A stretch of DNA of 62,905 bases, filler included. It is 5 parts of 5 records of this genome, joined end to end, with 100 filler letters (N's around TTAATTAATTAA, not from the genome) between each part and the next. Parts side by side here need not be neighbours in the genome. Positions count along the whole stretch, not along the records: positions 1 to 25,983 come from SRR15195285_749; 4 more parts are not named here. One strand, written 5' to 3'. Below are positions 1 through 62,905 of this stretch, one piece after another; position 1 is the first letter of the stretch, and every line of letters starts with the position of its first letter. The translations under genes were made by a program, and so were the position numbers. Below the pieces are notes generated by a model. It saw nothing but the letters and a program-made list of their open reading frames with translations, did no database searches and was not told the DNA's origin.

Positions 1-1
1 T

Positions 2-3000
2 AAAGCTGGAATAGAAAAGTCTAAACAAGACTTAATAGATCAGAATAATGAAATAGTAGAGCAAAGAGTTAACTTAGCCACAAATAACTTAAATAAGCAA
101 GGTGGAGAGTTGTTACAGCAGTCTATGAAAAGGCAGGAGGAATTAAGAAATCAAGCAGAAGCCTTAGATAACAATAACAGTATACCTGACGATCAAAAAG
201 CTGCAATATTAAATGCGCTAGAGGCAGAGTTTGATCAAATAGAAGCTGGAGCAGATAAATTCAAACAAGCTTTTACAAATACGTTTGGTTTATTATCTAA
301 TAAAGAACAGAGTAGATTAAAAACAGAAGCTGAAAGACTATTAAAGGTTGATGGAAATCAAAATATTTCTGGTGATAAAATAGCTAGAAAAGCAGAGCAA
401 CTACACACGAAGGAAAAGCTAGAACAAACTTTACAGTCAGATCAGTCTACGCTCAAAGCATTAGCTGGAGCTGGTATTGAAGTTGGTTATAGCGTTGAAG
501 ATACTAACGCGGGTGCTATAAAGTCTTTTACTGCGATGATGAATTTTAGAGCTGCAGATGAAAACAATAGTATAACACAAGAGCAAGCAGACTCTTTAAT
601 CGAAGAGTTTACTGATGGTATTAACGATGGAACATTAAATGGATTTAACGTTCCTTCTACAAATACGAAAACAGGTAAAAAAGTATACGACTCTATAACA
701 TCGGTTCAAAACTCAATAGCTAATGAAAGAAGCCAAACAAGTCTACATGAACTTGGACATGTTATAACAACTGAAGCTTTGGGATCAGATCCTGCTGCTT
801 TTGAAGAAACAAAAAACCTTATACTTTCTTATTTAGAAAAAGCTAACCCAGAAGCTTATACAAGAATAACAACTAGAACTAGAGGTCAAAGCGCTGATGA
901 AGTTTTAATGGTGTTTTTTGAAGAGGTTGCTGATAATAAAATAAAATTAGACAAAGCAAAAGGCACTGGGTTCTTAGGCTATCTTGGTTCAATGCTTGGA
1001 ACAGCTGCTTCAAAAGCTTCTAACACAGATTACAACTACAACTTCAAAGGCGAGACTGATATAGTTAACTTCGCTAAAGAGTTAGGTAGAAAACTTAAAG
1101 ATGGAACTTTAACAGTTGAAGACGTTGAGACTATACAGCAAGAAGGTTTAGGTGGTAAAAAAGAAGTACCTGTTATTCCTTTAGACGAAGTTGTTGTGAC
1201 TGGGGCAGCTGCTAGTAAATCTAGTAGAGAGGTTGAAACGCAAGAGCAAATAACTCCTGAGCAAAAAACAAAAAACAAACAACTAGTACAAAAAATTGTT
1301 GACGGTGATTTTTCGGCTATAAACACTCTTGTTCAAGACAATGCTGGTTTAATTCTTGGACCAAAAGTTTTAGGTTTTAATCAAGACATATCTAAGAATA
1401 GCGGTGTAATGTCTGAAGACCTGTTGAATGTAGTGCAAGATATACTAACACCTGGTTTAGCTAATCTGGTTATGCCTGGTAGATATAGAGATGCTGGAGA
1501 CACAAACAGAACAGGACCTATAAGTTTAGCTCATGAATATAACGTAAAGAAAGGTGAAGTTAGTACTTTTCTAGGTTTGCTGGGACTAAGAAAAGCGGAT
1601 ATATACACAGCGGCAGGACTTGATCCTAATAAATTTAATTTAGTTGCTATTGATTCTTCTACTAAACAAATAGTAGACGAAGGATCAGACACTAAAAAAC
1701 CTAAGCCAGAAAAAGAGGTATCTACTATTCAGATAGATCCAAGAGAGTTTGGACCTGTTACCGAAGGTAATAAACTCAAGGATGTAGAAAGTATAGTTGA
1801 AGTAACTGACAAAGAAAGATTAACATTCAAAAAACTAGCTTCTAAATACTTTGATAAAGTTTCACAAGCGTTGTTTGGTATGCCTGGCAAAAAAGTAAAA
1901 GGTAATGCTAGTTTAAAGTATGCTGATGTTAAGGGTCAACCTAGTTCTTCTGAAGCTAGTAAGCTTCAAAATGTTTTTAAAAATGTTGAAGACGTTAGAA
2001 ACTTTATAAAATCTATGCCGCCTTATAATGTTGCTACGAGTCAAACAGTAATAGATAGACAGGGTAAAAAAGTAGATGTTTCTAAAGATGTTAGAGGTAG
2101 ATCTATAGCTATAAATCCTACAATATTAAAAAAGTTTTATCAACCAGTTACTAGAGCTATAGAGGGTATATCAAACGAAAGTGGTAGAAGTTTAGGTAGT
2201 ACAAGTCAAACTCAAGTGTATGAATTAAGACCAGAATATAGAGGTAGAATACCAAAAACAACTATAGAAGCTTTACAAAAAAGTCTTGGCATTACTAAAG
2301 GAGAATTAAGCGTGCCAATTAAAGGGCCAGCTAGAACAGATTTTGGATCACTACTTACTGGACTATCTAAAATGTATGTAGACAATCTTATAAACACTGT
2401 AGGTAGATCTAAGCTTACTACGGATCAAGCTAAAGCAGATACTGGGGCTGGCAAGAATAAAGCTATGGCTAGTAGAGAAACACAGAAGCTAGACTGGAAA
2501 CAAACGGATGAAGCTTTAGTAGCTTCTTTTAAAGTAGGTAATAGAACTTATAAGACAACTTTAGAAGAAACCGCTTTTATGGAGTTTGACGAAGGTCAAA
2601 CCTACCGTGACATAGAAAATATAGCTAAAGATTTAGATATACTTGAAGATGCGGAAGGAGATCCAATCGAAAGTTCTGAGAACTTTTACCATTTAGAATT
2701 TGGAGATACTAAACTTGGAAAAGGTATAACAGGTGAAGGTAATGCCTTTGAAGTGTTTACCACTACCATGAACGGTGTTGTAGATTACTTAAAAGCTAAT
2801 CCAAAAATAGAAGGTGTTGTTTTCACAGCTAAAGAACCTAGCAGAATTAGATTATATAAAACTCTAAGTCAAGTTTTAGCTGGTAAACTAAATGGTAGCT
2901 ATGGTTTTAAAAACGACACATTTATCGTTTCAACTAAACCTGAAGCGACTAGCAAGCCAAAGTCAATGGCTAGTAGAGAGGTTAAAGCAGAAGACATTAG

Positions 3001-6000
3001 AACAGCTGCTGAAAAAAGTACTGGTAAAATAACTGGCTCAACTCTATCAAACTATAGTGTAAAACAGTTAGATGACTTAGGTTTTAAAACAGTAGCTGAT
3101 GTTAAAGAGTTTCTTAAGCTTCCTGTGTTACCAGCTAGGGAAATAAATGGAAAATTAAGAGCCGCTGATAAAGACGTACCTTTAAAGTCTGGTTACAAAA
3201 TGTTAGGTGGAAACCTAGATTTAATGACTGATGCTATAAAAGAGTTTTTGAATGAATTTCCACAGTATAGAGAGATTATAAGAAGATCTACGACTAACGG
3301 ACTTAGCAGATCAAGCATAGGCTCTCCCAAGGTGTTTGATAGGGTTATACCTAAAAGCGACAAGAAGTATGATATAATTTATAGAAATACATATAAGGCT
3401 AAAGATAGAAAATTATCTAAACCGTTTGTTAAAAAAACAAAAAGTAGTGGCTTTGTTTCAGCTCAATATGCAAAATTAGATTATCTAAAAAACTATTGGA
3501 TAGATATTCAAAGTTTTTTAAAAAAGAAACCTGAGTTATCTTTTTTATTCGAACAGATGTTAGATGATGCTCAAAACGATATGGGTAGTCTAATGAGAAT
3601 AAGTCCTCCCATACTATATCTACCGTTAAACAGTAAAGGCGAAATAGACTTTAACTCGGAGATAAGGGAAGAGCATAACATGCCTCAAAACAATGTAGGT
3701 AGCATGCTTTTAGATGCAGCTATAAACGGGAATGTTGAGCAGGTGTTTAAAGTTGTTTCAGCTACGTATATGCAAGGACCACTAACAATGGCTGATGACG
3801 ATAAAGTAAATATAAAGTACAGTAGATCTATGCCTGATTTTTTCTGGGATACTATGGTTCCTAGAATACTATCAGGTGACTTAAAGATACCAGAAGGAAC
3901 AGCTTCTTTAATAAGGTTAGTTGAGTCAGATATAAACCTAGATAACTATAATTTTTTACCAGAAAATAAAACTTTTTCAGAATACTTTTTTAGCACTAAT
4001 GGATTACCTACAAATATACAAAGCAAATTATTGAAGGATTTTTTTGCAGGTGATGCTACTTTAAAGCAGATTAGAAATCAAGGATTAGCTTATAATGAAT
4101 TAGCTCCTGGAATGGCTAGAGCTTCTAAGGAAAATAATAGCATACTACCTGAAGCTATAAAGTACGATAAAGATATTACTGTTCCTATGAGCATTGCTGC
4201 TTTAGAAAAAACCGATAAAGCTTTAGAACTTGCTAGAAAAATAGATCAACCTGTTAAGAAAATTAGAGTATTTGATTTTGACGATACATTGGCTAGAACT
4301 AAAAGCAACGTGCTATACACAATGCCTGATGGAATTACTGGAGCTATTGACGCTGCTACATTTGCTAAAGAAGCAGGTAACATGGAAGCTGAAGGAGCTC
4401 AATGGGATTTCTCTGAGTTTAGTAAAGTGATGCAAGGAAGTAAAGGACCATTATTAGATGTAGCTAAGATCATAGCGGACAAACGTGGAACTAAAGATGT
4501 ATTTGTTTTAACGGCAAGACCTGCAGATGCAGCTGGACCAATTAAAGAATTCTTAGCTAGTATGGGGTTGGATATTCCACTTGCTAATATTACTGGTTTA
4601 GGTGATGGAGCTCCACAGGCTAAAGCTGGTTGGATTATGGGTAAAGCAGCTGAAGGTTATAATGACTTTTATTTCGCGGACGATCACACTGGAAACGTTA
4701 GAGCAGTTAAAGATGTACTTAGTCAAATCGATGTTAAATCTAAAGTTCAATTAGCAAAAGCCAGTAAAGAGCAAACCTTTAATACTATTGTAAACGATAT
4801 GATCGAGGATTCGTCTGGTATTGAATCCTACAAAAAGTATTCTGCAGCAAGAGCTAAAACAGTCGGCGCTAGCAAGGGTAAATATGCTTTTCTTATTCCA
4901 CCATCTGCTGAAGACTTTACAGGTTTACTATATAAAATGATAGGTAAAGGTAAAAAAGGAGATGCTCAAATGGCTTTCCTAAAAACAAACTTACTCGATA
5001 CTTACAATAGAGCTGAATCAGCGGTTACACAAGCTAAGGTGTCTGCTGCAAATGATTTTGTAGCTTTAAAAACAAAACTAAAAACACTACCTAAAACTTT
5101 AAGTAAAGAAACTGGTATTGGTAAATTCACTTACTCTCATGCAGTACGTGTTGCCGCTTGGACCAAGCAAGGTATGGATATACCAGGTTTATCTAAAAGA
5201 GATGTCAAGGAATTGGTTGACTTTGTAAACAAAGACGCTAAGCTAAGAGTATTCACTGACGAGCTTATTAAAATACAAAAAGGCAAAGAATACCCAGCGC
5301 CCGGTAAAGACTGGTTAGGTGGAAATATCACCACAGATATTATTGGTGGTATTAACAAAGTTAACAGAGCTGAGTATCAGCAAGAGTGGAGAGAGAACAT
5401 CGATGTTATATTCTCTGAAGATAATATGAACAAGATGGAGGCTGCATATGGAACTAGATGGCGTGAAGCTATGGAAGATTCTATACGTAGAATGAAATCC
5501 GGTAGCAATAGACCAATTGGAGGTAACAGAGTAACAGAAGGATTACTTAACTGGTTAAACAACTCTGTTGGCGCTGTAATGTTCTTAAATACAAGATCTG
5601 CATTGTTACAGACTATATCTGCGGTAAACTTTATAAACTTGAGTGATAATAATATAGTGAAAGCTGGAGTGGCGTTTGCAAATCAAAAACAGTTTTGGAA
5701 AGATTTTATGACGCTTATGAATTCTGACTACTTAGTAGAACGTAGAAATGGTCTTAAGATTAACGTAAGTGAGTCTGAGATTGCTGACGCTGTAAGAGAA
5801 TCTAAGAACAAACCTAAAGCAGCTATTGCTTTCTTATTAAGTAAAGGTTTTGTGATGACTAGATTTGCAGATAGTTTTGCTATTGCATCTGGTGGTTCTA
5901 CATTTTATAGAAATAGAGTTAATAAGTATGTCAAAGAAGGTGTAGAGCAGAGCGTTGCTGAAAAGCAAGCGTTTGCAGATTTTAAAGCTATAGCGGAAAC

Positions 6001-6952
6001 AAGTCAACAGTCTAGTTCACCTAGCAAGATTAGCCAACAACAAGCGTCAGCAGCAGGTCGTGTAATACTTGCTTGGGCAAATACGCCGATGCAATATGCT
6101 CGTATACAAAAACGCGCAGCTCAAGATCTTATAAATGGTCGTGGAGACTGGAGAACTCACGTGTCTAATATAGTTTACTACGGTGCTATTCAGAATTTAA
6201 TATTTAACTCGCTGCAAAGCGCTGTGTTTGCTTTAGGATTTGGAGATGACGAAGAAGAAACTGACGAGGCTAAGTCTAAAAAGAAAGAAGAAAAAGCCTA
6301 CAAGATAGCTAATGGAATGATTGATTCTCAATTAAAAGGCTTAGGTGTATTTGGAGCTGCAAGTGTAGCTATGAAAAACACTTTAATGACTCTTTATAAA
6401 GAACATAACAAAAAAAGCCCTAAGTACGAAAACGCAGTAGCTGATTTACTTAGCTTTTCACCACCACTTGGATCTAAGATAGGTAAAATAACTGGAGGTC
6501 TTAGAAGTGCTAGCTGGAATAGAAAAGATATGAAAGAAAAAGGTTTTAGCTTAGATAACCCAGCTTATATGGCAGGTGCTCAAGTTGTAACTGGTCTTAC
6601 AAATGTTCCACTTGATAGAGTTATGAAGAAGATTAACAATGTAAGAGGTATTGTTAACGAAAGATCTGCTCTATGGCAGAAAGTAGCTCTAGGTCTTGGT
6701 TGGTCAACCTGGGATGTAGGTCTTGGATATTACGGAGGTTTTGATAAAGAAAAACCATTAACACCTAAGCAGCAATTAAAGCTAGAAGTTGATACAATGA
6801 AGAAAGATACTAGTAAGCCAGAACAAATTAAAACATTACTAGATTTTGGTTTAAATAAAAAGCAAATTAGAGAGCTTAAAAACGAAAACAATAGAGTTAA
6901 AAAAATATTAGAACTACAAAAAAAAGATAAAAATGCCGGATCCAAAAAATAA
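2..6952 (+). CDS. Giant multidomain virion/ejection-type protein, 5'-truncated: zincin HExxH domain, sigma-region-2-like module, HAD phosphatase domain, helical C-terminal region
   Basis: Frame is open from base 2, so the true start lies upstream of the window. HELGH at 746-760 with a downstream Glu. VFDFDDT..LTAR..K..FADD at ~4260-4690. Lies next to the lysis genes. Confidence 0.75.
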   Translation, partial: KAGIEKSKQDLIDQNNEIVEQRVNLATNNLNKQGGELLQQSMKRQEELRNQAEALDNNNSIPDDQKAAILNALEAEFDQIEAGADKFKQAFTNTFGLLSNKEQSRLKTEAERLLKVDGNQNISGDKIARKAEQLHTKEKLEQTLQSDQSTLKALAGAGIEVGYSVEDTNAGAIKSFTAMMNFRAADENNSITQEQADSLIEEFTDGINDGTLNGFNVPSTNTKTGKKVYDSITSVQNSIANERSQTSLHELGHVITTEALGSDPAAFEETKNLILSYLEKANPEAYTRITTRTRGQSADEVLMVFFEEVADNKIKLDKAKGTGFLGYLGSMLGTAASKASNTDYNYNFKGETDIVNFAKELGRKLKDGTLTVEDVETIQQEGLGGKKEVPVIPLDEVVVTGAAASKSSREVETQEQITPEQKTKNKQLVQKIVDGDFSAINTLVQDNAGLILGPKVLGFNQDISKNSGVMSEDLLNVVQDILTPGLANLVMPGRYRDAGDTNRTGPISLAHEYNVKKGEVSTFLGLLGLRKADIYTAAGLDPNKFNLVAIDSSTKQIVDEGSDTKKPKPEKEVSTIQIDPREFGPVTEGNKLKDVESIVEVTDKERLTFKKLASKYFDKVSQALFGMPGKKVKGNASLKYADVKGQPSSSEASKLQNVFKNVEDVRNFIKSMPPYNVATSQTVIDRQGKKVDVSKDVRGRSIAINPTILKKFYQPVTRAIEGISNESGRSLGSTSQTQVYELRPEYRGRIPKTTIEALQKSLGITKGELSVPIKGPARTDFGSLLTGLSKMYVDNLINTVGRSKLTTDQAKADTGAGKNKAMASRETQKLDWKQTDEALVASFKVGNRTYKTTLEETAFMEFDEGQTYRDIENIAKDLDILEDAEGDPIESSENFYHLEFGDTKLGKGITGEGNAFEVFTTTMNGVVDYLKANPKIEGVVFTAKEPSRIRLYKTLSQVLAGKLNGSYGFKNDTFIVSTKPEATSKPKSMASREVKAEDIRTAAEKSTGKITGSTLSNYSVKQLDDLGFKTVADVKEFLKLPVLPAREINGKLRAADKDVPLKSGYKMLGGNLDLMTDAIKEFLNEFPQYREIIRRSTTNGLSRSSIGSPKVFDRVIPKSDKKYDIIYRNTYKAKDRKLSKPFVKKTKSSGFVSAQYAKLDYLKNYWIDIQSFLKKKPELSFLFEQMLDDAQNDMGSLMRISPPILYLPLNSKGEIDFNSEIREEHNMPQNNVGSMLLDAAINGNVEQVFKVVSATYMQGPLTMADDDKVNIKYSRSMPDFFWDTMVPRILSGDLKIPEGTASLIRLVESDINLDNYNFLPENKTFSEYFFSTNGLPTNIQSKLLKDFFAGDATLKQIRNQGLAYNELAPGMARASKENNSILPEAIKYDKDITVPMSIAALEKTDKALELARKIDQPVKKIRVFDFDDTLARTKSNVLYTMPDGITGAIDAATFAKEAGNMEAEGAQWDFSEFSKVMQGSKGPLLDVAKIIADKRGTKDVFVLTARPADAAGPIKEFLASMGLDIPLANITGLGDGAPQAKAGWIMGKAAEGYNDFYFADDHTGNVRAVKDVLSQIDVKSKVQLAKASKEQTFNTIVNDMIEDSSGIESYKKYSAARAKTVGASKGKYAFLIPPSAEDFTGLLYKMIGKGKKGDAQMAFLKTNLLDTYNRAESAVTQAKVSAANDFVALKTKLKTLPKTLSKETGIGKFTYSHAVRVAAWTKQGMDIPGLSKRDVKELVDFVNKDAKLRVFTDELIKIQKGKEYPAPGKDWLGGNITTDIIGGINKVNRAEYQQEWRENIDVIFSEDNMNKMEAAYGTRWREAMEDSIRRMKSGSNRPIGGNRVTEGLLNWLNNSVGAVMFLNTRSALLQTISAVNFINLSDNNIVKAGVAFANQKQFWKDFMTLMNSDYLVERRNGLKINVSESEIADAVRESKNKPKAAIAFLLSKGFVMTRFADSFAIASGGSTFYRNRVNKYVKEGVEQSVAEKQAFADFKAIAETSQQSSSPSKISQQQASAAGRVILAWANTPMQYARIQKRAAQDLINGRGDWRTHVSNIVYYGAIQNLIFNSLQSAVFALGFGDDEEETDEAKSKKKEEKAYKIANGMIDSQLKGLGVFGAASVAMKNTLMTLYKEHNKKSPKYENAVADLLSFSPPLGSKIGKITGGLRSASWNRKDMKEKGFSLDNPAYMAGAQVVTGLTNVPLDRVMKKINNVRGIVNERSALWQKVALGLGWSTWDVGLGYYGGFDKEKPLTPKQQLKLEVDTMKKDTSKPEQIKTLLDFGLNKKQIRELKNENNRVKKILELQKKDKNAGSKK

Positions 6953-7364
6953 CAAAAAAGAATTACCAAAAAAAGTAGACACTAGGTATACTGATAATTT
7001 GAAAATGGTTTTAGAAAAACATAGAAGACAAAACAATCAACCAACACCACCGCCTACTAGCAACAAAAGTTACAGTAAGAAAGATAAAATAGCTCAAGAG
7101 CAATACGGTGAGTTTGGTTTTGACACTCTTAAGTACGAAGAGCAAGAGCGAGTATATAAAAACAATCCTGGATTACAAAGAGGCGAAGGAGATAAATACA
7201 CGGATTTTAAAGGACCTTTGGATATGTTAAAACCTAAATCTCCTTTTCAATTTAAAGGAGCAAATTCATCGAACTCAAAATGTTGGCCTGGTTATAAAAA
7301 GGTAGGAACTAAACCTTCACCTAGCGGAACCGGAGAAACTGTTAACGACTGCAAAAAAAAATAA
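6933..7364 (+). CDS. Small phage protein with KSPF motif and C-terminal CWxGY...V-N-D-C motif
   Basis: 143-aa ORF overlapping the upstream stop; the CWPGYKKVG..VNDC motif resembles one in small marine-phage proteins. Confidence 0.65.
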   Translation: MPDPKNNKKELPKKVDTRYTDNLKMVLEKHRRQNNQPTPPPTSNKSYSKKDKIAQEQYGEFGFDTLKYEEQERVYKNNPGLQRGEGDKYTDFKGPLDMLKPKSPFQFKGANSSNSKCWPGYKKVGTKPSPSGTGETVNDCKKK

Positions 7365-7367
7365 ACT

Positions 7368-7523
7368 ATGAGTCTATCAGACATTAAATTATACGCTATG
7401 AACGCTGGAGCATTAGGCGTAACAACGTTTACACGAATCGAAGACGGTTTAAAAATATTTCTATTACTAGTGACTATAGGTTATACTATATCTAAGTGGA
7501 TCGAACTAAAAAAAAATAAATAA
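7368..7523 (+). CDS. Small membrane protein, holin candidate (51 aa; not in ORF track)
   Basis: MSLSDIKLYAMNAGALGVTTFTRIEDGLKIFLLLVTIGYTISKWIELKKNK; hydrophobic helices and basic tail; TAATG-coupled to the next gene; near the amidase. Confidence 0.55.
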   Translation: MSLSDIKLYAMNAGALGVTTFTRIEDGLKIFLLLVTIGYTISKWIELKKNK

Positions 7524-7777
7524 TGGGTATATATAATGACATGATGTTCCCGAATTCTCCTTTGAATAGAGAAAAACCACACACAGCGGGAATGAGTGCG
7601 GCTGAAAGAGCTGCTTACAATAAGAAGACAGGTGGAAACTTAAAAGCTCCACAACCAGAAGGTGGATCACGTAAGGAATCTTATTGCGCTAGGTCTGCAG
7701 GTATTAAGAAATGTAAAGATCCAGACAAAAATGGAGACTGTCCAAACGACATCGCGAGAAGAAACTGGAAATGTTAA
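7523..7777 (+). CDS. Small basic phage protein, DUF6321-like
   Basis: GGNLKAP...RKESYCARSAG...ARRNWKC matches my recollection of the R-x-S-[FY]-CAR...W-x-C family. Confidence 0.55.
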   Translation: MGIYNDMMFPNSPLNREKPHTAGMSAAERAAYNKKTGGNLKAPQPEGGSRKESYCARSAGIKKCKDPDKNGDCPNDIARRNWKC

Positions 7778-7800
7778 TAAAAAATAAATAAATATAAAAA

Positions 7801-8280
7801 ATGAATACACCTTTTAACAAGAGTTTTTGTGGTAAATCTCCACTAAACGAATTAACAGCTAAACAGGAAGCTAATCTACCTGAAGCTTTAAAGACAGCTA
7901 TTGAAGCTAAGTCTCCAACAAATTATGGATCTCCGTTAGAGCAAAATTCTTTTGGCAAATCTAAACCATCTATAGTAAGCGAGAGATCACAAGCTAATAG
8001 GTATTTTGATTCAATTGTTAAGTTGCCGGGTATGAAAGAAGATTACGATGCGCATGTAAAAAGAAAAATAGAAGGGTATGAAGGAGACTATGGGTTTATT
8101 GCCCCACAACCAGGTGCAATTGTAACACCACAAAGACATGCTGTTAGTGTTGAAATTGCAAAAGGTGGTAAGTCTGGAGTTGCAGGTTTAAAGGCCATTC
8201 AAAGCGATGAATACAAGGAAAACTATAAAGAAACTTTAGGTGGAGAAAAAGCCCCGCGTAACACAAAGAGCACAAATTAA
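7801..8280 (+). CDS. Hypothetical virion-associated protein with SP[FL]-type repeats
   Basis: 159-aa ORF with TPF, KSPL, KSPT and GSPL motifs. Confidence 0.6.
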   Translation: MNTPFNKSFCGKSPLNELTAKQEANLPEALKTAIEAKSPTNYGSPLEQNSFGKSKPSIVSERSQANRYFDSIVKLPGMKEDYDAHVKRKIEGYEGDYGFIAPQPGAIVTPQRHAVSVEIAKGGKSGVAGLKAIQSDEYKENYKETLGGEKAPRNTKSTN

Positions 8281-8705
8281 TGCGTGAGATCAACAAGATC
8301 ATAGTTCATTGCACGGCTACGCCTGAAGGTAGGCATACTACCGTAGAGGACGTTAGACGATGGCATTTAGATCGAGGTTGGTCTGATATCGGATATCATT
8401 TTTTAATATATCTAGATGGCTCTCTGCACGAGGGGAGACCTGTTGAAAAGCAAGGAGCTCATTGCAAAGGTCATAATAAAGGATCTATTGGAATAGCTTA
8501 TGTTGGTGGGATTGATAAGGTTAATTTTAAACCTAAAGATACTAGAACTGAAGAGCAGAAAGAAGCTTTGGTATATATACTAGAGTATTTGAAGATACAA
8601 CACGCAGATGCGGTTGTACATGGACACAGGGACTTTGCTAATAAAGCTTGTCCTAGTTTTAATGCTACAGAAGAATACGATAACATAACTAACATGTGGA
8701 AATAA
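8280..8705 (+). CDS. N-acetylmuramoyl-L-alanine amidase (endolysin, T7-lysozyme/Amidase_2 type)
   Basis: IIVHCTAT, WSDIGYH, GAHCKGHN, GHRDF..KACPSF zinc-amidase motifs. Confidence 0.93.
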   Translation: MREINKIIVHCTATPEGRHTTVEDVRRWHLDRGWSDIGYHFLIYLDGSLHEGRPVEKQGAHCKGHNKGSIGIAYVGGIDKVNFKPKDTRTEEQKEALVYILEYLKIQHADAVVHGHRDFANKACPSFNATEEYDNITNMWK

Positions 8706-8785
8706 TGAAGAAAGTAATAGATTTTTTAAAGGGTGAATGGAACTCTTTAATGTATAAATTAATGTTTAAAAAAGAAAAAAAATGA
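8705..8785 (+). CDS. 26-aa amphipathic basic peptide (not in ORF track)
   Basis: MKKVIDFLKGEWNSLMYKLMFKKEKK; TAATG overlap with the amidase stop and ATGA overlap with the next gene. Confidence 0.5.
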   Translation: MKKVIDFLKGEWNSLMYKLMFKKEKK

Positions 8786-9087
8786 GTTCACCATTTCAAC
8801 AACAATTTTCAAAAAAGTCGCCAATTAATCAAGATCCTCCGAAGTTAAAAAAACGCGGAAGAGTTCCTTCTGAATATTTTTATAATTCCAAAGACTATAA
8901 CCCAAAAAATGAAACTCCTATTAGTGATATAATGGTTGAAGATAATGATTGGCAAGATAAACCAGTAAATGATCCAAAAGGAGTTCTTAACAGAGAGGCG
9001 ACTAGAAAAGAGTATAGAAAAGGTTATAGAGTAAAAAGACAAAAAGATGGGTCAGTAACTCTTAGAGGTAGAAGAGGTAATAAATAA
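8782..9087 (+). CDS. Hypothetical protein with SPF/KSPI leader
   Basis: 101-aa ORF; N-terminus resembles that of 7801-8280. Confidence 0.6.
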   Translation: MSSPFQQQFSKKSPINQDPPKLKKRGRVPSEYFYNSKDYNPKNETPISDIMVEDNDWQDKPVNDPKGVLNREATRKEYRKGYRVKRQKDGSVTLRGRRGNK

Positions 9088-9141
9088 TAAAAAAGGAACA
9101 AAAATAAATAGGCGTACCATACCTAAAGTTCCTGTAACCAG

Positions 9142-9173
9142 AAAGGGGTTCACGTAATGTGGACCCCTTTTTT
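9142..9173. terminator. Bidirectional intrinsic terminator between the convergent genome arms
   Basis: AAAGGGGTTCAC-GTAAT-GTGGACCCCTTTTTT hairpin with A and T tracts, between the + arm and nrdA. Confidence 0.85.
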
Positions 9174-9177
9174 GATT

Positions 9178-10896
9178 TTAACCATCACAAGCCAAACAAT
9201 CTTCGCTCATTGCTTGCTGTGCTATATCTCCTCGTAAAACGCTTTCTGTTCTAGTGTAATATAGAGTCTTAACTCCGTTTTTCCAGGCATCAAAGTGTAC
9301 TTTATTAAGCCACTTAGGTGTTGCTTCACTAGGGAAAGCTAAATTCAAACTAACTGATTGATCTATGTACTGTTGACGTAGTCCAGCTTGATTAACTAAT
9401 TCCAATTGGTTAATCTCCTTAAAAGTCTTAAATACCTCTTTTGCTGGTATGTCGTGGCCCATAGTGATATCATCAAGCTCAGCAATATCTTGAACACTAC
9501 CACCATCAGCAAGGATTTTATTCCATATTTCATTTGTATTCAGTTTATGTTTCCTTAATAACTTTAAAAGCGTAGGATTTTTTCTTATAAAAGTTCCTTT
9601 AGCTGATTGCTCTGTAAACACGTTAGCAGCCCAAGGTTCAATACCTGCACTTACATTTCCCGACAATTTACTATTAGATACGGTAGGAGCAACGGCGCGC
9701 AGATGAGTATTGCGCATGCCAGTGCCAACACACCACAGAGGTTCACCATAAGTTTCAGCAAGAGCCATGGAAGCTCTTTCACTTTCGATTTTAATTTGCG
9801 AAAAGATTTTCCTAGTTTCAAACTGAGATAATAAACCTTCGAAAGGAATACCCTTTTCTTGTAAGTAAGTATGCCAGCCGAGGACTCCCAGTCCCAGTGC
9901 TCTCCCTTTCTGTGCAGATCGTATAGAATTCTCGAATCCGCGTAATCCTTTCGCCCTTTGAATAAATTCTTCCATAACACCGTCAAGAAACCAAGTGGCG
10001 TCATAAATAAGGTTAGTGTCTTTCCATTCGTCATATTTTGCTAAGTTTAATGATGATAAGCAACAGACAAAGCTGTGGTTCTCATCGGTGTGTAATGCAA
10101 TTTCTGAACATATGTTTGTCATATGTACTTTTAATCCGTTTTCTTTGTATGCTTTTGGATTTGCTTTGTTAACGTTTCCTTTAAATAATATATACGGTTC
10201 TCCAGTTGCTTTTCGCTTTCTAAGTAGTTTACTCCATCTAGTCCTAGCATTCGCATCTCCTTGTTCAAGGCGTCGCATAAATTTATCACCAACAACTGCG
10301 CATTGATGTAAGTTAAGCGATTGTCTGTTAACATCTCCCTTCGGCTCTCGTATTTCAAGCCACTCTTCAAAATCATCATGCTCAATGTTGATGTTAACAC
10401 TCGCAGCTCCTCTTCGAACCGATCCTTGATTTGTTGCAAGGATTGTTGAGTCATATATTTTGCAGAATGGTACAACTCCATCTGATGTTCCATTTCCTGT
10501 AATTTTAGCGCCAGCGGGTCTAATTTGATTAACTCCGATACCAACTCCACCGCCGTGCTTAGCGAGTAGCATCATCTCTAAATTCTTTTGTCCTATGTCT
10601 TGAATACTATCCGCAACATCGATACCAAAACAGCTAATAGGCAGACCGCGATCAGTGCCGGTATTAGATAGTACTGGACTCGCGAGACAAAGCCATCCGT
10701 TCCAAATATACTCGAAGAAAGTCTCTGCCATTTCCGGCTTATATAATCTACGAGCAATTGTTTTACTGACGCGATGGTATGCTTCTCTAGGTGACTCTCC
10801 GTCAAATAGATATCCCCCGGATATTGTCTTTTTGTATACGTCCGTATTACCCCACGTAGGGTAATCTTCTCCTTTTTTCCAATTTTCATTCCACAT
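9178..10896 (-). CDS. nrdA: Ribonucleotide reductase class Ia alpha subunit (short form, no evident ATP cone)
   Basis: ISCF, GGGVG, TNICSEI, APTVS, TLYY and C-terminal CLAC; 572 aa. Confidence 0.95.
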   Translation of the reverse strand: MWNENWKKGEDYPTWGNTDVYKKTISGGYLFDGESPREAYHRVSKTIARRLYKPEMAETFFEYIWNGWLCLASPVLSNTGTDRGLPISCFGIDVADSIQDIGQKNLEMMLLAKHGGGVGIGVNQIRPAGAKITGNGTSDGVVPFCKIYDSTILATNQGSVRRGAASVNINIEHDDFEEWLEIREPKGDVNRQSLNLHQCAVVGDKFMRRLEQGDANARTRWSKLLRKRKATGEPYILFKGNVNKANPKAYKENGLKVHMTNICSEIALHTDENHSFVCCLSSLNLAKYDEWKDTNLIYDATWFLDGVMEEFIQRAKGLRGFENSIRSAQKGRALGLGVLGWHTYLQEKGIPFEGLLSQFETRKIFSQIKIESERASMALAETYGEPLWCVGTGMRNTHLRAVAPTVSNSKLSGNVSAGIEPWAANVFTEQSAKGTFIRKNPTLLKLLRKHKLNTNEIWNKILADGGSVQDIAELDDITMGHDIPAKEVFKTFKEINQLELVNQAGLRQQYIDQSVSLNLAFPSEATPKWLNKVHFDAWKNGVKTLYYTRTESVLRGDIAQQAMSEDCLACDG

Positions 10897-11175
10897 TTAT
10901 GATAAATATAATATTGTGTAGGCTATTGCTACGTTTAAATTAACTGCTACTAAGTTCCATTGTTTTGCTACAAACACTTGAGGTATTGATAATGTACCTG
11001 CTATCATGTATGTAATTATTCCGATTTGATCCGGTAATAAATGGGGAGACATCATCATAAATGCCGTCCCCATATATCCTAATCTACTCGATAGTCTTTC
11101 CACTGGTGTTAGCTTCTTCTGCCTTACTAGACTCTTCAGCCATTTTCTTCTTAAGGTCTTCGATCGCTTGTTCAT
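10897..11175 (-). CDS. Small multi-pass membrane protein; start uncertain, overlaps upstream ORF
   Basis: About three hydrophobic segments; stop abuts the nrdA start. Confidence 0.5.
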   Translation of the reverse strand: MNKRSKTLRRKWLKSLVRQKKLTPVERLSSRLGYMGTAFMMMSPHLLPDQIGIITYMIAGTLSIPQVFVAKQWNLVAVNLNVAIAYTILYLS

Positions 11176-11323
11176 AGTCGTCCATCTGTTTAATTGTTTC
11201 TAATGTTCCTACAGCTAGATCTTTTAGATAAGCTGTTTCATCTAGTAGTTGTTGTACTACACCGATCAGTGCTTGTACTTTTTTCTCTAATAGATCTGTT
11301 CTACTTTGTTTCTGTGTTTTCAT
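11084..11323 (-). CDS. Hypothetical coiled-coil protein
   Basis: 79-aa helical, heptad-like ORF. Confidence 0.6.
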   Translation of the reverse strand: MKTQKQSRTDLLEKKVQALIGVVQQLLDETAYLKDLAVGTLETIKQMDDYEQAIEDLKKKMAEESSKAEEANTSGKTIE

Positions 11324-11362
11324 TTATATAGTTGTTCGTATAATTCGTTTTCAGTTATGACA

Positions 11363-12331
11363 TTACCAAATGTCTTCGAAGTCTTCGCCTTCGCCAGCCT
11401 TTGAGTAATCAGTCGGCCTAGTCGCGAAAAAATCAGTATGAGTGACCCCGCCGGTAAGATGATAGAACCAATCAAGATTGCCTGCTGCTTTGGTGTCATA
11501 AGCAAAATACGATCCCAAGTCAACGTAACCGAGTTCCACAAGTTTTTCATTTGTTCTCTTTTTTATAAAGTGTTTTAAGTCATTAGCTGATATACCTTCG
11601 ATATCGCCAGCTTCAAACATTTTGTCAATATATTTAGTTTCTAATTTAATCATGGTTTCCGCAGCTTTTATTATATCTTCTCGACATAAGTTTAGCAATT
11701 GCCCGTTTTCATTGCACATATCGCGGAATAGTTTACAACCCATTTTACTATGTAATGATTCATCTCTCACTGACCATTTCATTTGCTGTCCAATACCTTT
11801 AAGCAAATTGCGTAACTGAAAAGAATACAGCACTGCAAAAGCAGAGTATAAACTAACTCCTTCAGCGAAAGCTGAGAATACAGCAAGTGATTTAGCAATG
11901 CCAATTGGATTATCACCATCGTAAGCAACAAGATTATCAAAGCGCTCAGCCGTAGCAGGCTCATGTAAAAATGCTTCATAGTCTTCTAGTTTTAATGTTT
12001 CGTTTAAATAACTATATGCTACAGCATGGATAGTTTCTTGTGATCCGAACATCATAGCCATTTGTTGTATCTCGTGTTTAGGAAACCAACCAACTACTTT
12101 CTGTGTCCAATAATCCGATACCGCGCACTCCGTCTGTGCAAAGCCGAGTAAAATGTTACCGACCAAGTGTTTTTCTTTATCATCTAATTTCTCGTTCCAA
12201 TCTTTAATATCGCTCTGCATAGATATTTCGGTGTGTAACCAAAATGCTTGAGCTTGTTTTAGCCAACCTTCTGTGTAGTACTCAGGGTACTCAAAAGGTT
12301 TGTAAGCTACTCTTTCGTCAAATAATCCCAT
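11363..12331 (-). CDS. nrdB: Ribonucleotide reductase class Ia beta subunit
   Basis: ETIHAVAY, EGVSLYSAF and RDESLH diiron motifs; C-terminal TDFF..RPTDY. Confidence 0.95.
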   Translation of the reverse strand: MGLFDERVAYKPFEYPEYYTEGWLKQAQAFWLHTEISMQSDIKDWNEKLDDKEKHLVGNILLGFAQTECAVSDYWTQKVVGWFPKHEIQQMAMMFGSQETIHAVAYSYLNETLKLEDYEAFLHEPATAERFDNLVAYDGDNPIGIAKSLAVFSAFAEGVSLYSAFAVLYSFQLRNLLKGIGQQMKWSVRDESLHSKMGCKLFRDMCNENGQLLNLCREDIIKAAETMIKLETKYIDKMFEAGDIEGISANDLKHFIKKRTNEKLVELGYVDLGSYFAYDTKAAGNLDWFYHLTGGVTHTDFFATRPTDYSKAGEGEDFEDIW

Positions 12332-12498
12332 TATAAATTTATTATGTGTTGTACAGTCTTTAATTCAGTCTTCCAGGAATCAATATAAGCCATTATATCG
12401 ATCTTTCGTGTTGACTTTGATACTTTATCCATATCGTCTAAAACAGACCGTATAAACAGGTCTATCGTATGAAATTGTGTTTCTACATCTTGATCCAT
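12331..12498 (-). CDS. Hypothetical 55-aa protein (not in ORF track)
   Basis: MDQDVETQFHTIDLF...; TAATG-coupled at both ends. Confidence 0.55.
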   Translation of the reverse strand: MDQDVETQFHTIDLFIRSVLDDMDKVSKSTRKIDIMAYIDSWKTELKTVQHIINL

Positions 12499-12650
12499 TA
12501 TTTAAAAATTGTCAACGCAAGATCTACAAAAGGTAGGTACAAAACGTGTGTTGTTTGTTCAGGCTCAGGATATGTCCTAGCACCTATTAATACTCCAGGG
12601 TAAAACCCTATTTCGATTGACCATAATGGTTTGTTTTCGTCTTTATCCAT
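12498..12650 (-). CDS. Hypothetical 50-aa protein (not in ORF track)
   Basis: MDKDENKPLWSIEIGFYPGVLIGARTY...YLPFVDLALTIFK; coupled to both neighbours. Confidence 0.6.
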   Translation of the reverse strand: MDKDENKPLWSIEIGFYPGVLIGARTYPEPEQTTHVLYLPFVDLALTIFK

Positions 12651-12816
12651 AAACTTTTATTTTATATTCATCTTGTAATTCTACTAATTCATTGTATTTA
12701 ACTTTACCTCGTATTTCCCAGCTCCATTTAACAAACTTCTCAATTTGACGCTCGGCATACTTTTGTCTAGCTATCCTTTTTGCTTCGAAAGGATTATGCT
12801 TACTGTCTCGTCGCAT
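12643..12816 (-). CDS. Hypothetical 57-aa protein (not in ORF track)
   Basis: MRRDSKHNPFEAKRIARQKYAERQIEKFVKW...; fills the gap in the operon. Confidence 0.5.
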   Translation of the reverse strand: MRRDSKHNPFEAKRIARQKYAERQIEKFVKWSWEIRGKVKYNELVELQDEYKIKVYG

Positions 12817-13232
12817 TCTTTTTGATTTTGTGGTTTGTATAATGTGATCCCTGGAAATTGCCTAACAATTAATTGCTTAAACAACTTCCATCGCATTGGA
12901 AAACTTTCGTTTGCTCGACCTTTAGTTTCTATAATAAAATCATCGCCAATAAAATCAGGAGTGTATTTAATAGGAAGTATTCTTTTACAACCTCTATTTT
13001 TGTAATCACCCTTACCATTAGCTTGTCTTTCATAGACTTCGTTTTCAAAATGAAAACCATTAAGTAAAACAAAAGTTTCTCCTTCATATTTAGATTTTAT
13101 TTTAGCTTTACGTAAAGCCATATACATATAACGTTCTAGCCCTGAGGCGAAGTTGATGCCATCATATGACACCTTCTTCGACTGCACTGGACCTTTTTTT
13201 CTACTCCGTTTTTTATAAGGTATTTTCTTCAT
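12771..13232 (-). CDS. PD-(D/E)XK endonuclease, T7 endonuclease I-like resolvase candidate
   Basis: FASGLE, YTPDF and IIETKG motifs. Confidence 0.8.
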   Translation of the reverse strand: MKKIPYKKRSRKKGPVQSKKVSYDGINFASGLERYMYMALRKAKIKSKYEGETFVLLNGFHFENEVYERQANGKGDYKNRGCKRILPIKYTPDFIGDDFIIETKGRANESFPMRWKLFKQLIVRQFPGITLYKPQNQKECDETVSIILSKQKG

Positions 13233-13509
13233 AATGTGTTCCTTCGTTACCGTTTTGGCCTATAATATTCATTCGATTAATCATCGTATTTTCTATTTCG
13301 TCTGACAAGCATCGCTTAGCAGCTTCAATATATAACAAAGCATCCATTAGTTCTTCTTGAACGTCAATTAAAAACCTATTAAGATCTTTTTCCTCGCCTT
13401 CAATCTCCTCCATCATTGTAGCTCCGTACTTTTCTTGACCAACAAGACTACGTTGATCCATCTTCTTTAGTACCTTTAGTACTATTTCATCTTTAGTGTT
13501 TATCTTCAT
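13213..13509 (-). CDS. All-alpha NTP pyrophosphohydrolase-like small protein
   Basis: R..VG.EKYG.T...QEELMDALLY acidic helix motif. Confidence 0.5.
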   Translation of the reverse strand: MKINTKDEIVLKVLKKMDQRSLVGQEKYGATMMEEIEGEEKDLNRFLIDVQEELMDALLYIEAAKRCLSDEIENTMINRMNIIGQNGNEGTHYEENTL

Positions 13510-14279
13510 TACAATGTCTGTTTTACAAATGTTCCATTTTCCATTTTACCCTTACGGTTAGCTATTTCGTTATAAGCTGATTCAATACAGTTTTCAATTT
13601 GCATACCTTCTAGCACTGCTAAGTTCGTAAGAACTACAACCATATCGCCAATAGCATCTTTTATTTCATACTTATCGTTCTTAAGCAATGCTTCAGCTAG
13701 TTCACCAGCTTCTTCCATAAGCTTAACATATTGCGTATGTGAATTGCCTTTATCGTATATACCGCGATCTTGAGCCCAGTCTCTAATTAAAGGAAAGTAA
13801 TTAGTTAAATTAACTTGTTTTGGTGGATTGTGATCTTGATTAAAAAAAGCTTCATAAAAAGCCTTGTTATAAATATAGCTTCGATTATCGTTAAACATCG
13901 AGGTTCTAGCATTAGCCATTATCCAGTTTATATGCTTTTTTTCTAACTTAAAGCTATAGTCTGGCGTTTTCCACTCCATGCCTAAGTTATCTAATAAGTT
14001 ACCTTTTAACTTGTTTACTGGTACTGGAAATGTACTTGTTTGTTCTGTTGGGTTTACTTTCATATTTAATTTGAATAGATTTTTATATAATGTTCTGTCT
14101 CTTTTGTAGCCATAAGACTTTTGAAGTTCTATTTCACGGTCTGATATATAATCTATATCGTCTGACTGTTCAAGAACTTCATACTCATTCTCCTTATAGC
14201 CTTGCATAAGGGTTACTCTAGTATTAAGATTACGTGTTACGCCAATCTTTTTACCAGGTATGTGGTATAAATAATACAT
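13509..14279 (-). CDS. Fusion of a GIY-YIG-like N-terminal domain and a MazG-like nucleotide pyrophosphohydrolase
   Basis: N-terminal YYLYHI..KIGVT.NL..R; C-terminal KLMEEAGEL...DAIGD..VVL. Confidence 0.75.
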   Translation of the reverse strand: MYYLYHIPGKKIGVTRNLNTRVTLMQGYKENEYEVLEQSDDIDYISDREIELQKSYGYKRDRTLYKNLFKLNMKVNPTEQTSTFPVPVNKLKGNLLDNLGMEWKTPDYSFKLEKKHINWIMANARTSMFNDNRSYIYNKAFYEAFFNQDHNPPKQVNLTNYFPLIRDWAQDRGIYDKGNSHTQYVKLMEEAGELAEALLKNDKYEIKDAIGDMVVVLTNLAVLEGMQIENCIESAYNEIANRKGKMENGTFVKQTL

Positions 14280-14280
14280 A

Positions 14281-14937
14281 TTAAGTTATTTTGTTTTTAT
14301 ACAGATGTAGGTTATGCGCGTGATGGTAGTAACTACCAATTTCATACCCTGTCCTCTCTGCGATTAATTCTTGTAATGATGCAAATTGATACTGATCGTT
14401 GCAGAAACCGTACCAGAGATCATTAGAACGCATATAGACAGACATGTTAAGCTTATTATCTAGTACTGTGAACTGAACAGCGTACGTACAAGGTGTATCG
14501 TTTCTGTATGTATCAATTTCTTTACCGTCATATATACTTATTGCTGCTTGTCTAGTTTCTGGGCTGTCTTTTAGCATTGCTACAACTTTATCTATTTGAT
14601 CTTGTCGTTGCCATTGCCAACCGTAATTAGATCTTACATCGCCTAAGCTATCAGCCATACGTTTCCATATCTGAGGTACTTTACCGTATATATCACCAAG
14701 CTTTTCAATGCTAGGATCACCAGATAAATACCATTGCCATTCAGCTTCTGCATACTCAGCGTTCCATTTGCGGTTCTTGTTATGAATAACTTTGTCTGTA
14801 GGATCTAGTATTGTAAACCCTACATTAAACAAAGCTTTAGTGTCGCCGAAATCAACTCCGTCCCATAAAATTTTAGGAAAAAGCCAATTATAAGCTTCAC
14901 TAGCAGTTTTAAATTCTGCGTTAGTTATATTTGTCAT
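14281..14937 (-). CDS. Thymidylate-synthase-fold enzyme with dCMP hydroxymethylase-type signature
   Basis: DTPCT catalytic Cys; MRSNDLWYGFCND with Asp at the pyrimidine-specificity position; H.LHLY. Confidence 0.75.
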   Translation of the reverse strand: MTNITNAEFKTASEAYNWLFPKILWDGVDFGDTKALFNVGFTILDPTDKVIHNKNRKWNAEYAEAEWQWYLSGDPSIEKLGDIYGKVPQIWKRMADSLGDVRSNYGWQWQRQDQIDKVVAMLKDSPETRQAAISIYDGKEIDTYRNDTPCTYAVQFTVLDNKLNMSVYMRSNDLWYGFCNDQYQFASLQELIAERTGYEIGSYYHHAHNLHLYKNKIT

Positions 14938-15163
14938 AATAATGTTTGTAGTATTTAAAGACTGTCTCCCAAATAACTACCTTCGTGTAGCTTTCAGGGT
15001 CTTGATTAGTTATTCCTTTATTTGTTATTGTAATTGTCCATCTAGCTTCTGTTAAAGCTTTAGGCGCAATGTGTATAGCATTTCTTATACACCATCTATA
15101 TGCGTTCCACTCTTCAGGCGTAGCTAGATATTCGCCCATGTTTATACCTTTACTTTTAGCCAT
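14921..15163 (-). CDS. Hypothetical protein
   Basis: 80-aa ORF in the operon. Confidence 0.6.
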   Translation of the reverse strand: MAKSKGINMGEYLATPEEWNAYRWCIRNAIHIAPKALTEARWTITITNKGITNQDPESYTKVVIWETVFKYYKHYYDKYN

Positions 15164-16873
15164 TTATTCCCATGGCATTTTTTCACCAGCTAAGTTTATC
15201 TGCTCGTGAGGTACAAAACAACCTGACTTTGGTTCCCATTTGAAATGAGCTTCAGCACCGTTTTCACCAAGGTTTTGAAACTTAACTTTTAAAACTTTAG
15301 CTTTAACTGTTTTTTGCTCATAATCTCTGTGAACTAGTATACCGTGATAACTAGCATCATACCATTCACCACCACCTTTAATGTTGTACATAGTTGGCTC
15401 TTCAATCTTGCCATCTTGATTTTTATACATTTTAGTTGGGTGAGCTACAATAAATACTAGTACATCGTACTTCTTAGCAAAGATCTCGATCTTGCTTAAG
15501 TACTCCATGGTATATCTATTTACGTCTTCAGTTTTACAATCAATGTCTCTAACTTTATTAAATGGATCAATGACTAAGCATTTGATACCTTTACGTTTTA
15601 CAAGCTCAGCACCTTTTCTAAGTACTGACTCAAGCGTGTAACGTTCCATATCAATATGAAAGTAATTAGTATTACAATGATCTGCTACTTGGTTCCATTT
15701 CTCTCCGTTGATATCATCTCTAGTTGGCATACCTTGCCAATGCTTACGCATTAACTTATGAGCGTGTAAATAAGTCGGTTGATTCTCTGGCGACGCAAAC
15801 GCTGTTTTCCATCCGTAGTTATTATTATATCCGACAACCATCTGATCGACGAAATCACTCTTACCGGAACTAGGAATACCAGTAACAGTAATGAATTGAC
15901 CAGTGTAAGTTGAGAAGATATCATCAAAATTCTGTAAGCCAACTTGAAATCCTGGTTTAAAGCCATTCTTAACAAAGTCGGTAACTTCATCTTCAATATC
16001 CCTGAATGTTGTAACATTCTCAAGCGGTACTGGTCTTGCTCCTGAAATACGCTCTGATAGTTTTTCTTTTCCATACTTTTGTAAATATTCATTTGCATCT
16101 TTACAATCTTCAAACGATGCTAAGTAACAAGCTTCTGAGCCTAGTCTTCTAACTAACTCTGTTTGTAAAGCTATACCTGCTTCGTCTGTGTCTACAGCTA
16201 GTATGATTTTTTCTTTGTCTTCGAAATAATCTATACAAGCATCTAAGTAATCAAGGTTATTGCTATTTAATGTAGCTCCGTTTGGAACTGATATTGCATT
16301 TGTTATACCAGCTTCGTGTAGTGCAAGTACATCCATTTCACCTTCAACAATAACACAATACTCATAACCTATTATACTGTTTATATTATAGAATACTTTT
16401 TCAGCACCCTTATATAATTTAAAGTTCTTTCGTCCATCGCGGTACTTAACATTAATAAGTTGATCGCCCATGAAGTAATTAAACTTTATAACGTTCTCGG
16501 TTTTACCGGTCTGAGGCATAAACTCAGGACCCTCACTAATTCTAAGATCAGTGAGAGTTTGCTGAGATATTCCCCTAGTTTTAAACCACTCAACTACTTT
16601 GCTAGCTGGAGGCTTATGTACAACCTCTGCAGGTCTTACATATACCTTTTCACTAGCACCTTTACGCTGATACGTATGTAGTTGAAATGATGTATTACAG
16701 TTGTGACAAGTACCGAGACCCCGATCCCAATCATAAGACGCGCATTTTGCCTTTTGATTCTTGGGTTTTCTATCAGAGGAACACAAAGGGCAAACCCCTT
16801 GCTTTTTTCCCTCTTCAAGCTTATGTTGATTGAATTCGTCAATCAAAAATCCATTGATCTCTGTTGTCTGCAT
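15164..16873 (-). CDS. DNA primase-helicase (T7 gp4/Twinkle type)
   Basis: Zinc finger CPLC..CHNC, TOPRIM EGEMD and D.D.AG, Walker A TGIPSSGKS, VAHP. Confidence 0.93.
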   Translation of the reverse strand: MQTTEINGFLIDEFNQHKLEEGKKQGVCPLCSSDRKPKNQKAKCASYDWDRGLGTCHNCNTSFQLHTYQRKGASEKVYVRPAEVVHKPPASKVVEWFKTRGISQQTLTDLRISEGPEFMPQTGKTENVIKFNYFMGDQLINVKYRDGRKNFKLYKGAEKVFYNINSIIGYEYCVIVEGEMDVLALHEAGITNAISVPNGATLNSNNLDYLDACIDYFEDKEKIILAVDTDEAGIALQTELVRRLGSEACYLASFEDCKDANEYLQKYGKEKLSERISGARPVPLENVTTFRDIEDEVTDFVKNGFKPGFQVGLQNFDDIFSTYTGQFITVTGIPSSGKSDFVDQMVVGYNNNYGWKTAFASPENQPTYLHAHKLMRKHWQGMPTRDDINGEKWNQVADHCNTNYFHIDMERYTLESVLRKGAELVKRKGIKCLVIDPFNKVRDIDCKTEDVNRYTMEYLSKIEIFAKKYDVLVFIVAHPTKMYKNQDGKIEEPTMYNIKGGGEWYDASYHGILVHRDYEQKTVKAKVLKVKFQNLGENGAEAHFKWEPKSGCFVPHEQINLAGEKMPWE

Positions 16874-16890
16874 TTAATTTAATTTAATTG

Positions 16891-16983
16891 TTAATCTCCG
16901 TCTCTACATTCTGGGCATATGTCACAAAAGTTGTGCTCTTTTTCAGTCATATCTTTCGCGCAGAATTCACACATGTACAGCAT
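16891..16983 (-). CDS. 30-aa zinc-finger microprotein (not in ORF track)
   Basis: MLYMCEFCAKDMTEKEHNFCDICPECRDGD; TAATG-coupled to the SSB gene. Confidence 0.55.
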   Translation of the reverse strand: MLYMCEFCAKDMTEKEHNFCDICPECRDGD

Positions 16984-17294
16984 TAAAACGGTAGATCATC
17001 TGCAGGCTCTGGTACTGCCGCTGCTGCTTGTTGAGGTTGACCATCACGTGGTGCTGCTGCAACATTGTCTCCGTTAGTCCACACTACTTTGACATTACCT
17101 AAATAATTCTTAGCTACTTTAGCTTCGCGTTCTTCTTTAGATTGCTCGACCACAACTGGTCCTTGATTTCCGTAGTTATCTACTTCATCGTTTAATGTAA
17201 TTGTAATAGGTAAATACTTACCTTTTTTCCCAACATAAATTTTGTCCTTTGGGATTTCATTTAAGTTGATACTTGCTTTAATAATACTTGCCAT
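16983..17294 (-). CDS. Single-stranded DNA-binding protein (phage/Bacteroidota type)
   Basis: Beta-rich small protein with acidic DDLPF tail, next to exonuclease and ERF genes. Confidence 0.7.
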   Translation of the reverse strand: MASIIKASINLNEIPKDKIYVGKKGKYLPITITLNDEVDNYGNQGPVVVEQSKEEREAKVAKNYLGNVKVVWTNGDNVAAAPRDGQPQQAAAAVPEPADDLPF

Positions 17295-17296
17295 AA

Positions 17297-18028
17297 TTAT
17301 AGGGTTTTGTTGATAAAATAATTGTCCGGTTCAAAGTCCGGGTTTTTAAAAAATAAATTGTAAGCTTCACTTGCTTGCTGAACTTTTTCTTCTCCATAAG
17401 ATAAGAACTTATCAGAGCAATCATATATACCTATTTGATGCGTGTTTTTGTCTATGACCATAAAGATCATTTCATAACCAAACAGCTTTTGGTATATATA
17501 AGCTTGACTGTTGTAATTGTACTTTGATGCTGAATATTGAAACTTGGAAATATCTGCAGTTGTTTTTAGATCAATGATTAACTTCTCATCGTGATTAACA
17601 ATATCTGCTTTACCTTTCCATTGGTTACCGAATATCTCAGCAATCCCAGGTACTTCGTACTCTACGTTTTCACCACGTATTAAATTTCTACAGATTTCAT
17701 TAGCCATCATTTTTTCTACTAATAATTCTGTTTGATCTACTTCGTGTTGTAATAAGCAAAGCTCTCCGTCTGAGATCTCTTTGTACGCTTTGGTATTCCT
17801 AGTCGTCGTTTCTATTATCTTAAAGTTCTTGAGCTTATGTGGTTCAAGAATAGCTGTATGAAAATAGCCTCCAACTAGGAATGCAGGGATTGGTTTCATT
17901 GGTTTCCCTAGCGCCAAAGGATTTGTTAATAAGGTCGAGATATCTGAATTACTTAGGAATTGTTTTCCAAACTTACCGTAGTAATGTTCATCTTCTCTCA
18001 ACTTGTTTAACTCATCTTTTCTTTTCAT
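17297..18028 (-). CDS. PD-(D/E)XK exonuclease (RecE/DUF3799-like)
   Basis: LSNSD, G..FHTAILEP, KGKAD, IIDLKT, Y..QAYIY. Confidence 0.85.
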   Translation of the reverse strand: MKRKDELNKLREDEHYYGKFGKQFLSNSDISTLLTNPLALGKPMKPIPAFLVGGYFHTAILEPHKLKNFKIIETTTRNTKAYKEISDGELCLLQHEVDQTELLVEKMMANEICRNLIRGENVEYEVPGIAEIFGNQWKGKADIVNHDEKLIIDLKTTADISKFQYSASKYNYNSQAYIYQKLFGYEMIFMVIDKNTHQIGIYDCSDKFLSYGEEKVQQASEAYNLFFKNPDFEPDNYFINKTL

Positions 18029-18552
18029 TATAAGGTTTTTAATGTTGCAGCTGGTATGTCATACTTCTTTTTAATAGCTTCTAGACTACCACCTGATTTG
18101 ATGAAAGCTTTTGCCTTCGTTAATGCAGCTCCTTCTAACTTAGGTTTGGCTGCTTTACCTTTACCGTGAGTGTTTGTCGCGTCACTGTCTGCAGTATCAT
18201 CGATTAGAAATAAATTTCCAAGCGCATACTTTTTAGCATAACTAGATGCTGATCCAAACTGTTGAGGTACGTTCATACCCTTTTGGTTTAGATCCACGCC
18301 AACTATAGCTACAGCTGATATTTCACTCTCACCGTCACTTAGTATAGCTGATGATGCCATTATAGGCAAACCAGCTATTTCTTCCAACATCTCGTTGATA
18401 GTTACTGATACTCCTAACTCTAATAGAAAGGGCTTTGTTGCTTCAAGGATGTCTTCGGCCGACCGGAAGTTGTATTTGCCGAATGAGTTAAATCTACTTT
18501 TCTTCGATTTAAACTTTGTCTGAATTGTTGCTAACTTTTCGTTTAAGGTCAT
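18028..18552 (-). CDS. ERF-family single-strand annealing protein
   Basis: FGKYNFRSAEDIL and GSASSYAKKYAL..LF.IDD..D.D signature. Confidence 0.9.
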   Translation of the reverse strand: MTLNEKLATIQTKFKSKKSRFNSFGKYNFRSAEDILEATKPFLLELGVSVTINEMLEEIAGLPIMASSAILSDGESEISAVAIVGVDLNQKGMNVPQQFGSASSYAKKYALGNLFLIDDTADSDATNTHGKGKAAKPKLEGAALTKAKAFIKSGGSLEAIKKKYDIPAATLKTL

Positions 18553-18593
18553 ATTAATATAATTACATATTTGGTTATTGATTTACATTTAAC

Positions 18594-19349
18594 TTACAAT
18601 ATATCAAGCACTTGCGAGTGATCTACATTGTCAATTAATTTCTGTACCGCTTGCTTTTTAAGCTCAGATACACGTACATAAGAGCTAACACCGTTTATGT
18701 TTAAGATGCTAGCAATTTCTTTAGCTGAGTGTTTATCACAGTCTAAACCGTAACTTAGTCTCAACACTTCGTATTCGTTACCAGTTAAATGTTTTTGCAT
18801 TAAACTTTTTAAATACACATTCATTAACTGTATATTATATGGCTCAGATTTATCTTCAACCTGATGCATCATGTTCTCGTCGTCGTCATTTAATACTTGA
18901 GCGTCTATACTCAAGAACACACTATTAAAGAACATAGCAACCATAGCTTTGTCTTGAGGGTTTTTACGTATCTCATTTAGTTTGTGTTCTGGTATACGTA
19001 TATCACCTCGTTGCATATCAATTCTACGCCTGATGTTACCTTTTATACGTTTACTAAAAAATGATTTTAAAGTTTTCTCAACGTCTTCAGATTCATTTAA
19101 CATTTCCCAGTCAAGTTTATTTACAGCTTTTATTAAACCTTCGTTACCTATTTGCAACAAATCATTGATACTTAAAACACCTGATGCTTGCTGCGTAGTT
19201 GAAAACTTGCGTGCTAGGTTTTCTACAAGAGGCATAAACCTTATTATGAGCTCGTCTCTAGTATATTCATGATAACTATAAACAGGAGGCATAGATCTCT
19301 TTATGTCTTCTTTATATCTCACGTAGTTTTGTACATTATATTTCTTCAT
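18594..19349 (-). CDS. Phage sigma-70-family RNA polymerase sigma factor
   Basis: Region 2 (LVENLARKF..DLLQIGNEGLIKAV), IRIP, region 4 (E.EVLRLSYGL...KEIA..L...RVSELKKQA). Confidence 0.9.
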   Translation of the reverse strand: MKKYNVQNYVRYKEDIKRSMPPVYSYHEYTRDELIIRFMPLVENLARKFSTTQQASGVLSINDLLQIGNEGLIKAVNKLDWEMLNESEDVEKTLKSFFSKRIKGNIRRRIDMQRGDIRIPEHKLNEIRKNPQDKAMVAMFFNSVFLSIDAQVLNDDDENMMHQVEDKSEPYNIQLMNVYLKSLMQKHLTGNEYEVLRLSYGLDCDKHSAKEIASILNINGVSSYVRVSELKKQAVQKLIDNVDHSQVLDIL

Positions 19350-19446
19350 AATCTTCTAGTTTTTCAAAAGCTTGTGACATTAGCCTGTTATCAGCATAGT
19401 ATATATTACCTATGTTTGCCATCCACTCGTTAAAGTCTTGTTTCAT
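19336..19446 (-). CDS. Hypothetical 36-aa protein (not in ORF track)
   Basis: MKQDFNEWMANIGNIYYADN...; ATGA overlap with the upstream gene. Confidence 0.5.
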   Translation of the reverse strand: MKQDFNEWMANIGNIYYADNRLMSQAFEKLEDYEEI

Positions 19447-20063
19447 AATTCTTGATTTAATAATTCTTTTTCTTTCTTAAGATCCATACCCATATTTCTA
19501 TGTATTGTACGAGCTGAGCAGTCTAACAGTTTAGCTATATTTGCTATCGTTATTTTCTTGTTCATGTCGTGTATATCTAACATGCACTGGTAAATATCAT
19601 CTTCGTGTACTGTTTTAGATCTACCTACCATTTTGCCTACAACACTTAATTTTTCTTCAGTTGTTAGTTTACAAAACTCCTTGAAGATAATCTTACGTTG
19701 TTTGTTACGCGGTGGTTGATCTAAGTCCATCATACTCACTTCATATACCATTGTGTATAGCAACGATTCATTAACAGTAAATGTTATAAAACCAGTGCGC
19801 TTGTTACATATATACTTAAATAAAGCTTGAAACTCATCTTGATCTAGTTGAGGGTTTAAATACCATAGAACAAGCATATGCCACTTAAGAGATTTATATG
19901 TTGTTATCTTAGCTTTGCTACGAAATAATTCATAGCATTCATATGTACCATCTTCATAGTAATCACCCCAGTCAAACGACTCTGTTGGTTTATCTGTGAT
20001 CGGTGATCTACGGTATATGATACGTCTCTTGATAAGATAATCAAGGTTTCTATTGTGTGACAT
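19443..20063 (-). CDS. Putative DNA-binding protein with C-terminal HTH
   Basis: KITIANIAKLLDCSARTIHRNM helix-turn-helix. Confidence 0.7.
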   Translation of the reverse strand: MSHNRNLDYLIKRRIIYRRSPITDKPTESFDWGDYYEDGTYECYELFRSKAKITTYKSLKWHMLVLWYLNPQLDQDEFQALFKYICNKRTGFITFTVNESLLYTMVYEVSMMDLDQPPRNKQRKIIFKEFCKLTTEEKLSVVGKMVGRSKTVHEDDIYQCMLDIHDMNKKITIANIAKLLDCSARTIHRNMGMDLKKEKELLNQEL

Positions 20064-20099
20064 AAGCCTATTACTATTTATATTCGAGGGCTGTTGTCA
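20058..20099. promoter_or_regulatory. Imperfect inverted repeat over the HTH gene start (operator or origin candidate)
   Basis: TGACATAAGCC-N20-GGCTGTTGTCA. Confidence 0.4.
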
Positions 20100-20203
20100 T
20101 AGTCCTCGGTTGGTATTAATTGTTGGTAAAAAATATGATTATTATTATAATCATTTTCTGTCTCCAACCTCATTTGTTCAAATAATTCTCTAGTTCTACC
20201 CAT
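20078..20203 (-). CDS. Hypothetical 41-aa protein (not in ORF track)
   Basis: MGRTRELFEQMRLETEN...; overlaps the glycosylase stop. Confidence 0.45.
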   Translation of the reverse strand: MGRTRELFEQMRLETENDYNNNHIFYQQLIPTEDYDNSPRI

Positions 20204-20669
20204 TTGGTCTTGTTATTATTTCTTCACCTTTGTTTCTTACTGAAACTTTTTCAGCTTCATAATAATTCCAATACGCTGATACACTGTCGCCTTCAACTTT
20301 GTATTCATCAGGCATACATTGTGGTGGCTCTGTAAAACCGATATCAGGTATACCAGCTGGAGCAAACGCTAGAGCATCTCTGCATTTTTCAATACTAAGA
20401 TGATACTTACCGTATCGTTTAGTATATTGCTTACCGATACCTAGCATATGCTCATACAACCAATAGTAGTTTGATCTACTAGATCTAGCCCATATTGTAG
20501 ACGGATGGTTTAAATGCGCTTTCTTATAAGGCACATTGTCACCGTTGTCGTGTACGTGATGAGCTGTACAAAGCATTTGAGCACATTCTAAGATCATTTT
20601 AACTTTATGTTTATCATAAAAGAATGTTGCAGCTTTGTATGGGTTATGGTGTAAATAAAATATATTCAT
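20196..20669 (-). CDS. Pyrimidine-dimer DNA glycosylase-like protein (DenV/Pyr_excise family)
   Basis: MNIF, KH..KMILE.AQMLCTAH, H.NHPSTIWAR. Confidence 0.75.
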   Translation of the reverse strand: MNIFYLHHNPYKAATFFYDKHKVKMILECAQMLCTAHHVHDNGDNVPYKKAHLNHPSTIWARSSRSNYYWLYEHMLGIGKQYTKRYGKYHLSIEKCRDALAFAPAGIPDIGFTEPPQCMPDEYKVEGDSVSAYWNYYEAEKVSVRNKGEEIITRPNG

Positions 20670-20776
20670 TAGTATTTCTTATTATTAACTCTGTTATAAT
20701 GACAGTCAAGAAGCTGATGTACAACTTCTTCACTTATCATATTTTCATTGTATAGTTTCCATATTAGCTTACTCAT
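20669..20776 (-). CDS. Hypothetical 35-aa protein (not in ORF track)
   Basis: MSKLIWKLYNENMISEEVVHQLLD...; coupled at both ends. Confidence 0.5.
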   Translation of the reverse strand: MSKLIWKLYNENMISEEVVHQLLDCHYNRVNNKKY

Positions 20777-21033
20777 ACCATTTCGTAATAATAAGATTTG
20801 AATCTTTCAATTATACCTCTACCATTTGCGGTGTGAAATCCGTAAGAGTGTGTGTGTAAGCCTTTAATTGGTTTATTTTCTATAACTAGCAAAAATATAT
20901 CCCATGGATCTACTGTGTCCATGTCATAAGAAACTTCATTTATAGCGTCAGCCATAGCATATTTATCGTGTTTAATTACACCGTATTTTTTTACAATATA
21001 ATTTTCTATTTTATCTGCTTTTATATTATTCAT
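20773..21033 (-). CDS. Hypothetical protein (start MNNIKADK; shorter than the ORF-track call)
   Basis: ATG at 21033 overlaps the ligase stop region; the longer version would lie inside the ligase. Confidence 0.55.
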   Translation of the reverse strand: MNNIKADKIENYIVKKYGVIKHDKYAMADAINEVSYDMDTVDPWDIFLLVIENKPIKGLHTHSYGFHTANGRGIIERFKSYYYEMV

Positions 21034-21862
21034 AATTTCTAAGTGTTTTAAACAGCGGATGTCTGTAAGAACCTGCTTGTGTTCGTTGAAAATAAGTAAA
21101 GGTAGCACGTTGACCGATATAATCGTGTATGTTATCGAGTATATTTTTACGATCTGCGTAGTTATAGCCTTTACCGATAGGACAGCCAAACTCATTGCCG
21201 TCATCATCTTGCATAAAGAACTTGCCAATAAGACCTGTAAACTTGCCTTTGCCAGCTTCATAGCCTACAATAGTAGCTTCAGTGTCACTGAAGTCTTTGA
21301 ACTTCTGCAAATTGTAAGAACGTTTGTGCTCATACTTTTTGTTAAGACGTAGCATAGAGCCTTCGTAACCTTGAGCTAAGTGTACATCGTGTAACATTTT
21401 AGCTTCATCTTGGCTTTCAACAACTGTATTTTTAATAAGTGTCATTGTAGCTGCAATAGGCAAGTAACGAGTTAGCCAATTAAAACGATCTTCGTAATTA
21501 ACGTCGTGTAGCATATTGTGAATACCATCATATACATGATATTGTACAAGGTTTTCTGCGTCACGCGCATCCTGATCAGTCGGTTTTTGTTTTCTGACTA
21601 ATGATATGATCTTTTCAAAATCGTCCTTTAGAGCATGATTATACAACTCACCGTCTAGTATTACGTTAGGATGTTTTCTGAAAAAATCTGTTAGATCATA
21701 CTTTATATGAGCCAGGTTTTTGAATTCTTTACCTGTACGAGAGTATGCACCGTCTTTGGTGAATATACAACGAACACCGTCAAGCTTAGGTTGTATGAAT
21801 ACTTTCTCGGACCAGTCGACAGGTTTTTTGTCTACTTTGTATGCGAGCATTGGTTTTATCAT
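21026..21862 (-). CDS. ATP-dependent DNA ligase
   Basis: KLDGVR adenylation motif, LDGELY, EG.MLR, K.K, OB fold with R.P.F. Confidence 0.93.
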   Translation of the reverse strand: MIKPMLAYKVDKKPVDWSEKVFIQPKLDGVRCIFTKDGAYSRTGKEFKNLAHIKYDLTDFFRKHPNVILDGELYNHALKDDFEKIISLVRKQKPTDQDARDAENLVQYHVYDGIHNMLHDVNYEDRFNWLTRYLPIAATMTLIKNTVVESQDEAKMLHDVHLAQGYEGSMLRLNKKYEHKRSYNLQKFKDFSDTEATIVGYEAGKGKFTGLIGKFFMQDDDGNEFGCPIGKGYNYADRKNILDNIHDYIGQRATFTYFQRTQAGSYRHPLFKTLRNYE

Positions 21863-22137
21863 AGTTTATATTTGTTTTTTAAGTGTTTAATTTTATTTGC
21901 TACGATTCTTGCAGCTTCGTAATTTTCTTCTGTTTCTAGTTTGTCTAATGTTTCTTGAAGACCGTCAATCTCTTCGATTATAAGCTCGTCTTGAGTTATA
22001 GTGCCGAACTCAATATTGGTATTTTCGTCTACCATTGATTGAATATCGGCCTTAAACTCTTCGTCATAAGCTTTTTGTCTTTCGATTATCTTGTCGACAA
22101 TAATGTCAGCCAACTTGCTCATTTCTTTATCTGTCAT
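21859..22137 (-). CDS. Acidic protein with C-terminal UVR-like motif
   Basis: ENYEAARIVANKIK resembles the UvrB/UvrC interaction helix. Confidence 0.5.
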   Translation of the reverse strand: MTDKEMSKLADIIVDKIIERQKAYDEEFKADIQSMVDENTNIEFGTITQDELIIEEIDGLQETLDKLETEENYEAARIVANKIKHLKNKYKL

Positions 22138-22371
22138 TTATGATACTCTTCTATAGTTATAAGTTGATAATACGTGTTTGTTAATAAACTTGCCTTTAGA
22201 TTGAGATAATCTTAAGCCTTCGAATACAAAGTTTGGAACTTTAGTATAGCTGTAAGAACTACCGTTTGTATACGTCAAGGTTAGTTTATAGCTATCATAC
22301 TCATAATCAGCCTTTTGTATAGCTGTTGAGTTGACTTCTACAGTCTGCATTGGTAAAATTAATTTGTTCAT
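22138..22371 (-). CDS. KTSC domain protein
   Basis: VNSTAI...YE....L.L.Y.NG..Y.Y..VP...S.GKF.N signature. Confidence 0.85.
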   Translation of the reverse strand: MNKLILPMQTVEVNSTAIQKADYEYDSYKLTLTYTNGSSYSYTKVPNFVFEGLRLSQSKGKFINKHVLSTYNYRRVS

Positions 22372-22397
22372 AAGTTATTTAATTTAATTGTTATTAT

Positions 22398-22429
22398 TAT
22401 TATCCGATGTTAATCGTATTTAGTTTGTA
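22398..22429 (-). promoter_or_regulatory. Phage promoter-like motif, copy 1
   Basis: Minus strand TACAAACTAAATACGA-N8-GGATAATA, upstream of the KTSC/ligase block. Confidence 0.7.
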
Positions 22430-22430
22430 A

Positions 22431-22694
22431 TTAATCTAGCAAAGCCATATAAGCTTCAGGGTTATTTTGCCTGAACCATCTGATACCTTTTTCATAATCT
22501 CTTATCATATCGTCATTAACTCTATTAGAGGATCTTTCAAATAATGTAGCACATCCGACTAAAAAGTCATACATACTAAGCTCTACGTTGTTTAACTCGT
22601 ATTCTTCTTTGCTAAATGGATTTTCTACTATTAATCCTTCTGTGTAAAGTGATCCTGTAAACCACTTTGGTAATTCTTGTTTTGTTTCTGTCAT
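22431..22694 (-). CDS. Hypothetical early protein
   Basis: 87-aa ORF ending NPEAYMALLD. Confidence 0.65.
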   Translation of the reverse strand: MTETKQELPKWFTGSLYTEGLIVENPFSKEEYELNNVELSMYDFLVGCATLFERSSNRVNDDMIRDYEKGIRWFRQNNPEAYMALLD

Positions 22695-22703
22695 TTTATT
22701 TAT

Positions 22704-22859
22704 TTATTTATTGTTTATATTCCAGTAATACTCACAACCTTTATTTTCTATAGGCGTGGGCTTAAAGTATGATTGATACTCGGACGGCTTTGCTGTGAAA
22801 CGATAGCAAGTATGCTTCGCCTCACAACCGTCTCCATTGCACATTGATATATCTGGCAT
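22704..22859 (-). CDS. Cys-rich 51-aa protein (not in ORF track)
   Basis: MPDISMCNGDGCEAKHTCYRFTAKPSEYQSYF...CEYYW. Confidence 0.6.
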   Translation of the reverse strand: MPDISMCNGDGCEAKHTCYRFTAKPSEYQSYFKPTPIENKGCEYYWNINNK

Positions 22860-22861
22860 GG

Positions 22862-23368
22862 TTAACTTAGTATTACATCTATTTTGTTTATAAATTCTGC
22901 TTCTGTTTTAGGATCATCATACACGTAACCTTCGTCTTTTAGTTCGTCGATAACTTCTTCTTCGAATCTCTCAGCTAGATACTCAAATAACTGTATGATG
23001 GCATCGTCAATGAATTGCTGGTGAAGATCATCTACATATATAATTTCAGGGTCTTCTTCATCGCCGTTAGAATATTTAATAAATTCTCTAATAACATCAT
23101 TTAGATCGCTGTCGTAATAGTATACGTTTTCGTTTACATTTACAGAACTTTGGTTATGCGTAGCTATAAACACTGAATACCCGTCAGCTGTTGACTCTTC
23201 ATACACATAGAAGTCTGCATCACTACAATAGTCATCTGTAAACTCTATACCGAAATGTTTTAATACTGATTCTCTAGCTAGATCTTCGTCGTTGATCTGC
23301 TTTTCACCGAAACCTTTAGCTTCTAGTCTTTCGTTAATTAGTTCGTCTGTGATTAGTTTTTTACTCAT
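22862..23368 (-). CDS. Highly acidic early protein
   Basis: About 45 D/E against about 13 K/R in 168 aa (hand count). Confidence 0.65.
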   Translation of the reverse strand: MSKKLITDELINERLEAKGFGEKQINDEDLARESVLKHFGIEFTDDYCSDADFYVYEESTADGYSVFIATHNQSSVNVNENVYYYDSDLNDVIREFIKYSNGDEEDPEIIYVDDLHQQFIDDAIIQLFEYLAERFEEEVIDELKDEGYVYDDPKTEAEFINKIDVILS

Positions 23369-23369
23369 A

Positions 23370-23594
23370 TTATTGTTTTTCTATTAATTCTGTAATGTAA
23401 TTCCATACTTGTAGTTCTTTTTTATAACCTTCTAGTACTTGTTCAAATTCTTCATATGTAACACCTCCGATGTTACCTGTTTTTAAGTCTTCTTTGTAAG
23501 TTTCAATATCTAAAGTTAATATTGTAACTTTTGCAAAAGCTTTATTGCTTGCTCTATTCTTAATATCTGCAAGCGTCCATTCGCACATAACCAT
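23370..23594 (-). CDS. Hypothetical early protein
   Basis: 74-aa ORF coupled to its neighbours. Confidence 0.6.
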   Translation of the reverse strand: MVMCEWTLADIKNRASNKAFAKVTILTLDIETYKEDLKTGNIGGVTYEEFEQVLEGYKKELQVWNYITELIEKQ

Positions 23595-23842
23595 TATGCT
23601 ACGTTGTTTTCAACTTCGAACACGTCTTCACCGTAACGCCAGTCGAATGATTTTCTGTCAAGATATTCCATGTCAGAGAACACAAAGATGTTTAACAATT
23701 GACGTACAGTTAAGTCGTCGTAGTAAAATAATTGAGTAAGTAAGAACTCAATATCGTTAGTCATATCAGGATATCTAACCTTGTTGTCTTCCAAGCCTTT
23801 TTTAAACTCGGGCTTTAGCCGAGATAATAAGTTTGATCTCAT
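23594..23842 (-). CDS. Hypothetical early protein
   Basis: 82-aa ORF coupled to the downstream gene. Confidence 0.6.
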   Translation of the reverse strand: MRSNLLSRLKPEFKKGLEDNKVRYPDMTNDIEFLLTQLFYYDDLTVRQLLNIFVFSDMEYLDRKSFDWRYGEDVFEVENNVA

Positions 23843-23846
23843 ATGT

Positions 23847-23993
23847 TTATTCTTTTATATATTTTGCAATTTCTTTGCATGTTTCTAAAATGTCTTCGAA
23901 GTATAGATTATCATATAGATTATCTAAATCGTCGTCGTCTGAGTACATAATAGTACTTAGTAAGCTGTCTAATTCTTGGTAAAGGTATTTCAT
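23847..23993 (-). CDS. Acidic 48-aa early protein (not in ORF track)
   Basis: MKYLYQELDSLLSTIMYSDDDDLDNLYDNLYFEDILETCKEIAKYIKE; first gene after promoter copy 2. Confidence 0.55.
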   Translation of the reverse strand: MKYLYQELDSLLSTIMYSDDDDLDNLYDNLYFEDILETCKEIAKYIKE

Positions 23994-24021
23994 AGTTATA
24001 ATTTTTTATTTGTTACATTAA

Positions 24022-24053
24022 TATTATCCATTAGTCGTCGTATTTTGTTTGTA
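24022..24053 (-). promoter_or_regulatory. Phage promoter-like motif, copy 2
   Basis: Minus strand TACAAACAAAATACGA-N8-GGATAATA. Confidence 0.7.
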
Positions 24054-24174
24054 CATCTCGTTTGTTGTTCTTATGTTGTCTGTTACTTTTACAATAAGGA
24101 CAGCTTCCGTTGTTTCTGCAAGTTTTATCAAACCTTTTTGAACCAGTGTAGGGCTTTTTTTTAGTCCTGCTCAT
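24031..24174 (-). CDS. Small basic Cys-containing protein, 47 aa (not in ORF track)
   Basis: MSRTKKKPYTGSKRFDKTCRNNGSCPYCKSNRQHKNNKR... Confidence 0.6.
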   Translation of the reverse strand: MSRTKKKPYTGSKRFDKTCRNNGSCPYCKSNRQHKNNKRDVQTKYDD

Positions 24175-24178
24175 CTAA

Positions 24179-24451
24179 TTAATTAAGGTCTGCTAGTTTA
24201 TATTCACCAGAATCTATCTTAGCTCTAGTATCTGCAGTAAATTCTCCTAAAAACTCGTTACGATATTTACTAGTTGTACGCGAGTAGTCCCAATAGTAAT
24301 CATCTAATGTAATTTTACCATTATTGTCACGTAAAGCGATAACACTGTTGTAACTTTGAAAATAAGTTCCGTAGTTCGTATATATAACGAACTGATTAGC
24401 TACAGGTCTTCCTGAGCGGTTGCTTGTCATTTGTCTAACTTTTGCTGTCAT
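24179..24451 (-). CDS. Hypothetical phage early protein
   Basis: 90-aa ORF with FQSYNSVIA...WDYSRTTSKYRNEFLG pattern. Confidence 0.7.
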   Translation of the reverse strand: MTAKVRQMTSNRSGRPVANQFVIYTNYGTYFQSYNSVIALRDNNGKITLDDYYWDYSRTTSKYRNEFLGEFTADTRAKIDSGEYKLADLN

Positions 24452-24466
24452 ATTTAATTGTTTTAG

Positions 24467-24570
24467 TGGACGTGGCAGGAATCGAACCTGCGTTACTATA
24501 TATGAGTTAGTGGGCTACTGTCTTGCAGATTTACGCGCTAACTTCCAATAGTCTAACCATTTTCACGCCC
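24467..24570 (-). ncRNA. tmRNA-TLD-like / tRNA-Ala-like RNA, 104 nt, no tag ORF or canonical anticodon arm
   Basis: Acceptor GGGCGTG/CACGTCC with G3-U70 and discriminator A; T-arm GCAGG-TTCGATT-CCTGC; 5' leader AAAATGGTTAGAC resembles a tmRNA D-loop. Confidence 0.65.
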
Positions 24571-24575
24571 ATTTG

Positions 24576-24663
24576 TAACTAGTGAGGGAATCGAACCCTC
24601 ATACTCGTCAGCAGTAATGAACTCTGGTTAATTTAATAACTCCTGTTGCATCCACACCTAGTT
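24576..24663 (-). ncRNA. Second tRNA-like RNA, ~88 nt, no canonical D or anticodon arm
   Basis: AACTAG/CTAGTT acceptor-like stem; T-arm GAGGG-TTCGATT-CCCTC. Confidence 0.5.
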
Positions 24664-24667
24664 TCCG

Positions 24668-24750
24668 CTAGAGTCGGCCTCTGAGGACAAATGCACGTCA
24701 TTAATCGATATGCCCTGACTTATATTGCCCTGATTAGACCACTCATCTAG
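24668..24750 (-). ncRNA. Long nested hairpin, candidate structured RNA
   Basis: GAGT-GGTCT/AGGCC-G-ACTC, AGGGCAA/TTGTCCT and GTCA/TGAC nested stems. Confidence 0.4.
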
Positions 24751-24774
24751 CTATTAGCTATTCGCCTCGTCTAG

Positions 24775-24963
24775 CTACTTACGCCGCCAAGCTCTGTGCA
24801 CGGATGCACTTACTTCTTGGCTGACAATTTGTATTGTATTGCCTGTCTTGTGCTCGATAATAGGTACATACGAATATGTTTGAGTTGTCGAGTGCTCAAC
24901 ACACGTTTTATAACCTAATTCCAACCTCACAGGGTGTACTTCATTTCCACATTTACAATACAT
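24775..24963 (-). CDS. DksA/TraR-like zinc-finger protein
   Basis: YCKCG..V.P.RLE....TCVEH resembles the TraR/DksA C4 finger. Confidence 0.55.
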   Translation of the reverse strand: MYCKCGNEVHPVRLELGYKTCVEHSTTQTYSYVPIIEHKTGNTIQIVSQEVSASVHRAWRRK

Positions 24964-24991
24964 AGTTTATTATTTTTATTTGTTACATATA

Positions 24992-25023
24992 TATTATCCA
25001 GAGATAATCGTATTTTGTTTGTA
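24992..25023 (-). promoter_or_regulatory. Phage promoter-like motif, copy 3
   Basis: Minus strand TACAAACAAAATACGA-N8-GGATAATA; shares downstream ATGTAACAAATAAAAA with copy 2. Confidence 0.7.
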
Positions 25024-25221
25024 ATTATCAACATCTACAAGATCCACTTGTTCTAGTAATTTAATTACAGTTTGGTAGACAGTGTAATCTCTTAGATTAT
25101 AATAGTCATCACCGTTTACATCATAGTCCGCTATGGACCATTCCACCTGCTCTCTCAGGGTTTCTAGTATAACATCAGCTTGATACTGAGCTATCTCGTC
25201 TATTTCGTTCATTTTACTCAT
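24994..25221 (-). CDS. Hypothetical acidic early protein
   Basis: 75-aa ORF. Confidence 0.55.
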   Translation of the reverse strand: MSKMNEIDEIAQYQADVILETLREQVEWSIADYDVNGDDYYNLRDYTVYQTVIKLLEQVDLVDVDNYKQNTIISG

Positions 25222-25417
25222 AAAATCTGTCTTTCATGTTTTCTAAAGCTATTTTATAGCCAAAGTTAATACTCATTTGCATTAGTAATATATCCATAGA
25301 TCCTTGGTTTGCTTTAGCAAAAGATTCTAGATACTCTCTATCTTGTGGAGTTGCCACGATACCTTTGTCTAACATTTTTAACTCGTGTTCTACAAAGTCT
25401 TTTATTTTTTCTGTCAT
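25214..25417 (-). CDS. Hypothetical early protein
   Basis: 67-aa ORF. Confidence 0.6.
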   Translation of the reverse strand: MTEKIKDFVEHELKMLDKGIVATPQDREYLESFAKANQGSMDILLMQMSINFGYKIALENMKDRFYE

Positions 25418-25418
25418 A

Positions 25419-25553
25419 TTATTTGAATTTAGCCGCTACTTCACGGATTTCTGATTTGTCTTCATTGTCGAGCCCAGGAGTTTGCTGAGCGTACATACGT
25501 AGTACATAGTGTACGAAAGTACAATCGCTGTCTGTTAGTTTTATATTTCTCAT
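25419..25553 (-). CDS. Hypothetical 44-aa protein (not in ORF track)
   Basis: MRNIKLTDSDCTFVHYVLRMYAQQTPGLDNEDKSEIREVAAKFK. Confidence 0.55.
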   Translation of the reverse strand: MRNIKLTDSDCTFVHYVLRMYAQQTPGLDNEDKSEIREVAAKFK

Positions 25554-25638
25554 TTTACTCATATAATTTATTTAGTTGTTTTTTTATTATACTGTGTGTT
25601 ATACCACCATTGTTTGTTTAATTTTGGAATTGTTGCTT

Positions 25639-25926
25639 TCATTTTACATTTTTCTTTACCCAGTTAATAATATATTCTAGTCGATCCATTTCGTTTGGAA
25701 TTAGTATACGCTTGTAACTGCTTATAATTCTATCAGTGTAGCCTTTACCATGCCAATAACCTGTCCAATATTCGTCTCTGACTTCAATTCTTTTGTTTAT
25801 TTGGTATAATCTATCAAGGTTAAAGTTATTAATTCTTATATAACCTGATTGATAAGACTTTATTTCACGCCCGTCATTTAATAAGAACGTAGATGTTCCG
25901 TTTTTGTTTACTTCTATTAGTTTCAT
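25639..25926 (-). CDS. Hypothetical early protein
   Basis: 95-aa ORF with A-rich leader. Confidence 0.6.
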   Translation of the reverse strand: MKLIEVNKNGTSTFLLNDGREIKSYQSGYIRINNFNLDRLYQINKRIEVRDEYWTGYWHGKGYTDRIISSYKRILIPNEMDRLEYIINWVKKNVK

Positions 25927-25983
25927 AGTTTATTTGTTTTATAGTTTACTTTGTAATCATTCCACCGAGCAGTGTAAGCGAAC

Positions 25984-26083
25984 NNNNNNNNNNNNNNNNN
26001 NNNNNNNNNNNNNNNNNNNNNNNNNNNTTAATTAATTAANNNNNNNNNNNNNNNNNNNNNNNNNNNNNNNNNNNNNNNNNNNN
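25984..26083. other. Artificial contig-joining spacer
   Basis: N44-TTAATTAATTAA-N44; base composition changes abruptly across it. Confidence 0.98.
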
Positions 26084-29000
26084 AGCCGGAGCCGGAGCCG
26101 GAGCCGGAGCTGCCAGCATCCCAGCTGGTGCGGTCGCCGTCGATGCAGCCTCCCCCGCTTCACAGCCTTCGGCAGAAGAGGGCGCCGCCTGCACTTCCTC
26201 TGTCGAAACGCGCGGCGTTCCGTGGCACACAGCAGTCTGCACGGGCCGAGCCACTTGGGACTCTGCGGGCAACTGTTCACAAAGCCACCAATCTACTAGC
26301 GATGGACAGTCGGACAGGAGATCAAGTAGGGTCCTCAGATCCGTTTGTGCGGCTCGTGATGTCTGCGCGTGCAAATGGAACTCAAATTCATGAAACCTCG
26401 GTTGTCAGCACGTCGCTCAATCCGATCTGGACAGCAGACAACGTGTTTGAGTTTCACGTTGAAGACGAAAAGGATGTGCTCTTTGCACATGTGATTGATG
26501 CCGACCCAGACGAGGATACGGATGACCACCTGGGGCAGGCAATGGTACGGGTAGGGGACTACGTAGACGGTGTGGAGGTCGGGCAGCGTGCATTCAAACT
26601 CACCCCATGTACTGACCACGAAGGCGCCAACGCAGGCGCGAGGCCAGTGCAGATAGCAACAAACCAGGAATCCGCGAGTGTTACGCAGGGCGAGCTGTTC
26701 TTGAGCTTTGTATATGTACCGGCCGGTGCACACCCGAAGCACCCGTTAGGCTGGGCAGAAGTGCAGGTGCAGCGTGCTTCCAATTTGAAAGGAGTTGATC
26801 GAAGCGGACTTAGCGATCCGTTTGTGGAAGTGATTGTTGACCAGTTCGGGCCGGTAGAAAGCGGCCACACCACATGCTTGCCGCAGACGCTCGACCCAGA
26901 GTGGTCGGATCCAGAGAGTGGCTTTGTCAAGTTGGAGGTTCGCTCCTCGACTGCGCAGCTCGTTCTCCGCTGTTGTGACAAAGATCGCTTGCTGGGAAGA
27001 ACACTGAAGAGCACTTTCCTCGGCGAGGCAGCGCTGGATCTCACCAAGCTGATCGAGTCTGCTGGGTCTTCCAGTGGTGAACAGACACTGCCGTTGGGTC
27101 CACAAGAGTTTGTCTCTATCCATTCCCGATTCCCGCCTGCAAGCCCTTCGACACCGGTCCAAGGCGACGTGACTGTTTCGGTTACGTTTGTACCGTGGAT
27201 ACCTCCACCTCCGCCACTCGGGGAGTTGTCGGTCAAAGTTGTGATGGCAGAAGAGTTGCGAGCTGCTGACTTGACCAGCAAGAATGACACATACGTTGAG
27301 TTGGTACTTGATCAAGCAAAAGGGAGCAACACGGTGCAGTACAAGCGCCATAGAACACCGACGGTCTCCAACAGCAACGCGCCCGTGTGGGACAGTACAA
27401 GCGAGTTTATGCTGCGAGTGCGAGACGCAGACGCCGTACTCTTCGCGCACTGCTTTGATGAGGACTGGGACTCGGCAGACGACTATCTCGGGGAGGCAAG
27501 TGTCTCAGTCAGCAAGTTCATGAGCTCCCCGAACGTACCGGTGCTGGTCAAACTGCCACTAGGAGAACGCACAGAGGGGTTGCCGGACGATGGTGGAGGC
27601 TCCAGAACGTTGTGCTGCGGCCTTGGTGCATCTCCCGAAGCTCGTGGCATTTTGACACTGAGCTGTCAATTTTTTCCAAACAATGCCGGGCTGGAAAAGG
27701 AAAATGTATCATTATCTAAGATAAAAGCATCAGCAGATGATGACTGGGAACATGTCGGCACGAAATCCAACACGACGCTTCTCTTTGGCTGTGCATCCGT
27801 GTGGTTTGTTGGTGCCGTGGTGTTGGCCGTCCTGCTTTTGGTTGGTGTCGTGGTCACCAAAAGCATGCTAGTCGCTGGCTGCATGGATGAAAGAGCTGTC
27901 AATTTCGATCCGGATGCGTCGAATAGTCGAGCATCAGCGTGTGTATACGTTTGGTGCGACAGTAGCGAAGACTGCAACACCCCCCGCGGCACATGTGTGT
28001 CTGGAACTTGTCGGTGCGAGCTGGGCTTCACTGGCGAGATTTGCAATGAGATCGAGCAGCTTTTTGCGCCTCGTGTCGACGGATCTCTCGAGTTACGAGG
28101 TGGTGCTAGCCCTGCTGACATTCAGCAAGCTATCGCGTCTGTCCAAGATGGCGTATCAGTTGACGATGTCGTCATAGATAGCTTCTCTCAGAATATCACT
28201 GGCATCTTGGTTGTTCCCGGTGTTTCGTACGGCATGTGGACAGATGATTCTGCACAAAGTGAACTACGGGATGCGATTGGTGCGTCTGCTGGTGTCTCTG
28301 CAGACGAAGTCACTTTCGCCAGTGTCGAACCTGTGGCAGCTGGCCGTCGTCTGCAACAAACACCCAGGACTGCGCTTACATATCTCATCTCGTCATCAAA
28401 TGATATCAGCAAAGTTCTTGGCAACGAGACTCGTTTCACCCAAAGGCTCAAACAGGAAGCAGCTCGAGCTTGCGCACTGTGCAGTGCCTTTTTGACAGCA
28501 GAAGTTTCATCGCAAGTCGTTGACGTGGTCTCTGCAGTCGTATACCACGTGGCACCTAAGTTTGCGGACTCAGCGCAAGCGTCAGCATTTGGGCAGGTCC
28601 TTCTTGACTCTCTTGGCAACCCAGACAACCTTGTGGCTGCCGCACAAAGGGGCGGGCTCTCCGTGATCTCGAGTGTAGTTGCGGAAGACTTCAGTATTGC
28701 GGAAGCATTCTCCCGTGTTGTAGACGGCCTTTGGCAGCAGTTTGTGGATCTATTCCAGCGCATGAGACCGACATTGTTGCGAAGCTCACAAACAATACAG
28801 TTTGGTGGCTGGGCTGTTGAGGTTGCGACAGCCTTCACCAGTGACTCTCCAATCACAGCACGAGTCTTAGGTGCGATTACGCTGGGTGACCTGATGTCAG
28901 ATGTGCGCTTGCCAGAAGGCCTGGCTGGAGTCATAGACCCTGTACGTGCCACAATGCTGCGCAACGTCACGGTGGTGGTCAACACGGAGCCTTTTGCTGC

Positions 29001-32000
29001 TGTTGAGTTTTCTGCCACAGTGGATGTTCGAGGCAACCCGACACCATTACGGATGACAGCCACTCGCACCGAAGATGGAGATTGGGACTATTTCACGACG
29101 ATGCGTTTCAATGCACTTTGGAGCGCAGTGGGTGCGTCTCTCGGTGACTCCCTTGGTCAGTACCTTGACCACTTGGAAGTCCCAAGCTCTGGGACAGTTC
29201 TGCTCGCAAGTGAAGCAGGCAATCGTCAGCGGGCACAGTCCAGTCCAGAATTGCTCATGAGTGCGTTCACATTTAAAATTGGGGCGCTATCTCAGATTCA
29301 AGGTACTACACCTCTGCAAAACGCACTGGCTGCTGGCGGCAATCAGCAGCTTGTGCAACAGTTTATGCTTCAGGAAATTGAAGCACTGCTACAGGAAGGT
29401 TTGGTGGGGACTATCGAATACAAAGGTCGATTGCTAGCCCTCAGTGTTGCCTGTACCAATGAAGAGGGCATCAGGCTCGGGGCTGCGATGACTGGCCCGC
29501 CTATCACAGTTGGTGAGGCACTAGGTACTGCACAGTCCAAATTCAACGAGTACTTCGTGACAAGCGGTGATGCAATGGCTACAGTGACACAGAGCGCGCT
29601 GTCGCCGCTCTTGGGCCTTGAGTTTGATCATTTTCAACTGGCGGCGAAGACCAATCCTCCAACTCTGGACGTCACCAGTGACATTAACTGGAGGGGTGTC
29701 GATGCATCTTTTGAATTGTCTATGAGCAGAAACAGCTCGCAATCCTCCTGGGATTACTCTCTGATGGTGGCCTGGCGTGACTTAGATCCGCTTGTGACGA
29801 CCCTGTCTGACTACATTGACATGCCAACTATGTCAGGCGATGCAGCGATTATGATTAGCAGTAGTACCACACCCAAGGTACGTGTTGGCACCTGGAATGG
29901 CGACGGGTTTGACGAGGTTGCGCCCAGCATGCCAGAGCTCGATCTGGAAGTGCTGGGACTGGATACGAGCGTCCTCGAATCCCGGATTTCAGGAGAAGAT
30001 GTGTCAGCACCTAGCGTACGCCAGCTGTACGAGCAGGCACACGCTCTTGCAGGTGGATTTATTCCAAGCGTCAACGATTTTGCTGTAAATCGGATGGATG
30101 AAGGCTGCAGTGGGACAGTTCGGTTTCAAGGCAGCGAGCTGAACATTTACGTCAAATCGTCAGCAGAAGGAGGATTCATATTCGGTGGCGCCTCACGTGG
30201 TGACGCCATCGATATTGGCCAGGCTCTTGGTGACGTTATGCAACAGATTCATAGCTCCTCAAGCGAATCTGACCTGAGCGATGCAATTCAGACCAATCTA
30301 GCTTTGCTCAACAACATTCAAATTGATGGCCTTGTCATTACGGGTCGCACGGAGCCTCCGAGTCTCCATGCAAGTGGTAGCGTGAACATAAATGGCATCG
30401 AGTCGGACTTCGAGTTTAGTCTCACGAAGGAGGGCGATGGCTGGGAGTTCGGATTTGTCAACCAGTGGGCAGACAGTAGCGATATTGCATCCATGATCGG
30501 ACTCAACGTTACGCAGTATGTTGGGGAGATGAGTCTTGGTCCTCTTGCTCTCATGATCTCATCTACATCAGACCCCATGGTGCAGGTCGGTGAGATGCAA
30601 CCAGGCCGCCGGCAATTGCAGGAGGCAGCCACCACCGCTTCCAGTCTGGCCAAGCAGACACTGGAGAGTCAGCTTGGCCTACCACTCGTAGTCGAGGCGT
30701 TTGTGCAAGAGCGACTGCGACCTGGGGTTGACGGCACGTTGGTGCTCGCTGGGCGAAGCCTATCTTACCGTGTTGCATGTACTCGTGCCGGTTGGCACGG
30801 CGTCGGGACCGTTAACTTCGCTGGCGACACGGGCCCCATGTTGAGTGATGCGATGGGACCAGCAGCGTTTGATACTAATGGTAGCCCAATTCCCGAGCAG
30901 TACGCACACAACTTCCAAGCGTTTCTGAGCTCTGGTCCTCGGATCGAGTCTGCTTGGCTTGAGTTCTGGACAGATCCTCCATGTGTCATTCTAACTGGAG
31001 GAGTCGCGATAGGCGAAGACAGTGGGTTGCACTTCAGCTTCATGGCGAAGGAAGCAGGAAACGGATGGCACTTTAACCTTGCCGTCCAGACAGATTTCCT
31101 CGAGGAGCTGTGGGAGTCGCTTCCACCGGACTCCCTGCACTATGTTGGCGTCGACCCCTCATGGAGTCCGACCCAACTTGCGGACCTTGCAGCATTTGCA
31201 ATTCATGTCCAGAAATCTCCTGACGATACCAAATTTGAATTGGGCACTCTCAATCCAGAAACAGGAGCAGTCGATGATATTGACCTGTTATCAGTTGCTC
31301 GTGAGTTTCCAGAGTTTGAGGCCGTCCTGGAGATCGAAGATATTCCTGTGGGCGAGCACACTGTTGCTGCACTGATACATACATCAAATGAACAGCTGTA
31401 CCTCAGTATATCAACACCGTTGGCAGTCGGGGATACCCTGTCGACAATGGTCAACTCAGCAAACGACGAGGCTGACCTGGCAGCACAGACTGCAGCTGCA
31501 CCACCACAGCTGGCCACGTTTGCAAGCGCTCTCAACAGTGCAGCGTTGGAGTCATTGGAAACCCATGTTTGGACGAACTGGGGTGACGGAATAGTGGTGC
31601 AACTTGCGGGAGACGCAAGAGTGCTGAGCGAACCTGTCGCTTTTTCACTCCTGTTTGCTGCTGATGAGGATGCAGCTACCGAATGGGAGCTGACTGTTGC
31701 ATTTGACGTGTGGAATTTTGCTGAGGATCATCTCTCACATATCGACTTCCTCCGTTTAGATCGACGTAGGTTCTTGCAAGCTGATGCCACAACCCAAGGT
31801 GTGATTCGAATAAAGGATGTTGCGGGTGTCAAGGAGCTGAAGATTGGCCGAGCCACGCTGGATGGGGTACGCGGTCCAGTGCCTGAGCAGCACTGGCCGG
31901 TTGTTGGCGCGCCACTTCAAGCAAGCGACCGTCTGATGCCTCTCGAGTACATGATGGGCAACATGGGGGTGAGCGTATATGTTCGTGCTTTCAGTGGAGA

Positions 32001-35000
32001 GGAAACGGGTTCGGGAATGGTGGCCCAAGTGATTCTAATTGACATGATGTTGGCTGATGTGGTACGCGAGACGCTAGGGCCAGCAATATCTGAACTGTGC
32101 CCAGCTGCATTCTCTGGCAATGTTTCTGTCTCGATGTTCTGCCAGCTGTTCGACGTGCTTCTGACCGTGAGCGTTGACCAACTTACTCTCGAAGCTTCCG
32201 TCTCAGACGATACAGATGCGCCGTTGGCGATTTCTATGGATGCACGTGGGCTGAGCATCCTGCACACGCCTCCTTTTGATTTGATGCTTTATGCAGAGAT
32301 CTCTTCAGATTCTCAAGTTTTCGGCTTCTCTGCCCACTGGGACTTGCTGGACTTTGGTGGCATGCTCCGAGGTGTTGATGCACTGACCATTGGGGACAAC
32401 CACATCTGCAGCATGACAATGTTTGAACCGTTTTGCTCTATCCGTGTACAGGATGCCCGCCTCATATACATTTCGCGCGAAGACATGTGTGATCAGATGC
32501 TCAACGTGTCGTACCTAGCGGACTGTGCTGCTGGGCTATACTTTGTCTCATCGATGGACTTCCCCCCGAATTTTGCTATCGGAGACTTCACCACGGAGAC
32601 GCTGCAAGGGGTCGCGGAAAGCTTACTCGGCCAGCGGCTTCCGAATCTGACCATTCCGCTCGCTCTTCCAGCAACGCCTTCCATGAAAAGCCTCCGCATG
32701 AAGCTCCCCATGAACATCATCATGGGCATGGCACGACACCTTACGGTGGGACGCCGTTCACAGGACTCGGAGATTCCTGCACTAGAGTTAGGCACCAACG
32801 GCCAAGGCACTCCCCTGATGACTGTACGAGACTTTCAGTTCATGTTGGATGCGTCCAGCTACGGTTTTGCACCAGGGTTCGAGGCAACGATGCACCTAGA
32901 CATGACAGGCGCTGCAGATGCGAGTGGTCGCCGGTTGCTGGAACTAGTAGGAGATGCACCACATGGGACACCATTTTGGCCGCAGCGACGGTTGCAGGAA
33001 ACTACGAGCGGGCCTGAGCCTGCCACTGTGGACGTGACGATCGGTTTGCTCGTTGGTGTAAAGACCCCGCCATGTGGGCCGTTCGCTGAGCTGGAAGTTT
33101 CCATCGATCCACCGCTAACATGGGTTAACCCGTTTGGTATTGCAAACTTGTCTCTGACGCTCCAAGGTGTCTCGGGTGGGTTGTGCTTTGGAACCGGTGT
33201 CCCAACGCCAAGCCGATTGGGACTGGCGGGGGGCTTTTCGTGGGGTGCCTACATGAGTGGCATGATTTTCATTGAGCTGGAGTTAGCACCGACCGCTTCG
33301 CAGTTCTTCTACGCCGAGTTCCGGTGCTCCATTGAGCCATGTACTTTGGAGGCGCTACTAGACACGATGGGCACCGAGGGCCTTGATGAAGTGCGTCCGT
33401 TTATCCCCTCCATGGGAGTCGAATGCAACAACCCATTATGCAAGGTGTCGCTAAACACTGATGGCCTTATGCCCGGAGCAACTCGCACAATACGTGATCT
33501 GTCTTCACCTATCTACAGTGAGATAGATGTGCCAGGTGGTCTAATGGTTGATATCCCAGCTTTTCACTTTTTAGGTCAGTCAGGGTACGCGTTGATTAAC
33601 ATCGGTGGGAGCGAGGGCTTCCTGCACGCAGGACTGCGCGGTCCGTTGCGACTACCTCCACCACTGAGCTGGCTGGCAATCGGACTGGATATGCCAGATT
33701 TTGAGAACCGACTGGACATGGTCTACAGTCCAGCAGGTGTCAACCTCGCTATTGCCTCTAGGATAACATGGGGCGAGTCAGAGATTGGAGCAAACTTGAC
33801 GTTGGCTGCCGATCCTGTGCCGGCGTTTCAGCTGACCCTGTTCATCAATATACCCGCGAGTGAAAGCTGTACGTTTGACTTCGCTGTGGAGGCATCAGCT
33901 GCTATGGTGCTTGACAGTGGCTCGCGAATTGGTGTTGGTGGAGACTTTACGCTTGGTATGACAGAGTTCAATCCAGACGTGGTGGAGTGCATGGCATACG
34001 AGATGCAGGCCCAAGTCAAGACGTTCTGGACGGATATGCTCGCGGAGTGGGTGGGAGACGCCGGCAATTTCCTGTCAGGAGCACGCAATGCCGTCTTCGA
34101 CGCCCTCTATACAAATAACATGGGCATGTGCCGATGCGACAGGTCTTGGCGCCCGTGCAATCCTGGTGAGTGTTCTAGTATTGATGATAATCCTTGCGCT
34201 GGTGAATGCTGGTGCGACGAGACCGCGTTTCCAGACACATGCCGATGTGCCTGCCCAGAAAACCCCGCTGACTGCATCAATCCGAGCAGCGATGATGCCG
34301 GCGAGGCGAAAATGTACGCGTGCCAATCTCGTTGCGCTACTCCGGAAGGGAGAGAGGCTGCTAAGACCGGCCAGATGCCACCAGACACAGATACTGGACG
34401 ACGGCGTGTGCAGCAGGTGGAAGGTAGCAGCATCCCAGGTCAGTACGTTCTGATCAACGGCAACCGCACGTTTGTTCCGCCGCTGACGCTACCGACCATC
34501 GAGGCCCTCATTGACGCTGACTGCCTTCAATGGGCAACTCCAGCCAAAGGGCGGAGTCATGTGGAGCATCCCACTATTTGCCTACGCTATGCTCACAAGT
34601 ACCCTCGCCTGAACGCACTGCTAGTCCGTCATCGGATGCTAATGCACGATCCTGTGGTCAAGTCGCTGCTCAAGGATGGTGGACGCGGAATCGACCTGGG
34701 CGGCGGGCGACGAGGGAGCGACGTTCTCACAGAGATCGCTGGCAAGGTGCACAAGCTGGCTTACACTTCGCGAGGAGGTCTGTCCACCAGGCGGCGAAAA
34801 GGCTTCGGTAGCTGGGCAGGACACCACTTGGAGCACCTGACTGAGGCAGCAGCAGAGGCCATTGGAGATATTGGAGATTTCTTTAGTGCGCTGGATGGCG
34901 ACTTTGATGTCATTGGTGAGTACCTGTCGCTCTACCACTTGACACGCCATGTTTTCCCCCGTAGCCATCGCTTTGATTGCGACGAGTGACATGGCATGGC

Positions 35001-35408
35001 TGTATGATGCTGTTCTATACATGCAGCTGTCAACTCTTTCGCCTTCGACGCGTCGAGTCTGCGTGACCTCATCGAGTTTGACAACATTGAGATCTCCTTC
35101 GCTGCAGACATAACTCTGTTCCCAGGTACAGATGTCTCGGTCCACTGGACGCCGTCTTTTCATGCAGAGTTCGACCCTGCGAACGTTTTTCGCGTGTTGA
35201 AAGAGCACGTGGTTGCTGAGGCGGAAGACTTTCTGTCGGTGCGTGCTATAGAAAACCAGGCAGCTGTGATCACGCTATTGTGACCGAACTGATGTGTTGG
35301 TGTTCACCGCAGAACACAATCGATCTGCAGATAATGCTGTGCGAGATCTCAGCGTCAGATGAGGCAGAGCGAGCTGCGTGTGACCCAGAAAGCAGCACGC
35401 AAGGCTAA
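26084..35408 (+). CDS. Eukaryotic giant membrane protein, 5'-truncated: three C2 domains, TM helix, EGF-like domain, beta-rich repeats, Cys-rich tail
   Basis: Three KA..L...D..G.SDPFV / D.D....D..LG C2 patterns; TM at ~27780-27860. Predicted GT-AG introns 34916-35026 and 35239-35312 extend the frame to the stop at 35408. Confidence 0.75.
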
Positions 35409-35485
35409 CGGAGGCGCGGTATGTGGTGCAGTGTGCTGCAGCTTCGATCGGTCTATTAGTATGCTCCACTGCAAGAGTCAAGCGT

Positions 35486-36367
35486 TTATGCCTTGCGGTC
35501 GACCGATGCCCTCCTAGCAAATTTCGCGGCGCCAGCCCCAGCTGCATTCCGTAACCCGGTCATCATTCCATCCACCTGGTCAGGGATTACTGGCAACGCG
35601 CCCTGCGCAGCCTCTTTGAAGACTTTCTCCACCCCTTTGCCCGTACGCGCAGACACTTCGAAGAATTTTGCGCCTGCCTCTCGTGCGTACTCTTCAGCCA
35701 CATCTGCGGACAGGCCGAAATCAGCTTAGCGCGTGACAGCTAGCCTATGCACGTGCGCATTCTCACCAGCCCGAACTTCTCTTCGCTCGTCACAGTCGCA
35801 CTTGTTGGCAGCGATGACCAAACGAATATCGCGTGGGCCGAGCGACTTTAGCTCAGCAACCCAGCTCTTCATGATCTCGAACGAAGCTTCTGATGTTAAG
35901 TCGTAGACGACCACTGCCGCCTGCGTTTCCAGGAACCCACTCGCAGATTAGGTCCAGCTGGCCCCTGCAGGCAGTGCCATGCCGCTGCGGGGGGACGATC
36001 GCACCTCTGCAGCTTTGTAGTACATGTGTGCAAGGTGGTGCACCTTGGTGGAGCCAGGCGTGTCCCAGATGTTCAGCTGCACTGCACGCGCCGCCTCGCC
36101 AGGAGGACGCACGATGAGCACCCTTTCCGTCAACGACGCGCCCATGTTGACCTCGTTTTTCAGCCGGAACTCCTGCGCATTGAAGCGTTGCACCAGGCTG
36201 GTCTTTCCGCAAGACTCCTCCCCGAGCAGCACCACCGGGACAGGTGCGCCGCCCTCCCCTCCTCCTGTCCTCCGCACGACGACATCGCCTGCTGCTCGCC
36301 GCCCGGCGCCCTTCGCTCGCTTGCCCGAGGCACCCTTTGCCGGCCGGCTCGCGCAGCAGTTGAACAT
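35486..36367 (-). CDS. Rab5/Rab22-like small GTPase, three exons
   Basis: GEESCGKT, IWDTPG, VVYD.T...SF, NKCD, EVSAR; introns 35921-36004 and 35704-35766 restore the frame. Confidence 0.8.
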
Positions 36368-36557
36368 CCACTGCACGCCACCTCAAGAGCCGGATACTGC
36401 GACCCCTACAACATCGCACACAGCGACCTCCCCCCAAAAACCCTGCGAGAGCCGAGGCCCTCACAGAAGCCGACGCTGCCCGGCCCAACGGGAACCACCG
36501 AACTACTCTTCTGTCTGGTCACTGCGGCCACGCGTTGAAGCCGCCGCCGCCGCCGCC

Positions 36558-36657
36558 NNNNNNNNNNNNNNNNNNNNNNNNNNNNNNNNNNNNNNNNNNN
36601 NTTAATTAATTAANNNNNNNNNNNNNNNNNNNNNNNNNNNNNNNNNNNNNNNNNNNN
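36558..36657. other. Artificial contig-joining spacer
   Basis: N44-TTAATTAATTAA-N44. Confidence 0.98.
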
Positions 36658-36699
36658 CGGTGGTGGTGGTGGTGGTGGTGGAGGCGGAGGGTGTTGAGG

Positions 36700-38866
36700 A
36701 TGGGGAGCGTCGAGGCCGCCAAGGCCTACCTGATGAAGGCGAACGGGGAGGGGTGCAACCTGTATGATCACCTCGCGGAGGTCATGTCCAAGTTGCTCTC
36801 GGAGAAGCCGGAGGACGCGCTGGCGCAGTTGGAGGCCATCAGGTGCGGGGGACCCACACGTCCTCTCTCTTTCCCTCTTCCTCGTGGTCTTGTCCTGTGG
36901 GGGTGGCGGTGTTGGTGTGGGTGCGGGTGGCGTTCGTAATTGAGGGAGCCGTAGTGGTGCGGGCCGTTTGGCTGCCTCTTGAGCCCTCTTGATGAGGAGG
37001 GCTGCTCGGGGCGGTGCTGGCTCGGCAGCGCGTAGGCAGGTCGGGCGCTATATGCAGGGGGTTAGGGTAGCGACAGGAAACGTGGCAGTTCGCGCCCTCT
37101 GCCGCAGGAGCCCTGCGTGCAGCGCTGGGAGCCACGCAGCACAGCAGTCCAGAGGAGGGTGTATGTGGGAGTTGGATCGCGCTGTTGCGTGGAGCTGTTT
37201 TTCTGAGCGGTTGGTTTTTCTTCGACATGCAGTGCGGAGGTCAAGGCGACGAAGTTCGTGCCGGGGGCGGCCCCGGCGAAGCCTGCGCCGGTTGATGAGC
37301 GCACGCTGGCGCGGTGCAAGGAACTGGTGGGGCTGATCAAAGGGCCGGAGCCGGTGATCGACGCCGACGGCTGCCTGGACGTGCCGCCGAAGAATGTGGT
37401 GGCGATGCCCACTGCGGTGGGGGTGGTAGAGACCGCGGAGATGCTGGAGCGCGCCGGGCTTGGCATGGGCAAGACTGAGTCCTACCGCGTCGCCTTGGCG
37501 ATCAAGAACCTGGCCGAGGACGACAACGAGAAGGTGACCTCCTGCAAATTCTGGGGCAAGATCTACGGCACGAAGGCGGACTACTTGATCGCCGAGACCA
37601 CCACTGGCCCTCGGGGTACGTTGCCCGAATGCCCCGCCCCGCCTTCAGCCAGTCGCTCAGGTGCATCGTCGCAGCTCGTGGCCCGTGCTCTGACCGCCTG
37701 CGTGTGCACCCCCGACAGAGTCCACCATTGCGCCGCTGACGGATGAAGAGATGTACGAGAAAAAGGTGGTCGCACCCGAGCCGCCGGGTGTCGGTGCCAA
37801 CAAGTGTGTCTACTACGTCTGCGCAAAGGCTGGCGATCCCTGGGTCCGCCTGCCTGACGTGACCCCCGCTCAGATCACTACCGCGTGCGCCATCAAGAAG
37901 CACTTCACCGGCGACCTGGCTGCCCCAGTGAAGACCTACCCCGAGTTCCCTGGCGCGGAGGCCGAATACCTGCGGGCACAGATCGCGCGCATCACGGCCG
38001 ACACTGCGCTTGTGATCGCTGAAGGCTACCTTGTTGAGGATGAGGTGGAGGAAGCAGAGGAGGCCGACGAAGAGGAAATCGACCCTTTCAAGGATGAGGC
38101 GTCCATGGCGAAGTACCGCGAGAAGCAGCTGACCGCCGTGGCCGACGGACACCAGCTCGAGGACACGAAGATGCGTGTCGCAATGCCGGGCGAGGACGGC
38201 GCGTTCGAGGGGTACGAGAGCATGAGTCAGGCGGCAGATCCGGCAAGCTGGGCGCACGCGGCGCGGCCGTTGCTCACGAAACAAGGCCGCTGCTCTTGGT
38301 ACCCGTTCCCGAAGGCGCCGAAGCCGCCGCCGGCGGAAGGGGAGGAAGAGGAGGAGCCGGAGGAGGAGGAGGAGCCGGAGGAGCCGGAGGAGCCGAAAGC
38401 GCCTATGGGCACGATTAGCGAAGACCCGTCCCTGGACCCCGCAGAAGAGGCTGGCTTCGAGGAACAGGAGTGCCCTGCGTGGTCCATCCGGCACTACTGC
38501 GGCGACGTGGATGGCGCGCACAGCAAGTCCACTGTCGTTGCAATCAAGAGCAACAAGTGGCCGGGCGCTGTCACGGTTGCCGCATCTGGCGGTGGCCACG
38601 GTACATTGTTCAGTAGCGTGTACATGGGCAGCGGCGCCGAGCACACGGCAACAACAGCGGGAGTAAAGCCGTTCGCGCCGCCGCTCCCTGCGGCGGTGCA
38701 GACCGAGTGGGCCCCGACAGCCCCAACAGAAGAGGACGAGGAGGCCCCGTTCCAGCTGGAAGAGGCACCCGACCCGACGGTCGCGCAGGAGGCTGAAGAG
38801 CAGGAGCGGCTGGAGGCCGAGGCGGAGGGTGCCGTGGACGCTGAGGGCGAGGAAGGCGAGGAGTAA
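36700..38866 (+). CDS. Flagellar radial spoke head protein (RSP4/6 family), three exons
   Basis: AKAYL..NLYDHL, FWGKI.GT.ADY.IAE, G.GANK.VYYVC, W..LPDVTP.QI, EAEYLRAQIARI, SNKWPGA; introns ~36843-37232 and ~37616-37718. Confidence 0.9.
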
Positions 38867-39327
38867 ATGAGCCGCGTACGAACGTGCTGAGTAGGAAGGG
38901 GTGTACTGTAAGCAAGGTCTCGGCGAGCTACTGCTCACGCGTGAGAATTGTACGCCGCACTGATCGTACTGGTGTAGTGATGCGATGGCGAGTGGTCGCA
39001 GCACGACAAAAAATGAAGTCGTCATACTATGTACAAAAACACACTGCAGACGCGACCACGCACGCGCACGCAGAACAACTCGGACACTGGCCGTGAGACC
39101 ACGCACAGTCTGCCGTTAACTCGGCTACTTCGCCTCTCTGCTATTCTCTCTTTTCATCTCACCCGTGAAAAAATCATCGCATCCTCTTTGCACAGCTGGC
39201 CATGTGTGCAGCACCGCATGCCTTTGCGGGGTACACGCCAGCAAGAGAACCACTTACAGCGACCTATTACGCAGCGCAGGATCAGGTGTCAGCAAGCCTT
39301 CGAGCTTTTCTACGCCGGCATCAGTTT

Positions 39328-42027
39328 TTACGAAACGCGGATTGGAGTCTCGCAGGTATCAGAGGAGTGCGTTACGAACCTAGCTGTGTCGCTTAGCTGT
39401 GCTGCGTTGTGGTCGCTTCGGTGCGCAGACGCAAAGCCCGTAGTGGTACCGATCTCATCGTCTAGATGATGGTGGTTGAAATCGTAGAACTTCGAATCGT
39501 CGATTCTTCCACTGAATGATAGGTCGAACTCAGAATGGCCATCATGCATGCCCTTGAAGTCGGCATCCGTTACCTACCAGCCGGACGTCGAAGTGAGCAG
39601 AGAATTTTGTCACAGAAGGCTTAACGTTGCGCAACAAAACAAACTCTGCAGCCGCGCAGTCGCTACGCGAGTATCACCCACTGTCTGCTCCTCCATCATT
39701 GCTGTATCACCGAAAACAAACGCCTTGTGAGAGAATCCAATTTGCGCCGTTTATACTCATTACGTATCTGCTACCTTGTGTACGACCAGTTGTACTTGAT
39801 TGTAGAGCTACACGCATGGACTACGTACCCGACCCAACACTTGAGATAGGCTCGGAGACGGGGGACTCAGGCGTGCTGGATAGCTCTCCGTGTGAAGAAG
39901 ATGATGTGATGCCAGTCCCGATCCAGTCGACGGTGCTCATGGGTTGAAGCGGACGAGAGCGGACGGAAGCCATTGGCTCTGGGAAGATACGCATTGACGG
40001 TATGTGCGCAGCTGCCGCCACGTCACGGTTGCTGCAGGTAAATTAGCAGAGATGTTGTCAGCACGCATACTCAACTCGCAGATTATCTGAGACCATGACG
40101 CAACCGGGGGAATATGCGGTCATACTTCAGAGCGGATTTGCGGTCGGATTTGTTCAGCCCTTCAGACACCGAGTCGGAAATCGAAGGTAGCTGAGTGTGA
40201 AGCGAGTTCATGTCGTGCCAGCTGTCCTCTTTGTAGTCTGTCGCCCAAGGGCTGCTCTCATGGTTTATGATCTGCCCAGCAGACAGGTTCAGTACAGAAC
40301 ACGGCAGCAGGAAAGTGCCGGCTGCCTACTGCCACACCTTCTGTCCGTTGTCATCTACCACAGTTGGTGGCTCGTACTTCAAAGATGCCTCTTCAAGTGC
40401 GTGAATGTTGAAGTCTCGCCCAGTGTAGCGAGATGCGAGAGACGCCAGCTCTTCTGTTACATCCATTGTTGCCTGCGCGCACCCATCCGCACACGTACAG
40501 AGAAGGTCAAGTGAAACAGGCCGCAGGCAAGTGAAACAGGTCGCAGGCTTTCAAACAGATAAAGACTTGAACATCTTTTCTGTGGGATTGGTTGATTCAT
40601 CAAGTACTCACCGGGGCCAAGCAACTGCCAAAGTGCGCAGCGTCTGGCATCTCATGCGGACGCTGGCTGAACTCTTTCGCAGACAAGGCTGGCCGCACTG
40701 GTGGTGCCCTACCCGGCAAGGAGGAGCCAGAGGGAGCAGCGGCAACAGAAGAAGATGTCCTTTGGGGCTTAGGCGCACTCCGCTTTTTCGGTGGTAATGC
40801 AATCTCTTCGTCTTCAGAATCATCCTCAATCCGAGGACTCTGTGGCGCCTCCTGCCCGGCTGCATTTCGAGACTTATGGTCCACCAGGTCTTCCTCTACC
40901 CACTTCTTGCGCTTGCCAGCAGTGGCACGAGAGCTGCGCCGAGTGCCAGCTGAATCACGCTTGGGTGGAACTTTCACACGCGCGGTATACGCTTCATCAT
41001 CGTCGTCGATACGCCTTGCTGAGCGCTTTTTAATCTGACGAGCAGTACGACGCCCACCGCTTCTGCTGGTCTTCGACGGCGCGGTAGTGCTCTTCGTTTT
41101 GGCCTGCACAGGATCTGAGACATGCTCTGGTCCACGTAGCGCGCGCAGCTTGACCTGCATAGCGTGGCTGTTCCAGTGGTTCTTCACAGAGTTATCTGTG
41201 CGTCCCTCCAGCTCCTTCGCGATGTCGACCCACTTGTTGCCATACTTCTTCTGCGCGGCGATCAGCTTCTGGTCCTCCTCCTCTGTCCAGGGACCTTTGC
41301 GCACGGCTGGGTCCAGCTGATTCTGCCATCGTTCGCGGCACTGCTTGCCCTTACGACCTTTGATCTGCAAACGGCATTATCGTAGCAGGTCAACACGACC
41401 CGCATGAAGGCGGCACGGATGATCGACACAGAAATTGTACTCACGCCTTTGGCCAGGTCGGACCAGTCTGACGGGCCGTGCTTTTGTATGAGCTTCTTGA
41501 GGAGCTCGTCTTCTTGCTTGGACCAGGGATGCTTCGTTCCGTCAGTCTGCTGCTTTTTTTTGTTCTTTTTCCTGTCCTTGTCCTCGATCTGTGCCTCCTC
41601 GGCAGTCTCTTTGAGGACATCCAGCCACTCCATCATGGTCTCCTTGTCAGCGCAGCGCAGTCGGTACGTGCGCTGTACGCGACGTGCAGGTCGGTCAGCT
41701 GCTGCTGATCGGCTGAGCCTACGCAGCCTATAGGCTGTATGCAAGCCATCCACTGAGATTCACACCAGACAGAGTAGCACTTACCTGCGCGTCCTGAATT
41801 TCGAGTTCGTTCGGCTCCGCGTCGGCCGCCTGCGAACGCCGCACGTCGAGCAGTTCCTCAAGCTTGATCTGCCCGCGCTTGGCGACCGATCGGTTGAAAA
41901 GCGACGTCTCATCCTCGCGCTGAAAGTACGTGAGCCGGAAGCCCTTGACCTCGAACCACAGGCGGCGCCACGCAGTGCTCACACCGTCCTTCTTGTGAAG
42001 GAAGCCAGCGTGCGAGATGACCACCAT
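39328..42027 (-). CDS. PH-domain plus R2R3-type Myb transcription factor, multi-exon; 3' exons uncertain
   Basis: GFLHKK...WRRLWF....LTYF (PH); W..EED..L...[11 protein letters not shown]...KGPWTEEED...[12 protein letters not shown] (Myb). Confidence 0.75.
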
Positions 42028-43415
42028 CTGCGTGACCACGGAACGGAGCGCCGCGGCGGAGCGGAGTTTGAAAGACCGTCTGATCTTTTTTCTCTCCTCT
42101 GTACGTCTTGAAATCAACGACATTCAATCCTCGTCAGGCCAAATGCACAAAAGCTTTTACCAATATTACTTCATATCGCGTGTAGCTTGCAAATGTGGAG
42201 TTCCATGTATATTCCGTATAGAGCTCAAAATTCGGGAATCAAGCGAGGCACCGGCCGCCGTTGGGATTTTGAGCGAGACGCAAGCAAAAGTCACAAACTT
42301 GACGAATGAGCGCAGTCTTGACTCTTGAGTGTGAGGGATCATGCACCCGCCGCCATCCGAGCGATGCGTCATTCGCTCATTCCCAACAGGAATTTCTGCT
42401 CCCTCGACTCACGTGGAACTGTGGATGGGGATGCGCCGATCTCGACGTCTTCGTCATCTCGAATACCATTCGAACGATGACCAGACCTCGCGCTTCGTCC
42501 GTGAGATTTTGATGTAGAGGATCATACGATGATGGCATGATCGACGCGCTGGTAGAGCGCCAAATGAGCTACAAGAAGCAGGACCTGCCCGAGGTAGCTC
42601 TAATTCTAGATGACATTTTGGGGTCCTTGAAGCCCAGCTCTCGTGCCAGTGTACAGGCGTATACGTACTAGTCAATCCTGCACTATCTATACGGATGTAC
42701 AAGGATTCGATTGCTAGACACCTTTTGGCGTGGCGTTGATCGGTCGGCGTGAATCAGCGGCCTTCCACAGGATACATTTGTAGTACAGGGTTGACTAGTC
42801 TTACGTATACCATCAGCCGATCATTGAACATTACGACGACGGCGCGCCCATCCAAACCAGGCAGCGCGACCGCGAACCCCAACGCGGCTGCATGCCAGGC
42901 CAGATCTAGGGAGTACAAGCGAATGCTTCAGGAGGCTAGTATTGAATTTCCGTGTGATTTTCTGCAGAGCTCGGATGAAGTTCGAACAGCTGCATTGTGA
43001 TGATGTCAAACAGCTTAGAAGCTGTGCATTATGTATCATCGTACCAGTACTTACATGTAGCTATGTGACGATGACCGACCTGCTGCAGCGTATAATTATC
43101 GTAATATCCGCACGGAACTGCGTACTCGGTAGTTGCATCTCATGTGAATCGATGCGAGTGATCATCTCAATATTGAGTCCCCTCCGGCGTGCGAAGACAA
43201 TTCATCAGCAACACAAGGTCCTTCGCAAGCCCGCCTTCCGCAAGTATAACTCCAGGCCCCCTAGCGCAGCCTCGCACCAGCCCCCACCTGCTTGGACTGC
43301 ACCCACGCTGCAAGGCCGCAATTATTTTGCCGCCCAAAGACACCCACGGAGTCGCGGAAAGGTGGCGTGGACACCACGTCTGGAAGTGACGAGGCCGTGA
43401 ATGTTGCGAAGGAAC

Positions 43416-46400
43416 TTACTTTCGGCTCTTGCCCGTCAGCTTGGAGACGCGTCGCCTCACCCGTTGGGGTGGCTGTGACGATTGCTCGCGCTGCGGCGGA
43501 TGATCGCGGGGAGGCTGATGCTTTTCGTTGTGGCCGGGCGCGCCCTGCGCGCTAGAACTGCCAGCTGCAAGCTGCAGCTTCCCACTGCCGTTAGAACCAA
43601 TCGCACCGTTGAGTGGTGGTGCTCCACTAGAATCGGACGGACCTCGCACGCTGGAGTCACTGGCTGCCACCAACGTGGGGGCAGTATTGTCGCCTGCCCC
43701 GCCTGCCGTGTGCCCAGAGCTAGCGCGGCCACCTCCTGTTGAAGAACGATCTGCCGTGGCTGCGTCCACAGTGGTTCCACCTCTCGGCTGTTCCCCGAGA
43801 CGGTCGTCTCCCACTGTGGGTGTGGGAGCAGCAGCGGTAGTATCACGCTCGGGGCCAGCTGCGGGCGTCGGCAAAGCAGAAACCGAAGTACTCTGCATGA
43901 TTTGCTTCGCAGGACCCGCATCTGCTGTGCGCGCAGTTGACGGGGCATGGGCAGTATCACCAGGGCCACCTCCGGCGTCAGCACCTACCACAGCAGCTAC
44001 TAGTGCACCTTGTGCCCGATCCGCGCCACCAGCTGTCGCTCTAACATTCGCTAGTAAGACCCCTTCCTGCCCAACCCACTCCCTGCCAGAGCCACCACGC
44101 AATAGTATCAGCAAACTAGAATGGCATGGCACAGCCTTTCACGCACAGCAATTGCCTTCGAATGGAACGGGACTGGAAGAATATAGGGGTTGCGAATTGT
44201 ACCTCAACAGATCTTCAACCAACCGGTGGCATTCATCGTCAGGGTAGCGGCCTGCGAAGGCTCGCATGATCTCATCTCGGATTTCATCTACACTGCGGCT
44301 GGAAATGAGCGTCGCGTGCGATCTAAACGCAGCAAACTGTGATAAATTTAGGCCGAGTGCCGAGCTGGCGCCGTAGGACATGCAAAACTCCTCCCACATC
44401 TCACTCTCCCAGTCCTCCTCCGGAAACAATGCTCGCGCTACGCGCTCGCACTCTGCGGTGTTCAGAAACCCATCGTGGTCGGCGTCGAACATTTCAAATA
44501 GCTCTGCTGAACTCTGAATGAAAGGGTCCTCCCACCCCTGCCCTTGGTTCATCTGCCCCTGTTCATGCTCCGAAGTTGCTAATGAGCTCGTTGGTGCGTC
44601 ATCGAAGTAAAAGGGCTGCTCTAGCTCAGCCTCAGCTTTAGGCTCAGATGGAAGTGACAGTTTTAACACGATTGGTGGCTTTGCTTGTCGGAGCATCTTC
44701 AGAGCCCCCTGGCTTCCCCTAGTAGAATAGGCACCACGACCGTTGACACTTAGCAGCTGCTGCCCGACTACCATGCGGTTTAGCGCCGCCAGCCCGTCAC
44801 TCGCAATGTCGACAACCGCCAGCCCCTGCCCGTCAGGTGTTTCCACCCAGGTCACGCCCCAGTCGCTATGGCACATTTCATGCTTTGCCGAGCTCGCTGC
44901 TGGCGAGTGCTCGAACACCACCAGTGTTGCCGGTGGTGGTGGTGGTGGTTGCAGCTGCCGTAACACCGTCGCTGCTGGAGGTGATGGCCTTAGCAGTTGC
45001 GGACGTGGGCTTCCTTGCGAATTTGGCCTACCATCGCCGTTGGAAGGTGCTTGTGATACCACCTCCAATACGAGGCTGAGCGGTCGAGTCTTGGCCATTT
45101 TATCAATTACATCTGCGTTGTCGAGTCCTTGGGAGTGCCACTCATCGATGCTTTGTCCACATAATTCCATTATTTGCATGCCCTCGGTCAGACCGGCACG
45201 CGAAGCCTGCATGCCCTCGGCGACGAAGACCAGGGTGAACGGACCTAGCCCACCTGCAATCGGGTAGCTCCACTTCACGCCCATCGGACCAGCTTCAAAG
45301 ATGACACTGGCACGAGATCCCAGCTCTAGTTGTCGGTCATTCGGTGCATGCTCTGGGCCTGACTTTAGCGCTGGCTCCGGCTCCGGTTCTGGCTCTCTTG
45401 ACATTTCCAGCCGCCGCCGTGTACTCATGCCCTTCTGCCCGTTTGCTGCTGTCGCGAGCTGTCGAGCATGCTCCCGAACTCTGCCTCCGGAGGTTACAAC
45501 CCCATTAGGACTTCGTGGTCGCTCGTCACCCAGTGTGCCGTAGTGGTGTGATGTCGCTAGGCCGGCTGCCGACTCCTCCTCTGGGCTAATCGGCACGGCT
45601 CTGGGTGTTATCGCCGCAGTGCTGGGCGCAGACCCCGGGCAGCTGACTGGCGCCACATCCCTGTTCAGAGCCCCGAGCGCAGAGCTCACCTCGCGTAGCA
45701 TCGCAGCCGAACCGTTCGAAAGTGCGGCGGCTGTGAGGGCCTCGCGGAGCAGCGGCTCGACCTGCTTGAGACCAGCAGCGACCCTCGGCGAAGCATCTCC
45801 TTGAAGGTTAGATATAACCTGGGCAGCTGCGAGCCGGGCTCGAGACTTGCGCCCACCGTCCTGCAGGACCTTGACCGCGCTACCTATGCCAGAACGTGAA
45901 AAGAGGAGAGCCTCCCCGTCAATCGCGGCAAGGTTGCACAGTGCACCGCAGAGGAACTGGTGCATTGTCCCCGCATCGTCGCCGGCGTCCTCCAAGCACG
46001 CACGGATCGCTGCCACACCGTCGCACCGAGTCACCGCAAGCGCGGCGTCCTGGCCCTGGCGGCATAGATTACATAGTGCGGCGGCGGCCCATTGGCCACT
46101 CCGAGCGCTTGCATCGCTGAGCACGGCCGTCCCGGGCATGCGACGCAGCATTCCGACCAGTGCCTCGACGCCACCCGCGCTGACGATCGCTCCAGCTGTC
46201 TCGGATGGCACGCTCGCGCTGAGGTTGGCCAGCGCAGCAGCTGCCAGTGACAGCACCTCAAAATGCTCGTGCTCTTCCAGGATCTCCACAAATCTGTCTA
46301 TTAGCTCATTCGACACAAACTGCTTTCTGGTCGCCTCGTCCGCGTGCGCAGCGATGGTGCTCAACACAACACATGCCGCTCGCTCCATCGGCACGGGGAG

Positions 46401-46652
46401 TCCGGGGCGGTGCAGCAGGTCTCCGAGCACAGCGGTGCCACCCGCTTTCGCCAGCACAGCTGCGGCACCTGCCTCACCACCGCCCGCCCCATCTCGATCG
46501 TCCTCCACGAGCTCCGCCAGTGTCGCGAGCCCCCCCGCGCATGCATCCTGGTCGTACGCACCCGCCCGACCCAGCCCACCGCGCAGCGCCGTCAGCGCAG
46601 CCTCCACTTGCGCCTCCAGCATCGACCCGCCACCATCGGTGGTGATGGTCAT
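43416..46652 (-). CDS. Armadillo-repeat protein with two PDZ-like domains and an EF-hand; probable intron near 44100-44150
   Basis: AAAALANL/AAAALCNL ARM repeats; GPMGV..A.RAGL..G and G..L.SVNG PDZ-like segments; FDADHDGFLN..E EF-hand. Confidence 0.65.
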
Positions 46653-47319
46653 GCTACTATACCTACCACACCACCAGTGCGGCAAAGGAGGGAGGCGGGC
46701 TATCCATCGCCAGCAATCATCGATCCGTCGATGCGGACATCGACGCCGGATCACCGCGGCACCGGCCGCGTCGATCATTCGACTCGACTCATAGTTGACA
46801 TAGTGATACCGTGGTCACTGGTCTGCGGCACTGAACTCCTGGTCAGGACCTGGTGCTGGTCAGTACTATACTGTACTGTCATACGTAGTACTACTACTAG
46901 ATCTACATAGATTAGTACGTGTACTATACACTGTACTATCAATAGTACTAGTAGGTCAGGACATGACCGAGGTAGGACCTGGCCTCAGTGTACTACTATA
47001 TGAATCTATGAACTACCATACTGCGGAGTAGCTACAGTACTAGTAGCTAGTACACTTGCACTTGCAGTACACTAGCTAGTACCAGGTACTGTATTCCATA
47101 CTCTAGCTAGTAGGTCGAATAGGAGAATGTCACAGGACACACACCGATCAGGATCACCGTGACAACTCGAACTCCCGATGAACGGCAGTGAACGCACCCG
47201 ACAGGTGATACTCATAGCGCCTCACCGGCGTGGCCTCCCGTACGACAGTACCAGCTAGGATCGTGTGCAGCGCGGTAGTTCAGTAGCTGCTCTAGCCTGG
47301 AGCTGCACGGAGGTGCAAG

Positions 47320-48415
47320 ATGGCGCCACACATGTGGCCCCTGCTCGTAGCGTTGTTCGCTGGACTGTTGCCTGGGAGGGGCCACGACAGCCTTGGCGCG
47401 GACGAGTGCAACCTTGCACCGTCGACCGACGAGCTCAAGACCTTTTGCTTTGACGAGATCGCAGCCTGCGACAAGGATCCAGGCTGTCGAGCCCTTTTAG
47501 GTAGCCCAGACGAGGTGGAACCATTTCCGCCGCCCCCCAAAAGTTTCCAGGCAGTCATGGACTGTATGAAGCGCACAGACGAGTTGAAGCAGGCCGGATG
47601 GAAGCGGCCGAAACAACGACAGGCCCCAAAGCCGGCACCGCCACCACCGCCGCCACCAGCTAGAACAAAACAGCCGCACAGGCCAGACAGGGCCGGTAAG
47701 AAACTTGTCTGCCCCCCTGGTGGCTTCTCAGAGCTAATCTGACTAGGCGTATGCATGCCTGGACACAGCCGTACGCCAAGCCGCTTTGGAGCTGCAGTGC
47801 GACGCATGTCTACTTGTTTTGGAGGACATCTGGAACCTGCTGCTGTACCAACCTGACCCTGTGGCTGGAGAAGCACCCTTGGGCTTCGAGTACAGCCTCA
47901 TAGAAAACGTACAGAAGATGTGTGGCGATCCTTACGATAGAGAGGGGCCGCGCGGCAACGTGGCACGCTGGGTCGGGCTGCACAACATTTACAACTGCAC
48001 AAAAGATGGCATCAGCTCAGTCGACGCGGACGAGTGCAGAGCTAGAAGCAAAGACACGGGGTACCACATCGAGCGCGAAAACCCCGTCGACGACGTGGTT
48101 GCTCAGCACGTGGATGCCGTGATGACACGTGCGAAGGACCCAGACAGAGCCTGGCACGTTGGTGTGTACAGCATGCTCTGCCAAATGCACCTCGCCCCCG
48201 CACTTCCGGAAATCGCGGTCGCATTTGAAGCACACGGTGGCATCCCGCCCGCAAAGTGGAAAGATGCAGCAAAACGCAGCGATGCCAGAAAGGCACAACA
48301 GCGCGTGGCTGCGAGCGCGTGCGAGCTCATGTGTGCAGATAAACAACGCGCCAAGCCAAAACGAAAGTCCCAAAAGAAAGCTGGCAAGTCTGGTCGTGGA
48401 AAGACACCGCCGTAA
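47320..48415 (+). CDS. Secreted Cys-containing protein with saposin/Canopy-like C.AC domain, one intron near 47696-47768
   Basis: Signal peptide MAPHMWPLLVALFAG; LQCDACLLV...C...C...C pattern. Confidence 0.5.
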
Positions 48416-48487
48416 ATGCGGCCTAGTTTGGTTAATATCTGGGGATTGCTGTGGTTTTGAAATGCACGGGCAGACATATTTTTAGCA

Positions 48488-51014
<2,527 letters not shown>

Positions 51015-51112
51015 CCTCCGCACACCCCTCAGCACCCCTCCACAACCAGTCGCTCCGCCCCTTCCGTCCCTCTCTGCGGCGCCAAACCACAGTGTATGAG
51101 ACAGTACGGCCG

Positions 51113-51212
51113 NNNNNNNNNNNNNNNNNNNNNNNNNNNNNNNNNNNNNNNNNNNNTTAATTAATTAANNNNNNNNNNNNNNNNNNNNNNNNNNNNNNNN
51201 NNNNNNNNNNNN
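51113..51212. other. Artificial contig-joining spacer
   Basis: N44-TTAATTAATTAA-N44. Confidence 0.98.
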
Positions 51213-51330
51213 TTATCACTTCTCAGGTACACGGGTTTGACCCGGGCCCAGCGTGCGGACTCCGCGTATCCGCGCGCGCGCGACGCGCGCATCGCAGCTG
51301 CCTGCGCCGGCGTGCTCAGTGAGCCAGCAA

Positions 51331-54300
51331 ATGAGCTTCATCGCTCTGCTCGCGACGCTGGCAGCGCCGTCCGCCCTGGGCCCATATCCGTTGCTGCATG
51401 GCGGTGCACGCACTGGCGTAAAGGTGGCTGCGTCTCCCGACCCCCTTGTCGATTATAAATGGGACATGTCCAGCATCGACAAGTTCGCGTACCAGGTGTT
51501 CGTCGACCATCCAGTCGAGGCTGTAGCCGAGCCGGCGTCCGCCTTCAGCGGCGTCAGTGACATGATGTCCGCAGGAAGCGTTGTGGGAGTACATTCCGCG
51601 GGGTTGATCACCATCAAGTTCGCACAGGAGGGCGCGTGCTGGGTTGAGTTCGAATCCAAAGGTCTCGCCGCGAGCGGCGCGAAGATGGACATGACGATCA
51701 GCGAGAACCGACTGCCTGGGGAGGTCCACAACCTGCAGCCAACGGCGCGCAATGGGACTTACCGCCTGGAACCGAATAATCAGCTCTACGAGGGGGTTCG
51801 GTATATATTCGTCAATGTGACGGCGCCCGGCAGTGCGCCTTGGGCCATCGAGAATTTCCGGCGGGTATGCCAAACTGTGCCCACCAACTACGAAGGTCAT
51901 TTCAGCAGTAGCGATGAGACACTGAACAAGATCTGGTGGACCGGCGCGTATACGGCGCGCGTCACCATGGTTGGCGTCGGACTGCACTCTCCACAGGCAT
52001 TCCTCGGCTCGGAGCTGAAGGACCGTGGCGATCGCATCGCCTTCCTGGGCGACGCACACGCAACCCAGCCGACTGTGCTCGCCGCGTTCAAAAACTACGA
52101 GATGCTGTGGTCCTCAAATGAGCATACCAAGGGAACGATAGGCAGCTTTGGTGGCATTCAGCCATACTGGCTGATGTGGTGCTCGTCGATCCTTGACCTA
52201 TACGACGCCACAGGCAATGTCAGTGCGTTCAAGAGCTACCAGCCCTACATTGAGCAGCGCTTTGATCACGCCGAGAGTATTCTGTCCAGTTGGATAGATC
52301 CTGAGAACGCGGGCGGTTTCAACAACCCGTCCCTTGACTGGTCGCGTGATGACGACCGGATGGGGTTCGGCTTTGAGTCACCCAACCTTCCTGAGGCACG
52401 GAATGCCTTCAAGGCGCTGTTGGTGGGGACTGCAAGACGCTACTCGGCCGCGATTGGCAAGCTTGGCAACCAAACCGCAGGAAAGACCTACGCCGCCCTA
52501 GCTGCAAAGGTCGAAAAGGACATCAAGACGACGGACGGCGGTGGCGGCAGGTCAGCAGATCCGTGGTACAAAGACTGGGGGATGCACGCGAGTAGTGACG
52601 CAGTCATCGCTGGAATTGTCAGCCCAGCTGAGGGCAAAGCGATGCTGGCAGATGACGGCGTATTCGGCGACCCGCTCCAGCTGCCCTCCCTGAGCAATTT
52701 TGAGTCTTTCTTCATCCTGAAGGCACTCGGGGCGCTGAAAGCGTCGGTACAGGCGGGCTACCTCGTGCACCGTCATTGGGCCGGTATGCTTCGGCTGGGC
52801 GCTACGACATTCTGGGAGCGCTTTGATCCGCAGTGGGAAGATGCTGGCTGCCTAGTGCATGATGACCCGCCTGCAAATGCCATGAACCAAGACACCTCCA
52901 TGTCACATCCATGGGCTACTGGTGCGACATCTTTTCTCTCCAAGTTCGGGTTGGGGGTGGAACCTGTCGATCCTGGATTTGTCTCGTGGCAGGCCGTGCC
53001 CATTTTGCTGGACAATGTAACTCTGAGCTGGGTTCGAGGCGCCGTGCCTACGCCGCACAGTGGGCCTATCGCTGTCGATTTTGACTTACGCACCGGCATC
53101 TTTGAGGTCTCAGCCCCTGACGGTGCAGCTTCCGGCCGGCTGGGGATCCCGAAGCTCGGACAAGGGGTCGCAGTAGTAACGGTGATGTCCGCTCCCCTCA
53201 CAAACAACGGCGCCGTATCGTCGTCAGTGGGCGCAGTTTGGAAGAATCACAGCAGCAGTGCTGACGATCCTAGTCACGCTCAGCAGCAGCAGCAGGGCAG
53301 ACAAGCGCAGCTTGGCAGTGGTGGGCTACAGGTGCAGGAAAACGACGAGCTTTTCATGTACATCACTGGCCTTTGCCCTGGAACGCACCGCTTCATGGTC
53401 CGTCATGTGCAACCGCCGCCGCGACCGCAGCAGCAGCGGGAGGAACAGCAGACGGAAGGAGTGGTGGCGATAACCAGCGCAAAAGGCAAGTGGGATCCAA
53501 ACAATACGAATTTTGCGTTCGCGGCGACCCTCCACGGGATCGATCACACAACCGGTGGGTCATGGGTGGGCAAGTACGGCTCAGCAGGCTACGTACTCTT
53601 CAATTACAGCGAGTCTGGCAAGGATATAGTCAAGACCGACTCGCGCATCAAGAATGTTTTCGCTATCTCGGGGTACCCCAGCGCTGGAGGGCCCCCTTAT
53701 CCAGTTACGACGCCACCACGCCCTGCTTGCAACGGCCCCCGTGATGCGGTGAATGGTGGGTCTGGCACTAGTACGGGTGGGCCGCTGCAGAACACTGGTG
53801 GCGCGGGATATACATGTACGATCAAATGGGCCAACGCATCAACTAGCGAGGCAGTTCTTGAGCCGCCAAGTCCACACCTGGGCAGCGGAATCGATGCTAC
53901 TGCTGCCACTGCCGTGCGAACCGCTGCGGCTATCTCGGGTAACCGGTGGGCATCCTTTCACATCGATATCGAGGCTGCAGATCAGGTCCGTTCATCCATC
54001 GAAACATCCGTCCAGTAGAGAGGGATGCTTGCTTCCTACCTCCTATTGCACCCGTTAGTCCCGTCGTCTTTTGACTCGAATCTACATTCCAATGACGCAG
54101 ACGACGCCGTACAATGTGAGCCTGTACTTCTTGGACTTTGAGCCGCTTCACATCCGGCTCGGTGTGAAGCTGATGTCGGGCGACCAGCTGGTCTACAAGA
54201 CCATCGCTCCGATGGCGCTTGTCGAGGACTTCGCGGGTGGCCAGTATGTGAAATACACAGTGACTGGCACTGTACGCTTTCGTCTGATCGAGCTACCCTC

Positions 54301-54364
54301 GGAGGAGGGTAATGTCAAGGGGATCCCTCCGCGGCCGGTTCTGTCTGGATTATTCTTTGATTGA
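51331..54364 (+). CDS. Secreted glycoside hydrolase, GH78 alpha-L-rhamnosidase-like; intron starting at 53986
   Basis: F.SSDETLNKIW..GAYT, RGDRI.F.GD, GATTFWE, SMSHPWA, G.VPTP motifs; signal peptide. Confidence 0.8.
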
Positions 54365-55001
54365 ATAATTATGGGATGATGTCTTAGATCAAACCATGGT
54401 CACGTCTCACAGAGACGTGTATTTTGTGTAAATGAACCAATTGGTTGCCTCCAACTCTGACAGTGATCCCTACCACCTTTAGTTGGTGTTGGAATCAAAT
54501 GTTGCCGGTCGAGAAAGCGTAGTTGGCGCCATTACGCTCCGTCGAGTTGGCGTCATTAGGGCAACTTGGTGCCGTTTGTGGCGGCCCCCGCCGTTGTGAA
54601 GACCGCCACGAACGGCATCCACAATGGACGATTGCACTAGCCCGGCCATCACATGGCGTCACTTTGGGCAGTGTAACGCACCGGGTGTACATCCAACAAA
54701 AGATGGTGGAGGACACCATCGCTGCCGAACAGCCGGCGGGTTGCCGCGGAGCCGGTCGTCTTTTGTGCGGCGGCTTCGCCGCAGACTGACAGTGGTAGCG
54801 CCACGGTTGGGTTTGGATGAGACAGAGTTTGATGCGTCGTGTTGGAGCAGCATTAGCTTCCGGAAACGCTGCTGACTGCACTCATCTCATGGAATCATTT
54901 CAGTGCTTGACTGGGGTTGAGTGGCACCGGGGAAAGCAGTGATCTGGCGATAAAATCCTGAATGAGCTCTACTGCAGAAAATGAAAAGTGCAATGGAAAG
55001 C

Positions 55002-55101
55002 NNNNNNNNNNNNNNNNNNNNNNNNNNNNNNNNNNNNNNNNNNNNTTAATTAATTAANNNNNNNNNNNNNNNNNNNNNNNNNNNNNNNNNNNNNNNNNNN
55101 N
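55002..55101. other. Artificial contig-joining spacer
   Basis: N44-TTAATTAATTAA-N44. Confidence 0.98.
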
Positions 55102-55295
55102 CTCTCTCTCTCTCTCTCTCTCTCTCTTGCTAGGCTTGAGCAAGCGAACTTCCTTCGTATAACACGACTACAGGTAGCATGGAGTAACGCATTAGCTGGG
55201 GCGAGCGAGAAGCTGTAATTGTCTGTGTGTAATAGAGCTTTATTCAAGTCAAGCCAAGTATTCGAATAGATGTATAATAACAACCACGATCTGTA

Positions 55296-58200
55296 TCAAG
55301 GCTGGGTGGCGCCGTCTGCATTGGAACCAACCGCCGTTGTCGTAGCCCCCGATCGCGGAGCGACGCTGAAGGATACGGTGCCAGATAGCCCCATTGTTCC
55401 GGGACGCGTTGGTACCCACGCGTGGCTCGGTGGCAGCACAAACTCTTCACCACTCGTCACCACCTCCGCAGTGTAAATGCACTCGCTAGTCCCGGACGAG
55501 AAGGAGGGCGTTGAGCAGCTTACGTGGTCCGGGAATACGTCCATCTGTGCGAAGCCCCAGCGCCACGGCGAATTCGGAAACCACGAGTACGGATCATAGC
55601 CAGTGTTTCCATCCCACGCTGATCGTGAAGCTAGAGCTGCGGTATGATTCAGACCTTCACCGCGGTGACCCATCGCCAGTAGCGCCGAGCTGCGGGCACC
55701 GTCACTATCACTTGATTTGAGCAATGGGTCCTGGGCTTGGAACGCTCCCGGCAGTGGGTCGTAGACCTGGACACCCTCCATGTGATCATCCGGCGAGGTC
55801 ACAGAAATTGTCACCTGAATGATCTGGCCGGGACGTAGCGGACGATTCCTATTCGCTAGATTGACAGGTGTCTTTGTGCCGTCCGCGTTCACGATGCTGA
55901 CGCTCTTTTGCACAAAGAGACCGAAGTAGACTGGTCGTACTTCGAGCTGCGCGGGCACAAAGTTCGCTGCAACCGCGACCGACGCCTCCCCAGTGCCCAG
56001 TGCATAGAATTGTAGGCGGTCGGTATTATCGATCTGCGAGTAGGTAAATTCTTCGTGCACAGCTGGCGACCCTCCCGCTTGGAAGCTCGCGTTGAAGAGC
56101 GCCGAGCCGTCACCCTCCGCAACGAATACCGAGAGACGGGGCGATGCACTACCGGTGGCCCTGTCATATGCGGCCAGTGCAAACGATGCATATGTCGCGT
56201 CTTGGTGGCTGAAGCTATAGAGACGGTTCAGGTCTGAACTAGAGATCGCTGGACCGGCCGACACGTAGTTGGCAAGCTTCTCGACCAGCGGATCAGTCGG
56301 TTTCGTCAGTGCAAACACGTGGAGACACAGTGCCTGAGTGCCGAGCCCCAGCGCCGACGAACTGTCCTGCTCCGAAATGTATGCTGTCTCACCTTGCACA
56401 CGAAGGTGGTCATACCACTGAGCGGTGAGGTCCGTGACCAGTGTTGTATCGCTAGTTGTGACATTCTTTTCGAGCAGAACCAAGGCAATCATTGCCTGTC
56501 TCTCCACGTCACACATGCGCGCATGGGCCTTCAGATCTTCGAGCGAAGAATTCGTCTTCAGATTGTACTGCGTCTGAAGATGATATTCTTTACCGAGCCC
56601 AAAAAAAGCGAGAGCAAGTTCGTCCCACCAAGACGGTGTTGGGTGCCACGAGTAATCGTCGCTGTTGTAACCGCCCGGGTCTTGTCGCCATCGGACTAAT
56701 GCGGACACGATGGCTTGCTCCCACTGCTCAGCTGCTTGAATGGCCGAGGCAGTTTCAAATGCGCTGTATGCTACAGTGGAGTTAAACTCGAGGATGGACT
56801 CGCGGCGCACCCGTAACGCAAACGCGTTGGCTGGAATACGTGAATAGGACGGATAAACTAGGAACCGCGTTGGAATCTGCTGCAGACCGTCGTTGCTGTT
56901 GTATTCCGTTCGCAGCGCCAGCAGTGCAAGCCGAAGGGCGATATTGGATGTAGTATTTGCTTGGCCATAAGCGTTTAGCACCGAAGGAGGGGCCAGTGCG
57001 GCAATAAGCGAGAACACGTCCGGCCACTGGCGCACTGGTAATCTCAACGATGCTAGCGCAAAGCTGTCTATCCCAGTCTGAATTACTCGCTGAGCTGGAA
57101 AGTGCCCTACGCCAGCTGCAACCGACAGTGTACCACTTTGTTGGACTGCTGGCGGGAAATCAAACCCCTCCGTCCATCGAGTGAAAGAGCGATTTGCCAG
57201 CAGTGCAAAGCTGGTGGACAGCGTCACCTGCTGCTGAATACTGTCAAGCGGCAATGAATAGGTGAACGCGTCCCCTTTAACTGATTTATCGACTGGCACT
57301 GCATCGAATTCCAAGCTGGCCTGTCCAATTGCCAGCACAGCGAACTTCCAGAGCACCTCCAGCGGCTCGTTCGGCTCAACGTCGACAATCTGGCTCGCAG
57401 GTGAGATTATCTTCAAACTCCCGCGTGACGAGCCTGTTGCATGACTGACTGTCACTTTGACTTTGCCAGGCGTGAGGCTGTCGATCACGCAGCCTCCCGA
57501 GAATCGCTCACCCACACGGCTGACTCTGGGCATAGACGGCTGAAGAGAAACAGGGAGCCTACTCACAAACCTAGTTTGGCCCTTCACGTACTCGAGGGAC
57601 TTCTGACTCTGGGTAGACTTCGACACTGCCACAGCACTAACTCTCCAAGTGCCAAGGTTCTGAGGCATCTGAAAACTGACTGTGGCCTTGCCGTCTTTCA
57701 CTGATACATCTGGTCGATAGAAAGCCGTGGATGCGGACGTTTGGCGGACGGCTGGGTGCCTGTGGTTATGAGCTCCGCCACCGTGCCCACCGTTGTGGGG
57801 GGCTGGGCTGGGCGGTGGTCCAGGAGGAGCGGGAGCTGGACCGGGCGCAGGTGGTGGTCCTGGTGGAACTGGAGGAGGCGTACCTCCGCAGCCAGCTCCC
57901 AGTGTAGCTTGCAGCTGGTCGCGGTCCTGATATCCGAACCCGTAGGTAATCGGCGTGACTTGAGAATCCATCCACAGCTGATCCACGATATCCAGCGGAC
58001 CTAGGCAAGATCGCACGCCCCAGTTACCAGTGGAAGTCCATGGATCTGCGTCCAAGCGCCACTCAGTTGACTTGAGAGCCTGGTTGACGTTGGACTCCGA
58101 GCCGAGTTGCGCGATCGAAGACGCGACAGTCACATCGGGGACGTAGTTATCAAATGGCTCATAAGGCTTGCCGCAGTCGAGCGGCGGAATCTCGTACGGC

Positions 58201-61200
58201 AGTAGGTCTAGGAGAGCTTCGTCTACAACGTACACTGCTATCTCACCGACATCAGCGGGTTGCCCTTGGTCCCCAACTACTTCAAACTCAATCGACACGT
58301 TCTCACCTGCGGTCGCGTGTTCAGGAGCAATGATCGTAAGGTTAGCGACGCCAACTATGATCGGAACGTCCAGCCCCACGTTGAGCCTCAGACTCGGGAG
58401 CAGGTCTGCCTCTGGCAGAGCAAGGTCGAACAGCTGCGACTTCGGCTGCTCAATCGGAAGCTTGGCATCTAGCTGGGACGGCACAATCACAAATGCCTGG
58501 ACGTTGCAGCCACCGGTGCACTCCTCTCCGATTGGAATGCTGAACGAGACAGCGCCATGTGGAACCAACTTGTGCTGTCGAACTCGTGGCTTGAGTCCAT
58601 CGTTGCCCCACGTCAGCAGGACATGTACCGTCGAAAGTGGGTTGAACCAGTGTACTGTCGCTGTGTCTCCAACTACGAAGCCTCGGTCAGCATCAGCATC
58701 GGACAGATACAACTTCCAGAACGTCTGCTTCCAGCCCATCAGAACTCCAAGTGCCTGCTGCGTCTCGTTTCTACCGAAATCAAGCGAGGCATTCAGCCTC
58801 TGTCCCAAACTGTCAACAACTCTCGCCTCAAGCCGGTAGTGGTTTACATCAGGCAAGGTGAGCTGAAGCGAACGCGAAAAGACCCACTCGTTGGAATCGT
58901 CTTGTCTGCATGAGCATTCACCCGGAGTGTGGTCACCGCAAGGATAGTCATATGGATAGTCTCTCAGCATCCACGAGTCTGTAGTGTTGAGTATCGTGGG
59001 GAGGGCGATCGCTGGTGCATCGGTGCATGGGTGACCATTCGCATCGAGTTTGATCAGCTCCATTTCGATCTTGGGTGGATCCTCAGGGTCGAAGTGGACT
59101 GCTGCAGGCACTCTTACAGTCCCTGTCGCTCGGAATGGGAACCCTGCAAAAATCCTGTTGTCTGGAGGATTTGTTTCCACGAAAATCGTCCAGGTGCTGA
59201 GCTCGATCGGCACGGAGAGCTTTTTCTGCAATAAATCACGCGTCGCGTCTAGCCATGAGACGGTAATCGTTAGCGACGTTCCAAGTTTGAGATGATCAAC
59301 GACGTGTCTTGGAATCTGCAGCACATGGTCTGTGGTCTTCCCAGTTGGAAGAACGAGTGGGTACTCTCCTTGTGGCTGAATCCGGTCTGAATATGTGCCC
59401 GTGCCTTCCCAGTGAATTTGCACACTTGCTCCTTTCACTTTATCACCCAAGTAGGTCTGACAGCTTATATTGAGCTTAACTCTAGTGTCTGGGTTCTCTG
59501 GGTTGATGAGAAGCGAGTCTGTGCTCACGTCAAGAGTTGCGGATGGACGGCGTGGATCGGCAACCGTGATGGAGGCCTGCCCACTGTACGGCTGGCAGTC
59601 CGAGTTGGAACTCGGAGCTTCGGTCAACACTTGCACTGTGTAACTGCCGTGGGTTGCGTTTGCTGGGACAGTTGCAGCACAGCTTACGATCCCGAACTTG
59701 TCTGCAGTTACGCACTCTTTTCCCCATGGCGTCTGACAGACCGCATGGCCTGCCTTCTTACTCCACGTGGGTGTGAAAGTGGGCAGCGGAATGCTGTTGC
59801 CTCGCCAATCGTACGCTCGTAAAATCCCTGTGACGTGAATAGTATCTCCTGCATCGAACAACGCCCTGTCGACAATCGTGTCGCCAATGATGACAATTCG
59901 CTTCGTATTCAGCTGCTCAACACGACCAACAGACACTGGTGGCGCGAGCTCCATCTCACCAGCGTGCTCAGCGACTACGACATATTTGTAGTTGTTGTAC
60001 TCACTGTATTCGAAATTGCTGGCTGCAAACGTGCCGACCCCGTCCAGGGTCGTTGTGAGCTCGGCAATTTTGCGAACTTCATTGCAGGCACATTTCCTGC
60101 AGTCACTGCAATACTGTTCCTCGTTGCGAAGCTGATACAGCGACAGATGTGCTCCTACAATTGGAGCTGCGTCCACTGTGGATGCAACAAGTACAACGAG
60201 CGTTCCACTTGTATCTAACGATGTTACAGTGAAACTCGCCGCTCTGTAGAGGACGCACGTGTCCCTATCGTATTCCACCGTACAGTTATTCTGCCATTCC
60301 GGTTTTACCTTGCTGCTTTGAGACAACACCCAGCTTGGCCCCAGCTCTCCAAAGTTCCAGTGTTGCACCTCGTCTGTAGACGGAGCTGGGCCGAATTCCT
60401 GTGCATTGCGAGTAAATATTGCTCTCTCGGAAGTCTGGTTTGAGCAGTTGACGAACGCCAACATCAGAATGTCTTCCAATTGTCGGTAGTGCACCTGTTC
60501 CGCCCGCAGGCTTACGCCTCTGCACGGTTCCAAACTGCACTGGGGCTGCCCTGGCCACGTGCATGGTGCCTGCTTCTGCTCACCCCTTGCGAGAGCAACC
60601 AGATCAATCGGTTTCGTGGCATTGTATGCGCTGAAAGCATCCGGCTGCACGAAAAAGCTTTCCAGGTAGCTAGTGGAAAACTTCGCTTCGCGTTGTTGGA
60701 GCTTCAAGCCAAACGCATCGGTGAGCTCGCCTACAGCTGCCCCGCTCGCAAATGAGTAGTTGTTGTTTTTCCAGTGACCTTTCTGCACTGACGGCAGAAA
60801 CTTGGCCAGAAGCCGCAGCTCGGTTTTCGAAGGCAGATTGGTAACATCATTATGCTTTCGATGGACTAGTGCTGGCAATTCCAGCTTGTTCGGGCCGTGT
60901 ACAGTCACAGCCTCCTGAACTTGTTTTGCTGGCGTTTCTTTTGGCAAGCCATGCCGTACGAACTGCGACACATCAGGTTCTCAGGCGACGGTCGACACAC
61001 TAAAACCGACGCCGTGCTGATGACTATGTGAACAGCCATGGGACAAGATCGTGTGTGTAAGGCGTGAAGACGCACCAGCGAGACCTGCGTCGACGAGATC
61101 TCTGTCGTGTACTCGCCGTTCTGTCGGCCCCCCTGGATATAGTTGAACTCGAAAGGACGCAGGCCGGAGATCTGCAAGGTAAGTGCAGCCTCTGTTGGAC

Positions 61201-62189
61201 CGCTGACGTTTGATATTACGACTCCCTTCGGCAGCGTGATGTTGTAGACAGTATCGAAGTCCAACGGTTGTGGTGGAACAAGCGTAAATCCGGTGTTCAC
61301 GCCATCGCGCCTGAGCACCTGTTGAAGCGGCCGACACTTCTCGCCCCGAGAGCTAGCGTTCGGTACCACGCAGACGTGTCGCGCAAACACCTCTGGCTCG
61401 ATGGTGTCGTAAAGCCCATACGCGCCCGAGAAAGTCACGTTGACCAGGCAGTCGGACGGGCACTCGTGCACCTGTCTTTCCGACTCGTCGTTCAAAGTAG
61501 AGCGCCAGACGCCATCGGTGGCGATCGCCGCGAGCTGCGAACTCACTGAAACTTGGCCAAGCGCGAGATGCGTCGTGTTGAACCCCGCGCTCTTGCCTGT
61601 CCACGGCTGCAGGAAGGCGCCGTCCCATGAACGCAGTAGTGGGTTGGCGCGCACGGTGCATCGCAGGTCATTGCCCCAGTACTCAGTCGGGTCGAAGCGG
61701 AGGATCGACGTCGTGACCCACCAGGTCCGGCCCTCAATTGGAGGTCCGCCTGGAAACTTCGGGCTGCCGCCGTTGCAGTTCCAAACAAGGGGGTGGACGC
61801 CACGCACCGTGGCGTTGCTGTACCCGTTGCTGTCAAAGTTGCTCCCGAGCTTGATCACGGAGCGTGAGAACACTAGAGTGACTGCTGCCTTCGAGCCCTG
61901 GTTGACGGGCGTATCCGGAGTGATGAGACGCAGCTGTTTCAGCGGAATCTTTTGTAGAATTTGGCTTGCGTTTGTGACGGTCCCTGCGGCGGCACCAATC
62001 GTGGGGTTAGCAGGACACTACGTTGCAGTGCGAGATTAACGCCTCGGCGCCGCTCCGCGGAGGCGTACCATTGCCGGCGCTTTGCGACGGCGGCGGCGCC
62101 GGTGCCGCCGATTGCGGCGCATCTGACCCGGCGGCGCTGATTACAGCGATGCTGGCCGACAGCGCGAGGAGGAGCAAAGCCATCGCCAT
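55296..62189 (-). CDS. Secreted bacterial-type alpha-2-macroglobulin-like protein, three exons
   Basis: Signal peptide; DR.LF..GD.I...G.LR, VVDEALL.L, R....TAFY.P......G.ATVSF.MP.NLG.WRV.AVA, P.MPR..RVG, DPLPG; introns 61984-62068 and 60963-61084. Confidence 0.75.
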
Positions 62190-62217
62190 TCCTCCGCTCA
62201 CCAGAGCAACTCAGCGC

Positions 62218-62311
62218 CCAGAATCACCACCACCACCACCACCACCAGAAGAATCACCACCACCACCAGCAGAAGAATCACCACCACCACCACCACCACC
62301 ACCAGAAGAAG
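62218..62311. repeat. Compound (CCA)n/GAA microsatellite upstream of the A2M-like gene
   Basis: Repeated CCAGAAGAATCACCACCACC units. Confidence 0.8.
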
Positions 62312-62905
62312 AGCAGGACGCGGTGGGGAGGCCGCGCCGGCCGGACCCGCCGCGCGCGGCGGTCAGCACACTGATGTGCGATCGGGGTGAACGCTTGAAC
62401 TGGCGCCCTCAACGCTCAAGGTAGAATATACATGTAATCAACTAGTTTACCGCAAATGGTTTTGCATGTGAATTGTATGTAAAACTCGTTGCGGGAAACT
62501 AGTTGATTATGTCTCATCAGCCCCGGCGGCGGTTCGTTCTACTACCTTGCAAAATGTGAATTCATATGACGGGTGCTTGCAAAGAGGAGAGGTTCGGCGC
62601 GATCTTGAGATGTGAGTGTCACTCGGGTGACGCCAACTTGACGCGGTTTCCTACTGTAGATTTGAGTTATGGTATCCGACTCTAACACATTTTTCTTACT
62701 GTAGGACTGTACTACAATAGTACCGGTACGTGTGTACTATCAATAGTAGGAATTCCTACGTGGATTGCTCAGGCAGAAAAGACTGGGTGCGTCAAGAGTC
62801 CACAAGTTTCGTACGCTCGCGAACTCGCAAACTCGAAAGGCTTTATTGCTGGAATGTACATCTAGCCGCCGTGATTTTCGGGCTAAGATCACATCCAGTT
62901 GCATG

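Follow-up and report, generated by a model that had tools for sequence, protein, structure and literature searches.

A giant phage protein with repeated junction peptides that look like cutting sites for a built-in protease

We consider a giant phage protein in which a short peptide recurs at the joints between exchangeable modules, and in which these linkers look like cutting sites for a protease that the protein itself may carry. The repetition is real and exceeds chance: the motif [AS]S[RK]E occurs five times, against a mean of 0.26 expected from 300 residue shuffles (maximum 3), and all five matches among the 37 ORFs of the contig (8073 aa) fall in this one ORF. The first-pass annotation had placed the linkers at 1220, 2468, 2969, 4121 and 4760, and all are present there, as tetrapeptide cores; its HExxH motif at 746-760 is likewise found, as HELGH (residues 249-253). 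In the 100%-complete relative G002 (93 ORFs), both matches to the form [AS]S[KR]R fall in the giant protein, and the motif is not in its portal, capsid or other structural proteins. The last residue of the linker, called Z here, is, as read from the aligned proteins, set lineage by lineage and of the same kind at all joints.

The window, that is, the whole stretch of 62,905 nucleotides that was analysed, joins two unrelated contigs at an N/ttaattaattaa spacer (25985-26084), where the GC content passes from ~0.35 to ~0.55. The giant ORF (Table 1) is open from the first bases of the window and translates into 2316 residues before its stop codon. It is truncated at the 5' end, where the contig end cuts the N-terminus of the protein. 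The relative P0002 (3042 aa), which is 87% identical over one 2331-column BLAST alignment, has ~735 extra N-terminal residues, and we judge from it that ~735 residues are missing here. The genes upstream of the ORF are also missing from the window. In relatives, the giant gene is the last of a structural block containing a crAss-type muzzle gene, and its positional counterpart in a cultured relative is annotated 'structural protein'. [quoted passage not shown] A tblastn search of the phage collection with the window protein gave no match. The source is most likely an uncultured podovirus of marine origin whose tail is crAss-like and which is related to Flavobacteriia phages.

Table 1. Features of the giant ORF (positions in the window; aa, residues of the truncated protein).
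Feature	Position	Strand	Residues and remarks
Giant ORF	2..6952	+	2316 codons + stop
S0	2..1231	+	aa 1-410; end of proposed N-terminal carrier, including zincin-like region
Zincin-like region, as aligned and modelled	416..1270	+	aa 139-423
Arg243	728..730	+	six residues upstream of first His; candidate specificity residue, a lead only
HELGH	746..760	+	His249, Glu250, His253; invariant in 19/19 aligned relatives
Glu300	899..901	+	invariant (19/19 aligned); 47 residues after His253; candidate third metal ligand
Linker 1 core SSRE	1220..1231	+	aa 407-410; pLDDT <50 stretch in both models
S1	1232..2479	+	aa 411-826
Sigma-region-2-like part of S1	1250..1636	+	aa ~417-545; weak model superposition, Z 4.0-5.9
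Linker 2 core ASRE	2468..2479	+	aa 823-826; site A
S2	2480..2980	+	aa 827-993; 167-aa cassette, in 7/21 loci
Linker 3 core ASRE	2969..2980	+	aa 990-993; site B
S3	2981..4132	+	aa 994-1377
Linker 4 core ASKE	4121..4132	+	aa 1374-1377; site C
S4, HAD-type phosphatase module	4133..4771	+	aa 1378-1590; in 19/21 loci
HAD motif I DFDDT	4274..4288	+	Asp1425 to Thr1429
Linker 5 core ASKE	4760..4771	+	aa 1587-1590; site D; conserved context VQLAK-x-SK-Z
S5	4772..6949	+	aa 1591-2316; C-terminal module, in 18/21 loci

When the segments between linkers are compared with 21 related loci, the BLAST matches stop within a few residues of the linkers (S1 q2-415 of 416, S2 q1-166 of 167, S3 q5-383 of 384, S4 q1-212 of 213). 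Ends of pairwise homology cluster at the linkers in the window protein and in L001, L004, L011, L012, L013 and L021, with some clusters elsewhere. These comparisons support a modular protein in which the segments between linkers are the units of exchange. The placement of the linkers at domain boundaries is borne out by this exchange and by the low model confidence at linkers 1 and 2, which lie in stretches of pLDDT <50 in the AF2 models.

Segment S0 behaves as a BLAST unit in L015 and L021 (75% identity, q1-409 of 410) and weakly in L019. Segment S1 has a shorter homologue (~340 aa) at the corresponding position of other loci, with 22-26% identity to nine shorter rows of the alignment and 38 columns invariant among 16 rows. 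The sigma-like module proposed to follow linker 1 is weakly supported: S1 may contain one, by a superposition with Z of at most 5.9 on a low-confidence model. The compact module of ~165 aa expected between linkers 2 and 3 is confirmed by BLAST as the S2 unit, whose neighbours and preceding linker's last residue vary from locus to locus. The invariant columns of S3 include Glu-Glu-His within EIREEHN, and a PDB profile search gave no relative; no known relatives were found for S2, S3 or S5. The HAD label of the module between linkers 4 and 5 is sustained. The three loci that lack S5 have ORFs that stop at a contig end. Of the cocktail of host-takeover enzymes that had been suggested, the HAD phosphatase is recognisable and no other proposed enzyme is; no RNA-polymerase module was recognised in the giant protein.

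We turn to the linker in the relatives, where its consensus is K-x-[AM]-[AFE]-S-[KR]-Z. The expectation that modules vary while the linker is kept holds for the positions and for the first part of the linker, but not for the exact [AS]S[RK]E motif, of which each relative has 0 or 1 copy. At site A the relatives have GK[NS][KT][AS]MAS[KR] and then R, L, G or E. Z, which is E in the window and R, K, L/I, G, S, T or A elsewhere, is R in most lineages, L/I in L010 and L012, G in L011 and K in L020, with L015 and L021 sharing the E of the window. Within single proteins, sites A and D agree in the class of Z in all 75 cases, sites C and D in 68 of 73, and sites A and C in 63 of 65. One protein, P0007, has a mixed Z (K, E, R, R, E), which counts against self-cutting. 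The linker before S2 reads ASRE in the window, FSLE in L021, FSLK in L020 and ASKR in L013, L016 and L017, and its Z matches site D of its own protein (site D being known except in the truncated L016 and L017). The window and L001 are 95.6% identical in S5 and 92% in S4, yet Z is E in one and R in the other at both flanking sites.

The candidate for the protease is the zincin-like region, modelled as strands, then the HExxH-bearing helix and a later helix with the invariant Glu. In line with the proposal that the protein has its own zincin, the HExxH and the downstream Glu are invariant in the 19 aligned relatives. The zincin fold found no confirming match: the AF2 model has a mean pLDDT of 57, Foldseek gave no match at E <= 0.001, and a VIA-wide comparison reached a best Z of 5.5 with no peptidase among the 50 matches listed. 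Pfam assigned the region to no metallopeptidase family, with the sole exception of ATLF in 1 of 19 members at E 0.15. Both AF2 models are of poor quality. The 14 members of the L011/L018 subgroup all have EE[IL]FH instead of HExxH and keep their linkers, which counts against self-cutting; Z is G, S or A in the 13 that have site D.

Similarity in the zincin-like region is the best predictor of the last residue of the linker, by a modest margin. For a shared Z at the distant site D, it ranks first of seven regions (AUC 0.844), a small lead over the last 350 residues of S5 (0.817). Pairs that are less than 80% identical in S5 and at least 70% in the zincin-like region share Z in 96% of cases (n=112), against 45% (n=1143) of pairs at least 90% identical in S5 and below 50% in the zincin-like region, all pair counts being inflated by shared ancestry. 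A charge-complementary column adjoins the catalytic helix, and we offer it as a lead only to a candidate specificity residue: the position of Arg243 is Asp in 47 of 51 regions with linkers ending in R or K and Arg in all six with linkers ending in E, the column having been picked among the 14 that ranked highest when alignment columns were scored. In a strict re-count of the Asp column, 6 of 142 new proteins were scorable, and in at least two distant proteins with the Asp (P0138 and P0208) the last linker residue is P, V, L or Q.

Combining this information, we propose a model to which we give an even chance: the protein would be cargo of the crAss-like kind, or "polyvalent", and its linkers would be cut by the zincin-like domain that it carries. 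Such an ejection-type cargo would have an N-terminal carrier ending in the zincin-like domain (HExxH and a Glu 47 residues on), a middle train of exchangeable modules (S1 with its possible sigma-region-2-like part, the 167-aa S2, S3 and the HAD phosphatase S4), and the conserved C-terminal module S5 to close the chain. Every joint, ending in K-x-[AM]-[AFE]-S-[KR]-Z, would be a substrate site, and a cut at or adjoining Z, in the capsid or after ejection, would free the modules. The packaging of the protein, the cutting of the linkers, the bond that is cut and the zincin-like domain as the cutter are all what we infer from sequence comparison.

Alternatively, the linkers may stay uncut, as docking or hinge peptides between modules with a partner that co-varies with Z, for example where they meet a repeated protein of the capsid, portal or tail barrel as the cargo is packaged or ejected; we hold this to be unlikely, at perhaps one chance among five. 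In the crAss001 cargo, short segments are described as bound at the portal, tail barrel and muzzle, the cargo is proposed to be extruded partly unfolded, and the words cleavage and protease are absent from the paper (PMC10172136). The N4 vRNAP, with its HExxH domain, is reported in the polyvalent-protein study (Iyer 2017, PMC5512222) to be packaged uncut, which also counts against self-cutting, and the linkers of the giant protein lie in stretches modelled at low confidence that are probably flexible. However, no partner is identified, Z follows a region within the same protein better than it follows the neighbouring modules, and a hinge alone would require no invariant Ser-Lys/Arg and no Z common to a whole lineage.

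A cut by another protease, either an unrecognised phage enzyme encoded elsewhere or a host one met after ejection, has a slimmer chance; the HExxH domain would then have a different role, such as acting on host proteins. This would accommodate the EExxH subgroup, in whose G-type members both sites of the pair A and D carry G as Z in 4 of 4 cases, as do both sites of the pair C and D (4 of 4), as well as the unconfirmed zincin fold, and the association of Z with the zincin-like region is inseparable from linkage to other upstream genes. The S-x-E ending of the window also fits the A-x-E rule given for SPN3US gp245 (PMC10052503). Against it, the families Peptidase_S78, ClpP and S49 are absent from all three related records, of which two have a completeness of at least 96%. 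In the search for a fourth prohead-protease family, S77, the positive control was silent. No protease turned up when 22 (PHROG) and 17 (Pfam) proteins from the structural region of G002 were scanned. Prohead proteases usually cut several head proteins, and the restriction of the motif to the giant protein of G002 does not favour one. Linker versions with E, R/K, L/I and G in close phages whose S5 is ~95% identical are hard to attribute to a host protease.

We regard as improbable that the linkers act mainly as DNA, as short shared junctions for in-frame swap or deletion of modules by recombination, with the agreement of Z due to gene conversion; this is compatible with cleavage. Modules are indeed exchanged at the linkers, three linkers of the window share AGT AGA GA, linkers 2 and 3 share ATG GCT AGT AGA GA, and P0007 looks like a recent recombinant whose Z came with the incoming modules. 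The shared core is just ~12-15 nt, however, and the codons differ: for Ser, AGY is used at sites A, B and D (with TCT at site A of L011) and TCN at site C (TCT in the window, TCN in 13 listed relatives); for Arg, site D has AGA/AGG and site C has CGT/CGC; and Gly at the linkers is GGG, GGA or GGT. Since different codon families encode the same Z, selection acts on the protein, not on a DNA repeat. Least probable by far is that the conserved Met of K-x-M-A-S-K is an internal translation start for nested shorter proteins: an ATG follows A-rich sequence at sites A, B and C, but there is no Met at sites 0 and D or at site C of the FS[KR]S forms (AKESK, AKASK and AKFSK, in the loci listed), and the kept residues are Ser, Lys/Arg and Z, the last of which a start would leave unexplained.

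Returning to the self-cutting model, we compare the giant protein with known systems. RNA-virus polyproteins are likewise single chains that carry their protease within them and repeat a short site at each junction. They differ in having no sequence relation to it, and its modules are accessory and exchangeable and their cutting is predicted. The giant proteins of the Flavobacterium phage vB_FspP_elemoA_7-9A (3694 aa, 'structural protein') and of MW202828.1 (3859 aa) are encoded at the same gene position and have one or two HExxH motifs, with only weak local similarity, to L015 and L019. Neither has a recurrent junction peptide in a scan that recovers that of L013, which counts against self-cutting.

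In SPN3US, where the prohead protease gp245 cuts giant-phage head and ejection proteins, a short Glu-ending motif also marks the cuts in internal head proteins, and the S-[KR]-E of the window fits; there, however, the protease is a protein of its own that acts on numerous head proteins, mostly trimming off their N-terminal propeptides (PMC10052503). In our case no such protease is found, the motif is in one protein, and the relatives' linkers end in R, K, L, G, S, T or A. The N4 vRNAP gp50 is a giant ejected protein with an HExxH subdomain (PMC13434306) that differs in being packaged unprocessed (Iyer 2017), in having no repeated linkers in the accounts consulted and in being built around an RNAP. 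The crAss001 cargo, gp45-gp50, resembles the giant protein in its gene position, which follows a muzzle-type tail gene and closes the structural block, and in being very large and presumably stored in the capsid and ejected, with proteolysis not described for it (PMC10172136); the genomes here are ~62-66 kb, not ~100 kb, and have no recognised RNA-polymerase module in this protein.

The giant protein also resembles the polyvalent proteins that phages and conjugative elements encode (Iyer, Burroughs, Anand, de Souza and Aravind 2017, PMC5512222), giant multidomain proteins in which a zincin-like metallopeptidase with HExxH and Glu is a hub among unrelated enzyme modules and in which domains are exchanged as a mosaic, although Pfam puts the domain studied here in no metallopeptidase family. 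That paper proposes that the domains are set free by autoproteolysis, either in the head or once injected, and the self-processing idea for such proteins is thus already published. Its main text names no cleavage-site motif and uses 'linker' 0 times; the joints studied here differ in carrying a defined peptide whose last residue is lineage-specific.

We begin by considering the DNA that surrounds the giant gene. A spacer of N runs around ttaattaattaa occupies positions 25985-26084 of the window, with a GC content of about 0.35 in bases 1-25984 and of 0.52-0.62 after the spacer; two unrelated contigs have been joined. The first is phage DNA. Downstream of the giant ORF it carries small genes and an amidase endolysin, and its minus strand carries a ribonucleotide reductase, a thymidylate synthase, a primase-helicase, an Erf-type annealing protein, a sigma-like gene and a DNA ligase. 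Just past the giant gene, a short ORF matches the C-terminal ends of seven uncharacterised PHROG families and appears to be a small protein equal to a widespread C-terminal domain. The second contig is unrelated to the phage contig and contains long ORFs with eukaryote-type domains, among them a 2953-aa ORF with three C2 domains, a thioredoxin-ubiquitin-PUB protein and an alpha-2-macroglobulin-like ORF of 1891 aa. The coordinates of the features are collected in the table.

Features and related members (window coordinates unless a locus or protein is named)
Feature	Location or members	Strand	Remark
Giant ORF	2..6952	+	runs off contig start
Module S3 of the giant protein	2981-4132		384 aa
84-aa ORF just past the giant gene	7523-7774		best PHROG match phrog_10346, E 1.5e-14
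Amidase endolysin	8280-8705		
Sigma-factor-like gene	18597-19349	-	phrog_351, E 4.5e-21; in replication block
Second contig	26085-62905		
EExxH-type members	L011:5264-14233; L018:6632-11407; P0055, P0070, P0100 and others		
Kinase-type or LysM relatives	P0014, P0030, P0047, P0049, P0051, P0099-P0104, P0111; P0004, P0019, P0057 and others		
GroEL- and GroES-like chaperonins of G002	L031:4940-6490, L030:18319-18720		

Neither megablast nor tblastn matches the region to any of 50,697 phage records. In IMG/VR, 21 related loci (L001-L021) are found, with longest ORFs of 1592-3146 residues; three of them (L016-L018) end at a contig end. With the C-terminal 939 residues as the query, 5126 proteins are retrieved at E <= 1e-10 among the 8000 candidates scored, and a profile of the zincin-like region collects 1151 clusters at 50% identity (E <= 0.001). 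By comparison with one related protein (P0002, 3042 aa, 87% identical), about 735 N-terminal residues are missing from the window protein.

Two related genomes are near-complete (G002, 66 kb, 100%; G001, 62 kb, 96%) and provide the gene order. G002 starts with the large terminase, the portal, a 392-aa protein, a likely capsid protein and several PHROG virion-structural proteins, followed by a 1479-aa protein, a 489-aa protein, two short genes (241 and 252 aa), the giant gene and further small genes. The 489-aa protein matches the crAss muzzle C-terminal domain (PF25729, 37.9 bits for a cut-off of 27), and the order around the giant gene recurs in five of the IMG/VR loci (L008, L013, L015, L019, L021). 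The muzzle-type gene is thus placed upstream of the giant gene from the relatives, the window itself beginning inside the giant gene. The portal of G002 is 42-50% identical to the portals of Flavobacterium elemoviruses and of Cellulophaga, Maribacter and Tenacibaculum phages, and in an elemovirus a 3694-aa gene at the same position is annotated as a structural protein. Given the gene position after the muzzle gene, the portal identity and the structural annotation in the elemovirus, the phage is most likely a podovirus of marine Flavobacteriia with a crAss-like tail, and the giant protein its cargo or ejection protein, stored in the capsid; we infer this packaging from gene position and annotation. 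No RNAP family is found in the giant protein by Pfam or PHROG scans. Relatives also encode GroEL- and GroES-like chaperonins (G002, MT497017.1, MW202828.1), in a region that the window contig stops short of.

In the translation of the giant ORF, HELGH is located at residues 249-253 (nt 746-760), and copies of the tetrapeptide [AS]S[RK]E start at 407, 823, 990, 1374 and 1587, which confirms the zincin motif and the five linkers of the first-pass annotation, with their positions. When the giant protein is shuffled, a mean of 0.26 copies and a maximum of 3 in 300 trials are obtained, to be compared with the five observed, and all five copies among the 37 ORFs of the phage contig fall in the giant protein. 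In G002, where the corresponding motif is [AS]S[KR]R, both matches among the 93 ORFs are in the giant protein as well, and the capsid and portal proteins, which a prohead protease would be expected to cut, do not carry it. One of the two matches in G001 is outside the giant protein, in an ORF of 268 aa that lies at the end of the contig.

Do these linkers separate modules? Cutting the window protein at linkers 1 to 5 (sites 0, A, B, C and D) gives six segments, S0 to S5, which were compared with the 21 loci. The matches stop at the cuts: residues 1-409 of the 410 in S0 (L015, L021), 2-415 of 416 in S1 (L013), 1-166 of 167 in S2 (L013, L016, L017), 5-383 of 384 in S3 (L011) and 1-212 of 213 in S4. 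The segments are also distributed independently of each other, S0 in 3 loci, S1 in 2 (by BLAST), S2 in 7, S3 strongly in 3 and weakly in 5, S4 in 19 and S5 in 18, which makes the chain a mosaic multidomain polypeptide as in polyvalent proteins. The ends of pairwise homology cluster at the linkers in the seven proteins shown, with some clusters inside segments, e.g., within S3. In the structure models, pLDDT is below 50 at linker 1 (both models) and at linker 2, the models being poor overall (means of 57.1 and 54.6). The earlier proposal that the linkers lie at domain boundaries is supported by the exchange of modules that end at the cuts.

The clearest of the modules is S4, between linkers 4 and 5, where a HAD domain had been suspected. 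Four HAD motifs are invariant in 12 sequences (D48, D50 and T52 for motif I; T127 for II; K164 for III; D183 and D184 for IV), and a polynucleotide kinase family (phrog_415) matches residues 1416-1589 at E 5.7e-05, which supports the HAD assignment; the PDB profile matches are weak (phosphoserine phosphatase, E about 0.2) and a Pfam HAD match is absent. This module is 25-50 residues longer in L015, L019, L020 and L021. Pfam kinase-type domains (PF06414, PF13671, PF07931) or LysM (PF01476) are present in the giant protein of some relatives.

The sigma-like label given to S1 in the first-pass annotation is tentative. Other loci carry a shorter homologue of S1 in the corresponding position, at 22-25% identity to the window with 41 invariant columns in a 12-row alignment, and at 22-26% with 38 invariant columns in the 16-row alignment behind the model. 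That model has a mean pLDDT of 54.6, reaching about 70-83 over residues 21-100. For this low-confidence model, sigma factors aligned to region 2 predominate among the weak rows of Foldseek and in a second look with VIA at the 186 chains that Foldseek returned. In that second look the first 37 of the 46 rows listed are sigma factors, with Z scores of 3.2-5.9, 75-105 residues aligned and an rmsd of 3-10.6 Å. No sigma family appears when 16 S1 sequences are scanned with Pfam at E <= 5, the S1 profile has no match in the PDB, and hhalign finds no similarity between S1 and the separate sigma-like gene of the phage (probability 0.2).

The other modules, S2, S3 and S5, are without recognisable relatives, and PDB sequence and profile searches of S0, S1, S2, S3 and S5 return nothing meaningful. 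S3 contains an invariant Glu-Glu-His in EIREEHN, and some of its Asp and Arg residues are invariant too; searches of the PDB and Pfam found no relative of S3, which could be an undescribed enzyme. A membrane segment in S5 was considered and dropped, since no 19-residue hydropathy window exceeds 1.4 in the window protein; one does in the N-terminus of P0002.

The zincin-like region in S0 is the candidate for cutting the chain. The H, E and H of HExxH are invariant in 19 of 19 aligned sequences and lie in a predicted helix (98-122 of the model), and an invariant glutamate 47 residues past His253 (Glu300), a candidate third metal ligand as in gluzincin-type metallopeptidases, lies in another (160-172 of the model). 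The motif is absent from the ORFs of 2 of the 21 loci (L011, L018). The model of this region (mean pLDDT 57.1) has two strands ahead of the HExxH helix and the glutamate on a later helix, which agrees with the domain described in Iyer et al. 2017. With this poor model, Foldseek gives no match at E <= 0.001, and a VIA-wide search gives a best Z of 5.5 on helical fragments and no peptidase among 50 rows. Pfam finds nothing at E <= 0.1 on the whole giant protein, and when 19 members are scanned at E <= 5, the only metallopeptidase family to appear is ATLF, in one of them (E 0.15). Of the zincin proposed earlier, then, the HExxH and the downstream glutamate are retained and a match to a peptidase fold or family was not found; what makes the domain zincin-like is its motif alone. 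Some short proteins also match the profile of this region; the idea that they are natural stand-alone modules was rejected, as they look like contig-end fragments.

We now consider the linker itself. The idea that it is kept while the modules vary holds for its position and its first part, and fails for the exact [AS]S[RK]E, of which relatives hold 0 or 1 copy. The aligned positions in relatives read AGK[NS][KT][AS]MASK-R, KP[KR]SMASK-R, PGK[AS]MASK-R, VQLAKASK-R and AK[EA]SK-K, and in other loci the linkers end in SK-L or SK-I (L010, L012), in S[KR]-G (L011), in K (L020), or in KFSK-S or KFSK-T (L003, L009). The first-pass observation is thereby stronger than a single sequence could show: the sites at the joints are conserved, and each lineage fixes their last residue at the protein level. 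The serine codon is AGT/AGC at sites B and D in all listed loci, and at site A in all except L011 (TCT), while it is TCN at site C; the arginine codons are AGA/AGG at site D and CGT/CGC at site C; glycine is GGG, GGA and GGT in L011, and the glutamate of the window is GAG and GAA. Such different codon families for the same residues do not fit a DNA repeat homogenised by gene conversion. Three of the window's linkers have 8-14 nt in common, and the linkers may help in-frame module exchange. A full-text literature search, within its terms and collection, returned no description of this linker.

Across 121 proteins the last residue is R, K, E, L/I, G, S, T or A. It is of the same class at sites A and D in 75 of 75 proteins (identical in 62, where 43.1 are expected from the marginals), at C and D in 68 of 73, and at A and C in 63 of 65; these counts cover proteins in which the patterns find two sites, the FSK-type site A is missed, and the proteins are related, so the events are not independent. 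The window and L001 are 95.6% identical in S5 and 92% in S4, yet the last residue is E in the window and R in L001 at both flanking sites. The S2 cassette is preceded by ASRE in the window, FSLE in L021, FSLK in L020 and ASKR in L013, L016 and L017, and this residue agrees with site D of the same protein wherever site D is present. One protein (P0007) is mixed, with K, E, R, R and E; here the last residue follows the incoming downstream modules, and the protein looks like a recent recombinant.

The next question is whether the zincin-like region recognises the linker. In 122 proteins we compare seven regions by how well their pairwise similarity predicts that two proteins have the same last residue at site D. 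The AUC is 0.844 for the zincin-like region, 0.817 for the last 350 residues of S5, 0.745 for S1, 0.734 for the first 300 residues, 0.705 for S4, 0.695 for the first 350 residues of S5 and 0.641 for the pre-zincin region. Pairs below 80% identity in S5 but at least 70% in the zincin region share the last residue in 96% of cases (n=112), and pairs at 90% or more in S5 but below 50% in the zincin region share it in 45% (n=1143). The association favours the zincin-like region, by a modest margin and with pairs that are not independent.

Within this region, the column of Arg243, six residues before the first His of HELGH, may be a specificity residue. In an alignment of 99 distinct regions it is Asp in 47 of 51 regions with linkers ending in R/K, Arg in 6 of 6 ending in E and in 6 of 6 ending in L/I, and Val, Gly, Thr or Arg with small last residues. 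We treat it as a lead because it was picked from the 14 columns with the highest mutual information. A further set of 148 proteins, 142 with HExxH in the matched region, was taken from the best 150 listed of the 1151 clusters. The four with ANER again have E-type linkers, and R- or K-type linkers are found in many of those with Asp; in P0138 and P0208, which also have Asp at this column, the linkers end in P, V, L or Q. In the majority of the distant members no such linker can be recognised. By a strict pattern count, 6 of the 142 are scorable: four with Asp and a basic last residue, one with Arg and an acidic one, and one with Val and a basic one.

The chief evidence against a role of the zincin-like domain at the linkers comes from members in which the motif itself is changed. 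Among 138 distinct proteins, 24 are without a match to the zincin-region profile, six of these being shorter than 2000 residues. Fourteen of the 24 align to the corresponding region of L011, with AIAP[IL]EE[IL]FH in place of HExxH, so that the first His is replaced by Glu (14 of 14); the invariant Glu lies in an EEV that 13 of them retain and that reads EEI in P0072, and the EExxH and HExxH subtypes are only about 40% identical. The EExxH proteins keep the linkers, with G, S or A as the only last residues. EExxH may be a variant metal site; either these proteins have a working site with small-residue specificity, or the linkers are independent of the domain. As for a protease encoded elsewhere, Peptidase_S78, ClpP and S49 are found in none of three related records, with working controls (in the S77 search the control was silent), and PHROG and Pfam scans of the structural region of G002 reveal no protease.

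That the linkers are cut, by whatever protease, seems to us somewhat probable. That they are self-cleavage sites for the protein's own zincin-like domain is the best reading available; it rests on association, and we would put it as evenly balanced between right and wrong. In a fuller model, which we consider unlikely as a whole, the pocket of the built-in zincin-like domain would have changed in step with every linker of its chain: Asp, Arg or a small residue, lying six to eight residues ahead of HExxH, would go with linkers that end in R/K, E, L/I or small residues, and each lineage would cut its own cargo chain only; EExxH would serve the small codes, and one freed module would be a sigma-region-2-like factor standing in for the crassvirus virion RNA polymerase. 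What is provided here is a set of exact candidate sites, with natural specificity variants (E, R/K, L/I, G, S/T/A) in near-identical chains and a candidate specificity residue, in a very large family of abundant marine phages. If the pairs are real, the family is a source of orthogonal protease/site pairs; if the linkers are uncut, the family remains a clear example of how one short linear motif can co-evolve at several places in a protein.

Known systems offer several points of comparison. The giant proteins of the cultured relatives (elemoA, MW202828.1) carry HExxH, which also counts against a link between domain and linkers, since no junction peptide recurs in them at a threshold that recovers the linker in L013; the same threshold misses the linkers of the window protein, which resemble each other less. 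In the parts of the accounts consulted, the cargo proteins of crAss001 are stored in capsid and tail, in a passage where cleavage is not mentioned (PMC10172136); gp50 of N4 has an HExxH subdomain (PMC13434306) and is reported as packaged unprocessed (PMC5512222); and in SPN3US a separate prohead protease cuts head proteins after A-x-E (PMC10052503). A further comparison is with the polyvalent proteins, defined by Iyer et al. 2017 (PMC5512222), who proposed that zincin-like domains process them. The portions of that work consulted give a precedent and a domain-based inference for processing, with no site motif, and the word "linker" is absent from the main text. The window protein shares the mosaic multidomain build of polyvalent proteins, but it matches no curated metallopeptidase family in Pfam. 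The idea of a self-cutting polyvalent protein has stood since 2017, and the sites described here make it directly testable.

What the first reader, a model, noticed from the sequence alone, without database searches (positions are those of the whole stretch)
24467..24570. Minimal tag-less tmRNA-like RNA in a phage early region
Seen (minus strand): GGGCGTG-AAAATGGTTAGAC-TAT...AGTTAG...CTAACT...ATAGT-AAC-GCAGG-TTCGATT-CCTGC-CACGTCC-A. It has a 7-bp acceptor with G3-U70 and A73, a perfect T-arm, a GG..GAC D-region and a long irregular arm instead of an anticodon arm; CCA is not encoded. Known: G3-U70 and A73 are alanyl-tRNA synthetase identity elements, and this layout is that of the tmRNA tRNA-like domain, but bacterial tmRNAs are about 350 nt with a tag ORF. 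Inference: an alanylatable SmpB/EF-Tu decoy, a tag-free ribosome-rescue RNA, or a decoy for tRNA-targeting defences.
Basis: partly seen in the sequence, partly recalled or inferred. Interest (0 to 1): 0.8.

Follow-up and report, generated by a model that had tools for sequence, protein, structure and literature searches.

The report
Phage tag-less mini-tmRNA gene
This phage carries a 104-base gene for only the alanine-accepting, tRNA-like head of the bacterial ribosome-rescue RNA (tmRNA), a kind first noted in one mycobacteriophage and seen here to be common in uncultured phages.

Summary
Window 24467-24570 (minus strand) has a 7-bp acceptor stem with G3.U70, discriminator A73, a 5-bp T arm and a tmRNA-type D-loop analogue. 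A 58-nt irregular arm replaces the anticodon arm, and CTA stands where CCA would be.

It belongs to a large phage family of tRNA-like-domain-only ("TLD-only", coding-less) tmRNAs. I collected 127 distinct sequences of 67-126 nt. All helices covary. In a scan that left the acceptor free, G1-C72, G2-C71, G3.U70 and A73 stayed almost invariant, which argues for selection for alanine charging. No tag reading frame is enriched.

A covariance model built without the window scores it 52.9 bits. It scores the published TLD-only tmRNA of mycobacteriophage DS6A 53.8 bits. The RNAs at the same position in two sister phages pass Rfam's tmRNA threshold. The window's copy does not (33.3 against 47 bits).

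The most likely role is a host-processed, alanine-charged RNA that binds SmpB and competes with host tmRNA. This is inferred, not shown.

The kind is known (DS6A), and earlier notes of this scan report it on other DNA. New here are the family's abundance, the exchangeable arm, and a modular non-coding array that contains a second tRNA-like RNA.

The parts
24467..24570 (-). TLD-only tmRNA-like RNA gene, G1 (24570) to discriminator A73 (24467), 104 nt
   Evidence: Sequence; Rfam tmRNA 33.3 bits, E 4.1e-11; R1 52.9 bits; fold
24564..24570 (-). Acceptor 5' strand GGGCGTG (G3 of the G3.U70 pair at 24568)
   Evidence: In the acceptor-free scan G3.U70 occurs in 79 of 80 and in 62 of 62 distinct rows of A3
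24553..24563 (-). D-loop analogue AAAATGGTTAG (TGGT..G, followed by AC that opens the arm)
   Evidence: Aligned to the tmRNA consensus at high posterior probability. TGGT was fixed by my search patterns, so its conservation is not an independent result
24495..24552 (-). P2-like arm: 5-bp base ACTAT/ATAGT, internal loops, 6-bp AGTTAG/CTAACT, 27-nt apical part. An exchangeable module
   Evidence: The same ~50-nt module lies outside any TLD RNA in L384 and L128
24492..24494 (-). 3-nt junction AAC between arm and T stem
   Evidence: The junction is 3 nt in 93 of 127, and reads AAC in 42 of the 105 with a helix of 5 bp or more
24475..24491 (-). T arm GCAGG-TTCGATT-CCTGC
24468..24474 (-). Acceptor 3' strand CACGTCC (U70 at 24470)
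24464..24466 (-). CTA where CCA would stand, so CCA must be added after 3' processing
   Evidence: In the GGGCGTG subclass the tail is CTA in 54 of 68 and CCA in 2 of 68. Position 74 is C in 123 of 127
24575..24664 (-). Second, different tRNA-like RNA ('partner'): acceptor AACTAG/CTAGTT (A3-U70, not alanine type), 4-bp helix GGTG/TACT, variable hairpin, T arm, 3' CTAGTTAC
   Evidence: 45 distinct contexts in 48 loci. The free 5' strand RACTAG is conserved and the GGTN/NRCT helix covaries. Weak R1 match of 18.5 bits
24665..24774 (-). Further non-coding modules between the 62-aa ORF and the partner RNA
   Evidence: No Rfam match at E up to 10
24775..24963 (-). 62-aa Cys-rich (zinc-ribbon-like) ORF that precedes the non-coding array
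   Evidence: Relatives lie upstream of the TLD RNA on the same strand in 63 of 259 contexts, 56 of them within 500 nt. No Pfam or PHROG hit. Atlas neighbours are viral hypothetical proteins
24179..24451 (-). 90-aa ORF (phrog_21575, function unknown) that starts 12 nt after the CTA tail
   Evidence: Only the 7 closest of 60 relatives have a TLD RNA upstream

Best explanation
Window 24467-24570(-) is a gene for a tRNA-like-domain-only (coding-less) tmRNA homologue. It is of the same kind as the 'TLD only' tmRNA of mycobacteriophage DS6A. It lies on a 35%-GC phage contig whose nearest cultured relatives infect Flavobacteriia.

Proposed working:
1. It is transcribed inside an early, same-strand gene string, at the 3' end of a roughly 310-nt modular non-coding array (inferred).
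2. Host tRNA enzymes cut it out: RNase P at G1 and a 3' endonuclease after A73/C74. The CCA enzyme then completes the end, since the gene encodes CTA (inferred).
3. Host alanyl-tRNA synthetase charges it. This is inferred from the near-invariant G1-C72, G2-C71, G3.U70 and A73, while pairs 4-7 covary freely.
4. It binds host SmpB, and as Ala-RNA also EF-Tu, through the tmRNA-type elbow (inferred from likeness to the tmRNA consensus).
5. It has no resume codon, no tag frame and no pseudoknots, so it cannot carry out tagging. Its net effect is to compete with host tmRNA, lowering the tagging and degradation of proteins from stalled ribosomes during infection. It may also add a single alanine before drop-off.

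Hudson et al. 2014 report that a similar molecule inhibits tmRNA, citing Mao et al. 2009. My confidence in the identity is about 0.9, and in this mechanism about 0.5-0.6.
For: Identity:
- The Rfam tmRNA model aligns end to end, with its core deleted.
- R1, built from 63 phage sequences of 76-81 nt that did not include the window, gives 52.9 bits for the window. It gives 53.8 bits for DS6A JN698994.1 28478-28560 and 63 bits for an unannotated RNA in the tRNA cluster of Streptomyces phage LuckySocke.
- In sister phages L024 and L028 (neighbour protein 94% and 81% identical), the RNA at the same position passes Rfam's tmRNA gathering score at 64.1 and 64.7 bits. In all, 8 of 17 TLD-bearing loci tested pass it.

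Structure under selection:
- A3 holds 86 matches, 62 of them distinct. 92.8% of cells are paired against 62.9 +/- 0.9 in shuffles, and the covariation score is 0.681 against 0.149, with 0 of 500 shuffles as high. 18 of 22 pairs show compensatory changes.

Alanine identity:
- A scan that left acceptor, discriminator and tail free gave 83 distinct sequences, 82 of which could be evaluated. 78 have 7 of 7 acceptor pairs and 2 have 6.
- Of those 80: G3.U70 in 79, A73 in 80, G1-C72 in 79, G2-C71 in 78. There are 31 different acceptor stems.

Tag-less:
- ARAGORN finds no tmRNA.
- GCN-to-stop frames of 2-25 codons occur in 45 of 127, against a shuffle mean of 49.4, sd 5.2.

Dependence on host factors:
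- No SmpB gene (PF01668) and no full-length tmRNA were found in 5 related phage records, 4 of them at least 90% complete.

Literature:
- PMC11915505 (passages): DS6A is one of the CDS-less forms, and 'Standard, no CDS' counts 9 unique sequences.
Against: - The window's copy scores 33.3 bits, below Rfam's tmRNA gathering score of 47. DS6A also does not reach it.
- Nothing here shows transcription, processing, charging or SmpB binding. RNA-library contigs hold the region but cannot prove expression.
- According to Hudson et al., the inhibitory test molecule of Mao et al. worked whether or not it could be charged. Pure SmpB titration therefore does not explain why the alanine identity set is so strictly kept.
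- The gene lies 12 nt before the next start codon, with no promoter-like site of its own. In another lineage it lies between the prohead protease and major capsid genes. Both positions would also suit a message-processing role.
- The acceptor of the window's own GGGCGTG subclass does not vary, and my main patterns fixed it. The identity argument therefore rests on the wider family.
- A3 is fitted to the model, which leans its pair counts towards the structure.
- Family members are related by descent, so the counts are not independent events.
Confidence: 0.6

Rival explanations
1. The element is mainly a processing signal in the message (a 't-element'). The tRNA-like fold recruits RNase P and a 3' tRNA endonuclease to cut the polycistronic transcript. 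This releases or stabilises the upstream non-coding modules and sets the 5' end of the downstream mRNA. The excised RNA itself would have no further role.
For: - It sits at the 3' end of a non-coding array, 12 nt before the next start codon, all on one strand.
- No promoter-like or terminator-like site is specific to it.
- In about 46 of 259 contexts, family members lie between the prohead protease and major capsid genes.
- A Pistol self-cleaving ribozyme lies about 100 nt upstream of a family member in L135, so RNA cutting is a theme of these arrays.
- Earlier scan notes e1-6040685 and e1-5339518 reached this reading for other phage tRNA-like elements.
Against: To my knowledge, RNase P and 3' endonuclease recognition does not need G3.U70, A73, G1-C72 or G2-C71. 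Yet these are kept in 78-80 of 80 while pairs 4-7 vary. The tmRNA-specific D-loop analogue and junction are kept too. The two roles do not exclude each other.
Confidence: 0.15
2. The element is a decoy or shield against host defences that sense or cut tRNA or tmRNA. Candidates are anticodon-type or HEPN nucleases, and systems with SmpB-like RNA-binding domains. It would soak up such factors instead of acting on trans-translation itself.
For: - It lies in an early region of small ORFs, typical for host-takeover genes.
- Within the closest phages the RNA at this site is swapped between subclasses and arm types, a pattern often seen in arms-race loci.
- CoCoNuT restriction systems carry SmpB-like OB folds that are predicted to bind tmRNA-like RNA (PMC10542128, passages).
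- A phage anti-CRISPR protein associates with fragments of tRNA and tmRNA (PMC11662646, passages).
Against: No defence system is known to be countered by such an RNA. There is no anticodon loop to decoy an anticodon nuclease. The conserved charging identity is not obviously needed for a decoy. All the support is circumstantial.
Confidence: 0.1
3. The element is a very short but functional tmRNA with a mini tag. In the window the frames would be GCG CGT AAA TCT GCA AGA CAG TAG (ARKSARQ*) or GCA AGA CAG TAG (ARQ*), read from the apical loop of the arm.
For: Such frames exist in the window and in L030. tmRNAs with 2-residue tags are reported (PMC11915505, passage).
Against: The frames are not enriched: 45 of 127 against 49.4 +/- 5.2 in shuffles, and 170 of 200 shuffles reach the observed count. 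Among the 46 sequences of 85 nt or more the figures are 27 against 28.1. The putative peptides are not conserved, and many long-armed members have no such frame. The 78-82-nt members have only a 15-16-nt apical loop. ARAGORN calls no tmRNA here.
Confidence: 0.03
4. The element is a decayed tRNA or tmRNA pseudogene, an intron-containing tRNA, or an attP-type fragment of a host tmRNA gene.
For: - It scores below the Rfam thresholds.
- The 70-nt version in L025 scores 32 bits on the tRNA model, whose GA is 29.
- ARAGORN calls one 87-nt member (L153) a tRNA-Ile.
Against: - Compensatory changes occur in all helices across 62-127 distinct sequences.
- Both halves of the acceptor are present.
- No tyrosine integrase was found in 5 related genomes.
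- The exact 3' end occurs in 12 places among one genome each of 185,579 species. 5 are ordinary tRNAs in high-GC MAGs and 7 are mini RNAs on low-GC MAG contigs. None is a bacterial tmRNA.
- ARAGORN made no call on the TLD RNA in 42 of 45 loci.
- The near-identical copy in G004 has no tRNA-model match at E up to 0.01.
Confidence: 0.02

Closest known systems
'TLD only' (CDS-less) tmRNA of Mycobacterium phage DS6A (tmRNA Website tmID 11587; Hudson, Lau & Williams 2014, PMC4131195; 'Standard, no CDS' form in PMC11915505)
   Same: Both are phage-encoded RNAs of about 80-105 nt with an acceptor stem carrying G3.U70 and A73, a tmRNA-type D-loop analogue, one P2-like arm and a T arm, and with no tag frame and no pseudoknots. 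One covariance model scores DS6A at 53.8 bits and the window at 52.9 bits. DS6A also ends A-CUA rather than A-CCA.
   Different: The window's arm is 58 nt, irregular, and built from a module that occurs elsewhere in related phages. DS6A and the 78-82-nt class have a 7-bp stem capped by a conserved AAAGCC..GG.A loop. The host group differs (probably Flavobacteriia). The window's RNA ends a multi-module non-coding array.
Canonical bacterial tmRNA (ssrA; Rfam RF00023)
   Same: The tRNA-like domain is shared: the GGG...UCCA acceptor with G3.U70 and A73, UGG..GAC, the AC junction and the GGUUCGAUUCC T loop. It aligns over model positions 1-19 and 346-374.
   Different: 326 model positions (PK1, resume codon, tag frame, PK2-4) are replaced by 59 nt. 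The score of 33.3 bits is below the GA of 47. CCA is not encoded.
Full-length and two-piece tmRNAs of phages (mycobacteriophage Bxz1 group; marine myophages such as Melnitz, PMC9004378)
   Same: These too are phage-borne relatives of ssrA. They are frequent in marine phages and are placed early in the genome (passages).
   Different: Those keep a tag-coding domain and are found by ARAGORN. This one has none and is missed. No full-length tmRNA was found in 5 related genomes.
CDS-less organellar tmRNAs (jakobid mitochondria; Mallomonadaceae plastids of about 65 bp; PMC11915505, passage read)
   Same: Both show reduction of tmRNA to little more than the tRNA-like domain while SmpB is kept elsewhere.
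   Different: Those are organellar, vertically inherited remnants. Here the RNA is a phage gene that acts beside an intact host tmRNA. I made no direct comparison.
tRNA-like processing elements (plant mitochondrial t-elements, mascRNA type; recalled, and cited in earlier scan notes)
   Same: Both are anticodon-less tRNA-like folds embedded in longer transcripts, placed where cleavage would separate functional units.
   Different: To my knowledge those elements do not keep an aminoacylation identity set. This family does.

Membership tests
tmRNA (ssrA, Rfam RF00023) | tRNA-like domain: 7-bp acceptor with G3.U70, A73, T arm, D-loop analogue | tested here: met
tmRNA (ssrA, Rfam RF00023) | Score at or above Rfam's gathering threshold (47 bits) | tested here: not met
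   33.3 bits and no match at GA. The syntenic RNAs in L024 and L028 do pass, at 64.1 and 64.7 bits
tmRNA (ssrA, Rfam RF00023) | mRNA-like domain with a resume codon and a tag frame closed by a stop | tested here: not met
   ARAGORN finds none. Mini-frames occur at chance level, 45 of 127 against 49.4 +/- 5.2
tmRNA (ssrA, Rfam RF00023) | Pseudoknots PK1-PK4 | tested here: not met
   Only 59 nt lie between the two TLD halves, and they fold as one arm
tmRNA (ssrA, Rfam RF00023) | Alanylation by AlaRS and binding of SmpB and EF-Tu | not testable with these tools
   Only inferred, from conserved identity elements
TLD-only / 'Standard, no CDS' tmRNA (DS6A type) | tmRNA-type TLD present and no coding domain | tested here: met
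TLD-only / 'Standard, no CDS' tmRNA (DS6A type) | Likeness to the DS6A element beyond generic tRNA features | tested here: met
   R1 scores DS6A 53.8 bits and the window 52.9 bits, while ordinary tRNAs in L392 and L393 score 15-23 bits
TLD-only / 'Standard, no CDS' tmRNA (DS6A type) | Inhibits endogenous tmRNA when expressed | not testable with these tools
   Known only from citations of Mao et al. 2009, which is not held
tRNA (Rfam RF00005) | Cloverleaf with an anticodon arm; detector call | tested here: not met
   ARAGORN finds 0 genes. No RF00005 match at GA. The near-identical copy in G004 has no match at E up to 0.01
Two-piece (permuted) tmRNA | Acceptor 3' piece encoded upstream of the 5' piece; the two halves pair in trans | tested here: not met
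   The upstream element's 3' strand CTAGTTA does not pair with GGGCGTG. Each RNA closes its own acceptor stem
tRNA-like mRNA processing element (t-element) | tRNA-like fold inside a longer transcript, cut by RNase P or RNase Z | tested here: inconclusive
   The position fits. Cleavage cannot be tested, and contigs of RNA libraries do not show RNA ends

The most novel reading that the evidence does not exclude
In this phage group the tmRNA head may serve as a natural tRNA-type scaffold. Its arm would be an insertion site for exchangeable hairpin modules drawn from a pool that also fills the adjacent non-coding array. The window's arm module sits outside any TLD RNA in L384 and L128, and other arms share modules with upstream regions. 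Alanine charging and SmpB/EF-Tu binding would then stabilise these cargo hairpins or deliver them to stalled ribosomes. Together with the second tRNA-like RNA, the array would form a processed multi-RNA host-takeover operon.
Probability: 0.12. Interest if true: 0.8.

Novelty: new member of a known kind. Interest (0 to 1): 0.5.

Why it matters
Trans-translation by tmRNA-SmpB is the main bacterial ribosome-rescue path and an antibiotic target. A TLD-only tmRNA was known from one phage, DS6A, and the 2025 tmRNA database counts only 9 'Standard, no CDS' sequences.

Members lie in at least three genomic settings: the early region, the gap between protease and capsid genes, and tRNA arrays. At least one cultured, tractable phage carries an unannotated member: Streptomyces phage LuckySocke.

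The strictly kept alanine identity set suggests that charging matters. The simple 'SmpB sponge' idea does not predict this, and it can be tested directly. If these RNAs block or redirect ribosome rescue, they are natural RNA inhibitors of trans-translation.

Standard annotation misses them. ARAGORN made no call on them in 42 of 45 loci, and Rfam's thresholds are not reached by the window's subclass.

Tried and rejected
- Pattern errors. Two IMG/VR scans used a pattern with one N too many in the T stem. They gave 2 and 0 loci and were wasted. I corrected the pattern after a local test.
- Tag frame. The ARQ*/ARKSARQ* frames in the window looked suggestive, but such frames are at chance level in the family.
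- Upstream element as a 180-nt tmRNA-like RNA closed by TAGCTAG/CTAGTTA with G3.U70. I rejected this. CTAG is palindromic, and the alignment of 45 contexts shows that the conserved 5' partner of CTAGTT is the nearer AACTAG, which gives A3-U70.
- Hammerhead-like CTGACGAG...GAAAC in the partner RNA. It is not conserved as such, and there is no Rfam ribozyme match at E up to 10.
- Host tmRNA copy or attP fragment. No bacterial tmRNA has this 3' end, and there is no integrase.
- BLAST against cultured phages. There is no match for the 601-nt region. For the RNA alone, matches cover only the T-arm and 3' end, at most 31% of it.
- Cellulophaga phage phi10:1, the nearest cultured relative by primase/helicase at 44% identity. 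In the first 50,000 of its 53,664 bases, R1 hits only its two tRNAs at about 23 bits, plus one weaker match between them at 19.5 bits.
- Promoter and terminator scans. Sigma-70-like sites number 9 against 8.8 expected. No TAnnTTTG motif lies near the RNA on its strand.
- Expression. 19 runs hold part of the 1.2-kb stretch, 6 of them filed as RNA. I laid the contigs of four RNA-type libraries. They are contigs, DNA carry-over cannot be excluded, and no silent stretch or DNA run was laid beside them, so transcription is not shown. Contigs break at 24465 and 24570, and joints such as 24763-to-24503 (X5, X3) and 24495-to-24691 (X16) are compatible with strain-level module swaps. They were laid at 90% likeness and may come from related phages.
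- Association with the 90-aa protein. Only 7 of 60 relatives have a TLD RNA upstream, so there is no general link.
- 62-aa ORF. It has no Pfam or PHROG family. The Atlas gives only viral hypothetical clusters, and the nearest named one (zf-dskA_traR, 0.87) is below the level to trust.
- Not attempted. No structure or complex prediction was run, because the tool does not take RNA. Mao et al. 2009 is not held, so its result is quoted second-hand. Supplementary tables of PMC11915505 were not seen. They may list more phage 'no CDS' sequences than the text says.
- Literature searches for this family in phages or viromes found only the DS6A mentions.
Full report
**The window and the locus.** The 62,905-base window is a chain of five contigs joined by N spacers. 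Contig 1 (1-25983) has 35% G+C and the others 55-59%. No whole genome is held for the window. Contig 1 is phage-like: it encodes ribonucleotide reductase subunits, a primase/helicase, thymidylate synthase, MazG, an exonuclease, a sigma factor and a DNA ligase. Its primase/helicase is closest to that of Cellulophaga phage phi10:1 (44% identity), followed by other phages of Flavobacteriia. A marine Bacteroidota host is therefore the best guess, and only a guess. The finding lies in a run of small minus-strand ORFs near the contig end.

**The observation.**
- Acceptor GGGCGTG/CACGTCC: 7 bp, with G3.U70.
- An 11-nt single-stranded stretch, AAAATGGTTAG.
- An arm closed by ACTAT/ATAGT, with an inner AGTTAG/CTAACT helix.
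- The junction AAC.
- The T arm GCAGG-TTCGATT-CCTGC.
- Discriminator A, then CTA instead of CCA.

The MFE fold shows these helices (-29.9 kcal/mol, z -2.11, 6 of 200 shuffles as good). ARAGORN finds no tRNA or tmRNA in the window, and no Rfam family reaches its threshold. With permissive settings the Rfam tmRNA model aligns from its first to its last position at 33.3 bits (gathering score 47). E is 4.1e-11 for the 2.5 kb searched, and 59 nt stand in place of the 326 core positions.

**A family.**
- A pattern scan of IMG/VR that was free in the acceptor gave 23 loci, 8 of them with close relatives.
- The 90-aa protein encoded just downstream has 60 relatives in IMG/VR. The 7 closest (77-94% identity) have such an RNA at the same place.
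- Together with 7 copies on low-GC MAG contigs, this makes 127 distinct sequences of 67-126 nt.

Pair 4-69, left free in the pattern, is a standard pair in 127 of 127. The T stem is fully paired in 126 of 127, with 31 different stems. A helix of at least 5 bp that ends 2-4 nt before the T stem is present in 105 of 127, against 14-30 in 20 shuffles of the interior. It has 68 different 5-nt strands.

I built covariance model R1 from 63 members of 76-81 nt, without the window. It scores the window at 52.9 bits. An Infernal alignment of 86 matches (62 distinct) has 92.8% of cells paired against 62.9% in shuffles. Its covariation score is 0.681 against 0.149, with 0 of 500 shuffles as high. 18 of 22 pairs show compensatory changes. 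That alignment is fitted to the model, so it leans towards the structure. The slid-partner control drops to 44-52% paired.

- Of 83 distinct sequences, 82 could be evaluated.
- 78 have 7 of 7 acceptor pairs, 2 have 6 and 2 have 4.
- Among the 80 with at least 6 pairs: G3.U70 in 79, A73 in 80, G1-C72 in 79, G2-C71 in 78.
- Pairs 4-7 vary, giving 31 different stems.

G3.U70 with A73 is the established identity set of alanyl-tRNA synthetase (textbook knowledge, recalled). Such strict retention beside free covariation of the neighbouring pairs argues that charging, or at least AlaRS binding, is selected.

The 3' tail is CCA in only 22 of these 80. In the window's GGGCGTG subclass it is CTA in 54 of 68 and CCA in 2 of 68, while position 74 is C in 123 of 127. 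CCA must therefore be added after 3' processing. I recall that encoded CCA hinders RNase Z, so a CTA tail would permit that cut. This step is an inference.

**No tag.** Frames that begin with GCN and end at a stop inside the arm (2-25 codons) occur in 45 of 127 sequences, against 49.4 +/- 5.2 in shuffles. In the 46 sequences of at least 85 nt the figures are 27 against 28.1 +/- 3.5. The window's ARQ*/ARKSARQ* frames are therefore unremarkable. The 78-82-nt members have only a conserved 15-16-nt cap (AAAGCC..GG.A) on a 7-bp stem.

**Link to what is known.**
- Hudson, Lau and Williams 2014 (PMC4131195, passages read) list DS6A as 'TLD only'. They write that a similar molecule, chargeable or not, strongly inhibits tmRNA, perhaps by titrating SmpB. 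They cite Mao et al. 2009, which I could not read.
- The 2025 tmRNA database paper (PMC11915505, passages) counts 79 phage tmRNAs and 9 'Standard, no CDS' sequences. It says the DS6A form inhibits endogenous tmRNA in E. coli.
- R1 hits DS6A (JN698994.1 28478-28560, unannotated there) at 53.8 bits. It hits an unannotated 81-nt RNA in the tRNA cluster of Streptomyces phage LuckySocke at 63 bits.
- At Rfam's own threshold the tmRNA model accepts 8 of 17 TLD-bearing loci I tested. These include L024 and L028, the window's sister phages with the RNA at the same position, and LuckySocke. One locus (L025, 70 nt) passes the tRNA threshold instead. 8 pass neither, DS6A among them.

The window's RNA is thus a long-armed, lower-scoring member of a family whose short members are formally tmRNA.

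**Host dependence and rivals.** Five related phage records (four at least 90% complete) have no SmpB gene, no tyrosine integrase and no full-length tmRNA. Each has one strong R1 match per genome and at most one ordinary tRNA. The exact 3' end occurs 12 times in one genome each of 185,579 species. 5 are ordinary tRNAs and 7 are mini RNAs on low-GC MAG contigs. None is a bacterial tmRNA. It is therefore not an att-site fragment or a straight copy of a host gene.

**Context.** In all eight close relatives, a conserved 62-aa Cys-rich ORF (ending ...GCTTGGCGGCGTAA) is followed by 200-500 nt of non-coding, hairpin-rich sequence that ends with the TLD RNA. Over 259 distinct TLD contexts:
- Relatives of that ORF lie upstream on the same strand in 63.
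- In another, high-GC lineage the RNA lies between the prohead protease (45 contexts) and the major capsid gene (47 contexts).
- In LuckySocke and L147 it lies inside tRNA arrays.

These contexts are not phylogenetically independent.

Directly upstream in the window (24575-24664) lies a second, different tRNA-like RNA.
- Its acceptor is AACTAG/CTAGTT (A3-U70).
- It has a covarying 4-bp helix, a variable hairpin, a conserved ACYGACGRGTAT linker, a T arm, and the 3' end CTAGTTAC.
- It occurs in 45 distinct contexts.
- A TLD RNA follows within 400 nt in 16 of the 45 by strict pattern. R1 finds matches of at least 34 bits in 13 of 35 newly fetched loci.

Modules move. The window's arm module is 98% identical over 50 nt to a stretch of L384 that lies outside any TLD RNA, and 88% identical over 52 aligned positions to one in L128. 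Other arms share modules with upstream arrays. In L135 a Pistol ribozyme lies about 100 nt upstream of the TLD RNA.

**Mechanism and verdict.** The best-supported reading has the RNA cut out by host tRNA enzymes, given CCA, charged with alanine and bound by host SmpB. It then competes with host tmRNA. Lacking a message, it cannot tag.
- Shown here: the structure, its selection, the selection on the identity set, the absence of a tag, and the absence of phage SmpB.
- Inferred: processing, charging, SmpB binding and the effect on the host.

A role as a message-processing signal is compatible with the position and may coexist, but it does not explain the identity set. Decoy functions against defence systems remain speculative. 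Expression could not be shown from contigs of RNA libraries.

The kind is known, and earlier notes of this scan report it on other DNA. I file the element as a new member of a known kind, with three features I did not find in print: the abundance of the family, the exchangeable arm, and the multi-RNA array.

Noticed in passing
window 24575-24664 (-): A second conserved tRNA-like RNA sits directly upstream of the TLD RNA. It has acceptor AACTAG/CTAGTT (A3-U70), a covarying 4-bp helix, a variable hairpin, the linker ACYGACGRGTAT, a T arm and the 3' end CTAGTTAC. It occurs in 45 distinct contexts in IMG/VR and has no Rfam match.
   Followed up: partly
window 24665-24774 (-) and the matching regions of L024-L030: This is a modular non-coding array of hairpins rich in the palindrome CTAG. 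The modules are shuffled between phages and between the array and TLD arms.
   Followed up: partly
window 24775-24963 (-): A 62-aa Cys-rich ORF with no Pfam or PHROG family. Relatives precede the TLD RNA in 63 of 259 contexts, so it may be functionally tied to the RNA array.
   Followed up: partly
L135:6093-6154 (-): A Pistol self-cleaving ribozyme (51.9 bits, GA 34.5) lies about 100 nt upstream of a TLD-only RNA that scores 81.1 bits on Rfam tmRNA. ARAGORN merges the region into a 324-nt 'tmRNA' with an odd tag.
   Followed up: no
L250, L197 and about 45 further loci: In a high-GC phage lineage the TLD-only RNA lies between the prohead serine protease and the HK97-type major capsid gene.
   Followed up: partly
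L392:1491-1571 (OR725497.1 17977-18057): Streptomyces phage LuckySocke, a cultured phage, has an unannotated 81-nt TLD-only tmRNA between tRNA-Val and tRNA-Ser. BLAST suggests the same in phages GiJojo, pSt2308, BRock and Alone3.
   Followed up: partly
window 25984-26083, 36558-36657, 51113-51212, 55002-55101: The window is five contigs joined by N spacers around TTAATTAATTAA. The phage contig (35% GC) differs sharply from the other four (55-59% GC), so it may be a mis-binned or co-assembled phage.
   Followed up: partly
window 2-6952 (+): A reading frame of more than 2,316 aa, open at the contig start, on the strand opposite to the early genes. I did not analyse it.
   Followed up: no
window 26128-34989 (+): A 2,953-aa ORF on the neighbouring high-GC contig, which begins with Ala/Gly/Pro-rich repeats. 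I did not analyse it.
   Followed up: no
L003, L007, L012, L013, L019: Another recurrent phage RNA has a class-II-tRNA-like 5' part (…GGCGGAATTGGTTAGACGC) and a T arm, with long odd inserts and an acceptor without G3.U70. I did not study it.
   Followed up: no
L153:2851-2938 (-): ARAGORN calls this 87-nt family member a tRNA-Ile(GAT) even though it has the GGGGGTG/CACCTCC-A alanine-type acceptor.
   Followed up: no
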